Source: Catajapyx aquilonaris | Taxonomy: Eukaryota | Direction: 5' to 3' | DNA: 52,257 bases | NCBI GenBank assembly: GCA_000934665.2 | Contig: KZ538713.1 | Span: 1-52,257, forward strand | Part shown: one piece after another, positions 1-52,257 of the stretch | How the letters are laid out: the number at the start of each line of letters is the position of its first letter | Position numbering within the stretch: the stretch's first letter is position 1 | Notes under the pieces: model-generated | What the model was told of the DNA's origin: nothing | What the model saw: only the letters and a program-made list of their open reading frames with translations | The model's database searches: none | Translations under genes and position numbers: made by a program

Positions 1-2181
1 CCCCCCCCAACAAAAAAAACTAGGTCAATCGATCTAACTCACTTTGCAATTTGCGACCTCGTTTCGAAATCCAGTATTTTCATCGAAGTGTTGACTTCCA
101 GGCATCCAATATACTGCAAATGGAAGAGAAAAAAAATAGAGGCGGATATTCAGTTGGCACCCCTGGCATCAAGCACACATTACAGAAAAACGGGGCCGGA
201 AACGAGCACCTGCCACCTTGGCATGTATCCCACGTTGGGAAATCCATCTGCCACTTATTTCCCACCGCACTATTAATACTAACAACAATCGGAACGAACT
301 ACTGGCAAGTTTATATTTTTCTGACAACTTCCGCTTTGGATATGTTAAAAAAATAAAATAAAAAAAGTATTGACGTCAGACCCGAAAAAATGGCCGCCCG
401 TTGCGTACCAATTTTCAAAAGGAGGTTGGCACTACTCCATTTAGCTTAAAAAAATAGTGTATAGAAAACTACCAAGGTCACGGGCAGGATGCAAACATTT
501 CGACGGTGGATTGTTGTACGAACATTTATTTATTTTTTACTACTGCGCTCCATGCGCACCCCATGCCCACACTGCTACGTTTTTTCAACAACAATCTGCG
601 CAATGCTGTGACGCGTTTCCTCCTCGTGTAAACAACGTCGCCAAAATAATGAATGAGAAGTACTCCCCCCCTTGCCAGGTTCAGCCCCCCCCCCCAAAAA
701 AAAAATTCGCCCCCTGGGCAACCTGCCAGCACCAATTGTTTGAAAAAAATATATTACGTAACTCTGCCCCGAGGCGGCCCCCCTAACTTGCGCGTCGGAT
801 CCGCGTGAATGGGCATCTTTTTATGAATGGAAGGAGAGGCCATGAATGAATGTGTGTGGACGTGCGGTGAACCCTAGTTTTATCAAGGCCATGACGTAGC
901 GTGTTATCGAAGCGGGGGCGGCACGTCAAGACACGGCAATGCGACGTATCATTGCACAACCCCATGCCGTGACTCCAGGAGGGGGGGACCAGGAGTTTTT
1001 GAAGTAATAACACCCACGCTGCTCATTAAAAATGAAAGCAAACCCATTTGTCCGGGGGGGGGGGGGGGTGTCCTGCGATACCACCCACGTACCCAAGATT
1101 ACAAAATGTGGGACGGGCCACCCGAACGCACCCGAACGCGCCCGTACAGTACTGGACGCGTTCGGGTGGGCGGAGGGGGGGGGGGTGTCGAAATTAGCAA
1201 TTTGGACCCCTCAGAGTCAAACCAAAATGAGGTATGTGCCGAAACGGAAGTGCAGAACCGGAAGCGGAAGCGGCTCTTGAATTGCTGTCCGCCCCAACCC
1301 ACCAGCTGCACGCACGTGCGGTGTGTCCCCATCACGTGGAATGTTTCCCAACCCCCCCCCCATGAGGGGCAAAACTGCCGGAAATGCTTTTTTTTACCAA
1401 CTGTTCAATCATCCATTCATATATCCAGTGACACACCCACGTGGTTGCCAAAATATCAATNGGGGTAGCGTGGCCGTTTCCTGCAGGTTTCGGATGTCCC
1501 TCCCACCCTCCCTTACCCCCTACCAACCCCAATTTCGTCCATACAACCCCCCACCACCTTCCACACCCACGCCCGAACTAAGGAAGTAGGGGAGGAGATT
1601 GGCTACCCCACCACCACCCCTCCAACCATGGGCAAAAGAGGAACAGGAAGAGGAAGTGAAAATGGGGAGGCAGGGGGGTAGGGGGGGGGCGGATGTCTCA
1701 TTCACAGCCCTTTGCCCTAAATTATTACTGTCCATTCAACGGCTGACTTCTGATTTGTACGAGGAAAATACCCTATTTGTGACCTGGCCGTGCTGTGCAA
1801 ACATTACACTGTACATGCCAATGATCAATACACACAAAAATTTGCAAATATTCCGGCTCACCCTGTAGTGCGGCAAGCTTCAATTAGGCCACATTTCTGG
1901 GCCTCCAGTGACGAAACGAGACATGCACTTTTTTTAAAACTCCATTCCCCGCCTCCTTCCCATTGCAAAAACAGCATCTCTTTTCCTCTCCTTCCATGTC
2001 TGAGAAGGGTGATCCAAGGTCGGCACTTTTAAGGTCATGCACATACTGGTCATTCCCCTTCCTGCGGCTCTTGATTGGGCTACACAAGCACTCTCACTCT
2101 CTCTCGTCGTATAATATCATAGGTTGTGCCTGTGCCTTGAGCCATGCTTCTAAGAGTGGAGTAAAAATATTTCATGCTCAC

Positions 2182-2426
2182 CCTGACTGCGTAAGTGATT
2201 CCTTCCCTGGTGATCTGCTTGTCAGGATGCAGCCACCCTCGCATGGGCTTGTTCATTAAGGTCCCTCCTGAAGGAGGCGGGGGTGGTGGTGGAGGTGGTC
2301 CCGCCCCAGGTCCTGCCCCAGGTCTGTCTGACGAGGATGGCCCCGGCTGGACGTGCGGCAACTCCATGTCTCTCTCCCTGTGGCTTCGCAGTGGTTGGCA
2401 GATAAACACGGCTCCTTCTACTCGAC
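2182..2426 (-). CDS. Shc: Shc adaptor protein, exon encoding the start of the PTB/PID domain (gene continues beyond the left edge)
   Basis: Translation ...MELPHVQPG...PPPPPPPSGGTLMNKPMRGWLHPDKQITREGITYAVR matches the Shc signature (NKP.RGWLHP....GV.Y.VR). Acceptor ttttcag| before 2426, donor |gtgagc after 2182. An in-frame ATG at 2367 could start a short isoform. Confidence 0.9.
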
Positions 2427-2638
2427 CTGAAAATGATACTTCAGACTTTCAGTTCATGCTTGAATACTTTGTAACTAGCATAAAAAGACAATTGTCACCA
2501 ATCCAACAAAGGATTTTGGCTAATGGTTTGGCTAATTAAAGCATGACGATCTACAGCCTGCCCCATCTGACATAAGATGATGATAATAATATTCACATTA
2601 CTAATGCATACTACAGAATACATATTACATTAAACAAA

Positions 2639-2925
2639 GGGAGGCGAAGTGGCACTGTGGTAACGTATGCGCCCACGGATGTTAAGGTCCCTGGTGCGAT
2701 CCCAGCCCGGGGTTCCCCCCTTCATCTCGTACAGAGTTGGCCGTCTCTGGCTTCATCTCGGGTGGTATTTCCGAAAGACTAAGCCACCCGGGGGAGTTCA
2801 CAAAACGACATTAGCAACGACATTGCACTGCACTTTGCACATCCCCTCCTATCTCCCTGCCCGTGGGCCCAGGCGCTTCATCAAAGGTTCCAGTTGTGTA
2901 CAAGTTGTACAATTTAATAAATAAA
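2639..2925 (+). mobile_element. tRNA-derived SINE in a Shc intron
   Basis: Pol III A box TGGCACTGTGG (2650-2660), B-box-like GGTGCGATCCC (2693-2703), unique body, AATAAATAAA tail. Confidence 0.6.
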
Positions 2926-3250
2926 GGTCTGTGCAATACCCCAAGAGGGGTCCAAGCACTGCCCGGATTATTTAAAAAAGAATAATAAAAAATATTAGTC
3001 ATATGTCGTGTCATGTTTATTAATAACATAACTGAACCATGAATGGCAGCAGTCACCAACAAATACATCTCATTGACATTAGCACTCTCAAGGCACTTTT
3101 TGCCTTCGTCAGTGTATCAGAACCAAGTGATAAATGCATCTAAGTCATGCATTGTAATGATGCCATTTACATCCATTAATTCATTTCAAAAGGTGGCAAC
3201 GCACACAGCATAACTGACTAGCCAGAGGAAATAGGCATAATCCCACTGAC

Positions 3251-4201
3251 CTTCTCTGCTTCCCTGCCGCCCCCACTCATTCCTCCACGCTGCTCCAAAT
3301 GCTGACTCTTCCGCTGCTGTTCCTCCCCTCACCCTGAACTTGTGGTTCCTCTCGAGTGACCTCGACCCCTCTGAAGTTGAAGATGATGGTACCACGGGGT
3401 CTAAATGCACCGGGTACACCCTGAAGTTACTACACCTCTCCAGTGACCTTGACCTTCTGGGTGCAGGTGCCACAGGTCCTGATGACTGCGGCTGTCCCTT
3501 CCTACAGGGCGGCCTATTGTACTGATGACTAGCTGGTGGTATGTCCTCTGCGGAAGCCCTGCTCAACAATGCCGAGTTATTCCTAGCAAGTTTCCGATCC
3601 TTCCCGCATGGGAGACATATCCGGTGGAGGCTGTTGTCTGACTTTGACTTTTCCCTCAACTGCTTCGCTGCAGATGACTCCTTCCTACTAGGTATCCGCA
3701 GACACTTTGCTGCCAGTGACGAGAGGGTCCCCTTATTTTGCAAGGTGGAGCTTGCACTTCTGGTCGTCTGATTGACGTTGGGAGGGTAGATGGCCCCCTT
3801 GAGCGGATGGGCAAAGGTGCGGGTCTGCGGGGTCAGGTGGATGTGGGTGGCATCAAATGATGTCTCCCCAGTCCGAGAGCTACTGACTGGGGGCTCCTCA
3901 GCTGAGTTGCTTCGGGACCAGCCGGCAGCACCAGATGCAGGGAAGCGGGTGTAGCGGTTGCCCTCCGATCCTTGGCGCTCCTGAGGGGGTTTGTCCAGGT
4001 GGCGTGTGCCTCCTGAGCGGAACCTCTGCAGACCCAATTTGAGATTGAAGAAGGCACCGCTGCCACTACTGTTGCCTGATGATGATGATGATGACGTTGA
4101 TGATGTTGACTTGATGACAGGGTGGCTACTGCTGCTGTTTGAACTAGATGGACTCTCCAGTGACGTCTTGTCCTCTCCTTCCAACGGCTCTGACGATGAC
4201 T
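3251..4201 (-). CDS. Shc: Probable large (951 nt) Ser/Arg/Pro-rich internal exon of a long Shc isoform
   Basis: Open 317 codons. Acceptor ctcctctttgacag| and donor GAAG|gtcagt, both phase 1, compatible with the phase-1 acceptor at 2426 (G+GT=Gly, then RVEGAVFICQ... in frame into the PTB exon). Confidence 0.7.
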
Positions 4202-5537
4202 CTGTCAAAGAGGAGGTAACATTTCATTAATTTATTGAATGTAAAATAATGTAGACAATTTAACACTGCTGTTCACATAAAATTTTAAATATCACCAAAA
4301 ATAGAGCATCATCACACAATTCAACATATCAATTGCATCATATTCTTTTCCCTTTGAAGGGCAAGGGTATCAATACATTGTGCTTGAATCAAGGACAGCA
4401 GAGGGAGTCACCTTCCAAGTTTGCAAATGATTAGCCCAAACGGGTCATTATTACTAACAACGTCGCAGTACTTTTACAACTGATAAAAAACCCGATATAT
4501 GCACCTGAAAATACATAAATGAATCAGCATAACAATGTTTTGTTGATAACCCTTTGTTGTTAACCCTTCTAGAGGGTGACCTGAGTTATCAGTAGTTCCT
4601 CTGCATTGTTTCCGTAATCCAGCAAAGCCCATATCTGCATTGTGCTTAAATTTTTTTGTATGGAATATATACAGTATTTAACCAAAATATTTGCTGGTAA
4701 TTCATTACAATATCGCATAGCGTACGGAGTGTCTCACACCCTTGCAACCCAATCCAACCCTGCATAACCCCATCCCTGTTTTGGATGTGTGGGTTTGGTC
4801 TCCTCCAAAATATTACAAATCTCAGGAAGTACCCACTTGATTTTTCCACCGAAAAAAAGGTGACCTAGCGGAAGTGGAGTGGAAAACCGGGCTGGAGGGG
4901 TAAGTGCACATGTGATAAGAAAAGCGACAAGGGAAGAAGACCACCAGATGGTCACTGACAACCCAACTAACCTCAACTACCCCCTCTAGTTTTTTTTTCT
5001 GTCTCTTTAACCCTCTCCTTCCCACCATCTATCCTCTTTTTCACCCCCTTTTGCAAACGAATGACTCATGTGGTGGAATAAGAGCCCTGGTGGGGAGTGG
5101 CCAAAACATTTTTTGTGGCACCCCCTGTTGGTATGACATACGTTTCCGTGGAATGTCTCCTAAGGATTAATCACACGCTCGATTTTGAGATGCTTACACC
5201 GAAAAGGTGTCGACAGTGTTCACTAGAAAAGAAACACACGCGGATATCCGTGGAGCCATGCCCACATATGATATTACAAGGGGTTGGGTGGGTGGGCCCC
5301 CTCCATCACTTGACCTGCTATGCAATATTTCCAAGGCTACAACGGGAAGCGACCCATCAAGATAATGGACCTTTGCATTAGGAAAAGCTTCGGCGATAAA
5401 ACCCCCAGCTTTTTTCCCCAAGACAAAACGTTTCCTGGACTGCTACACCCCTTACCCTACATTCGGTTTCTCAACCGACCTAATATTCCTTGAGGAAAAA
5501 GTATAGTACTCTGACGTCACAAAAACATTGCCATGTT

Positions 5538-5858
5538 CACTGTAAACCGAAAAGCATTGATAGAGCATGACTATTAAGTCTACCATGTAGCATCAATTTT
5601 AATGGTCTTGCAATGCTTTAGCAAAAAAGCATTACAAGAGCATTAGCTCGGTAGTCATGCTCTTTTAACGCTTTGCGATAATTTTGTAAATCACAAAGCA
5701 TTAAGAGAGCATTACTATGGAGTGTCCCTTGCAGCATCAATTTTAATCCCCTTGCAATGCTTTGTTGATGTTTTTGGTAATAAAAATCATTAGAAGAGCA
5801 TTAAAAGTGATGCTCCATGAGACTCAGTAGTCCTTTTAATGCTTTGCGGTTTACAGAG
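5538..5858. mobile_element. Degenerate MITE (CACTGTAAAC...GTTTACAG termini), same family as 11132-11319
   Basis: Terminal inverted repeats cactgtaaaccgaaaagcatt / aatgctttgcggtttacagag and internal aagagcatta sub-repeats. Confidence 0.6.
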
Positions 5859-7803
5859 TAGGTAAAAATATTAGTCATTCTCAGGTGAGACTATTATTTA
5901 AAATCGTAAAAAAATACGGATGTAACAGACTGCTATAATCGCAGTTAACTGTATGTCCATTGTTAGCAATAAGTCTCCCAAATGCATATAACGATGCTTT
6001 TTTAAAAAAAACAGTGAAAGACAATCCTAAAATAAACACGTTCTATCTAAATGATTACCCTTTTTTATTGACAACGGAAAGGCTTTTATTTTTACACTTC
6101 CTTATGCCAAGGCTTTAAAAAAGTCATCAGCTCGGACAACAATGATTAAAATAAACTTATCAGTCCCCTCACTTAAACCTGAATGAATTCACCTTGGGAG
6201 ACACGCACGTGCGTTCCGGTTCACCCTGTATCGCAATCACTTCCGGTCATTTCCGGCGAAACCCGAGATATTCCGTTAAAAAATCACTCCCAATGTCGTC
6301 ATCGTGACCTTCCATGACGCATCAGTGGCCTACCTTGAGGGCACATTTCCGCCAAGGTTATCTGGCATAACTCAATGGAGGGCAGCAGCACAGGGAGACT
6401 CTTTACTACCATTCTTTTTTAACCCACGACACGTGACGCCCTCTTATCACCAGTTTATCCCCCACTTTTGTTTGCATCGAGATGAAGATAAGCGGATTGG
6501 GTGGCGGATGGCATTTCCTTCAGCTACTCCAATGTGACCTCACAGCCAAATAATCCTAGTCCATTTCGGATTTAGACCGGGGGTTTATTTATACACCACG
6601 CTGGGCGCCACGTTTCCAGCCCCCTCGCCCACGCCTCTCGGAAAATATTGGCTCCAAAAACCGGACAGAAATTTGGTCAGTTCCAATCTGGACCAATCCG
6701 CGGATGATTGGCCACGCGAGCAAACATGGCCGCCCACATGCCAATTCCACGCCAATTAATAAAACTTTCGCGGTCCATCTGCGACTGGGAAACCTTACGG
6801 GGGTATTTCCATTACCCAGCTACCGATACGCTATGGGGGTTGGGGAGATGGGAGGGGAAAAAGCCTGGTTTCCTATAGCAGCGAAAAATCTAATTTTCGA
6901 CAGTTTCGTCGCCACTTCCCACGCCCAATTTACACGAATCAATTCCGTGGCACTACACTGGTCGGATGTGGGATTGAATTATTTCACGTAAGAAAATATG
7001 GGAACCCCTCCGACCTTTGGGTCGCCCACGTACCATGCTGACTTTGCGATTCCAGTGACCGTCAGGACGGTACAGCACAGCAATTTACGAAAAAATGCCA
7101 CCTGCATGAACAGAACGTGGGTGTCCTCAGGACCACTTTCGCCAAATAGAGCCATCCATAGTTTACTAAGATCATTCCTACTATCATTGCCACCCATAGA
7201 TAGAGTACAACCTGTCAAGTTGGATACCTCTCTATGTTGGACATTAATTTTGGAACCGTCAAAGAGCGTCAATGTTGCTAGATTGGACACCTTCACATTT
7301 ACTCTCTGCATTTTTATCGAACCATGCTGACGAATATTGTGCAGTACTTACATTAAACTGTACTCTATTTATGAAACCCTTTAGGTTGAAATCCTAATAC
7401 GTTGGACACCTCCCTATGTTGGACATTTTGAAGGGAACCGTCAGTGTCCAACAGACAGGTTTTACTGTATTTGCAAATACTGTACGACTTGGGAATATCA
7501 GTATTGGTAGAAAAACCTGTTCTACTTTTTTTATATATAAATTTAAATCACTAAGAACTTCACTACCTAAAAGTATACATGAGCAAGAGGTCCTGGAACA
7601 TCTTATTGCACACTATTGTACTCTTAACAGTGGTTGGGTACCTGCTGGCTTACATCAAAATTCCTGGCATCATTTACCACACACTCTGTGGAAATCGGGG
7701 CAATTCCCTGGAGCCTCGTCGTACCCAAGTACCTGACATATGTCCCCTTTCCGGTCCCCGATAGTTCCAACACCCCCTAGTCAATATCACTCCCCCCCCC
7801 CCC

Positions 7804-7918
7804 NNNNNNNNNNNNNNNNNNNNNNNNNNNNNNNNNNNNNNNNNNNNNNNNNNNNNNNNNNNNNNNNNNNNNNNNNNNNNNNNNNNNNNNNNNNNNNNNN
7901 NNNNNNNNNNNNNNNNNN
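7804..7918. other. Assembly gap (N run) flanked by poly-C
   Basis: Run of n characters. Confidence 0.99.
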
Positions 7919-8008
7919 TCCCGAAAGCACATGACCCCCCCCCCCCCCCTCCCCAAACAACTTCCGTATGCAAATAATTTCCGGAAGCGAAAAACAAGGC
8001 CTCTCCTC

Positions 8009-8009
<1 letters not shown>

Positions 8010-8069
<60 letters not shown>
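8010..8069. repeat. (ATT)20 microsatellite
   Basis: Direct reading; explains the poly-Ile/poly-Asn ORFs. Confidence 0.97.
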
Positions 8070-8816
8070 GCTATTATTATGGTGTGCTCCTGTTTCGTGT
8101 GTGAGTGTGTGGTGGTGCCCTGCATGGTGGAAATGGAGCGGAGGATGTGGAAAGATGGAGAGCGGCCGGAGGGGTGAGGGTCTGGTGGAGGGTTGAGTTT
8201 GGACGGGAAGTAACAACGGATTGGAATGGAGGATATCCGCTATGAACAATTACCAATGAGTTTACTCCACCGTTTCGCTGCTTCCTCGACTCTAAAAAAA
8301 CCTCCCCAACTGAAAGATCCGGAGGGACACTAATAATTGTGTTCAAAAAGTAATAGTTTCTACTAATAACAGCAAGTCACTTCCAGAAGGTAGCACACCT
8401 GATGCTCAAACTAGCCTCTTCCTCACGACTTGTCAGGAAGGGGTGCGCCTCTCTTGGAGGCTAATTTGAGTTTCAGGTTTTCTACCTCCTGGAAGTGACT
8501 TCCTTACATAAGTGCCGGTACAGACGGCTGAAAAGCACTCAGATGGTCCTCCGAAGCCGCCCAGCAATTTGCAAGTGACAAAACCCCACCGAATTTTGTC
8601 ACTTCCCAAATTACTGGTGATTGGGCAGCTCCGAAACGACCAACCTGTGCATTTCATTAAACCCTCTGTCCAGCACATCCTCCTCTGCCCAGCATATTCT
8701 CCTCCGTCCAACATATTCTCCTTGGATGACATAGTTGTCCATCGTAGGATGACACCGTTGTCCATCGTAGGATGACATAGTTGTACAAAGAGTACCAAAC
8801 AAGGCACCATACTTAC

Positions 8817-8916
8817 TGATCCCCACATTGACCTGTGCGTAGGTGCTGTCCTCCTGCAGCGACCTGTACGACCTGGCGGTCAAGCACTTGATCATCTTGC
8901 CCAGCTCTGAGCTCAT
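8817..8916 (-). CDS. Shc: Probable first coding exon of the long Shc isoform (MSSELGKMIKCLTARSYRSLQEDSTYAQVNVGI)
   Basis: ATG at 8916 with an in-frame upstream TGA, consensus phase-1 donor A|gtaagt at 8817/8816, phase-compatible with both downstream exons, and a CCAAT-box cluster upstream. Confidence 0.55.
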
Positions 8917-9329
8917 AGTCCTTCTTATATCACTTGGGACAAAAGTCTTTCTTCAATATTCACTTTTCCTCCTCCTCTTCCTCCAGTCACAACCCATGTT
9001 CCTTTACTCTTTGATGTACCGTACAGTGTCCCACGCTGTGCCACACACCACACTCTTACTCCCGTTACCAAACCCACGACTAGCCGGCTGAGCCTCGACT
9101 GGCTGACTGGAGAGGGGTGCGGCTTACCCTCCCCCACCATCCGGCTCCCTCCCTCCCTCCCCACCTCCCTCTCTCCCTTTTCCTTTTCCCGCGCATGGCC
9201 ATTTCCACACACTCTATACCACCCTCTCCCTCCCACACATTCACCTCCCACTCTCCTAACCCCCATCCCTCCCCAAGTCCATTCACATCCTCACTCAAAA
9301 ACGTAGTTTAGCCAGTCAGGCCCATCCAG

Positions 9330-9392
9330 CCAATCGGGATGAGGGTTGGGACGTGTGGGCCAATCAAGGAGCTCATATTCCATGGAGCCAAT
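9330..9392. promoter_or_regulatory. Three CCAAT boxes (NF-Y-type), candidate Shc long-isoform promoter
   Basis: CCAATC at 9330, 9360 and 9388 (spacing 30/28 bp), ~420 bp upstream of the ATG at 8916. Confidence 0.5.
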
Positions 9393-9523
9393 CAGCGACC
9401 AGGCTGTGCGAACATACGGATGGGGAAACGCCTTTTTTTAAAAAAAACATTGATGGCTAATGATGATTATCTAGAAGCTGATTGAGGACGTGGTTGAGTA
9501 CGGCGCTCAACCTCAGTCGCAGG

Positions 9524-10175
9524 GAGTAAGGTAGCAGACCTGAAGCTCAAGTTACTCTCGTCGTGACTACTCCTTTTACCTGCTACCTTACTCCTTAAAG
9601 GGAATTTACAGTCGCGGAAATGAGTAAGGTAGCAGACATGAAGTTCAAATTAGCCTCCAAGAGGGGGCTCCTACCTCTTCCTCACGAGTTGTCAGGAAGA
9701 TGGGAATTTGAGCTTCAGGTCTGCTACCTTACTCATTTCCGCGACTGTAAATCAGCTTAAGGAGTAAAGTAACAGACCTTAAGGCGACCCTACCGCATCT
9801 TCACGACTCGTGAGGTAGACTCTCTTGGAGGCTAATTTCAGCGTCACTAAGCTACCTCACTAAGGTAAGGTGAAAATGAGCCTCCTCTTCACGACTAGAG
9901 AAGTAGCCTCTCTTGCAGTCTAATTTGAGCTTCAAATTAGCCTCCAAGGGAGGCTACCTCACGAGTCGTGAAGAGGCGGTAGGGTCGCCTCTCCTGGAGC
10001 CTAATTTCAGCTTCAGGTCTGCTATCTTACTCATTCCTTTCTCGCAGAAATGGGTAAGGTGGCAGACATTGAAGCTCAAATTAGCTTCCAAGAGAGGCTA
10101 CCATCCCTACTGTTCATGGCTTGTAAGAGAGAGGGAAGACCGCCTCTCCCGGCTTCAGGTCTGCTACCTTACTCC
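9524..10175. repeat. Cluster of alternating-orientation copies of a foldback/MITE family (GAGTAAGGTAGCAGACCTGAAGCTCAAATTAGCCTCCAAGAG)
   Basis: Forward copies near 9524, 9622, 9762 and 10053; inverted copies near 9578, 9706, 9990 and 10152. Related copies at ~8394-8490 and 24926-25039. Confidence 0.75.
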
Positions 10176-11131
10176 TTCACGTGCCATAGGTATCCCGACC
10201 TTCACCTCCATCAACAACCAAAAAGGCAATATGCCACCAAAGTGCGACTCGAACTTCCAATCGAAATCGAATCCGTGGATATCCATTTTGTGGAAACCCC
10301 TCGTGTGTGGGCAACGTCTTTCTTCTGAAGAAGCCATCAACTTCCGCCCAACATATCTGGGCCAGTAAAATAAGATTCTTCGGTACGTGTATACAGTATA
10401 TACACTGTCCCTCTGGCTAAATCGCAGCGGGGACAAACTATAATGCCTATTAAACCCGGATTTAGAACCACTCCGGAGCGGTTTCCCCGGGAGCTCTTCT
10501 CTCTGCGCCAAACCCTCCGCCCCCGCACACCCCTTTTCCCCGCCCGTATCCATGGAAACCCAGGGAAGTCTGACGCCATCGCCCCCCCTCCAATTCCAGC
10601 CCAGTTTCATTCACGCCTTCGGGGCAACGAAATTTTAAGTGTATTCCATCCATTGCAGCAGGTGACTGTCCCAGATTCCGTCACACCTGCTCCAGAATGG
10701 GACATGTTCCCTTGTAGGCGGGGAAGGGGGGGGGGGGGGGGGTTACACCTTAAGAAGTTTCCTAGGCTCCAGAAGAGGCAAAGTCTTCCTGAGGGGAAAT
10801 GGGTGGGCATTGTCAGCATTACGATTTAATGGGGCGTGGGCGTGGCTGCAGGGACAACATGCCTGCACTTTGGGGGCAGGTGAAATTCCTCGAATTGCGA
10901 AAATGCCCAGAGGCAATTCGCAAGAGGGGAAGGTGGCCATTTTGTGCACGAAAGGCATTCCAGAAATAATAAATTGGTATAGCTGGTTAAAATCACATTC
11001 ACCCAGATATTAGATTTGGAGTCAATATTAGTTCATTTGGTCATTAAAATATTTTAAAAGAATTTAACAAAAATTAATTTAGGCATATTTGACGTCCTAT
11101 ATGTAGGACAATATACTTAGTTGTTTGACTA

Positions 11132-11319
11132 CACTGTAAACTGCAAAGCATTAAAAGAGCATCACTGGTGAGTCTCCCATGAAACATCAATTTTTAATGC
11201 TCTTGGGATGCTTTTTAGCAACAAAAATGCATCACAAGAGCATTAGAAGAGCATTAAAAATTGATGCTCCATGGGAGACATACCAGTGATGCTCTTTTAA
11301 TGTTTTGCAGTTTACAGTG
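11132..11319. mobile_element. MITE with long terminal inverted repeats (CACTG...CAGTG)
   Basis: cactgtaaactgcaaagcattaaaagagcatcactggt ... accagtgatgctcttttaatgttttgcagtttacagtg. Confidence 0.75.
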
Positions 11320-13833
11320 AAGTCATTTGGTCATAAAAATATTTGTGAAAATTTAACAAATTCATTTATGCATATCTGGATTAACAGGAACTCCTAGATT
11401 TTCTATTATTTCGCATTCAACCGGGCCAAATTGCCGGTTGTATCTTGTCGACAAGTACCGATATGCTTCGTAGTCTCTATACGCACACAGTACTTTCCTG
11501 TAACACCATCACTAACAGCACACATCTTGTGCATCTGCATTGCGACTGCAACCTGAATAATTCATTTCCCTACGTATACATCCATTATTCCACATAACAA
11601 GTCTATGCCAACGGCATATGCGGCTCACATCACAAGAACTGCCCGTCCTGAGAAAGTTGAGTAAAAATGAATTCAGAGACTGGAAGAGCATCTGAAGTTT
11701 GAGCTTAAGGCAACATTTGGCTGGCAGTAAGCAGGAAGGAGGAAGGAAGTGGCCAAAAAAAGGAAATGGGAGGCAGCGGCTGCTTGGGGGCTGCCAGCTG
11801 ACAGACTCCATTTCCTTCCAAACTTGCAAAATGCTCTGTTCTGCTTCACTGCCTAATATTTTCTCCGCTTTCAAGAAGTGGGGGAAAAGAAACACATATA
11901 TACAGTTCAGCATTATTTGCTCAATGAAAATCAAAAGGGTCAACGGCTGATTCTTCTTTTTCCGTCCCTGTTTTTTGCGGTGGAACGGTCAGCACAGTTC
12001 ATCAGGAAATGAATTTTTATGACAAACACTCTTATCTGAACTATTTTGGGCCGGCTAAGAGCTATCAGACTGGACTCCAGTTTGGGCTTAAAGTGCTTCC
12101 TGTTTGCAAACAAAGGCTTTTTTATGGTATGATTCATAGAGTTAATGTGCAGCAATCGCAATTACCCACTCCCTAATGTGTGATACGGCGAACTGGATCA
12201 TACACGCAAGCCCATGAATGGTATATAACTTAGGCAAGTTTCTAAGTAGTGTCTTGTAATGTTGATATACTATAGAAGAATTAAGTCATTATAATTTGCA
12301 CCTTTGCAAAATTATGGAAATTGCAATTTCCTGTAAAAGCAAGAGAAAAGCATTAATCATATGGAGCAACATGCTGTTTCAAGGCTTAGTCGTTGAGACT
12401 CATTAGCACCATTAACTTTTCTCAGTACTCGTACCATAACTAGAAACACCTTAGAGTCTAGCTTTACCCTGAGAAGTCATTCGCAATGTCTTCAGTACTC
12501 TTCTCACAAGACGCCCGCACCGACAAACACAGCGTTAAAATGCAGCTAAATACAGGTGCTGTGTGATTGTTTTCAATGTTTTGCACTTGCTTGCCTTTGC
12601 AACACACTGCCATAGACAAAGGCACACAGATACTGGCCGGAAAGTAACTTGATGATAAGCCATGGATAGAAGTAAACACTAGACTCGAACCGCTTATCGC
12701 ACTTGATAACACCCCACAAGTATGACAAAAACCTTAAAATATGTGGAATATCCGTAGAATTTGTAGGCTGCAACAAATAGATTGAACGGGGTGACTAGTG
12801 ACAGAATGCTGCCGAGATTCACACTTTTATGCTTGGCCCAATAGTGACAACCTGCAACTTGCATACACTTCAGCCAACAGGCCTTTAGCAGCTCATTTAA
12901 CTCTTATAAAAATGGAAGCTGACCGTACGACTGAGCAAATGTCGATGACAGCCGCACAACTCATTACGGCTGCCTCGTCCGACCAACACCCTCTGCCCAA
13001 CAGCACCAAATGTACCCTACCAACAGGTGCTTCCAACCAACCCACCCTGACCTTCGACCTCCCCTCAAAACATCACAAAACCCACCCAAACAAGCAGACA
13101 CTCACACTAGGCCCAGCTCCCAATGCACTTTTGTCCCTCTTCCAGCTCCTGCCTGTCCGTCCAACTTGGTGTCCAGCCTTCCCAGTCCCTGCAGCCTTCC
13201 TCTCTTGGTCTGGACAATCCCCTGAATATGTCCCAAGGCACAAAACAAGACACAAACATTTCACCCAGGGTTCGTCCCACCCCCCACACAAACAACACTA
13301 CGAATATTACTAATCCAGGCGCCTACCAACCGTACAGCTCACAACTCGGGCTGGAACCGGGCACAAACCGGTCATAGCCACGTCCAATAGACTACCCTAT
13401 GAACTACCATACTATGACAGAGCTAGAGGTTAACTACGATGCGGATAGACATAATTGCAGTTAAGTTTGAACCTGGCTCAGCTCCATGTTAGGTTGGCAC
13501 GCTTCAGTGTTATTCACCTTCAGCTTATACCAAATGGCCTTCACAGCCCGCTTTATTACGGGAATACTTATTAAATTAATATTTAACTTACGTAAAATCA
13601 AAATAGGTATAAATTATTTACGTCTAAATGTTGGGTATGTCGGTTGCTGTTGGCAGTCCGGAAAAGCGGGTGGAAGTTTGAATAGTTGCGAACAGGTGGC
13701 GTTGGCGGACGGGGGAGATCCTGGCGGACGGGAGTGGAACCTGAGCAGCCCGACGATGGATTGGTTGCTCCAGGGTGGAAAAGCGCGGAGTTCGGTTCTC
13801 ATGTGGGAGAAACACACGGTATACTGTGCCGTT

Positions 13834-13992
13834 GTTAAAAGAGTATCTTACCACTTACCAGACCAGACATAAGTTAGCCTCCAACAAAGGTGCTGCCTCC
13901 CCCTGATGCAATAATGCAATGACTCTCACTCCACTAGGCAGCACCTCTGTTGGAGGCTAACTTGGTCTGATCTGGTGAGATACTCATTTAAC
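13834..13992. mobile_element. Hairpin MITE-like element
   Basis: Inverted arms aagttagcctccaacaaaggtgctgcct / aggcagcacctctgttggaggctaactt, plus outer arms gttaaaagagtatct / agatactcatttaac. Confidence 0.6.
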
Positions 13993-14305
13993 CGACTGGG
14001 ACCATACAAATAGTAGCATAAACACAGAATGTATTGAACGTAAAAACACACTATTTTACTTCATAGAGAGCAGGATTATTGTGGAGGAAATACATAACAC
14101 CAAGGTTTGTACATTGTAGCTTAAGCGCTAATTGAAGACATGAAATTCTGAATCATCATAGTCAGTGTCTATGATCATTCTGCATTTCAGGTCTTCAATC
14201 ATAGACATGCTAGTATGCGTGTGTACATCACTCAACCATAACAATTTAGTACACACTACATCTCACTCATAATTAGCAATTGTTAACTGTACATGGCAGA
14301 CATTG

Positions 14306-17065
14306 TCACTCAAAAGCTTTATCATCAAGCCATGGCCGGAAGACAGGAAGGGTCGTCGGGTAATGCGCTCCTCTTTTTCTCTTCAGGGTACCGTTGGAAT
14401 TCCTCAAAGGGTATGTGGCCATCATGATGGGCAGCTGCAGTTTAATTTCCTTCTCCAGACCTTGTGGACTGATGATGAACTGTGGAAACAACATTATGAG
14501 ACCATTGGTGATGCCACGTCAGAATGGATACTCACAAAGACATCGTACTGGATCCGTATGAGGTGGCACCCCCTGAGGTTGGTAGGTGGCAAAGGAGGTA
14601 CTGGCAACTGCTCGTTGGCCCATTCTTCGGTAGTACCTGGTCGTACCCTGCCTCGTCTGAGTGACGCCAACTCCCTTGTCTCTGTCTGTACCACCTTGTT
14701 CCGAGCAACGTACTGCACCGTCTCTGTCAGTGCAGCCCTGGTACCCTTCAGACCGACCTTAGAGTGGTTGGTCACAGTGGCCCAAATGGAGATGGTCTCA
14801 CCCGGTACGTACCCACCACGATCCAGCCGTACCCGACACGCCACAAGACCAGCACCCACGCAGCTCATGCCCAATCGGTGTTCTATTTCGCAATGGAATG
14901 GTTGCTGAAATGGATGTTAACACAATTAGGAACAATGAAGAACACCAGAAGAGTACTGTAACGGTCCCATTTCCCAGAATAGAAGGAGTGCTCCAGAAAC
15001 CAGTGGGAATGAACCCTGTCACGACATGATGACGAAAGAGTTCTCACGTACAGCCAAGATGGGAGGTTCCAGGTTAAGGTCAATCGGGTTCATGACGATG
15101 AAGACCTGTTGGTTCTTATGCACCAGGCCGTTGGGTTCCCTCATGGCGGTCTTGCAGTAGTACTGTACCCATCCGTGTTTACCCAGGAAGGTCGAGGGCA
15201 GACCCAGGGGCAGACCCAGTTTGAAAGGAAAGCTGTGGATCCCAGGAGACAGCAGTACCGGCCCTTGGTTCCCTGGAGAATCTGTGGGAATCTCGTGTTT
15301 CAGTTTGTCCGGTCAGTGTATATGGGTATACCCACGTACCTGATTCCCCCAACAGCCTCATGCGGAAGTCGATGTAACTCTCTTTATCCTCCAGCCTGTC
15401 CACTCCCCTGCTCTGTAGTCTTACCACACCTTCACCCACAACATGGAAGTAAAGACCTGTAAGAGATAAGAGAACCATTTGTACGGGTGTCAGACCAGAA
15501 CCTTTTCCTTCCGGAGGGCAACATGAATTATTATCATCGTTAGGAATGATTATAAACAACCGGAGGGCGACGGATACCAGGGTTTTGAACCCTACCAAAG
15601 AAGGACCGGTGAAGTAATAATGGTGTAATCCGGTTCGCCCACTGACGAAGGACGTTGGCTTTGGTACTTTCCAACTGCAATTAGGTTTGTCTTTAGTGTA
15701 GGTACCGATGCTATACCGATGGTCCAGAATGCTGAACACTACTGATGGGCATGAAGTCAATAATACCGATGGTCCTCCATGGTCACGACATCGGCCATGA
15801 TAGCCTATACCGATGTATCGATGGCCAAGATGCTGAACACTTATTACTGATGGTGCACATGCTGAACGCTATGGTGCAAATGTTGCACCATCATTAGTAC
15901 TCAACATTGCGGCATCAACAGGTATTTCTCAACTCTCTCGAGATGTGCGTGATGACGAAACGTGGTTTAGAGACGCGGAAGGTAAATGTTACGTGGGCAG
16001 TGCCCATGAAAGAGACACTTCCGAAGGATGTCAAGATGAGCAGGAGTCACGGTGGTTGTACTGTATGGTTGAACCCACAATGCATTTTTATGGGGTCGTA
16101 CCATTAAATTTGCGAAACTTATGTGCCATCAAGAGTACCGTTCAGATATGACGCGGACAAGTCGCACTGGACCGTTACGTTCATCTAGTTTCAGGATCAT
16201 TGCAACTGGCCCTTAGGTTACTAGGGAAAAAGGTGGAGTCTGCGGCCCCACCTTGTTTTAAGTGGATAAAAACTGACGGATTGACCCCTAAGAATTAACT
16301 GCTATACTTTCCCAGGTTGGTGTTACGTCACGTAATGATCAACGACCATGAACTTTTCCCTAGTTGTTCGCGTCAACCAGTTTTACACACTCATAAATTC
16401 TACTCGTGCTAACAGGCGTCATGTCGATACCGGTTTGAGATTCAGAAAATGGCACCAGTAAAAATCAACGGACGAAACCAATCGTGCTGATATTCGGTGG
16501 GTGTAAAGTCCACACCCTTTGTACTACCCACTACACAAACGGATATCCTTGGGACCTATTCGGAATCCCCCGTTAGTCCTCGCGAAACTATAGATTGTGC
16601 TCTTTTAACGGCTTCCTTTATCCTCCAGCAAATCCTGACCATACAAGATGACCCAACCCCTTGAGGGGAACTTGAATGTGGAGCAGTCAGGAGTCGCATC
16701 CTGATTCCTTCGTCTTGTGTGATTGTAATCGTATGACCTGAGGGTACGACAATGTGGCACTCCAGACTCCAGAGTACTGATTCTCATTGGCGCAGGGCCT
16801 CGCCGTAACTCTGACACAGTACTAATTCTCACGATTCGACATGAATTCTGATGTCCACTGTGGCACACACTGTTCAGAAAGTGTATTCGCCACATCACAG
16901 GTGTTGTCCTTTGATGGTACCAAATGACTTACTGTTGACAGGTGTGTCATCCTCAAGCTCTACCAGTACACGTCCGCTCAGAAACTGTCCAGGGAAGTAC
17001 AGAAGGTTTGGATTGTCGAAAAGGATGAGGAATTTGAGCAGCTTCCTGGCTGATGTCACCGACAT
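14306..17065 (-). CDS. Alpha-arrestin / arrestin domain-containing protein (ARRDC-like), 5 coding exons, ~337 aa, no PPxY tail
   Basis: Exons 17065-16933, 15456-15340, 15272-15052, 14904-14536, 14479-14306, all GT-AG and phase-consistent (1014 nt). Arrestin_N motifs LYFPGQFLSGRV and GIHSFPFKLGLPLGLPSTFLGKHGWVQY; Arrestin_C motifs DRGGYVPGETISI and VPPLPPTNLRGCHLIRIQYDV. Confidence 0.93.
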
Positions 17066-17645
17066 TGTTGAATCGTGTCACTCCAGCATCTGCGAAAGTA
17101 GCCACCACCAATAATAATAGCTAGAAGACCTTGACGCTCCCAATACGCCCATCCTTACCTTGTAAGAAAAATATTCCTCAGGCACTTTCTCCAATCCAAA
17201 TTTTGTTGGACACTTATTGTGTTGGGTGTTGAGGTTTTTTGGGGTGTGTTGTGTGTGTATAAGTGAAGGTGCGTTGTGTGGTAAAGACGGTTCCTGTCTG
17301 ATGCACCCGAGTTGGCAGAACCTCGAGGGGTTGGAAAAGAGAGGCCTTTCTCTCAGTGGCCAACCAGGACTCGCCACCAAGCTGTAGTGTGGTGGTTGAG
17401 GAGGAAAGGGAAGGTGAAACAGGTGGGTAGACTCGCCCAGCCAGCAGGTGCACACCTACGCCATCTTGCATCACAATCCTTTAAAGGAGCTGCACTCTCG
17501 CTGGTCCGGTCCAGGGCTCTGATTGCATGTGAAGAAATCTGATCCATCGCATGGTCAAGTCGACCGTATACTCACATGAGCCCGCAAGCCCGGATTTTCT
17601 GCCAATATTTAATATTGCTATAGCAGCTGAACTTGTTGGCAGCCC

Positions 17646-17659
17646 GTTTCCATGGAAAC
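17646..17659. promoter_or_regulatory. Perfect palindromic RFX X-box upstream of the alpha-arrestin gene
   Basis: GTTTCCATGGAAAC fits the consensus GTTNCCATGGNAAC. Confidence 0.55.
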
Positions 17660-17902
17660 CAAACAAGCAAACAAGCTTCAGGGCAAACAAGTAAACAAAC
17701 GTCACGACTATAACAAACAAAGCAAACGTCAGGACTAACAAACTAACTTTGGAGTTGGGACAAACAAACAAGAATCTTCAGGACAAACTAACAACCTTCA
17801 GAACAAACGTATTAACAATCTTCAGAACAAACGTAAATCTTCAGAACAAAAAACAATCTTTGGAACAAACAAACAAGCAGTCTTTAAGACAAACAAACAA
17901 AC
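17660..17902. repeat. AAAC-rich low-complexity/degenerate tandem repeat
   Basis: Recurrent acaaacaa and cttcagaacaaa units. Confidence 0.7.
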
Positions 17903-18349
17903 TTTACCTTTTAGGTTCAAGGGTCCCAGAAAATCAGTTTGTTATAACCGAGGTCTGTTATTATAGTCAATTCGCCACTTTTGCAATAAAAACACAAGTT
18001 TTCTGCTTTCATATGCGTATAATGCACACTAACTACATATACTGATTAATGGAGCTACACTGTACTCCCGATTATCCGGGTGCGGATTATCCGTGCATAA
18101 CCTAAAAATATTTAAAATTAAAGTCCGAAAAAATGCGTCGAATTTTCGTCCCACTGCTGGATACTGCTAACTTTGTGTACCAGCTAGAGTCAACACTGGT
18201 ACTGCTAAGTTAGCAGTTTAGCTGCTGTAACTAGCAGTGTGATGGCTACGTCACTGCACGCCTTTCGTGTCTGTTATAACCGAAAGTCCGTTACAGCCGA
18301 CGCGACGCTGTTATATCCGGAGTCAACTTTATAATTGATATTAAGGAGG

Positions 18350-18560
18350 TTGATCCAGCATTATTGCCTTTCAACCTCCTAGGATAGGGAAGTAAGGAAG
18401 CGGCTGTGGCCTATTATACGGAAGCGACCCCGGAATTATCCTAGAAAGAGCGTGGAAAACCACAGAAAACCACGGTCAGGGTTGCCGACCCCGGGATTCG
18501 AACCCAGGACCTCCCGATTAGCAGTCGGACGCCTTATCCACTATGCCAACCTGCTTCGGT
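18350..18560 (-). mobile_element. tRNA-derived SINE
   Basis: Minus strand reads TGGCATAGTGG (A box) ... GGGTTCGAATCCC (B box), then a non-tRNA body gttttctgtggttttccac...ggccacagccgcttcctt resembling insect SINE bodies. Confidence 0.75.
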
Positions 18561-18589
18561 TATCCGGAGTCAACTGTGCTATTATACGG

Positions 18590-18770
18590 TATATTAGTTT
18601 ATTGTAGGCCTATTAGTGTATTAGTTTATTGTAATAGTGCATTGTTTTATTGTAATAGTGCATTATTTTATTGTAATAGTGCATTAGTTTATTTTATTAT
18701 TATATTAGTTTATTGTATTACCGGTAGTTTATTATATTATTATATTAGTGTATTGTATTAGTTTATCTAT
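18590..18770. repeat. AT-rich ~21-bp degenerate minisatellite (ttattgtaatagtgcatt...)
   Basis: Direct reading of tandem units. Confidence 0.75.
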
Positions 18771-18896
18771 AATATTAAAATCCTTGCGGGAGTTGCCCAA
18801 GCCCTCTGATTGGTCCGCCGCATATTGTTACCGCTACTTCCCCATTGACCCGCGTTCTACCCATGCGCAATGTGGTGTAAACAACTCCTCTGCGGC

Positions 18897-19036
18897 AAGG
18901 GGTTAGCAACTCCCCAAAAAAGTGTACACCAGATCCTGGAACCGGGAGGTTCCAGTTCCACCCGGTTCCAGGCCGGTTCCACCTGCCGGTTCCTTGGCCA
19001 GTGTGTACACCGGCTCCAGGGAGTTGCTAACCCCTT
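18897..19036. mobile_element. Small MITE-like element
   Basis: 18-bp TIR aaggggttagcaactccc / gggagttgctaacccctt with internal ggttcc repeats. Confidence 0.6.
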
Positions 19037-20334
19037 AGTTGCCGGGGAAACTGTCAATTCCTTCTCAGTATTGTCGCCCAGTTGGCACTACTGTGAAGTT
19101 GTTTACAGAGTCAGTTCCCTTTATGGAACGACAGACACATGACAGACATGTTCTCACTTTGTCACTAATCGGGCCGTTCGAAGACTGCTGGAGGGCTAAC
19201 GTTACACCCTCCCCCTGCGTCCCCGGCGATATGGTGCGCCGAATAGGTACCCCATGCCGCAGGCCTAGGAAAGAGCGAGCGAAGCGAGGGTTTTCCTAGT
19301 TATTAGTTTATTATAATATTAGTACATATTGTTTACATGTGGCGCATCCCTGTATATGTCGAATACCCCCGCCTAGTGCTACTTCCATCCCCTTCCGCCA
19401 GAGTCCTCCCCCTCCCCCTCCCCACCCACTGGTCCACATGGTGCCCCCATCTGGCGTGAANCCCTCCCCTCCCCTTCCCCTTCCCTCCTTCTCCGCCGCC
19501 TCTCCCCACTTTACTGGGACGCCTTTTTTCCAGTAGTCCCCAAGCACTCGGTGGAAGCGGGTCGATCCGGTGTCTGTCCACCCGTGTGAACAACAACAAC
19601 AACAGTGCGTGGGTGTGTGTGTGTCGTGTGTACCGCATACCCGTGGTGTACATACCACACCGTGTGGTGTGACGTGTTTGCTGGTTGGACCGGAGTAGGA
19701 AAAACCGGTTTGCCGCTTTTTGTGCCCGGTTGCTTTGGTTGGTGGAGGAGGGGGTGTTGGAGAAGAGGAGGGCGGTGGGGGGAAAAAAAGTGACGCATAG
19801 AGGTCTTTGATCCTTCGCATTTTGGGATACCCAAAAGGTACGTACCTGTTGCGTACTTACGCTATTGATATGGTAAGTTAAACAAAAGTTGACGTAGCTT
19901 CTGGCGCTTTGCAAAAATCCGTGACGTCAGGAAAGGTTGCCAGGTCGCTGCCCCATTGTGTGTGTGTGCCACATTGTTGCTTACAGACGGCGTAGTGCAT
20001 TACATAACTAATATTTCCACATGACCCCAAAATTCCCCTCCCCCATGTTCTTCAAAACATTATTTTTTTGTTGTACCGTTTATTTGTTACTGTACGTCAA
20101 AACAACGTAATACGACCTTGCCACCTGGTCACCTTGGAGAATGTTTCATCACAGGTATCGGATGATGCCAGACATCTCTGGGTGAGGACCCCCCTTCCAT
20201 ATGATGCTGCAATTTCTCACGTCCTTCAGTGCGCAGTAACTACAGTAATTCACTCAGCCTTGGATGTTTTACAGCTTGTAAATTTAGGCTCGATTCCAGG
20301 AATAGAACGGGAAGTAAACAGAGGTGAATATACC

Positions 20335-20806
20335 CGGTAGATGGTGTTGTGCGGAGATGGACAGCCGGTAGATGGCGTTGGACTAAGAGGGACACCCTGG
20401 TGCTGGACTAACATGGACACTGTAGATGGCGTTGGACTAAGAGGGACACCCTGGTGCTGGACTAACGTGGACACTGTAGATGGCGTTGGACTAAGAGGGA
20501 CACCCTGGTGCTAGACTAACATGGACACTGTAGATGGCGTTGGACTAAGATGGACACTCTGTAGATGGCGTTGGACTAAGATGGACACTCTGTAGATGGC
20601 GTTGGACTAAGATGGACACTGTAGATGGCGTTGGACTAATAGGGACACTCGGTAGATGGCGTTGGACTAATAGGGACACTCGGTAGATGGCGTTGGACTA
20701 AGATGGACACTGTAGATGGCGTTGGACTAAGATGGACACTCTGTAGATGGCGTTGGACTAAGATGGACGCAACAGATGGCAGCACCCTCTGTAGCCATCT
20801 ACCGGC
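20335..20806 (+). repeat. Minisatellite of GTAGATGGCGTTGGACTAA units (CTCF-motif-like)
   Basis: Cores at 20368, 20422, 20476, 20530, 20561, 20592, 20621, 20652, 20683, 20712 and 20743; periods 54,54,54, then 31,31,29,31,31,29,31. Confidence 0.92.
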
Positions 20807-21555
20807 AGATTTGTTTACAAGCTGTCCAATCAACCCCAATCACTCTTCAATTGGGCTTAACAATTCAATCCTTGTACGGTACACGTGCGGAGCCGGATTT
20901 ATTCTTAGAGCTGTTATTTGTAGTCGGCCTACCCCGCTATCTGGTGGACGAAAAAGGCGACGGGGAATCTTTACGATCCCGGGACTTTTTTATTTTTGAA
21001 TCTTGTCCAGGCATTGTTGGGTAGAGGCTACCCGGATTGTGAGAGGCCTGGGTTGAGGCTAAGTCTGGATCGTATTTTCGGAGCGTACAGTGACCCCTGT
21101 TTGCAAGGTCAAGGTGGGTTGTTCATGTAAAAAAAAAAATGTACCTTTGCCCTTCGGGGTTTTCCGGACCGGAACCGTGGCGGGAAATGCCCCGAGAAAA
21201 TTGCAAAGGTCTGTTTTTTGTATATTTACTATGACTTTCACCGTGCGCAGTACGTCGTTGTCATTTTTTTTTGTAATCCTAGCGTGAGTCTGTAAATAAA
21301 GGTTGGGTCTGGACACGCAGATGTTCTGTTGTTGTCCTGACTCGAGTCCTGATTGGCTGTTTTGGGCCGTGAACGACGGGGCAGGAAGTAAACATTGGCA
21401 TTTAGATTACGGCCTGGTTCTAAATGGAACACACTTGGTCGTATGTAATGCACGTGTTTGGTATGAAACGAATCCGAACACTGACAATGGTGTTACGTAA
21501 GTGTGACGTTTGTGATTGTCGTCAGAAAGCGACAACGTATCTTATATGATTTCTG

Positions 21556-22050
21556 TTGTACCTGCGTATTCTAATGTGAATACCGCTTAGAACAGCCAGT
21601 TTGGGTTAACCACCGACCGTTGAGTACGACCATGCCTCAGTGTCCGAAACAGGTACCCCCAAACCAAACCATGGAGACCAAACAGGTGCCTTTAGTTGTA
21701 CCTGCCTACTCTAATGTGTATACCGCTTGGAACAACCCGTTTGGGTCAACCATTGCTCTAAAAATGACAGTTGAGTACGACCATGCTGCAGTGCCCCAAA
21801 GATGGCGGACAGTTCCCCGGATGGACGCCACATCCGGGCAACTGGCCGCCATCTTTGACAACAAGCCGGTTTCTGTTTGTACCTTCAGTTGTACCTACTG
21901 TTTCTAATGTGTATACCGCTTGGAACAACCCGTTTGGGTCAACCATTGCTCTAAAAATGACCGTTGAGTACGACCATGCTGCAGTGCCCCAAAGATGGCG
22001 GACAGTTCCCCGGATGGACGCCACATCCGGGCAACTGGCCGCCATCTTTG
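21556..22050. repeat. 193-bp tandem duplication (two near-identical copies plus an older partial copy), each carrying a 61-bp hairpin
   Basis: Hairpin caaagatggcggacagttccccggatg...catccgggcaactggccgccatctttg at 21797-21857 and 21990-22050. Confidence 0.9.
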
Positions 22051-22363
22051 CGCACCTCTCTAAATGAACCTGGGGAATGTCCGGGCTAATTTTCAAGACT
22101 GGTCTGGTGACTCTGGAAATACCGATGACGCAATGGAGCAGGAAGGCCGAAGAAGGATCGTTGACTCTCTGGAATGCTTAAAGCGGCGTAACGGCCATTC
22201 ATGGGATTAAAATGTGCACACATACAATAATGGGATGGCGGCGTCTGTTTTGCTTCCGTTAGGAGGATTGTTATGTATATGTGTTGATATGTTGAGACAT
22301 GTATGGCCTTTTGCAGGATGGAGCACGACGGAGGGAGAAGAGCGAGCTGATTGGTGTCCAACA

Positions 22364-25300
22364 ATGGACCAGTTAGAGGACCATCCGAGACTAACAGTGT
22401 GTGCGGACAGGTTTAGAGACCTGAGGCCTTGCTGTTGCCACCAGCAGGACACGCTGGATAGACGATGGACACCTAGGTGCCACGATCTGTGTGACAATGA
22501 GTGTCAACAGTGCAGGAGGAGGAACAAGAGGAAAGTGGTGGCGTACGGAGAGTGGAGGTGGTGGAGGAGGAAGTGTGGTCCGCCCGTGACCGGACCATGG
22601 GCCGTTGTCATTGGATTCGCACTTGTGGTCATGGCCTGTGGAGGAGCGCAGGCCCAACCATCACAGGATGGCGGTGAGTACATGCAACAATGCATACATC
22701 CTGGTATCGACGAACCAGGATATAGCGCAACGACGAATTCCACGAAATAACCGGTACCCTGCATTGTCTGCTTATAGATTCATAGAAAGCGTGTCTGTTA
22801 TTGGATAGAAAATGTGCGTAGGTTGTATGCATCAGGGTACTGTACAGCACTAGAAATCGAATGCGCTTAATATAGCATCAGAAATATTGAAGAACTGCAG
22901 TGTAAGTTTACGATACACTGCACAAGCATCTACCCACCTGCTATCGAAATCTGAACGCGATAACTGAGTGCGATAAGTTGTTCATGTCTTGGACATGTCA
23001 CATGGTATATGAGGCTATTCTTGACGAATTTGAGGACCAAACAAATGTGGTTTTGGGACTTTCAATGAGAACCATCAGAAGCACCTATCATTGTGCCATG
23101 TGTCAGGTCTCTGTAGTCTGGAAGTGGGTTAGGTAGCCATTACATATAATTATGTAAAGGAACTTTGCCTTTTATATAGAGACAGATGCGCCTCTTATCG
23201 CCCTCAGTCATCGCATTTGGGTCTCAACGACTGCTTGCAACGCACCGTCCGTCCCTTTTGATTGCGAACGCAAATCTGACCGTCGTCCCCGCCCATCAAA
23301 CAACCCGATAACGACGGTCCGACATTAGCAAGGTACACAAATTAGGACCCGAGTCAACACGCATTGTGCTCGACTATTTTCCAGGGCAAAAACCCTTCAA
23401 AGTACGACCATTGATTGATACACCACTAAAGGCGGCCAAACTATTCCTCGGAAAAAACAGGAATAAGAGCGAGCCAAACGAGGCGTGATTTACGTCACGG
23501 TGTTGGTTTGCCCCGCCCCCTAATTACAACGTTATTCAAACGTGGTTGGGAGCTTTCACCTCATATATAGGGGTAGGGGTTGGTGGGGGGTATATAATTT
23601 TAAAATAAACTTAATACCGGGAGCATTTGCATGTTTGCCACGCTCAGAATGGAAGCAAGGCTTCTATTCTCGGATGTTGACTCACAGGATACCCTTTCAT
23701 AACAGATCGATGAGCCAATAATAGAGTATCAATAGCTGGTTTGATATCTATGGGCACCTTAGCGCTCTATATATAGGGCCGGTTGTGTCGAAGCAATCGG
23801 CTATTTAGCGGTTCGAGGGATTGTCGGGGACCAGTGAAGGACTAGCCGGAGACCAGTGAATGAACAGCCAGAGGACCAGTCACCAGGAGTGAGCAGCCAG
23901 GACAGTCACTAGCGAATGAGCAGCCAGAGGACCAGTGGCCAGAGAATGAGCAGCCAGAGGACCAGTCACCAGCGAATGAGCAGCCAGGGGGCCAGTCACC
24001 AGCGAATGAGCAGCCAGAGGACCAGTGGCCAGAGAATGAGCAGCCAGAGGACCTGTCACCAGCGAATGAGCAGCCAGGGGGCCAGTCACCAGCGAATGAG
24101 CAGCCAGAGGACCAGTCGCCAGCGAATGAGCAGCCAGGGGGCCAGTCATTTAGTGAATGAGCCAAGGGGTAAATCACTCGGCAGTTGAGCGTACAACGGA
24201 CTTGTAAAGAGCCGGACTTGTCGGACTTGAGCCCGGACTTGGCGGACTTGGCGCCAACCGTACAACGGACTTGACGAGTGATTTACCCCTTGGAATGAGC
24301 ATCCAGGGGGCCAGTCACCAGTGAATGAACGGCCAGGGGACCAGTCACCAAAGAATGAATACAGAGCCCAATGAAGGACCACGCGGGGCCCAGGCAAGGC
24401 GCAGTCTGGGACCCCCGAGTCGCACCGTTGTACGTGTGACTAACCCCCTCAGTTTTCGGGTGTGCCTGAGACTCTGAGGGTTGTTTTGGTCTGGCCCCCC
24501 CCCCACCCCCCGGCCCACCATGTCTGCAGCCAGTCCAATCCATTCTCCTCCCGGCAGCGTGAAAAGTGGGCCATGGCACTTTTTCTAGCTTTGGCGTGGC
24601 GTCTGCGTTCCCCGGATGCTGCGCCACGCTTCCTGAGAGAGGGGAGAGAGAGAGAGAGAAACCCTCAGAGTTTTACCTTTTACAGGGGCGCCCCCCAAAA
24701 AATATATAAGGCGGAGAACCGGAGAGGGGGGAGGGGGACCAAGGGCGGGTCTTGTGCCGAAAAAGCGGGTCGATATGGGGCGTCGGGACGGCTGACGACG
24801 CCACTACCCCCCACCCCACACTGACTGAGGGGGAGCGTCAATGGCGTCGTCGGAATAGTGAGGCTCATTCATCGTGTGACCCGTCCGTTGTTCAAAAGGT
24901 GCCCCACGTGTATGTACACTTTCAGGAGTAAGGTAGCAGACCTGAAGCTCAAAATAGTCTCCAAGAGGATCTCCGTCACTACTCAGTGAGAGAGCCGCTC
25001 TTGGAGGCTATTTTGAGCTTCAGGTCTGCTACCTTACTACTGAAAGTGTACATGTACACGTGGGGCACCGAGTGGGGCACCTTTTGAACTGCTGGGTGGA
25101 CACCCCGGACAAACATTGGCACAGACTCTTACCTGAGCCATGATGGCACGCGTTGGGTCACCGTTTCGACGTACGTCCAAAATAGCAGCGTAATACACGG
25201 GCCAAAATGGGCCAACGTTTTCTGGGAGCCCGTGAATCACCCTCCATAATTTCGCAGACACCCATTAAAACCCATTTATGCCACTGACTCACAGTCAGAG

Positions 25301-28300
25301 CCAGACATCTATTTTTGAGCCAGGCCCACCCTCGTATGTTGTTATTGAATAATTAGTAGAGAAGTGTCTACTTGCAGAAAATAAATAGAAGCCTAGGAGG
25401 GGGGGTTTTGTGCGGCGTAGATGTCCGCGTCGTAGTATTTTGACGTCAGCCGACCGACGTCACCGTCGACGGGGCCAAAGAACCGCTGCCCACGACGCCA
25501 AATTAAATCAAAGGGGGGCCGGAAATGAATTGCGGGCCGACGCCATCCCCATCTAGTGACGGGGCCTGGATTGGAGTGTGCTCCCTCGGGGGTCATCCCC
25601 CAGATATGTTTTTTTTTTCCCCAAGCCCTTCACCTGATCCCGTTTTAAAGAGTTTGGGTCAAGGGTAGAGATATTCAGGCAGACGCGTCGGCGCCTTTTG
25701 GTTCAATGGGGCTTTTTGGTATGGCGAAGCTTATGGGGGAGACCCTGGAAGCCTCTCTCTCTGTGTGTGTGTTTGAGCCTTTGGATCAATACTTGAACCT
25801 CGGCCGTATGTACCTGCCGGCATTTTGAAGGCGTGGGTGGAAAACAGAGACGTCACTTTTTTTTTGACGCAGGGGTCAGGTCAGATTTCGTGGGGATGGA
25901 AGGTGATGCCATCTAGCGGTGGGTCAGATGCCTGCCAGAACGAGGGTTTAAAAATTGCTGGGTCTGGAAACATGTTTTGGTATTTAAATGTTTTAAATAT
26001 ATGAAGTACTGTAGTTTCAAAAATTTCAAGCTGATAGCCAGACGGGCGCTGCCATCTAGCGGTGGGTCAGCCTGTAGGACGGTTTTGAACATTTCTGGGC
26101 CTGTAAACATGTTTGTGGCATTAAAATGTTATGAAGTACTGCAGTTTTAAAAATATTCAAGGTGATAGCCAGACAGGTGCTGCCATCGAGCGGTGGGTCA
26201 GTCTGCGTAAAGGATTTTTAAAAAGAGGGAGGCACGTCAACATTAAAATGGCTTAAAATTAAAAATAAATTCATGAAGTGCTTTGAAGAAAATTACCAGG
26301 TGAATCCATGACAGGTGCTGCCATGTGCCATCTAGCGATGGGTCAGCCTGTACAGTATGAGGGTTTTAAAGTTTTTGGAGCGTACATCTTCAAGCCCAAA
26401 AGTAGCATTAAAAGTGGGAAAGCGTTATATCGAGGTTTTACTGTATATGACGTAGTTTTCAAGAATATATATATTCAGGCTGATAGCCCGACAGGTGCAG
26501 CCATCTAGCGGTGGGTCAGAATATGCCTGAAGTGTTTAAAATAATCTGGACGCCTGTCAAAATGGCTTTAAAATGTTTTAAAATGTTTTAAAATGACAAA
26601 ACAGTGTAAAGTGTGCAGTATTTTTATTTTTAAAAAAATCATGCGATGCCGCCACAGATGTTGCCATCTAGCGGTGGGTCAGTCTGCCTGAACGAGTTTT
26701 AAGAAAATCTCGGGGCCTGTAAACATTAATGACATTAAATTGTTGTAAAATTAAAAATAAACGCATGAAGCGTTTGGAAGAAAATTTCAGGTGAATCTAC
26801 GACAGGTGCTGCCATATGCCATCTAGCGATGGGTCAGTCGGCCTGAACGAGTTTTAAGAAAATCTCGATGCCTGTAAACATATTTATGGCATTAAAATGG
26901 TTTAAAATTAAAAATAAACGCAAGTGTTTGGAAGAAAATTTGAGGGGAATCGACGACAGGTGCTGTGCCATCTAGCGGTGGGTCAGTCTGCTCTGAACGA
27001 GTTATTTTAAAATCGCGATGCATGTAAACATATATTGAGGCTTTTTAATAGTTTACACTCTTATTTAAACTGCCGATACAGGCAATACATCAAATGTATT
27101 CGTTTTTTGCACTAGCAGTAGTTCTGTAACATTGAACTGTAAACAGCAGTAAACTATACAGATAATGGTGAAAAGTGAAATGCATGTAAGGGAAGTCTCC
27201 CTGTATAATTATACCGTAAGGTGCTCAGACCTCAATCTCGTATTTATCTATCTATCACTTATTATGTGAAGCAGTGTTAAAATGAAGCTAATGGTCCGAC
27301 AGGTGCTGCCATCTAGCGGTGGGTCAGTCTGCCCTTAATGAGTTATTTTAAAATCGCGAAGGCCTGTGAACATATTTTGAGCCTTTAAAATGATTTAAAA
27401 TTTAAACTTAACATATGAAGCAGTGTACAAAAAAGTGATGGCCCGACAAGTGCTGCCATCTAGCGGTGGGTCACTGCCTGACCAATTTGTTTAAAAATGG
27501 CGCCGCTAATACGCACAACTGCTGATTTTGCTGATGAATAGAGCTTAATTGGCGAATATCTTCACACTGGGTTGGCTCCTGTATATTATTTCGCCCGACT
27601 TGAAACGCAGTTGATTCGAAAAGGTCAGTTGCATTGACAACACCCCATGCTGCTGAGCCTGAGTCGTGGGGGGATTTGTCAATAAATTTCAATGTCATGA
27701 GAGAGGAATATTAAGGACGGCCTCATTGAGCACACTTCCTTTCTCTGGAAGAGTTAAAAAAGAAACGCGCAAAACACACGCTCTACTGCGCCATAGGGAC
27801 GGTGGGGTAGGGGGGGGTGGGGGATTTAAAGTTGCGCAAAAATGGCGGGTATTACAACCGGATTTATATGTTGTAACCGGATGGAAAAGGCTGAATTTAT
27901 ATACAGTATTTGGTATTTAATGTAAGTATATTTTTGCAGTGTTTTCCGGCTGGCCCACCGCTAGATGTCAGCATCGCCTGGAAATTATGTTAATGCGTTA
28001 CACACTTATTTTTAGCTGTAAAATATTTTTAACAGCATTATATATGCCATTAAAAATATACATGAATATTTGCAAGGTCACTCACCTAATATATTAGGTC
28101 AGCGACCTTGCAAATATTCATGTACGAAACCTACCCCATGCACCCCATATGTACCCATATGTACTCGAGTCTTGCAGTAAAACACTGTAACCTTGTGCTG
28201 TCAATTTGCAAAAATGGGATCAATATCGTGAAATAATAGGTCAGTTAAGACACGTGCTATAGTTTTTGTTAGTTTGCAAAAATTTGTTGGCGAAAGTATA

Positions 28301-31300
28301 GGGGTCTAGACTGGTCGACATTGCGTGCAGTCTTGCGAAACTGTTGCGCACATTTAACAGGGTTTTTGCGTGAGTTTTTTTTATGTCGTGGGGGAGAGGT
28401 CAGTGACTCTGGATGGGTGAGGGGTGCTTACTCATAGGAGACTAATTTTACCTGGGTATGAATAAAAGTGAATATGAATGACCTTTGACCTCTTGACCCA
28501 CAGTGTGCCAGAGCATTGACATCAGGAACAGCGTGGATATGTTCCAGCGACTCAAAGGCTGTAGGGTGATTGAGGGGTTCCTACAGATCCTTCTGATTGA
28601 CCATGCTAACGAGTCAGAGTACCAGAACCTGAGGTTTCCAGAGCTGACCGAGGTGACCGGGTACTTCCTGCTGTACCGGGTGTATGGCCTGCGCACCCTC
28701 AGACACATCTTTCCCAACCTGGCGGTCATCCGGGGGAACAAGCTCTTCTTCAACTACGCCTTCGTGGTCTTCGAGGTCCTCCATATGCAGGAGATTGGCC
28801 TCCCTGGACTCACAGACATCCTCAGGGGCAGCGTCCGGATTGAGAAGAACCCTAACCTCTGCTACGTGGACACCGTGGACTGGGACCTCATCGCTAAGGC
28901 TGGAAAAGGCGGACACTTCATCAAGGTATGGCCTCAAAATAGGTTCCTAAATTTGAACATCTTGACCAATTTTTGTCAATTGTTCACAGGGGAACAAAGC
29001 GAGCGACGAGTGTCCCAACATCTGTCCCAGCGAGTGTCCCAGGTCGTCGCACTCCCTCCAGCTCCTGTGTTGGAACAGCCAGCACTGTCAGAAAGGTGAC
29101 CGACTATTTTTGAGATGTGCATATGGGGTCTACCTGTCACACAGTTTGTCCTCTAGACAGGACATGTCCCCAATTTGGGTCCAGGGCATGTGTCCAAGTC
29201 ACACACACCTGAAATAGACATGTCAGCAAGTACATGGGAAAAAATGTAACTCGAGGATGTTGTTTGTCACTCATGTACACAGCGTTATTATTTTTTTTAT
29301 GCTTGTTGTTTTGCCGGAGGGCTTTTTTTATTTTTAAAATTTAGTGCCTCATAAAAGTGGGAGGCCATTTGCATGGAAAGAATGGAGGAAGGAAATGTGC
29401 TGAGGTTTTTTTCCCCCCTTTCTGTCATTTGTTTAACGAGTGTGTATGCATAACAGATCTGTATTTCAGCCGATTATATGTGGGGGTGGGGGTGGAATAA
29501 TGGTTATGAATCTTTCAAGCGGATGATGACGTTGGCATTGTGCTAACCTAAACCGGAAACATTAGGTTTAACGTTAGTGGTTTGAGTTTTTTAATGGGGG
29601 GAAGTTGTGTTGGTTGTAAGGAGGGTTTCAGGGGATTGGGAGGGGGAGGGAAACAGAGGTTATCAGATTGATTGACAGGTGTGGGATCAGGTGATGTCAC
29701 CAGTACATATCTGAGGGATATGGATTTCATGGATGTGTTTGTGACACGCGACTGTTTATCAGAATGGGATAAGTGACGGATCTGATTTTATCTGGCGTCT
29801 ATGTAAAGGTTAGAAATAATTTATGTGTAAATATGCATTAATATACGGTAGAGTACATATGTACTTTCTGTACGTAACTTGATCCAGTGTGATTGGGTAC
29901 AGCAAGTTTCCGGTGCTGCATGTGCCGTGTTTGCCTGCTTGCCAAGCTTGTTTTATTCCGGTCACATTGCCTTCCCCGTAGAATCTGATTTGCAATTAAG
30001 GTTCTTTCTGCACACAAGGAGGAGGATGTAAAGTTGTTGACAAGGTTCCCACAGGTGGGATGTTGTTTCCTGCCTCCCCCCCTCCCCTTCACCTTTGGCA
30101 ATATCTAAGGGGCCACGTGGAAACTTTCCCATGGGGAAGTGTGTTGAGCTTTTCAGAATATTTGATGTGCGTCTGATTCAAATTTTGTTTGTTTCAGTGT
30201 GCGACCAGTGTGGGTCGCTGGCCTGCAATGGGTCAGTCTGCTGCCACGAGCAGTGCTTGGGGGGGTGCAGGGGTCCTCTCCAGAGAGATTGCGTGGCCTG
30301 CAGGCATGCCGTCCTCAACGGGGACTGCATCGAGCACTGCCCATCAGAGACATACCTGGTGAGTGCTGTCATCGCGTGGGTTCAAGTCACACCACTTCTT
30401 GCGTTCTCTCAGCGGCACAATCTGGTCCTAAAACTGGGGTTAAAGACCTGAAATGCAGATAGCCTTTTGCACCCGAAGTCTAGTTAATTTCCGGTCGGAA
30501 AGGAGGCAAAATCCCTGCCGCTTCACATCTCAGGTTTCCTTCTGATCAGCAGAATTTGAAGGGGTTTCCTCATGTATATAAAAGGCTACTCCATTGGGTT
30601 CATCAGGCATTGAACCAAGGCTACCACTGTTTTGTGGGAAGAGTGCAATGCACTTTGGAGGAAAAACAGGCTGGCCTTATAACCAGGAAAACATGGCTGT
30701 GCCCATTTCTGCCCTACATATTGTGTGGTGGATGTTGACATGCTGTAATAATTATTGCCTCTGCAGTACCTCCAGCGCAGATGTGTGACAGACTTTGAAT
30801 GCATGGATATGCCGCCCCCGCTGGATCAGTATTATGAGACTGGCCTCAATTGGAAGCCGTTCAACCTCACCTGCACACTCAAGTGCCCTCCAGGATTCGA
30901 GGAAGTCAAGGAAGGAAACATGTATACCTGCCGAGAATGCAAAGGTGATTGAGAGAGCCTTCCTGGCATTGGACTAGTGTCATTATCAGCATTTTGTCAT
31001 TTTGGACAGGCAAGTGCCAGAAGGAGTGCGTCGGATTGAATGTGGACAGCATCTCAGCAGCTCAGAAGCTCAGAGGATGTACTTACATCAGGGGAGCTCT
31101 GGAGATCCAGATTGGAGGAGGAAGTGAGTCGCCTTTTTCCACATCATTTCCCTGGAGCTTTGGGGAAGGACGGCATTGAACAGCTAATCCAAATTGCTTT
31201 TCTGTTCTTTAGAGAATGTCATCAAGGAGCTGGAAGAAAATCTGAATTCCATTGAGGAGGTTGAAGATTACGTGAAAGTGAGTCGGTCGTTTCCACTGGT

Positions 31301-34300
31301 GTCCCTCAACTTTCTCAAGTCCTTGAGAATTATCCATGGAAAGAGGCCGGAAAGAGACCAGTAAGGAGTTCATCTTGGAATGTTGGGTTTTTGATTGGCA
31401 TGTGTTCATTCATTGTTGCGTTATAGATATGCCCTGGTTGTGTATGAGAATCAGAATCTGCAGGAGCTCTGGAACTGGACTAGCAGAGCACACCCACTTG
31501 AAATCAGAGGCAAGAGCAAGTTTTTTTTCCACTTCAACCCGAAACTCTGCCTGGAGAAGATCGAGCAGCTTAGGATTGTCACAGGATTGCCCGAGTTTGA
31601 CCCTGCGGATGTGGCTCCAAATTCCAATGGAGACAAAGTAGCATGTGAGTTTGGAAGAATATTAGAAAAATATTTACAAATTTTAATGGTGCTGGTCAAT
31701 TTTGCAGGCGAACTGGAGAGGCTCAACTTGGTGGTGGACAAGAAAGCTCCAAAGGCAGTTGTGCTGCAGTGGGACAACTTCAGGAGGCACCTGCCCGACA
31801 GGAGGTCTCTGCTGGGATACATAGTCTCTTATATCGAGGCCCCATACCAGAACATCTCTCTCTACGAAGGAAGGGATGCATGTGGAGGAGACGGGTTAGT
31901 TATTGTGCCACACTTTTATTTGTGTGCATAAATTGAGTTCATGACATTTTCCTTCCTCCTACCATTCCTACACAGGTGGAAAGTGGATGATGTATCTGCT
32001 AATGATGACATCAACTCTTCCTCCACTGGACCTGAGGTTGAATACGAGTCTCACATAATTACCCAGCTGAAGCCTTTCACCCAGTATGCAGTGTACGTGA
32101 AGACCTACACCATTGCCTCTGAACGTCGTGGAGCAGAGAGCAACATCACATACTTCACCACCCATCCAGACACTCCCTCTCCGCCAGTTGAGCTTCAGGG
32201 TCATTCCAGGTCACCCTCCCAGATTGCCATAGACTGGAAGGCACCCTCGTACCCGAATGGCAACGTCACATACTACAGGGTGTACCTCCACGTAGAGCAG
32301 GATGACCGAGACTTCCTGGACCAAAGGGATTATTGCAAGGAACCTCCGTTGCCCTCAGACCACAAGAAGAAGAAGGAGGGGGAGATTTGGGAAGACCCGG
32401 ACAAAAAGGGGTCGTTTTCAGGCCAAGGCGTTGATGGAGAACCATGTTGCGCATGCCCCAAAAACAAGAAGCAGCTGGAGCAGGAGGAGCAGGAGATTCA
32501 GTTCCAGATTCACTTTGAGGACTTCCTGCATAATCAGGTTTACATTAAAAGGTAAGCGTGTGATATGCTCCTCTACTTACAAACAAATCAGGATCAGTAT
32601 AACTCGGCTCATACCTGGAGACTCGCAGGAAACCAACACCTCCTGCATCAACTTATGCTTTTCAATCCTTGCAGGCAGGACATTTCTGACAAGAAGCGTC
32701 AACGTCGTTCCATCTCGTCAGTTCCGTGGGACCTACCGATCCCAGCTCCACTCTTAGGCAACTCCACCATGCCCACTCCAACCTCTGAACGTCCCCCACA
32801 GGAGATGTTCACCCAGCCAAAATACTTCGTGAATCAGACCCACCTTACCATTGGGAATCTGTCCCACTTTACGGAGTACACCATTGCAGTGGAGGCCTGC
32901 CGTGAGAGCCACCCGGAGATCAAAGTGGACAGGAAGGTGTGCAGCACCAAGAGCATAATCACCATCCGTACTCTGCCCTTGTCAGTAGCGGACGCAGTTG
33001 ATTCAAGAGGTGTCTCTCTGGAGGTGTCAAACCACACTTCAGGCAGAGTCAGATTGCGATGGGAGGAAGTCAGGCGTCCCAACGGACTTGTGGTGGCCTA
33101 CCACATAGAGTACAAGCGAGCAGATATTGAGAGTGTGAAGCCCACAGTTGAGTGCATCACCAGGAAGCAGTTTGAGCAGGGGGGCAGGTCTCACGAGATT
33201 GGGAACCTGGCTCCTGGTAACTACAGCTTGAGGCTCGCTGCCACCTCCCTGGCGGGGATCGGGAATTACACTGCACCCAGATACATTCTAATCAGAGTGA
33301 GTGTCTTGGCATCTTCGTAATTGGTAGCTGTTCAACGTGATTCATTCTTCATTTTTGCCTGCAGGAGCCAACCAACAGACTCTCTACGGAAACCATTGCG
33401 GCCATATGTGCAGGGGTCCTTCTGGTTGTGGTGATGGTTGCAGTGACAGGAGCTTTCTATTATCGCAAGAAGATTTCTCAGACCATTCCAAACGGGATAT
33501 TGTTTGCTTCCGTCAATCCAGAGTATGTCAGCGCTGGGGACGGTAAGTGTGCCTGAGTTGTTGAACATGCATTGTAATGACTTGCATTCTGGTGAATGAA
33601 AAATAACTTGTTTTGTGCTTCCAGTGTATGTTCCGGATGAGTGGGAAGTACCCCGTGAAAAAATAGAGCTGATCCGTGAGCTGGGCCAAGGTTCATTTGG
33701 AATGGTCTATGAGGGACTGGCCATAGATCTAGAGGAGGATCAGGGGAGCATCAAGTGTGCCGTCAAGACTGTCAATGAGCATGCATCCGATCGGGACAGG
33801 ATTGAGTTCCTAAACGAAGCTTCTGTCATGAAGTGAGTGCCTTACCATATGCAATTACAACTCAATGCCATATGCAGTTTAATTTATGGTGCCAATTAGC
33901 GAATCCGCAGGAGTGCATGCCAACTGTGCAAACAAATGCAGTGTTCCTTAATAGCAAGAAGCATGCCATAAATCACAAGGTCCTGTTCATTCAGCATGCC
34001 TGTTCCTCTATTTCGTAGGGCTTTCAACTGCCACCATGTAGTGAAGCTTCTGGGTGTGGTGTCAAAGGGTCAGCCGACCCTGGTGGTAATGGAGCTAATG
34101 GCCAGTGGTGACCTGAAGAGCTACCTCCGCTCCCACCGTCCAGACTGCCCTGCAGAAAATCCCTCCGACCAGCAGCCACCCACCTTGAAGCGAATTCTCC
34201 AGATGGCAGCAGAGATAGCAGATGGGATGGCCTATCTTGCGGCCAAGAAGTTTGTCCACCGGGATCTGGCTGCCCGCAACTGCATGGTGGCCGAGGACCT

Positions 34301-35218
34301 GACTGTCAAGATAGGGGACTTTGGGATGACCAGGGACATCTACGAGACAGACTACTACAGGAAGGGAAGCAAGGGACTCCTGCCAGTCAGGTGGATGTCA
34401 CCAGAGAGTCTGAAGGACGGGGTGTTCACCTCCCAGTCTGATGTCTGGAGCTATGGAGTTGTGCTCTGGGAGATGGCCACCCTTGCCTCACAGCCTTACC
34501 AGGTTTGAGAAATTACAGAGGAACAAATATGTCATTTCACACTTTGATAGGTCATGAACTCGTCTTTGGCACTCAAAAGCTGCTGATGTTAATTTAGGAT
34601 GTGCACATTGCTCGATTGACACGATTTTTCACGCAGGGCCTGTCCAATGAGCAAGTTCTCCGCTACGTGATTGATGGAGGAATAATGGAGCGTCCTGAGA
34701 ACTGCCCAGAGAAACTGTACGAGCTGATGACTGTTTGCTGGCAGCATTCGCCCCACGCTCGCCCTCGCTTTATGGACCTAGTCTCGCTCCTGCTCACTGA
34801 CGTCAGCCCTGAGTTTTCCCAAGTGTCCTTCTACCATGGGGCAGAGGCGCAGGAGCTCCGGGCTCAGAAGGAGACTCACCTGCACAGGGAGAGGGCTCAG
34901 GAAGCGGAGGAGGAGGAAGACTTAAGTGCCAGTGAGAGTGACGAGGAGGAAGCCACCCCGCTGACTCCCCTGAGGACAGGCATCGTGTTCTGTCCAAGGA
35001 ACAGTGGGTCCGAGAGTGAAGGGAGTGACGAGAGTGTGGGAGAACCAGAGTTGAGAGAGGTCAGGACTGACACCATGGCCGTTGTCAACAGGGAGGACAG
35101 CGGGGGGTTGGCCACGGTCAACTCGGCTTCCAGCGAAGGGAGCAAGGCCAGCGGGAGAAGTGCCGCCAATGGGTTCATCAGTCACAGGACGCCAGTGATG
35201 AAAACTACTGAGTGCTAG
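22364..35218 (+). CDS. InR: Insulin/IGF-like peptide receptor, paralogue a (canonical), 15 exons, ~1497 aa
   Basis: Exons 22364-22673, 28504-28925, 28990-29095, 30198-30358, 30767-30944, 31010-31123, 31213-31360, 31427-31644, 31708-31894, 31976-32551, 32675-33296, 33365-33542, 33625-33832, 34019-34502, 34637-35218. All GT-AG and phase-consistent (4494 nt). Domains: L1 (CQSIDIRN...FPNLAVIRG), furin-like Cys-rich, L2, FnIII, CCAC triplet, alpha[16 protein letters not shown] cleavage site, TM, NPEY, kinase [23 protein letters not shown]. The start ATG was chosen by homology with paralogue b. Confidence 0.97.
23830..24370. repeat. 30-bp minisatellite (aatgagcagccagaggaccagtcaccagcg) in InR-a intron 1, interrupted by cggacttg repeats
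   Basis: About 9 well-preserved units at 23880-24150, with degenerate flanking units. Confidence 0.92.
24890..25089. mobile_element. 200-bp nested palindrome/MITE in InR-a intron 1
   Basis: Outer arms gttcaaaaggtgccccac / gtggggcaccttttgaac; inner arms agtaaggtagcagacctgaagctcaaaatag / ctattttgagcttcaggtctgctaccttact (same family as 9524-10175). Confidence 0.8.
25901..27973 (-). repeat. Array of ~130-175 bp units with conserved core GCCATCTAGCGGTGGGTCAG (CTCF-like) and AT-rich variable spacers
   Basis: Cores start at 25908, 26051, 26182, 26327, 26500, 26663, 26818, 26967, 27308 and 27455; one inverted copy at 27954. Confidence 0.9.
28059..28124. repeat. 66-bp near-perfect palindrome
   Basis: tacatgaatatttgcaaggtc...cctaatatattagg...gaccttgcaaatattcatgta. 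Confidence 0.85.
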
Positions 35219-38200
35219 CATTAGATGGAGGCAGGGAGGACCTGAAGTTGTCTAGTGCTAACTAGTGATTGACCTGCCAGGGAGTTGCCTTTGAAATATG
35301 CTGGTCACATACACGTCTTACTTCGGATAGAAATTCAAGTCGACGAGTTTCAAAATGATGCGGCAGTGTCGGGTGATCACTAGGTTGCTGTTCACTCACG
35401 CTTGTCTGAGGACCTGCCACGTGACGACCGAGTCCTGAAACTGGAACTTACAGAACTGGGTGCGTCACAGGTAGCAGATCTCCGCACATGCATGGGTGAA
35501 CACCTGGCAGGTTCTGCTAAGTTACAGGGTGTAATGGAAATCCGATGCAAGTGTGATGCGATACATAGATGCCATCTTTCCTAATCAATGTCATGTGGAA
35601 AAAAAAACTGTGCCTGAGGTACTAAAATTGTGCAAAGTTTGGGCACCTTGTTTTTCATAGCGAATTTCACAGGTTCTGATTCAGAAGGATGTTCTCTATC
35701 AGTGGTATCCCTCGAGTCGTGTTTTCATTGCACCTTGCGTAACTGTAAGGAGTCAAGTGTGTGTAAAATCGTGAGAACGCTCAGGAGTTTTTAACTCCGA
35801 TAATTTATTTCTCTCATTTTCATTCACGAGTTACACCGTGGCAAAGTTGGAACCAAGATTTGGGAGGCCGAAGGTTTCATCTGCTCAAAAAGGCTGATCT
35901 CACCAAAAAAATTTGCGAGGAGAACCAGGGATTAATTAATTATCCGGCACCGGAAAATGTGGTCACGCATCACATTCCATACATCCCCCCCAAAAAATAG
36001 CAAGAAAAGTTGTGGGGACCACGTCATTGCAACCATACATGTTGTTAAGGTACTATTTGTGACAACTGGTACAGTATTTTAGTTTTTATTCTTATTTGTT
36101 ACTTTTGTGTAGGGAAATTTTAACCCTGTCACACCCTAGTCAGCATATATTTTATCATTAGCAGTTGGGTAGCAAGTTTGATTTTTGTTATTGTTTTACG
36201 CAGCCTGCACTGTAGATTTTCTAAAGAAAAATGCAGTCTTCCTCATTGGTAACGGTTCCTAATGAAGAAAAAGATAGCAGCTCAGGTCGTGCGTGCAGGC
36301 TGGCGCCGATTTTTTTTTCATTTGTAGCCGTGATACGAGGGCTTGCATTTACTCGCATGATTCTTGCGCATTTGATTATGGCAGTAACAATTATAGTGGT
36401 ATACAATGACGTCCTTTGACACCGGATGGCCGGGTCCAATCTTTGCCCGAAAAATGATCTTCCACTCTGCTGCGCAACATGGTTCGAAATGTTCATTATT
36501 AGTTGTTTTGGCGGACATAATTTTGATATGGTGTTAGTAAATGCAACGCCTTGCAATTCCGGTACCGATCAGAATCTCATCAGTTCTTCATCCCTTTTCA
36601 GTCAGTATTATTTTTGGAATGTGTTCACCTTCTATTTTATACAAAATACTTGATTATCTCATGGTTGCAATGGGGATGTCGTCCTTTTCTTTTCTCAGGG
36701 CAGACATTTAAAATGCATCGGAATAATTCAACAGATTTGCAAGCACGTCTGTACTAGTCTGGGTTGATTATTATTTTTTAAAAGGATGAGAAGAGAGAGG
36801 TGCTTCCCGTAGATTTAAGAAAGTAAAAGCGAGGGTGTCGTTTCTTCATTTCCCAGTGACATGTGTCCAATTTTTTGGAAAAAAAAAAAGTGTTTTGCAG
36901 GGACACCTTCCCGCACCTTTATTTCTGATCCTGTACAGATTTGAACGCATTAAATGTAAATGTGCCTGACATTTCACACGGGGTGAGAAAATAACCTTGG
37001 CAAGTGCCAATATCTGACAAGTGTGTGTTATTCGTCCTTGGTGCATTTAAATTCACATTTTAAATCTAGCGTTAGTGGCTCGAAGAAGGTGCTTCTCAAC
37101 AGAGGTGTCCCTCATTGAATATTATGAGAATAATTTCACTCGGTTATTTGCCCCCCTACGAACAGGTTTTCAAGAGTATTACAAGTACAAACTATGCTTT
37201 AATTTAGGGTTACCCTTGATTTGTTTCTCCCCCGTACCCCTCCCATCTCCTTAAGCTGTAACTTGCACACCTCGCACCAGCTATTTATTTATTAATTCTT
37301 GGTGGCATAGAGGTGAAGGTATTTATGTAATATTTTTAATTGTTAGGTGTTGTCAGTTGCATTTAAGAAAGAGAAAAAAAGAAGTGTCTATGCATGTTGT
37401 GGTTTTTAGTTCCCCCCAAGTGGGGGTGTATTTAAAATGACGGTTAATCATGGCTTGTCTTCCATTATTTTTTCGGAGACTAATGTGGCCCAAAAACAAT
37501 CGACTTTTTGCATATCATAAAAACGTGCACTACATATTCTTGGATCGTAATGAAAAATTGATGCTTTTACGTGCGTCTAAATCCAAAATGATACCGCAGG
37601 CCTATTCTCCTCTTTATGAAGCTCAATGTGGATGTTCCGTTGATCATAACTGGCAGCTCTAACCAAAAATAAGCAAGTGCACGGGTCGATTTAGAAGTCA
37701 TGACATGTCTCAGTCGTAAGCATCTTGTGTATGGCGCACTGGTTCTTCGATACGATTGCAATAAAAATAATTTGAATAGGCAAAGTGCACACCTGCTCCC
37801 CTCGGCTGCTCATGGGTTGTTGGCACCTGCATAATTCAAGAATAACTTGACCTGTTGTGAACTCCTGCTGGTCCATTTGCATTATTCGTGCCCTTTAGTT
37901 CAAGGCTAATCGAAGGATCTGCCGCTTGTGGTCCGTACCACGAAAGCCTGCTGCGACTCTTTCAAAATTATACATGTTTACACTTGCCATGACTTTTCAA
38001 TCACTCGTGTGCATGGCGTAAAATTGTTTAAAGTGGTGCCATATTTTGTCTGGAATTGGGGAGACTTAAGCCAGAAAAAAAAAAAATTATCGTAAAATGT
38101 ACATTATATATATTGTAAAATTTATTCTGTTGCTCAATTAATCTACTTTCAAAATCATTTTATCTTTTTATTTGATATATGTTTCACTGCACAGATGAAC

Positions 38201-39442
38201 ATTTCATTCGTATTCGGAAAGGGTCATGTGTTTTCTGTACGTTACGTTCTCCTCAACATATTTTGTCAAAACTGATTTAAGCAATAGAAAAGCATTTGTT
38301 TCGTAACAATGTGTGGCCCTCTGCGCAGCAGAAAAGGAGAATAAAACACACACACTCACCCATACACACACATTCATTGACACCAGGTTTGAAGAAGATG
38401 CTAAATGAAAAGTTCCAAGTGCTGTACTCAAAGGCTGAACTTACTTTTTCCATAATTGCTTGTGGGGGGAGTCTAATAACGATGCCTATTTAGTATTTTG
38501 TGTAATATTCCACATGTTGTGATTGACCGTGTAGCTATAACAACAGGCGTCTTTTATTACTGGCAGGGGATACATTTGGAAAATTTGTAAGAGAAAGTGC
38601 GTTCCTCCTCCTGTTGTACAGAAGAAGAAGAAAATAATTTATTTTCACGTCTCCTATAGTGAATGGAATTCTCGTAGGACGTAGATGGATTTTAAAAAAA
38701 TGTTTGCAGTATTAATTTCACCAAGTCTCCTTCAGATTGTAAGGAAAATAATTAAACAGGGATCCGTTATTATTATAATGGAGCATATTGTACATAAAAT
38801 GATGAAAACAATGAACATTGCAGTGATTATTTCAATTTCCTGCACTCAACCTAGGTGACGATGACGCCAAATAAAGTGGGCATTTACTTTTTCACATACG
38901 ACGTCTTTGTTCGTCTGAAAAGTATTATCGCTCGACGGCATACTCATGAGCAAGTCTACTGGAAAATAAAAGAGGTCTCTGCTCCAACACTATTGTACGT
39001 TAGAGTACGCATGGTGTCTACTGATGTACATTGGTGTTGGATCAAAAGACGAACTACATTTGATGTTCAAGACTGATAAAACAATACTTTCAGGTGGCTC
39101 AGAGTGAAGTAGCTTCTCCTGCCTGGGTATTCTTGAGGTTCATGGGGAATTCTGCGTCGAGGATGACCAAGGAGCATCAAAGTATGACAATTACAGGTAT
39201 GGTGTTTATTCAACTCGAAGATTATTCATACAGTGTGTACCAAAAGTCCAAAAGTGCACCAGTAAGAAGATATGTGAACTAAAGCATGGTCATCTCTGCT
39301 TAATGGATATGTTTTAATTACAAACATACAGTGTGTGAATGATGAATGGCTATTTATTTGTCAACAGACAGCATCAAGACATAAAGTGGTAACTAATATT
39401 ATCAATAACTTGAGAGCACAAGAACATATTTGTGAAGTAATT

Positions 39443-42400
39443 CTAATGGCTACTCGAATATCTCATATCATTCAGCGTCAGTGGCGTACTGTAACAAAAC
39501 CCGTTGGCAGCTCCCAGATCTTTGCTTATGTTGCAATAGACTGAATCACTTGATTCCATCCTGGGACTCCCTTCTCGACTGATCCTGATCACAATTGCGC
39601 CGTCTTCCGCAGCATCCGTGAATGATCCTGGTTGCTCTTCGTAATCATTACTTTCAGACCCGCTGCTCCCTAGACCAACCCCAATCCCCGGTGTGAGAAA
39701 TGTCAATGGAGTTGCATCCTCTTCAGTCATGTCTTCACTTTCATTGGTGCTTGAGCTTTCCTCATGTAGTCGTTGCCTGTACATGCTGAATTTTTCCTTG
39801 GCCCGAAGTGCTAGGGCCTCCTCCCCGTGGTAGAAGGACACTTGGTGGAACTCAGGGCTGACATCAAGGAGCAGGAGAGAGATCAGTTCCATGAAGTTTG
39901 GGCGGTTGTTTGGAGTGTACTCCCAGCATATAGTCATGAGTTCGTAGAGCCTCTTCGGACAGTTTACTGGTTGCTCCATTATGCCCCCTTCTGTGATGTA
40001 GCAGAGGACTTGTTCGTTTGACAGGCCCTGAAGGAAAGGAAAGGATTTGTATTGAGTAATTGATGGAGCAGACAATATTTTAAGTGATTGCATTTTAGAC
40101 CTGGTATGGCTGCATGGCGAGGGTGGCCATCTCCCAGAGCACAACTCCATAGCTCCAGACGTCTGTCTGTGAGGTGAACACCCCGTCCTTCAGACTCTCG
40201 GGTGACATCCACCTGACTGGCAGGAGTCCCTTGCTTCCCTTTCTGTAGTAGTCTGTCTCGTAGATGTCCCTGGTCATCCCAAAGTCCCCTATCTTGACAG
40301 TCAGGTCCTCGGCCACCATGCAGTTGCGGGCAGCCAGATCCCGGTGGACAAACTTCTTGGCCGCAAGATAGGCCATCCCATCAGCTATTTCTGCTGCCAT
40401 CTGGAAGACCCGCTTCAGAGTGGGTGGCTGTCGGTTGGATGGGTTTTCTGCAGGGCAGTCTGGACGGTGGGAGCGGAGGTAGCTCTTCAGGTCACCACTG
40501 GCCATTAGCTCCATTACCACCAGGGTTGGCTGGCCCTGTGATACCACACCCAGAAGCTTGACTATGTGGTGGCAGTTGAATGCTCTGCAGGGGGAGACAT
40601 ATTGAGTAATGATGCTGAAGAACATTGCAGACTAGTAAACGCTAGGGCTACTTACTTCATGACAGAGGCTTCATTGAGAAACTCAATGTGGTCCCTAGTG
40701 GAAGCATTTTCATTCACGGTCTTAACTGCGCAGTTGATCTTTCCCTGACCCTCCTCCAGGTCCATGGCCACTCCCTCATAGACCATTCCAAATGAACCTT
40801 GACCCAGTTCCTTGGTTAGCTCTACTTTGCTCCGGGGTATTTCCCACTCGTCCAGAACGTATGCTGCAATGCCAACTTCCATGAGTAAACACTGCAATCA
40901 TATTTCTGCGTTATTACTTACCATCACATACACTGGCATATTCTGGATTGACAGACGCAAATAGGATCCCATTCGTTATAGATTTAAATGATTTCCTGTA
41001 GTAATACACAGCTCCTGCCACCACCACACCAGTCAGGAGCACCCCTACTGTTATGGCTCCAACAATGTACGCAGGCACCTCATCTGGTGCAGCATGTGCT
41101 GGTCCCTATTGCAATGTCGTAATTGATAACGTGAGTCTTTTGCATTAATTTTTATTCTCATCAAAACAGCTTACCTGGAGGAAGACATATCTGGGTGCAG
41201 TGTATTTTCCCACCCCGGCCAAGGAGGCTGCGGCCAGCCTCAGACTGTAGTTACCAGGAGCCAGGTTCTCCACCTCGTGCAGCCTGCCCCTCTGCTCAAA
41301 CTGCTTCCTGGTGATGCACTCGACTGTGGGCTTGGCACTGGGAATGTCTGCCCTCTTGTACTCGATGTGGTAAGCCAAGACAAGCCCATTGTAGAGCTTC
41401 ACGGCCTCCCACTTCAGACTGATCTTGCCTGAGGTGTTGTTAGACACCTGCACCGTGACTCCCTTTGAGTCAATCAAGTCTGCTTCGGAGAGAGAAAGGG
41501 TGCGGATGGTGACCAAGCTCTGTGAGCTGCACACCATGGAGTCATCCCAGATCTCAGGGTGCCTGTCACGGCAAGCTTCCACTGCAATGTTGTACTTTGT
41601 AAAATGGGTCAGGTTCTCTATGGTGAAGTTGGTATTGCTGGTCCTGTACTGAGGCTGGTCCTGCACAGAGCGCCGTTCATGTTTCTTGTCAAGTCTGAAA
41701 CAGGACACAAAAATTGGTGAATTAAGGCAGTCGACAAACAATTATATTGAATCCAGCTTGCATGAGAGTTACAGTATGAGCCTCACTTTTTGACATAGAC
41801 TTGGTCTTGCACGAAGTCCTCAAAATTAATCTTAGACTGAACCACCTGCTCCTGCACCTCCAACTTGTCCTTTGGGCACTGGCAACACTCCTTACCCAAA
41901 CCATCCAGAAAAAATACTTCCTTCTTCTTGTCGACCTCCACCTTCTTCTTGTCTACCTGCACTTCCTCCTCCTTCTTCTTCACCTTATTGTGAAAAGAGG
42001 ACAACTGTGGGTTCTTGCAATAGTCCCTCTGGTCCAGGATGTCCCGGTCATCCTTCACCAAGTGGAGGTACACATTATAGTAGGTCACTTGGCCTTTGGG
42101 ATGCAAAGGGGCCTTCCAGACAATGGCAATCTGGGAGGGTGACCTGGCATGGCCCTGGAGGTCAACTGGAGCGGAGGGCGTGTCTGGATGGGTGGTGAAG
42201 TAGACAATGTTGCTCTCCGCTCCAATACGCTCTGGGGTAACAGTGTAGGTCTTCACATACACTGGGTAAGTCTTCACATACACGGCATACTGGGTGAATG
42301 GCTTCAGCTGCTGGAGCATGTAGGCCTCGTGTTCAGGCTTTGGTCCGATGGTTGCATTGGTGTAAGTAGTGGGGACATCATCTACCTTCCACCTTCTTGT

Positions 42401-45400
42401 ACAAGTAGTGGTGGACAAACTAATGTTAGCAACAGGTGACATCAAAAGAATACATGCCATGTACTGACCCATCACGTGCTCCTCTAGCCTCATAGAGAGA
42501 TATGTTTTGGTCTGGTGCCTCAGTGTAGGACACCATGTACCCCAGAAGTGTCCTGTCATCATCAAGTTTGTTCCGGAAATTTCTGTCCCATTGAAGAGTC
42601 ACATTCGTTGACGACTTGTTGTGTATCACTAGATTCAGCTGCTCCAACTTGCCACCTGGACATGAGAAATGTCACTCACAATTCAGTGCATACCAGACCA
42701 TCGTACAACTTACATGCGACGTTATCTCCATTAGAGTTGGAAGCAATGTCTGCGTCTTCTGCTGGAGGAAGTCCTGTGACGTTGAGGAGCATCTCGATTT
42801 TCTCCAGACACAGTTTAGGATTGAAGTGGAAGCGCATCTTGTTGCCTTTACCACCAATGCGGAGTTTGTGTTCTCGATTTGACCAGTCCCACAGGTCATG
42901 CAGGTTCTGGTTCTCGTAAACTACCAGGGCGTACCTGCGTCCCCAAAGACATCAAATCTCATATTGAACATACTGAAGAGACAAGACCAACCGATTTTTC
43001 TCCGGCTTCTTCCCATGGATGAATCGAAGTGACTTCAGGAAGTCAAGCGACACCAGAGGAAACGACCAACTGATCTTCACGTAATCATCCACTTCCTCGA
43101 TGGCACCCAAGTTGTCTTCCAGCTCTTTGATGACATTCTCTAAGGATCAACATATCTGTGTCACAACCTTTTCTGACAATCATCTTCACAACTTCAGAAC
43201 TCTACATACACAACTATATACAACTCCACAACTTCAGAACTCCACAACTTTAGAACTCCACAACTTTAGAACTCCACAACTTTAGAACTCCACAACTTCA
43301 GAACTCCACACAATTCTACAACTCCACAACATCCCATGCATCAATGGTTTTGTGGGGTGTTGTGGACGAGTTCTGGTTGTAGAGTTCTGAAGTTGTAGAG
43401 GTGTGTGGAGTTGTGGAGTTCTCTGTCACTTTGTGACCCTATGAACTCTGTGGAATCCGATGAATGCATTGACTCACTTCCTCCTTCGATCCGAATCTGC
43501 AGAGATCCTCGGATGTGCGTGCATCCTTGAAGTCGTCGTGCTGCTGAAATGCTGTTGACCAACAATGCATTGCATTCCTTCTGGCATTTTCCTGTCACAA
43601 TGAGAAAGAAAGTGTCCTCATGAGAAAGTCAAGATCATCCTCATGTCCGTACCTTTGCATTCTCCGCATGTGTGTTTGCCACCTTCTGTGACTTCCTCGT
43701 ATCCTGGAGGACAGTTGAGGGTGCAGGTGAAGTTGAAGGGCTTCCAGTGAATACTAGCTGTGTCGTGGAGCTTAATGTCCATGATGGTTGGTGGAGGCAT
43801 GGCCAGACACTCGGACTCGGTAACACACCGACGTTTCAGGTACTGTCGAGATGCAAGTGTTATCGTCTAATATACTTACAAGGGAACGACCAAGGTCGGT
43901 CGCCTCCGATTTGGTTTAAACTCGTTTGAGGGGTCACTCATGTGCTTTAGACACGGTGGTGAAAGTCCTAGATGCCACTGTCCATCAGTTTCCGAGATAT
44001 GAGCGACAGAAACATCCGAATTTTGGCCGCGCGTATAGGGGCCAAATAGCGGATGTTTCTGTCGCTCATATCTCGGAAACGGATGGATAGTGGCATCTAG
44101 GACTTTCACCACCGTGTCTAACGCACATGAGTGACCCCTCAAGCGAGTTTAAACCAAATCGGAGGCGACCGACCTTGGTCATTCCCTTGTTAGGGTAAGC
44201 GAAAAGCTAACCAGATACTCCTTGGAGCCGATGGAACAGTGATCGACACAGTTTCCGTCCAAGACTGCGTGACGACATGCGAAACAGTCCGTTGAAAGCG
44301 GACCTGAACATCCTCCCAGACACTGCTCGTGGCAACAGTACTGTCCATAGCACGCTTTTCCTTCACAGTGGTCGCACACTGGAAAGGGCATTGTCAACAG
44401 TAAAACGTCACAGCTAGGACACCTCTTCAGTAAGTACCACCCACATATTGTACCAAAAGTGCGCGAGAACACATATACTATTGTGTGGAAACTACGTAAA
44501 TTGTGAGGGTACCCGCATTTTCCCCGTACTACTGATAACGTGTCCAAAGGTGGGCTTTTGTTCCACAAATACCAAGAGTTGACCCTTGTCCTATATTGAG
44601 GAAAATGAGTATCAACGACCTGCCTGAACAGAAACAACACAACATCCGGTCGTAGTACGCCCACGTAGTCTGGCGTATGTTTTTCAAATGGAATCACCGG
44701 ATCCTCCTGCATATCTTAAAGAGTTTATGGGAAGTCGTAAAAGACACTTGTGGGCTGGCGGACAAAACATGGCCGTAAAAATTTAAAAAGGGCAGTAAAC
44801 AACTCTAAAATGGCACGACCAACAGTGATCGGACGGTTCTTACGTGTCTGACAATGATGACTGCTCCAACAAAGGGTCTGAGTGGAGTTGAGCAACTTCG
44901 GACAGTCTTTGGGACAGATGTCCGGACACTCGTCGCTCGCTTTGTTTCCCTAAGATGGACAGATGTTAAAGACAATGAGGATGAGGTGGACATCCACTGA
45001 CCTTGATGAAGTGTCCGCCTTTCCCATCCTTAGCGATGATGTCCCAGTCCACGGTGTTCACATAGCACAAGTTGGAGTTCCCCGCAATCCGGACACTTCC
45101 CTTGAGGATGTCCGTGAGTCCAGATAGGCCAATCTCCTGCATGTGAATGACCTCGAAGACCACGAAGGCATAGTTGAAGAAGAGCTTGTTCCCACGGATG
45201 ACCGCCAGGTTGGGGAAGATGTGTCGGAGGGTACGCAGGCCGTACACTCGGTACAGCAGGACGTACCCGGTCACCTCGGTCAGCTCTGGGAAACTCAGGT
45301 TATGGTACTCTGACTCGTTGGCATTGTCAATCAGAAGGATATGGAGGGCACCTTCGATGACCCTGCATCCACGTAGTTTCTGGAACTTGTTCACGTTGTT

Positions 45401-45899
45401 CCGGATTTCCATTCCCTGGCACACTGTGGGTATTTTTAAACACAGTGATTTGCTGACGGACATGACCCGCATCCGTCAGAGATTCCTATCAGGTGAACCC
45501 TTCGACACGTGGAGTCAAAATGTCATTTCTGAATATAACTTGTGACGCACGTTGTCACCTGCAGCTTATAGTTAAAACCCATCAGACGCATATAAGCAAA
45601 TCGTAGGTGGTCCTCAAAACCGGCCCTAAACTAACCTAACCTTCCTTGCGGATACAGCTATCTTCAGCGGATACAAAAACCTATGGGCCAGCTGCGGAGA
45701 CCACCTGCAATTTGCTTATATGCAACCAGGACTTACCGCCATCCTTGGAAGGCTGACCCTGTGCCATGACCATAAGGGTCATGACCCACAACCAGGTCAT
45801 GGTCTGACCCCACTTCATCCACTTCTTTCTGGACTGTTGTCTGTTGTCCCACTTAGGTGTCCATCGTCTGTCCAGCAGCAGGTCAACCAAGTGGTCCAT
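39443..45899 (-). CDS. InR: Insulin/IGF-like peptide receptor, paralogue b (divergent), 15 exons, ~1434 aa
   Basis: Exons 45899-45737, 45423-45002, 44949-44844, 44378-44212, 43842-43653, 43591-43478, 43139-42992, 42934-42714, 42655-42469, 42392-41787 (NAGNAG alternative 42395), 41694-41175, 41105-40922, 40863-40656, 40584-40101, 40027-39443. Same intron positions and phases as InR-a; no stop or frameshift seen (4305 nt). NPEY and all kinase motifs are intact. Confidence 0.96.
43190..43420. repeat. 16-bp minisatellite (aactccacaactttag) with inverted copies, InR-b intron 6
   Basis: Tandem units at 43190-43330; reverse-complement-like units at 43350-43420. Confidence 0.85.
43879..44189. mobile_element. 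PIF/Harbinger (Tourist)-like MITE, near-complete palindrome, in InR-b intron 4
   Basis: Arms of ~150 bp caagggaacgaccaaggtcggtcgcctccg... / ...cggaggcgaccgaccttggtcattcccttg, flanked on both sides by TTA (43876-43878, 44190-44192). Confidence 0.85.
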
Positions 45900-47289
45900 T
45901 GCTGTTCCCACCTATTGTCACCCTCTGCGTACCAGCCAGCAAGTGTATGCCTGTGAACTGCTGATCCGAATGAAAGTGGAGTGTCTGCCGGGTTCATATG
46001 ATTCATGGACGGAGGAGGAGGTGGTGGTGGAGGGACAACAGGGGGTGGGAGGAAGGGCCTCAGACAGACGGGCCGCGTACTCAGGTGGCAGCTTGCAGAA
46101 ATAAGTGGCGTAATGATAAGCCTTTTTATGTAGGCATCATGTAATCTGGTTGTCAACAATGTGCATGGAAAATGCATGTTCCCACCTGTCTGGAGAGAGG
46201 CTGCATATATGAGTAGAATCAACTTGACCTTTGACCTCAGATGTCAATATGTACCAGTTGATCACTAATCATGGCAAGTTAATGGCTATACAATTTTGAT
46301 AATATGGCAGAACAGTTTGTACCGACACACTTGTCACATCATCAGTTAATCAACAAAGACACAACAATAATATTATTGTGTCATCAACAAGCTAACACCA
46401 ATTATTTATTGGTGTTGGCCAGTTGACAAGCATAGACACTGATGAATATTTAATATTTAATCTTTAAGTGATAATGCCTAGTTTCATACTACCTCACTTA
46501 AAGCGGCATGCAGGTGTATGGAGATTCATGATCTCCGGGGTGGCTATACTGGCATGCCGGTCTAGGCGAGGGTTTCTGAAGCACAACATTATCGCAATCT
46601 CTATGAAAATTATTACCGTAAGAAATGTGTAATGTCCTGTGGAAGGATGGGGGTTACGGTGAAGTTGAGTGGTAATGCAGAGTAATTGAAATTCATAGAA
46701 ATCATTTATTGCATTCTTTGTCTGGCTTATCTACAGGATACGCAGCTGTTTTTATCAAAACCGAAAAAGTTGAGAGAGTAAATGGAATAGTATTTTTTTC
46801 CCCTTCCCCCACACTATGATTTTTTTTTTTAAATTATTCCATTGTCATTGGTTACTTTTGGAGAGTTACGGTGGATTACAGGCCTTGAGAGGTCAAGACA
46901 TACAGAGAGGGATGGTGGAAGAAAACTATTATTGTCCAAAGTGTTAATAAGCCCACAAACATGGATTGTAATAGTAAAAATTTTTTAGAGCATATTATAT
47001 ACAGCACCTACATAGAATTTTTAGATCTTTTCAACAATGTACACAGCTGCCAAATTAGGTTCCAGATTTGTTTCATATTTTTTGCATAGCCAACAATCCC
47101 TGACTAACTTTGAAACCAATCCCTTTGGAAACGTAATAAACCTGACATAAGAGCACCTCTTTTTCTTTACCTATTCGAGACAAATTGGTCCACAATAAGT
47201 AAAAACAAAAAAAAAATCAACAAAAAAAAATTGTAAATGTATATATCACCATGCTTTCTCTTTCAATACAAAATAGTCTTTTTGCCAGC

Positions 47290-50200
47290 TCAACACTTGA
47301 CTTTTTTTCTTCGAATATAAATCTTCACTTCTCCGTCGGGCAGCTTCTTCATGCAGTTCCAGGCTTCTATCCTAGACATTGTTGACATGTCCATGCCGTT
47401 CATCGAGACAATTTCGTCACCAACGTAAAGGTTCCCTGACTTCTCTGCGACTCCACCTGCAATGAATTGACATGACATTACTTTTTGTTCAATGATTACA
47501 GTGTTCATTAATTGACTGGATAGAGTTATATTCTATTGACATTAATCTTTAACAGGTACGGTATATTACCAATGAAGATCTTCTTGATCGTGAGAGGCCT
47601 ATCCCCCAGCGGTGAGTCTTTCCCACCTTCCAGACTGAAGCCGAGGCCACCACCTTCCTTCTGAAGTGTCACCTCTTGGGAAATGCCGCTGGCACCTGTA
47701 AGTAAGTAGGCCCATTAAGATGACTGCCCCTGTTACATGCTCATTAGCTTCAAACAGCACCTGTGTCGACTGAGCTTGTCCTGGAGTGACTGACCACCAC
47801 TGGGACTGCGTCTGGAGAAGCTTGTGCTAGTCCATCCTGAGACTCCCTGTTCCTAGAGATTACCAAAACAACCTCGGGTCTTGGAGCCTGGAATGTTACG
47901 AGGTGATTACTATGGGACCTCTTCATAGGCAGTGCAAATGACCTGTTTACTGCACCTTGAGAAGGTTGAGGGCCTCTCGGTGTGTGAGACCCTTGAGGCT
48001 CCTCCCATTGATACTGAGAACCCTGTCCCCTCTTTGCAGCCGACCGTCCTTGGCAGCCAGGCTGCCTGAGATCACCCTATGCACTGTGACCTCTTTGGTC
48101 TCATGGTCTGCCCCTCCAGCCAGGGTCACCCCCACGCCTCCTCCTGAGGACTCCCGCTGGAGGGTCACCACCAAGACCATCTGGGGTTCCTCTGTCGATT
48201 GGTTCGCTTCCTCCAAAAGCTGCTGCAGCTCCTGTTGGATAAAAATAACCATTGTTGTAGGTCATATGTGGGTTTTGACATAGCGCAATACCGACTCACC
48301 TGAGGAGAGATGAGACTGACACTGGATGCAATTGAGTTCATGCTCCCAAAGGGATCCCTTGACCCAATGGACCCGAGACTGTTCATTGACCCATACATTG
48401 CATGGGTAGCAGCAGAGGTTGTGCTGTCTTCACTGGCAGTCGAGTCTTGAGATGACATCCGCACGTGATTGTGGACAGCGTTGCTGGCACGAGGAAGGGC
48501 CTGCTGCCGGACTGTGGGCTGCTCAGGCTCCAGTTTGCTCCCATTGCAGACGGGGGGTGAGGTCACAGGGGACTTACTGTCAAAGGCCTTTCTTATGTCC
48601 TGGACACTGCAGGACCGAGGAGAGGCTTGCAAAGGTTTCACCTAAGGGTAAACAATTTGAGTCATGTAAAACTGGGGTCAAATTTGGATGGCACTTGGTT
48701 ACATGTGCATGCCATACCTCAATTGACTTGTCTGGTCTCCGCAGCATTTCTCTGGCTTTGGGTATAGGTTGGCAGTCTTCGGAGATGGCTGGTGATGTGA
48801 TTTTGTCAACTTGTGCATTAGTCTGTGGTCTGGTTGGCACTTTACGAAGCATTGGCTTGACCTAGGAGGAGAAAAATGATTAGAATATTGTCCCTTGTTG
48901 TAATTTTTAAGTTAAGTTATGCCTATATTACAATGAGGGATACCTGGTCAGCAGTTCCATTGACCTTCCTCTCCACCGACACCACTTCAGGAGGAGGTGT
49001 CGGTTTCCTCACTTCAGGTTCACTGCCCGCTTTACCAGGGGTGGGTTCTTCAGATAATTGCTGCCACTTTTCAGCCAAGGCCCTGAAACCCCTGCCCCTC
49101 ACTGCTGCTGTTGTCGGTGGTGGTGATGGCTCTACTGCCACTGCTCCCACATCTTTGCTGTACTTCTTGGTCAGCTCAGACCACCTGTCTTCTGAGGGAG
49201 CCTCGATGGCCATTGCCTGTGCCACTGTCTTTTCAATGGAGTCAATGTCTGCCTCCACACCAGCACTGGACATGAAGTCATCCGGTATCTTCACCTCACA
49301 AGGCCGCTCTGGCAGGAACTCTTCCTTGGACTTGACAACCGCCTTGAACTCCCTGCTGTACCCAGTGATGGTGGGCAAGCTGGCTGCTTGCTTGCCCACA
49401 TAGTCATCACATATCTCATTGACATACGCCATGTGAATCTCCATCTCTTGTATGGACTGCACCGGGTTGTCAGACGTGAAGAGCGGGAGGCTCCGTGGTC
49501 CATCGCTTCCTGGTGACATGACCCCGTTGCAATACGAAGGTGTCTGCTCATCTTCAGTGGACTCCAGCAGCTGACCACTGGAGAAACTGGATGGTTCCAG
49601 CTCGGATGTGGATGACTCCGGTGAGGAACCTTCCTCATCATCCGCTTCAACCTCACCGTCATACCGGAAGCGACGTCTTATCTCAGGCGAGTCAACACCA
49701 CCAGACTTGCCAGATCTGAAACAGTTGGTTGTTGGTAATAAGTGACATCAACATGTAAAATATGCTGGATATATGAGTAGGCCTACCCGTACTGACACAT
49801 TGCATTACGCACTTGTATTGTTTATGCCATTGCTACAACCCAAGTTAAGAGCTGACGTTAGCAACTTTAAGCTTTTTTTAAAGACTTGAAGGTAAAAGGT
49901 CAACAATTCTTTTTTCCCAACGCTGATGCAACTCTTGCAGCACAACATGAGGTAACTGCCATAATAGTAAAAATAAAAATCTGACTAAACTATCCATAGT
50001 GTTAGAATTAAGGTGACCTGTACTTGGCAGAGTGCAGGACATTCTTCCGGTTGATGGCCTCAACACTCTTTGGCTTGAGGACCCTCTTGCTGGCACCACT
50101 CTCAGGGGTTGGCGACAAAGGAGGGGACAGTCCATGTGAGATGCTGGACCGGCTGGAGCTCACAGCTGAGTCGTTGTCACTGTCGTCCGTCCGGTACTCC

Positions 50201-51188
50201 CGCTTGCTCCTGACCGTCTGCTGCATCTTCGGCGACTTGTTGTCCCCTGTCTTCTGGGCCTCAGACGGCGAAGGGTTGTTGAACTCGAAGCTGACGTCTG
50301 ACCTGGGCGACGTGATGCTCTCCAGGGACTTTGGCTCTGTCGCAGTACCGGAGTACACTGGTTGGGCCTTGTACACCACGAACGGCTTGCGCTTGAACGC
50401 CGGTGAGTACTTGGGGACACTGGCCGGTACCGTCTTCCAGGAGGGCTCTGTGGCGTCCGTGGTGTCCACTGCCGGGTATGTCCTGGGCGGTGAGGTGGGC
50501 ACAGCAGCTTGGGCCACCAGAAGGGACTCCCGGCTCACTATTTTGGGGAGGTCAAATGTCGTGGGCTGTACCTCCGTCTTCTCCGGTATGACCAGTCCAC
50601 GCAGTTTGCACATGCTCTTCCGTCTCTGCTCGATCAGGGTGCTGAGAGACACCTTCCGGATCTGGTCAACGTCACCAGTACTGTGCCGCTTGCTTGGTCC
50701 ACCCATCAGGTCCACCAGACTCTGTGACCGCTCATGGAGACCATCTTTGACCCACCGTTTGACCTCAGGCTTCTCCTCTAGCTTCTCTGGTGGTGGGGTC
50801 ATCTTAGCACCTCTAGGAAGACTCGCGGTCTCGTATGGCTTCCGGACATCCTCCTGGGTCATGCATCTGGACATGGGCTTGGAAGGTCGGGGCACCGGTG
50901 GTACCGAGTCGTTGACGGACGAGAACATTGCGATCTTGTCCTTCACACTCTTCTCACTCTTCTCGTCCTGTCGTTGGAACCGTCCTACCGGTTTCTTCGG
51001 AGGACTTGACCCTGGAAGTGGCGGTACCTCCTGGTCCTTCGTACCCTCGTCGTTGAACCCAAACGGAGGTTGAAGTACCGGTGGCACCTCCTTCCTCAGC
51101 AGCTCGTGGTAGTTGGGCGGAAACTCATGTCCGTCCGGTGGCAATCGGGACATTGGAGCCGGTACGTCCGACTTGGACGACTCCATCA
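47290..51188 (-). CDS. bbg: Big bang / pro-IL-16 / PDZD2-like multi-PDZ scaffold, last 8 exons (gene begins beyond the right edge)
   Basis: Exons 51188-50018, 49715-48944, 48861-48718, 48641-48300, 48231-47956, 47887-47761, 47695-47570, 47456-47290, phase-consistent. Two C-terminal PDZ domains (GVGVTLAGG...[40 protein letters not shown]...GDEIVSMNG) and an [10 protein letters not shown] motif. Confidence 0.88.
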
Positions 51189-51589
51189 CTGTAAGACATA
51201 AAAGAGTCAGTTGATCGCAGATTCCTTCCGACTAGTTTTTCCACTTAGCAACCATAGTGCGCCATGGCGATGATGGAAGGCCACCAAACTGGTTGGTACA
51301 TTTAACCCACGCCATGACGCGGAACGCCCTGAAAGTGTGCCCTTTACTTATGGTGAGTATGGTCTCTATATAAGGAGACTTCCAGGGGGTGGACAACGAT
51401 TTGTTGTCCAACAAAACTGACTTGGGGTGGAGTCGATGCTACGATACCGAGCGAGGTCAACTTGGGTCGGGGTTGCTATCGCTATGCTCATTGTTCAGTG
51501 TCCCAACAAATGGATGGAACTTACAAGTCAGCAAAATTCAGACGCTGTAACCTTGACTCCTATTCGTAGAAAGTAACAGCTGATACTCC

Positions 51590-52080
51590 CGTTTCGCAGA
51601 AAGAAATTATTTGAGTAGCTCACAAGGAAATTTTTGAGTATCTCACAAGGAAATTTTTGAGTATCGCAGAAAGGAATAATAATTTTGAGTATCGCAAAGG
51701 AATGATTTGAGTAGCTCACAAGGAATTTGTTGAGTATCACAGAAAGGAATAGTAATTATGAGTATCGCAGAAAAGAATGATTTGAGTAGCTCACAAGGAA
51801 ATCTTTGAGTATCGCAGAGGGGAATAATAATTTTGAGTATCGCAGAAAAGAATGATTTGAGTAGCTCACAAGGAAATTTTTGAGTATCGCAGAGGTTGCG
51901 CAGAGGGGAATAATAATTTTGAGTATCGCAGACAGGAATTATTTGAGTAGCTCACAAGGTAATTTTTGAGTATCGCAGAGGGGAATAATAATCTTGAGTA
52001 TCGCAGACAGGAATGATTAATTGTGTAGCTCACAAGGAAATTTTTGAGTATCGCAGAAATATATTTGACTAGCTCATATG
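51590..52080. repeat. Compound minisatellite (gagtagctcacaaggaaattttt / gagtatcgcagaaaggaataataatttt) in an intron of the PDZ gene
   Basis: Many tandem ~21-28 bp related units beginning ttgagta. Confidence 0.9.
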
Positions 52081-52257
52081 GAAAATTTATCACGTGACGT
52101 TTCAGTGGTCCCAACAAAAGCGATGAAACTCTGTAAAATTCATACTGTAACCTTGACTCCTATATGTAGAAAGTAACCGATACGGGACCTATCAGGTTCA
52201 CATCCTACGGCTATAAAAATCGCTGTTATCAGCGCTTATCGACTGTTGATTAACTGT

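Follow-up and report, generated by a model that had tools for sequence, protein, structure and literature searches.

We asked why the first coding intron of an insulin-receptor gene of Catajapyx aquilonaris should carry a regular series of short, almost unchanging motifs within otherwise drifting AT-rich DNA, and which protein these motifs might serve. The window, i.e. the whole stretch analysed (52,257 nucleotides, contig KZ538713.1), contains two such genes, InR-a and InR-b, arranged tail-to-tail. The PDB entries matched by the kinase exon are insulin and IGF1 receptors. The exon 3' of the motif series shows at most 72% identity to its well-covered best matches, chiefly insect receptors, and 83% to InR-b, the sole other copy found genome-wide; the pair is probably a lineage-specific duplication.

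A tandem motif array in the first coding intron of InR-a

The intron (22674..28503, plus strand; 5,830 bp) was assigned from splice motifs with a donor at 22674 and an acceptor at 28503, from the reading frame and from the InR-b junction, and untranslated exons may lie further upstream. The same junction is present in InR-b, where the intron measures 313 bp and contains neither a CTCF-type motif nor an array. Within the InR-a intron, a degenerate tandem array at 25907..27474 (minus strand) consists of ten units of about 151 bp (SD 12, insertion removed), each with a near-invariant 21-bp core. Scanning the whole window with the 21-mer and a tolerance of six mismatches led to ten plus-strand copies starting at 25907, 26050, 26181, 26326, 26499, 26662, 26817, 26966, 27307 and 27454, each with zero or one mismatch, and to an eleventh, inverted core at 27950..27970 (plus strand) with two mismatches, one of them in the GGC of the motif. 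Beyond these a single further match was detected in the window, at 50747 with six mismatches. The CTCF-type motif sits on the minus strand in the ten direct copies, all of which are oriented to InR-a exon 1, and the inverted copy points toward exon 2, away from the array. Of the two flanks of the inverted copy, one shows a weak relationship to the unit (P about 0.02) and the other none (P about 0.12). The sequence-only reading of this DNA had counted ten motifs including one inverted copy; array and inversion were confirmed and the total was corrected to eleven, while its nine core-to-core spacings (143, 131, 145, 173, 163, 155, 149, 341 and 147 bp) were reproduced exactly. Its proposal that the core fits a CTCF consensus also held, as nine of the ten direct copies lie within one mismatch of the 14-mer (four exact, five with one mismatch, the last with two) and the inverted copy differs at one position. 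Motif positions that are otherwise invariant are altered in two copies, namely copy 3 and the inverted one.

The 341-bp spacing is explained by a dispersed repeat of 186 bp bearing a (CTAT)n-like tail (27071..27256, plus strand), which is inserted in unit 8 and adds to a unit of 155 bp. The spacer of unit 4 contains a fragment of about 50 bp from a high-copy dispersed repeat (26394..26446, unstranded) that resembles a MITE end. Read depth over the array parts free of dispersed repeats equals that of the single-copy flanks, and contig sets from three separate assemblies span the array with zero letter differences, all from one sample that is possibly the source of the window and hence not independent of it. 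By depth and contigs, read with that possible common origin in mind, the array is not an assembly collapse. Reads of run X5 cover it only at the dispersed-repeat pieces.

The sequence-only reading had named the internal repeat of a common transposon as an origin that would undo its interpretation. An exact 19-mer search of the genome gave seven matches, all inside the InR-a array, and BLAST of the array against the same genome gave 45 other matches, all on the two inserted repeat fragments; neither search found dispersed copies of the unit of about 150 bp. The unit is thus locus-specific and single-copy and belongs to no common transposon. One MITE, a palindrome of about 530 bp whose terminal repeats are flanked by TA, does contain several CTCF-like motifs (e.g. 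G000:C20:144116; loci L128-L138) and accounts for most of the 100 motif-pair matches listed out of 339. It probably exists in hundreds of copies, which could seed CTCF sites, and is unrelated to the array unit (best E 0.064).

Further features of the region were recorded. Up to the array and within it the CpG observed/expected ratio is 0.76-0.83, falling to 0.45 in the InR-a body, a drop that coincides with the exon-rich region. Likewise, the two gene bodies (28503-35218 and 39443-45900) are CpG-depleted at 0.45 and 0.53 compared to about 0.8 at 19-28 kb, which suggests gene-body methylation in C. aquilonaris. The same intron holds a 30-bp minisatellite at 23852-24359, where nearby dispersed repeats raise the depth. 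Just upstream of exon 1, a 193-bp two-copy repeat (21689-22050) has two AAGATGGCGG words per copy in opposite orientation, which we take to resemble the YY1/Pho motif. Rfam gave no hit in the array and 11 sub-threshold matches elsewhere in 19500-29000 (E up to 0.5).

Conservation of the core and identity of the motif

Nine units were aligned, leaving out the insertion of unit 8 and excluding unit 10 and the inverted copy, which have no full spacer. Mean pairwise identity was 0.96 in the 21-bp core and 0.60 in the 123 spacer columns, and in 20,000 column shuffles the identity of the best 21-column window seen in the data was never reached, the highest shuffle giving 0.88. A maximum-likelihood tree of the spacers had a length of 2.27, predicting 47.6 substitutions in 21 nt, against which the nine cores show at most 4 (Poisson P about 5e-16); as this tree was built on an automatic alignment of AT-rich DNA it may overstate divergence, and halving the spacer divergence still gave P near 1e-6 by hand arithmetic. 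Base composition does not explain the core identity, because GC-majority spacer columns (0.57) are no better kept than AT-majority ones (0.61). Perfect matches extended past the core by a median of 0 nt on either side (45 pairs). As the spacers are homologous, with some pairs up to 90% identical, the structure is a decayed tandem repeat and not a set of sites that evolved independently. The near-invariant core among drifting spacers described in the sequence-only reading was therefore borne out by the very alignment that could have refuted it, and the deficit of substitutions agrees with its idea of selection on a CTCF-type motif inside a decaying repeat.

The identity of the motif was approached through the genome and the published sites. 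The 13-mer core pattern has 632 matches genome-wide, compared to 62 for a control of the same dinucleotide composition, i.e. an enrichment of about 10-fold, and 16 for the reversed pattern. A sample of 80 loci with 85 sites, taken from the first 100 listed of the 632 matches, included four near-identical copies of one repeat, one local duplicate pair and about ten sites with short similarities, the flanks of the remaining sites being unrelated. A CTCF orthologue, located through Pfam PF23611, is encoded on contig G000:C1497. Its exons are collinear with residues 263-335, 335-380 and 380-481 of human CTCF, the recognition helices of fingers 3-7 are conserved for the most part, and the fingers are preceded by a YDF motif. 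A degenerate finger-3 peptide pattern had found no match in the same genome, since the coding sequence of that finger is interrupted by an intron and the peptide itself deviates. The array consensus core is identical in 13 of 15 bases to the chicken HS4 site as printed in PMC12885311, and it carries the CC, AG and GGC features that PMC1904468 names for CTCF sites. For Drosophila, CTCF occupancy is reported to be predicted by match strength (PMC1904468) and CTCF motifs to be under purifying selection (PMC3491045). A vertebrate-type upstream CTGCAGTTCC-like motif, the partner of fingers 9-11, is absent from the array, where positions -17 to -8 are unconserved and gave no match. Among the dispersed sites a weak A[GT]TT signal was detected at -13 (8 of 81 vs 1.1 expected). 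These sites (L047-L126) also show upstream TTGTG and TGACGT words, and the A[GT]TT signal stands where the vertebrate upstream motif would lie; part of this may derive from an old repeat family. Taken as a whole, the cores are likely to be bound by CTCF.

The 5' block, the spacers and other motif arrays

The conserved stretch is longer than the motif. Directly 5' of the CTCF core lies an 8-bp block (in copy 1 at 25920..25927, minus strand) that reads CTGACCCA on the motif strand and contains, on the plus strand, GGGTCA, which we take to be a nuclear-receptor half-site. This block has one change in the ten direct copies where about 18 are expected (P about 3e-7) and is better kept than motif positions 1 and 14, so the invariant block of the array spans -7 to +13 and is shifted 5' relative to the dispersed motif. 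It was not part of the sequence-only reading, nor is it part of the dispersed genome-wide motif, which is near-uninformative over this region except for C at -2. According to PMC12885311, finger 8 of human CTCF touches only the backbone at bases 5' of the core. CTCF alone therefore fails to explain the whole block, because its 5' bases outlast the motif ends, the dispersed sites are uninformative there and finger 8 makes backbone contacts only. TGACC at the array spacing was found next to the motif in 0 of 81 dispersed sites, and TGACC plus core has 27 matches genome-wide outside the array vs 5 with the pattern reversed, which does not exceed the enrichment of the core itself, so that the pairing is particular to the InR-a array. 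Nine of these 27 loci were fetched, and none resembles the unit beyond the core.

From the inverted copy to exon 2, a segment of 527 bp (27977..28503, unstranded) is rich in RGGTCA, likewise assumed to be a nuclear-receptor half-site. Seven occurrences were counted vs 0.5 expected, a post hoc count in which sites are partly palindromic or adjacent repeats and hence non-independent; they include three elements of IR1 type, each off by one base, as well as DR1 and DR2 pairs that are perfect. The segment is a candidate nuclear-receptor element and serves as a lead only. It fits, by analogy, the control of Drosophila InR, which PMC10461493 describes as exerted mainly by intronic elements, EcR-dependent ones included. 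A palindrome with 33-bp arms at 28059-28124, at about single-copy depth, has an IR1-like element in each arm. A perfect DR1 occurs at 46225-46237 (minus strand) upstream of InR-b exon 1, and the same 13-mer is found at 28479 near the InR-a exon 2 acceptor.

The near-nucleosomal periodicity proposed in the sequence-only reading was not supported. The period drifts from 131 to 173 bp with one gap doubled by insertion, and the gaps between cores measure 110-152 bp, seven of the eight uninterrupted ones being below the 147 bp that a nucleosome wraps. Moreover, 10-bp AA/TT periodicity showed no peak in the array. A nucleosome-phased satellite was rejected on these grounds, and the period most likely reflects the inherited unit length. 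The gaps are 64% AT, with a density of A/T runs three times that of the rest of the intron. Binding at most cores would be expected to keep nucleosomes out instead of phasing them. Drosophila CTCF alone is reported not to phase nucleosomes (10.64898/2026.10.19.760054).

Upstream of exon 1, a second minisatellite at 20334..20806 (plus strand), unrelated to the array and younger, with periods of 29-54 bp, contains 13 plus-strand motif-like copies, five of them with at most two mismatches to the consensus, plus a single copy on the minus strand. With InR-a exon 1 in between, this minisatellite and the intronic array face each other. A genome-wide search for two motifs on one strand, 100-180 bp from each other, returned 26 matches distributed over 17 contigs, comprising the InR-a array, six MITE copies as judged from the displayed sequence, and ten others. 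At these ten contigs and four further loci we found several arrays in which the motif recurs in tandem every 16-50 bp, their units falling by eye into at least six unrelated kinds; C1280 alone has two gaps of 130-160 bp, and ten such units occur at none of the loci. Of the other arrays (L023, L032, L141, L142, L145, L147, L149, L150 and L151), some are homogeneous and some have decayed spacers. Near motif neighbours in both orientations are enriched around the sampled dispersed sites. Face-to-face motif pairs 8-24 bp apart number 70 genome-wide vs 0 for the reversed control, many of them looking like small inverted duplications, and one such pair at 20769-20806 closes the upstream minisatellite.

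A putative insulator and its alternatives

The observations are best explained by a locus-specific tandem repeat whose core is held near-invariant and which is likely to be a cluster of CTCF sites acting as a local insulator in the InR-a intron, a reading to which we assign a probability of about 0.6. A unit of about 150 bp was duplicated to ten copies plus one inverted, after which the spacers took up about 40% divergence, indels and the two repeat insertions; the cores were spared, most likely by purifying selection on the CTCF site that the unit contained. CTCF would then occupy the cores, and as most of the AT-rich gaps could not accommodate a nucleosome, the array may form an open platform of about 1.6 kb for several proteins. 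With CP190-type cofactors as in Drosophila, the array could screen the InR-a promoter region from elements deeper in the intron and gene body or, alternatively, might limit chromatin spreading. A second factor, probably a nuclear receptor, may read the adjoining GGGTCA. CP190 is described as older than insects (PMC5094011). For flies, PMC7880997 reports that single CTCF sites block enhancers and that CTCF contributes to less than 10% of boundaries, and another study that binding of insulator proteins is a poor predictor of insulator function and that fly insulators gave the looping model no support (10.1101/2022.07.18.500462). Against an insulator counts the fact that InR-b is without such an array.

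Two preprints state that invertebrate CTCF does not halt cohesin although the YxF motif is kept. A vertebrate-style loop anchor is ranked low because of this report and of the lack of support for looping in flies. Accordingly, we regard it as unlikely that repeated tandem amplification of CTCF sites has produced orientation-coded anchors here, for which the two independent InR-a arrays facing each other across exon 1, the outward-directed end site and the extended 21-bp site could be taken as signs. If true, such anchors would mean polarity-dependent CTCF looping in a protostome, against the current view, and a duplicated hormone-receptor gene would have gained its own regulatory domain through them.

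Among the remaining alternatives, a composite enhancer or silencer is a real but clearly lesser possibility. Here each unit would combine the CTCF site with the GGGTCA half-site and often an E-box (CANNTG, by our assumption), either tuning InR-a or tethering hormone-response elements to its promoter. The retention of the 8-bp block speaks for it, as do a CANNTG just 3' of the motif in eight of ten copies, with changes falling in NN, and the half-site cluster adjoining the array on the exon 2 side, but the E-box is shifted by insertions of 2-7 bp in three copies, and the TGACC counts at dispersed sites and genome-wide given above argue against a composite site. That a CTCF-bound repeat can work as an enhancer is reported for Firre R0 (PMC4820808). 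Given the richness of the genome in C2H2 genes, the position of the invariant block from -7 to +13, offset 5' from the dispersed motif, could also be explained by a different sequence-specific protein, e.g. another zinc-finger factor, which reads the 20-21 bp block and to which the CTCF likeness is partial; this is improbable, as the 3' 14 bases are the tenfold-enriched motif that fits published CTCF sites, and CTCF is present.

Equally improbable is a history free of selection, in which germline CTCF-bound DNA duplicates readily and the likeness of the cores is due to gene conversion or to local protection. At human germline-bound sites, those of CTCF included, short insertions are reported to duplicate motifs and may build clusters neutrally (PMC8559717). 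The genome studied here has many motif minisatellites, and by analogy such a duplication bias could lie behind the origin of its motif arrays; moreover, where the related copies 4 and 7 have a variant in common, copy 8 shows the majority base, as would fit conversion or reversion. This covers the origin of the array and not its persistence, because identity ends abruptly at the core edge without tails, and a duplication bias does not explain such sharp-edged retention. In addition, 21 bp is far below the usual tract requirements of gene conversion. Least probable by some distance is an RNA element in which the inverted copy pairs with any one direct copy in the pre-mRNA in a docking/selector style. 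The conserved block does coincide with the stretch complemented by the inverted copy, the predicted duplexes have energies between -43 and -62 kcal/mol, and a G-U pair results from one of the inverted copy's two changes, but such a duplex is expected from any inverted duplicate, four direct-copy changes break pairs with no compensatory changes, and neither exon-like frames nor conserved splice signals were evident between the copies, in line with the absence of Rfam hits from the array.

For the preferred reading as a CTCF-site cluster, several known systems may be compared. ICCE and DXZ4 of the mammalian X are, as described in PMC6125249, likewise intronic and locus-specific with about ten diverged units, and their conservation is confined to the short CTCF motifs plus part of the sequence flanking the core; their units, however, measure 3-5 kb instead of 150 bp, and binding and X-inactivation-dependent super-loop anchoring have been shown for them, whereas the host here is an arthropod and the function of its array a predicted one. 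The mouse DXPas34 minisatellite also has one CTCF site per monomer beside a regulated promoter, with the motif conserved across monomer types, but its rodent monomers are CpG-rich and 30-34 bp long, in contrast to the AT-rich 150-bp units with decayed spacers found here (PMC3149622). Firre R0 is similar as an intronic local repeat with CTCF recruitment kept despite divergence, but it is an enhancer without a canonical motif, whereas in InR-a the canonical motif is the conserved part (PMC4820808). Fab-8, Fab-6 and Mcp of Drosophila share the core motif and an arthropod CTCF, and by analogy their local enhancer blocking with CP190 is the likely mode for the InR-a array, although they comprise one or two sites in non-repeated DNA and not eleven tandem-duplicated ones (PMC1904468; PMC7880997). 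Tandem repeats that keep a CTCF motif are thus already known in mammals (ICCE, DXZ4, DXPas34), and the arthropod 150-bp array is a variant thereof; no tandem CTCF-motif array of an arthropod was met in the titles and abstract beginnings covered by our limited literature search.

The decayed spacers act as an internal neutral control, so that a single locus suffices to reveal that some ten redundant sites of CTCF type are under strong selection, and the contrast of core and spacer pinpoints the bases that matter, eight of them outside the standard motif. The recurrence of unrelated motif arrays suggests that duplicating a site in tandem is, in this genome, a general way of making strong CTCF clusters. 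Most of what is known about CTCF function in arthropods comes from Drosophila, in which CTCF plays a minor part at boundaries. A compact element of eleven sites beside a duplicated insulin-receptor gene provides a substrate for testing the influence of copy number and orientation in an arthropod.

Follow-up and report, generated by a model that had tools for sequence, protein, structure and literature searches.

A covalent dimer is the hallmark that sets insulin-type receptors apart from other receptor tyrosine kinases. In the human and Drosophila receptors, as described in the available portions of three papers, a cysteine of the FnIII-1 domain joins the two protomers, which rotate about this bridge (PMC10618199, PMC10560217, PMC8513149), and in the fly receptor the equivalent residue is Cys873 (PMC10560217). 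In the engineered mouse receptor IR-3CS the cysteine triplet of the insert domain is mutated, and the available part of that study (Li et al., 2022, PMC9731570) reports that IR-3CS still binds insulin and autophosphorylates, yet its signaling is poor and it takes up other conformations. Lineage-specific receptor paralogues are described, in the parts of the sources at hand, in Daphnia pulex, which has four InRs (PMC2978223), in decapods (InsR1-3, PMC11024359), and in insects, in which Cluster I and Cluster II receptors are accompanied by later duplicates (PMC7253209).

The stretch of DNA analyzed here (52,257 nucleotides, referred to as the window) carries 2 insulin receptor genes, InR-a and InR-b, in inverted, tail-to-tail orientation with their 3' ends 4.2 kb apart (Table 1). 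Exon junctions were picked by frame, splice score, and homology between the 2 copies. The InR-b ATG begins at position 45899, 15 nt downstream of an in-frame stop, and the stop codon of the gene ends at position 39443. All 14 introns are bounded by GT..AG (28 canonical splice dinucleotides), intron phases are the same as those of InR-a at 14 of 14 junctions, the reading frame contains no internal stop over 1434 codons, and in the alignment every indel relative to InR-a falls between whole residues and thus preserves the frame. The initial annotation had described InR-b as a copy with all 15 exons, the transmembrane segment (TM), the NPEY motif, and a complete kinase, and each of these elements was located with exact coordinates. 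The 2 proteins are 69% identical. Because the nucleotide identity between the genes is only 67% to 93% and is confined to exons (the introns do not align), they appear to be neither haplotype duplicates nor an assembly artefact. The window does contain 3 runs of N (at 1461, 7804-7918, and 19461), which mark the assembly as a draft, but all of them lie outside both genes, and with 31% of residues differing and introns that are unalignable the copies are far beyond allelic divergence. A haplotig was rejected on this ground, and a second copy created by a haplotype or a mis-joined contig is extremely improbable.

Table 1. Positions of the InR-a and InR-b genes and of the InR-b features discussed in the text (window coordinates).
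Feature	Position	Strand	Remarks
InR-a gene, conservative paralogue	22364..35218	+	15 exons, product 1497 aa
InR-a exons 1-8	22364-22673, 28504-28925, 28990-29095, 30198-30358, 30767-30944, 31010-31123, 31213-31360, 31427-31644	+	
InR-a exons 9-15	31708-31894, 31976-32551, 32675-33296, 33365-33542, 33625-33832, 34019-34502, 34637-35218	+	
InR-b gene, ATG to stop	39443..45899	-	15 coding exons, product 1434 aa
InR-b exons 1-8	45899-45737, 45423-45002, 44949-44844, 44378-44212, 43842-43653, 43591-43478, 43139-42992, 42934-42714	-	
InR-b exons 9-15	42655-42469, 42392-41787, 41694-41175, 41105-40922, 40863-40656, 40584-40101, 40027-39443	-	
L1 residues at human Glu120/Lys121 positions	45080..45085	-	Ala-Gly in InR-b
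Exon 9 end, FnIII-1 cysteine lost	42471..42494	-	Human Cys524 equivalent
Intron 9 acceptor candidates	42392..42421	-	Three, in-frame
21-bp in-frame tandem duplication 1	42242..42283	-	18/21 nt identical; doubles 7 residues of a conserved FnIII-1 strand
21-bp in-frame tandem duplication 2	41921..41962	-	Insert domain; 19/21 nt identical
Insert-domain cysteine triplet CCQC	41876..41887	-	Retained
AlphaCT segment	41792..41827	-	Differs from InR-a at human 704, 709, 710, 711, 715 equivalents
Alpha/beta cleavage site KKHERR	41670..41687	-	His at P4, Arg in InR-a and most relatives
Transmembrane segment	40998..41066	-	
Juxtamembrane NPEY	40938..40949	-	
Tyrosine kinase domain	39875..40825	-	Exons 13-15 including introns
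Likely gene-conversion tract, exon 14	40203..40526	-	Stretches of 83 and 140 nt without a mismatch to InR-a
Divergent C-tail	39446..39874	-	Five tyrosines absent from InR-a, one in Y-x-N context

In Pfam searches performed exon by exon, InR-b exon 2 (E = 2.5e-27) and exons 7 and 8 matched Recep_L (L1, L2), and exons 10 and 11 each matched fn3. Exons 3-5, which are cysteine-rich, can be aligned to InR-a and to reference receptors, and every cysteine in them is retained, as are the alpha-beta disulfide pair and the insert-domain cysteines (human 682/683/685). The Pfam PK_Tyr_Ser-Thr match covers profile positions 1-257 of 258, the glycine loop, the catalytic loop, the DFG motif, and the three-tyrosine activation loop (Y-x-x-x-Y-Y) are identical to those of InR-a, and exons 13-15 keep 133 of 136 near-invariant columns, the 3 differences being V/I or S/T exchanges. 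InR-b is not a decoy because its TM, juxtamembrane region, and kinase are complete, and a kinase-less decoy was thus ruled out. The L1-CR-L2 arrangement, the FnIII domains with alphaCT, the insert-domain cysteines, the TM/NPEY/kinase part, and the tree placement described below are those of the insulin receptor family, and the 2 family features that InR-b lacks are the FnIII-1 inter-alpha cysteine and the R-x-[KR]-R cleavage site.

In 2 trees, InR-a and InR-b were sister to each other, excluding all 83 other receptors sampled, and the pair was placed inside Pancrustacea, among arthropod receptors. The proposal that InR-b is a lineage-specific duplicate therefore holds as far as sampling reaches. 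Word-based library searches recovered no close relative (best identity 66% for L1 and 88% for the kinase exon), and in these searches full-length identity to any other receptor was at most 52% for InR-b and at most 58% for InR-a. An exhaustive search with InR-b exon 10 across 1.84 billion representatives gave nothing above 46% identity, the 113 stretches that matched the pattern in a scan of metagenome contigs included no relatives by tblastn, and an InR-b orthologue in another species was not found in the libraries searched.

InR-b is the derived copy and has changed approximately 3 to 5 times faster than InR-a. Polarized changes number 127 on the InR-b side and 27 on the InR-a side (chi-square 64.9), the resulting 4.7-fold rate asymmetry is seen in every domain, and the terminal branches of InR-b and InR-a measure 0.39 versus 0.12 in one tree and 0.36 versus 0.13 in the other. 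Pairwise comparison of the 2 copies gave a dN of 0.205, a dS of 1.03, and a dN/dS of 0.20, a ratio that is rough, as all those given here, because dS is saturated in most exons. Lineage estimates of dN/dS, equally rough and split by means of protein outgroups rather than a codon model, are 0.2 to 0.4 for InR-b and 0.03 to 0.11 for InR-a. Of the 258 family columns with a conservation of 95% or more, InR-b keeps 250; among its 8 differences, 3 are V/I or S/T exchanges and 1 is common to InR-a. Changes in InR-b are depleted at conserved columns (7/258 versus 120/1023 at the remainder; Fisher p = 2e-6). InR-b is not evolving neutrally, and the low pairwise ratio together with this depletion indicates that it is under purifying selection.

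The kinase-core exon of InR-b has likely been homogenized with that of InR-a by gene conversion. Between the copies, 13 of 77 fourfold sites differ in exon 14 and 164 of 350 in the rest of the gene (p = 8e-7). In the exon, 27 consecutive fourfold sites are identical, a stretch matched in 1 of 20,000 permutations. Conversion between the copies has probably also affected exons 2-3. Conversion from InR-a could preserve a healthy-looking kinase core without selection on InR-b, and this bears on the idea that InR-b is a silent copy or a pseudogene in the making, its open frame reflecting past constraint and repair by conversion from InR-a. Its 3- to 5-fold faster evolution, the loss of a universally conserved cysteine (see below), and the conversion, clear in exon 14 and probable in exons 2-3, are what such a copy would display, but we consider this quite unlikely given that exons 13 and 15 are unconverted yet constrained (24 of 24 and 16 of 17 near-invariant columns kept, respectively, with a rough dN/dS of 0.14 to 0.16), that 4.3 kb of coding sequence has remained free of stops and frameshifts and all 28 splice sites are unbroken despite near-saturated synonymous divergence, and that all indels are frame-preserving.

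The most unusual change in InR-b is the loss of the FnIII-1 cysteine, which is unique among approximately 174 receptors. The initial annotation had noted an altered dimer cysteine, and at this codon InR-b indeed carries CGT (Arg, 42476-42474) in place of the InR-a TGT (31881-31883), accompanied by the deletion of 2 Gly codons and the replacement of a conserved Asp by Gly. The cysteine is present in InR-a, in 83 of 83 aligned other receptors (from vertebrates, a hemichordate, molluscs, chelicerates, a millipede, a copepod, springtails, and insects), and in 90 of 90 further rows, and it represents the sole cysteine difference between InR-b and InR-a in the mature ectodomain. A receptor without it was not found in the literature searched, in which the papers listed for this cysteine all deal, judging from their titles, with the human receptor or are reviews; the supplementary trees and alignments of PMC7253209 and PMC11024359 could contain one. 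Intron 9 of InR-b has 3 candidate acceptors. Two of them form a tandem AAG-AAG acceptor that sets the first exon base at 42395 or 42392, the latter being homologous to InR-a. The third, an AG at 42421-42420 (exon from 42419), lies 6 nt past TGCTAAC, a branch-like sequence, and its use would extend the protein by 9 amino acids including a Cys, which would sit approximately 10 residues downstream of the lost cysteine. Branch point and acceptor obey a spacing rule, which we applied against this third acceptor, and because of this spacing its use in InR-b is judged unlikely. Rescue of the cysteine by another exon 9 donor was rejected because read-through gives no homologous Cys and runs into a stop. 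The other ranked donor-acceptor pairs of intron 9 have lower scores, and with them conserved residues are lost or, if acceptor 42419 is used, the distant Cys is gained.

The alphaCT segment, the furin site, and the C-tail, which had likewise been reported to differ between the copies, do so. InR-b and InR-a differ at 5 of 10 key alphaCT positions; the InR-b segment aligns to the human IR and IGF1R chains and to the 83 receptors, and its residues are each found elsewhere in the family (Q in 20%, D in 5%, and V in 2% of the others). Across the 27 primary ligand-site positions listed in the available portion of Lawrence 2021 (PMC8513149), InR-b differs from InR-a at 8, and 5 of these carry residues that occur in at most 5% of other receptors. 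At the adjacent position of human residue 121, Lys has been changed to Gly in InR-b; Gly is found there in 0 of 76 other receptors, 70 of which have Lys. A 7-residue insertion in the FnIII-1 strand affected by the first tandem duplication occurs in 0 of 83 other receptors. The cleavage motif RQRR of InR-a is replaced by HERR in InR-b, and 31 residues that InR-a has are missing after it. The KKHERR sequence fits neither R-x-[KR]-R, a motif present in 71 of the 83 other receptors and missing from 12, nor [KR]-x-[KR]-R. The C-tails of the 2 copies are approximately 50% identical, and receptor C-tails vary across the whole family. The alphaCT and cleavage-site changes are thus real and partly within family variation. 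The altered ligand recognition, processing, and dimerization that the initial annotation had derived from such differences are predictions from sequence. The L1 120/121 changes, the two 21-bp duplications, the faster evolution of InR-b, and the kinase-exon conversion are additional to what that annotation had described.

These changes could be tolerated drift that leaves ligand, processing, and dimer unaltered in a receptor that is functional but redundant or subfunctionalized, for example acting in another tissue or stage. Most of the substitutions at site 1 are conservative (D to E, L to V, N to D, H to Q) and each is seen elsewhere, changes fall on site-1 positions no more often than on other parts of InR-b (3 of 17 L1 contact positions versus 23 of 140 across the exon), and the cysteine triplet, a second covalent link, is retained. 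A cysteine that 173 of 173 other rows keep, though, is unlikely to have been lost without effect. The same holds for the replacement by Gly of a Lys so widely kept at position 121 and for the 7-residue insertion that no other receptor has in this conserved strand. Arg-Arg is kept at the cleavage site, and lineage-specific receptor duplicates are, according to the available parts of the relevant studies, common in arthropods (PMC7253209, PMC2978223, PMC11024359), but redundancy does not sit well with a 4.7-fold rate asymmetry that extends to every domain, and we regard it as an unlikely explanation.

Altogether, InR-b is probably a functional, diverged paralogue. In the form that we favor and find fairly probable, it would be a functional, kinase-competent insulin-like receptor that arose by an old inverted duplication and has since diverged. 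The duplication of InR-a would have occurred in an unsampled pancrustacean lineage, with divergence of InR-b afterwards. The InR-b dimer is probably still covalent but held by the insert domain only, and its FnIII-1 domains would be unpinned at the pivot about which the human receptor protomers rotate. The 5 rare primary-site substitutions, the Lys-to-Gly change at 121, and the 7-residue insertion probably shift peptide preference or affinity. Without the P4 Arg and with basic residues at P1, P2, and P6, the cleavage site is probably still cut, perhaps less efficiently, and the additional tyrosines of the C-tail may bring in different adaptors. A more elaborate and rather doubtful proposal is that the 2 halves of InR-b, tied via the insert domain only, would have a different activation geometry and cooperativity, that the receptor would respond to a private insulin-like peptide and couple via its new tail tyrosines, and that its core would be kept interchangeable with that of InR-a by ongoing conversion. 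A remodeled L1/alphaCT site, an enlarged FnIII-1 hairpin, and freedom from the FnIII-1 pivot also form part of that proposal. The pair also offers a clear instance of mosaic evolution in a duplicated receptor, with divergence of the ligand-binding half alongside homogenization of the catalytic exon by conversion between inverted copies. If InR-b is not expressed, it would be just a slowly decaying duplicate of little interest.

With the canonical arthropod InR (Drosophila InR; insect Cluster I, Smykal et al., 2020, as set out in the available part of PMC7253209), InR-b shares L1-CR-L2, 3 FnIII domains, insert domain, TM, NPEY, and a tyrosine kinase bearing three activation-loop tyrosines. Full-length identity to these receptors is 47% to 52% and both are intron-rich, but InR-b differs from them by the absence of the FnIII-1 cysteine, the 7-residue FnIII-1 duplication, the non-canonical cleavage site, and the 5 rare primary-site residues. 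Like the Daphnia, decapod, and insect paralogues, InR-b is a within-lineage duplicate under purifying selection in a pair in which one copy has structural oddities. In those paralogues the oddities reported are losses or gains of whole domains (no CR, no kinase catalytic site, a large insert), and the available portions of the 3 reports make no mention of inter-alpha cysteine loss (PMC7253209, PMC2978223, PMC11024359), whereas InR-b keeps all domains and is changed at single functional sites, in a tail-to-tail gene pair with likely conversion. The decoys (insect SDR and DR2, Daphnia InR-4) are also derived from duplication, but InR-b differs from them in its complete TM, juxtamembrane region, and kinase. 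InR-b and IR-3CS (PMC9731570, as available in part) each have one inter-alpha disulfide class, and InR-b is the converse of the mouse mutant, with the triplet kept and the FnIII-1 link lost. InR-b would therefore be the natural counterpart of this engineered receptor; it may be a natural test of the FnIII-1 bond and could reveal the contribution of this link to activation and cooperativity.

We modelled the insulin-receptor genes of the window, which is eukaryotic DNA with three runs of N (1461, 7804-7918, and 19461), all away from both receptor genes. Stop-to-stop open reading frames gave insulin-receptor-like exons in two groups, on the plus strand at approximately 22.2-35.2 kb and on the minus strand at 45.9-39.4 kb, and tblastn with two database receptors as queries found these two receptor loci only. 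The open reading frame pieces of InR-a, the conservative plus-strand copy, and of InR-b, the minus-strand gene under study, were matched by BLASTP, and at the 14 junctions all frame-keeping donor-acceptor pairs were enumerated with a simple splice consensus score. At most junctions the best-scoring pair fell at the homologous residue and in equal phase in both copies; for introns 4 and 9, the pair homologous between the copies was preferred to one that scored slightly better. All 14 introns of both genes are GT..AG and neither gene contains an internal stop. The extent initially annotated for InR-b is exact, its outer bases being those of the ATG and of the stop codon. The start is supported by agreement with InR-a in the opening residues and over 27 nt of exon 1; in the 5' direction the frame is closed by a stop 15 nt before the ATG. 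Exon by exon, Pfam detected in InR-b both Recep_L domains (L1 and L2), fn3 twice, and a PK_Tyr_Ser-Thr match spanning 1-257 of the 258 profile positions. The protein also has a TM segment, the NPEY motif, a glycine loop, a catalytic loop, DFG, and a three-tyrosine activation loop, and from the catalytic loop onward its motifs are letter-identical to those of InR-a. The initial annotation of InR-b as an intact gene that retains TM, NPEY, and the whole kinase thus holds; an artefact is very unlikely.

The two genes converge, with 4.2 kb between their 3' ends. As candidate 3' end signals within 35219-39442, an AATAAA lies 85 nt past the InR-b stop on the minus strand (39358-39353), and the first one past the InR-a stop on the plus strand is at 37760, 2.5 kb off. 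Introns are mostly 50-90 nt long; intron 1 measures 5.8 kb in InR-a versus 313 nt in InR-b, and intron 6 is 338 nt in InR-b versus 89 nt in InR-a because it is filled by 8-, 16-, and 32-nt tandem repeats (43184-43422). InR-a intron 1 contains an array of approximately 30-nt repeats (23864-24282) with several frames open on both strands, which looks like a minisatellite. InR-a also begins with an N-terminal extension (22364-22673) that precedes a signal-like hydrophobic segment and holds 10 cysteines absent from InR-b, where the extension is far shorter. Among the neighbouring features, the Arrestin_C exon indicates an arrestin-domain gene upstream of InR-a.

Features of the window and their coordinates
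Feature	Position	Strand	Remarks
InR-a	22364-35218	+	15 exons, 1497 aa
InR-b	45899-39443	-	15 exons, 1434 aa
21-bp in-frame tandem duplication, FnIII-1 of InR-b	42283-42242	-	18/21 nt identical
21-bp in-frame tandem duplication, variable insert domain of InR-b	41962-41921	-	19/21 nt identical
Arrestin_C exon	14497-14916, on to ~15868	-	E 5.8e-24
PDZ-domain exon, 1.4 kb beyond InR-b start	47293-47532	-	E 4e-8
Serine-rich open frame, 345 aa	3189-4223	-	no Pfam match

The two proteins are identical at 963 of 1398 aligned residues (69%), a divergence that rules out haplotigs. At the DNA level the exons alone align, at 67-93% identity; alignments linking flanking exons bridge several short introns, among them intron 2 (52-64 nt). 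Synonymous divergence differs strongly between exons: dS is 0.24 in exon 14, 0.41 in exon 2, and approximately 0.9-1.0 in exons 10, 11, and 13, and is saturated in exons 4, 5, 8, and 9. Fourfold sites differ at 13 of 77 in exon 14 versus 164 of 350 elsewhere (Fisher p 8e-7). Exon 14 holds 27 identical fourfold sites in a row, a run equalled in 1 of 20,000 permutations, as well as identical tracts of 140 and 83 nt (InR-b 40203-40526; InR-a 34019-34502); its 93% identity ends at the exon borders, and its GC3 is an ordinary 0.6. We read this pattern as probable gene conversion between the inverted copies where enough homology persists, very strong synonymous constraint being a possible alternative cause of the identity. 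A weaker form of the same pattern is seen in exons 2-3, where 17 of 60 fourfold sites differ versus 144 of 277 in exons 4-13 and 15 (p 0.001). If conversion took place, the kinase core of InR-b, though perfect, cannot by itself count as evidence of selection on this copy, and trees of exon 14 are uninformative on age, which is why our second tree was built without it.

Searches with single exons returned 55 proteins for L1 (E <= 0.001, among 219 candidates; top identity 66%), 2700 for the kinase (E <= 1e-40, among 7154 candidates; 79-88% identity in the best 120 of the 2700), and 5 among 383 candidates for the FnIII/insert exon. HMMER with InR-b exon 10 against 1.84 billion cluster representatives yielded 721 proteins at E <= 0.001, and none of the best 150 of these exceeded 46% identity, as compared with 64% for InR-a. 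The closest full-length matches were insect receptors (cockroach, katydid, and damselfly), at 54-58% identity to InR-a and 47-52% to InR-b. These best identities indicate that neither the species nor a close relative is present in the searched libraries. A first tree (FastTree, 85 rows, 1337 columns) comprised both copies and 83 of 172 proteins, leaving aside fragments shorter than 1100 aa, four proteins of Trk-like or ErbB-like type (two each), and numerous insect and fish rows that nearly duplicated others; the second (IQ-TREE quick search, LG+G4, 50 rows, 707 columns) used exons 4-11 only, which carry no sign of conversion. Each tree joins InR-a to InR-b as sisters (100% support; long shared stem, 0.33-0.36) and places the pair among pancrustaceans, adjoining winged insects and springtails. 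The duplication therefore appears lineage-specific, as first proposed, within a sample whose one crustacean is a copepod on a very long branch and which holds no malacostracan or branchiopod.

The copies have evolved at different rates, the end branches of InR-a and InR-b being 0.12 and 0.39 in the first tree and 0.13 and 0.36 in the second. Of 1281 comparable columns polarised with the 83 outgroup proteins, 909 are identical, 127 derived in InR-b, 27 derived in InR-a, and 218 ambiguous (127 versus 27: chi-square 64.9, p 8e-16). The excess of InR-b over InR-a changes occurs in most exons (L1 13:1; FnIII exons 21:6 and 17:5; kinase exons 13 and 14, 8:1 and 5:1; exon 15, which encodes the kinase end and the tail, 20:4), whereas exon 4 is even (3:2) and exon 5 has the opposite trend (0:3). 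Pairwise dN is 0.205 and dS 1.03 (ratio 0.20), with ratios of 0.10-0.41 for single exons where dS is unsaturated. When dN is split by the polarised counts and dS halved equally, rough lineage ratios are 0.2-0.4 for InR-b and 0.03-0.11 for InR-a. Because dS is saturated and outgroup coding sequence is lacking, these figures are approximate, though as estimated they are far from neutrality. At 258 columns with at least 95% agreement among the other receptors, InR-a deviates once and InR-b eight times: at the dimer cysteine, the Asp two residues earlier, a Pro of the CR region, and an Asn of FnIII-2 in the ectodomain, at a Pro to Val change common to InR-a, and at V to I, S to T, and V to I changes in the kinase. 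InR-b changes are depleted five-fold at such columns (7 of 258 versus at least 120 of 1023, p 2e-6). That InR-b is a silent copy, sustained by earlier constraint and by conversion, we consider quite unlikely.

The alpha chains of the human receptor are joined at Cys524 in FnIII-1 and at at least one of Cys682, Cys683, and Cys685 (PMC8513149), Cys524 acting as the pivot of protomer rotation (PMC10618199). The Drosophila counterpart of Cys524, Cys873, links FnIII-1 to FnIII-1' within a part of the receptor that the authors term crucial for the dimeric state (PMC10560217). In our alignment this dimer cysteine is present in InR-a and in 83 of 83 other receptors and is missing in InR-b. Searching 233 other proteins with a profile built from the block around this cysteine gave 94 rows, 4 of which were dropped as not covering the column; the cysteine is present in all 90 that remain. 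The difference claimed initially is thus confirmed, the codon being TGT in InR-a and CGT in InR-b, where, in addition, the next two Gly codons are deleted and a conserved Asp has become Gly. This is the sole Cys difference between the mature ectodomains, and the CCxC triplet of the insert domain is retained. In-frame acceptors of InR-b intron 9 number three. Use of the first AG (42421-42420), which lies 6 nt past a branch-like TGCTAAC, would add 9 residues, including one Cys; an AG so close behind a branch point is generally skipped, and this one would produce a 49-nt intron, below every other intron of either gene. The remaining two form a tandem AAG-AAG (42392-42397, minus strand), the last being homologous to the InR-a acceptor, and could give two isoforms that differ by one Arg. 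Through the FnIII-1 tandem duplication, seven residues of a strand near-invariant across the family occur twice; a 7-residue insertion at this strand occurs in 0 of the 83 other receptors, among which a copepod has 5 additional residues and three fish have 1.

At the primary ligand site, 17 L1 and 10 alphaCT residues contact insulin or each other (Lawrence 2021, PMC8513149). The InR-b L1 exon aligns with the human receptor without gaps (query residue 1 being human residue 8), a mapping validated by fish receptors, whose residues equal the human ones wherever a conserved position was checked. InR-a has a common arthropod residue at 27 of 27 site positions, and InR-b differs from it at 8: in human numbering, 12 (D to E), 40 (a variable position), and 120 (E to A) in L1, and 704, 709 (L to V), 710 (H to Q), 711 (N to D), and 715 (a variable position) in alphaCT. 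Five of these InR-b residues are found in at most 5% of other receptors, and 710 Q in 20%. The reported alteration of alphaCT thus stands, but none of its residues is without precedent elsewhere, and the L1 changes at 120 and 121, overlooked initially, are no less notable: where human Lys121 aligns, 70 of 76 other receptors have Lys, and InR-b has a Gly found in 0 of the 76. Its residues at human positions 32 and 114 are likewise absent from all others. Site 1 is not enriched in changes (3 of 17 L1 contact positions versus 23 of 140 in the whole L1 exon), so that general acceleration fits as well as directed change. We regard it as unlikely that the two copies are equivalent in function, with the changes in InR-b being drift that is tolerated.

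The furin site and the C-tail also differ between the copies, in line with the initial annotation. InR-a has RQRR, and InR-b KKHERR followed by a 31-residue deletion. R-x-[KR]-R occurs no more than 75 residues past alphaCT in 71 of the 83 other receptors, with Lys at P4 in 6 and neither in 6; the InR-b region has neither. The minimal furin rule demands Arg at P1 with two of P2, P4, and P6 basic, and KKHERR could still be cleavable by it. The last exons share 50% identity, and the InR-b tail contains five tyrosines absent from InR-a, one of them as Y-x-N, a ligand of Grb2-type SH2 domains; a Grb2-type link is only a lead.

Altogether, we consider InR-b to be probably a working, diverged receptor. 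The receptor has multiplied independently in many animal groups, including crustaceans, and insects have lineage-specific duplicates (PMC7253209). Daphnia pulex has four copies, one without CR, one without the kinase catalytic site, and one with a large insert, all expressed and under purifying selection (PMC2978223), and decapods have three subclades, one apparently the androgenic-gland hormone receptor (PMC11024359). A diverged extra receptor is hence an already known phenomenon. A kinase-bearing receptor without the FnIII-1 cysteine was not found in the literature searched. The engineered receptor IR-3CS, in which the triplet is absent and Cys524 is kept, retains insulin binding and autophosphorylation; its conformations are mostly asymmetric and its signalling is poor (PMC9731570). 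InR-b is its natural converse, retaining the triplet and having lost the Cys524 equivalent.
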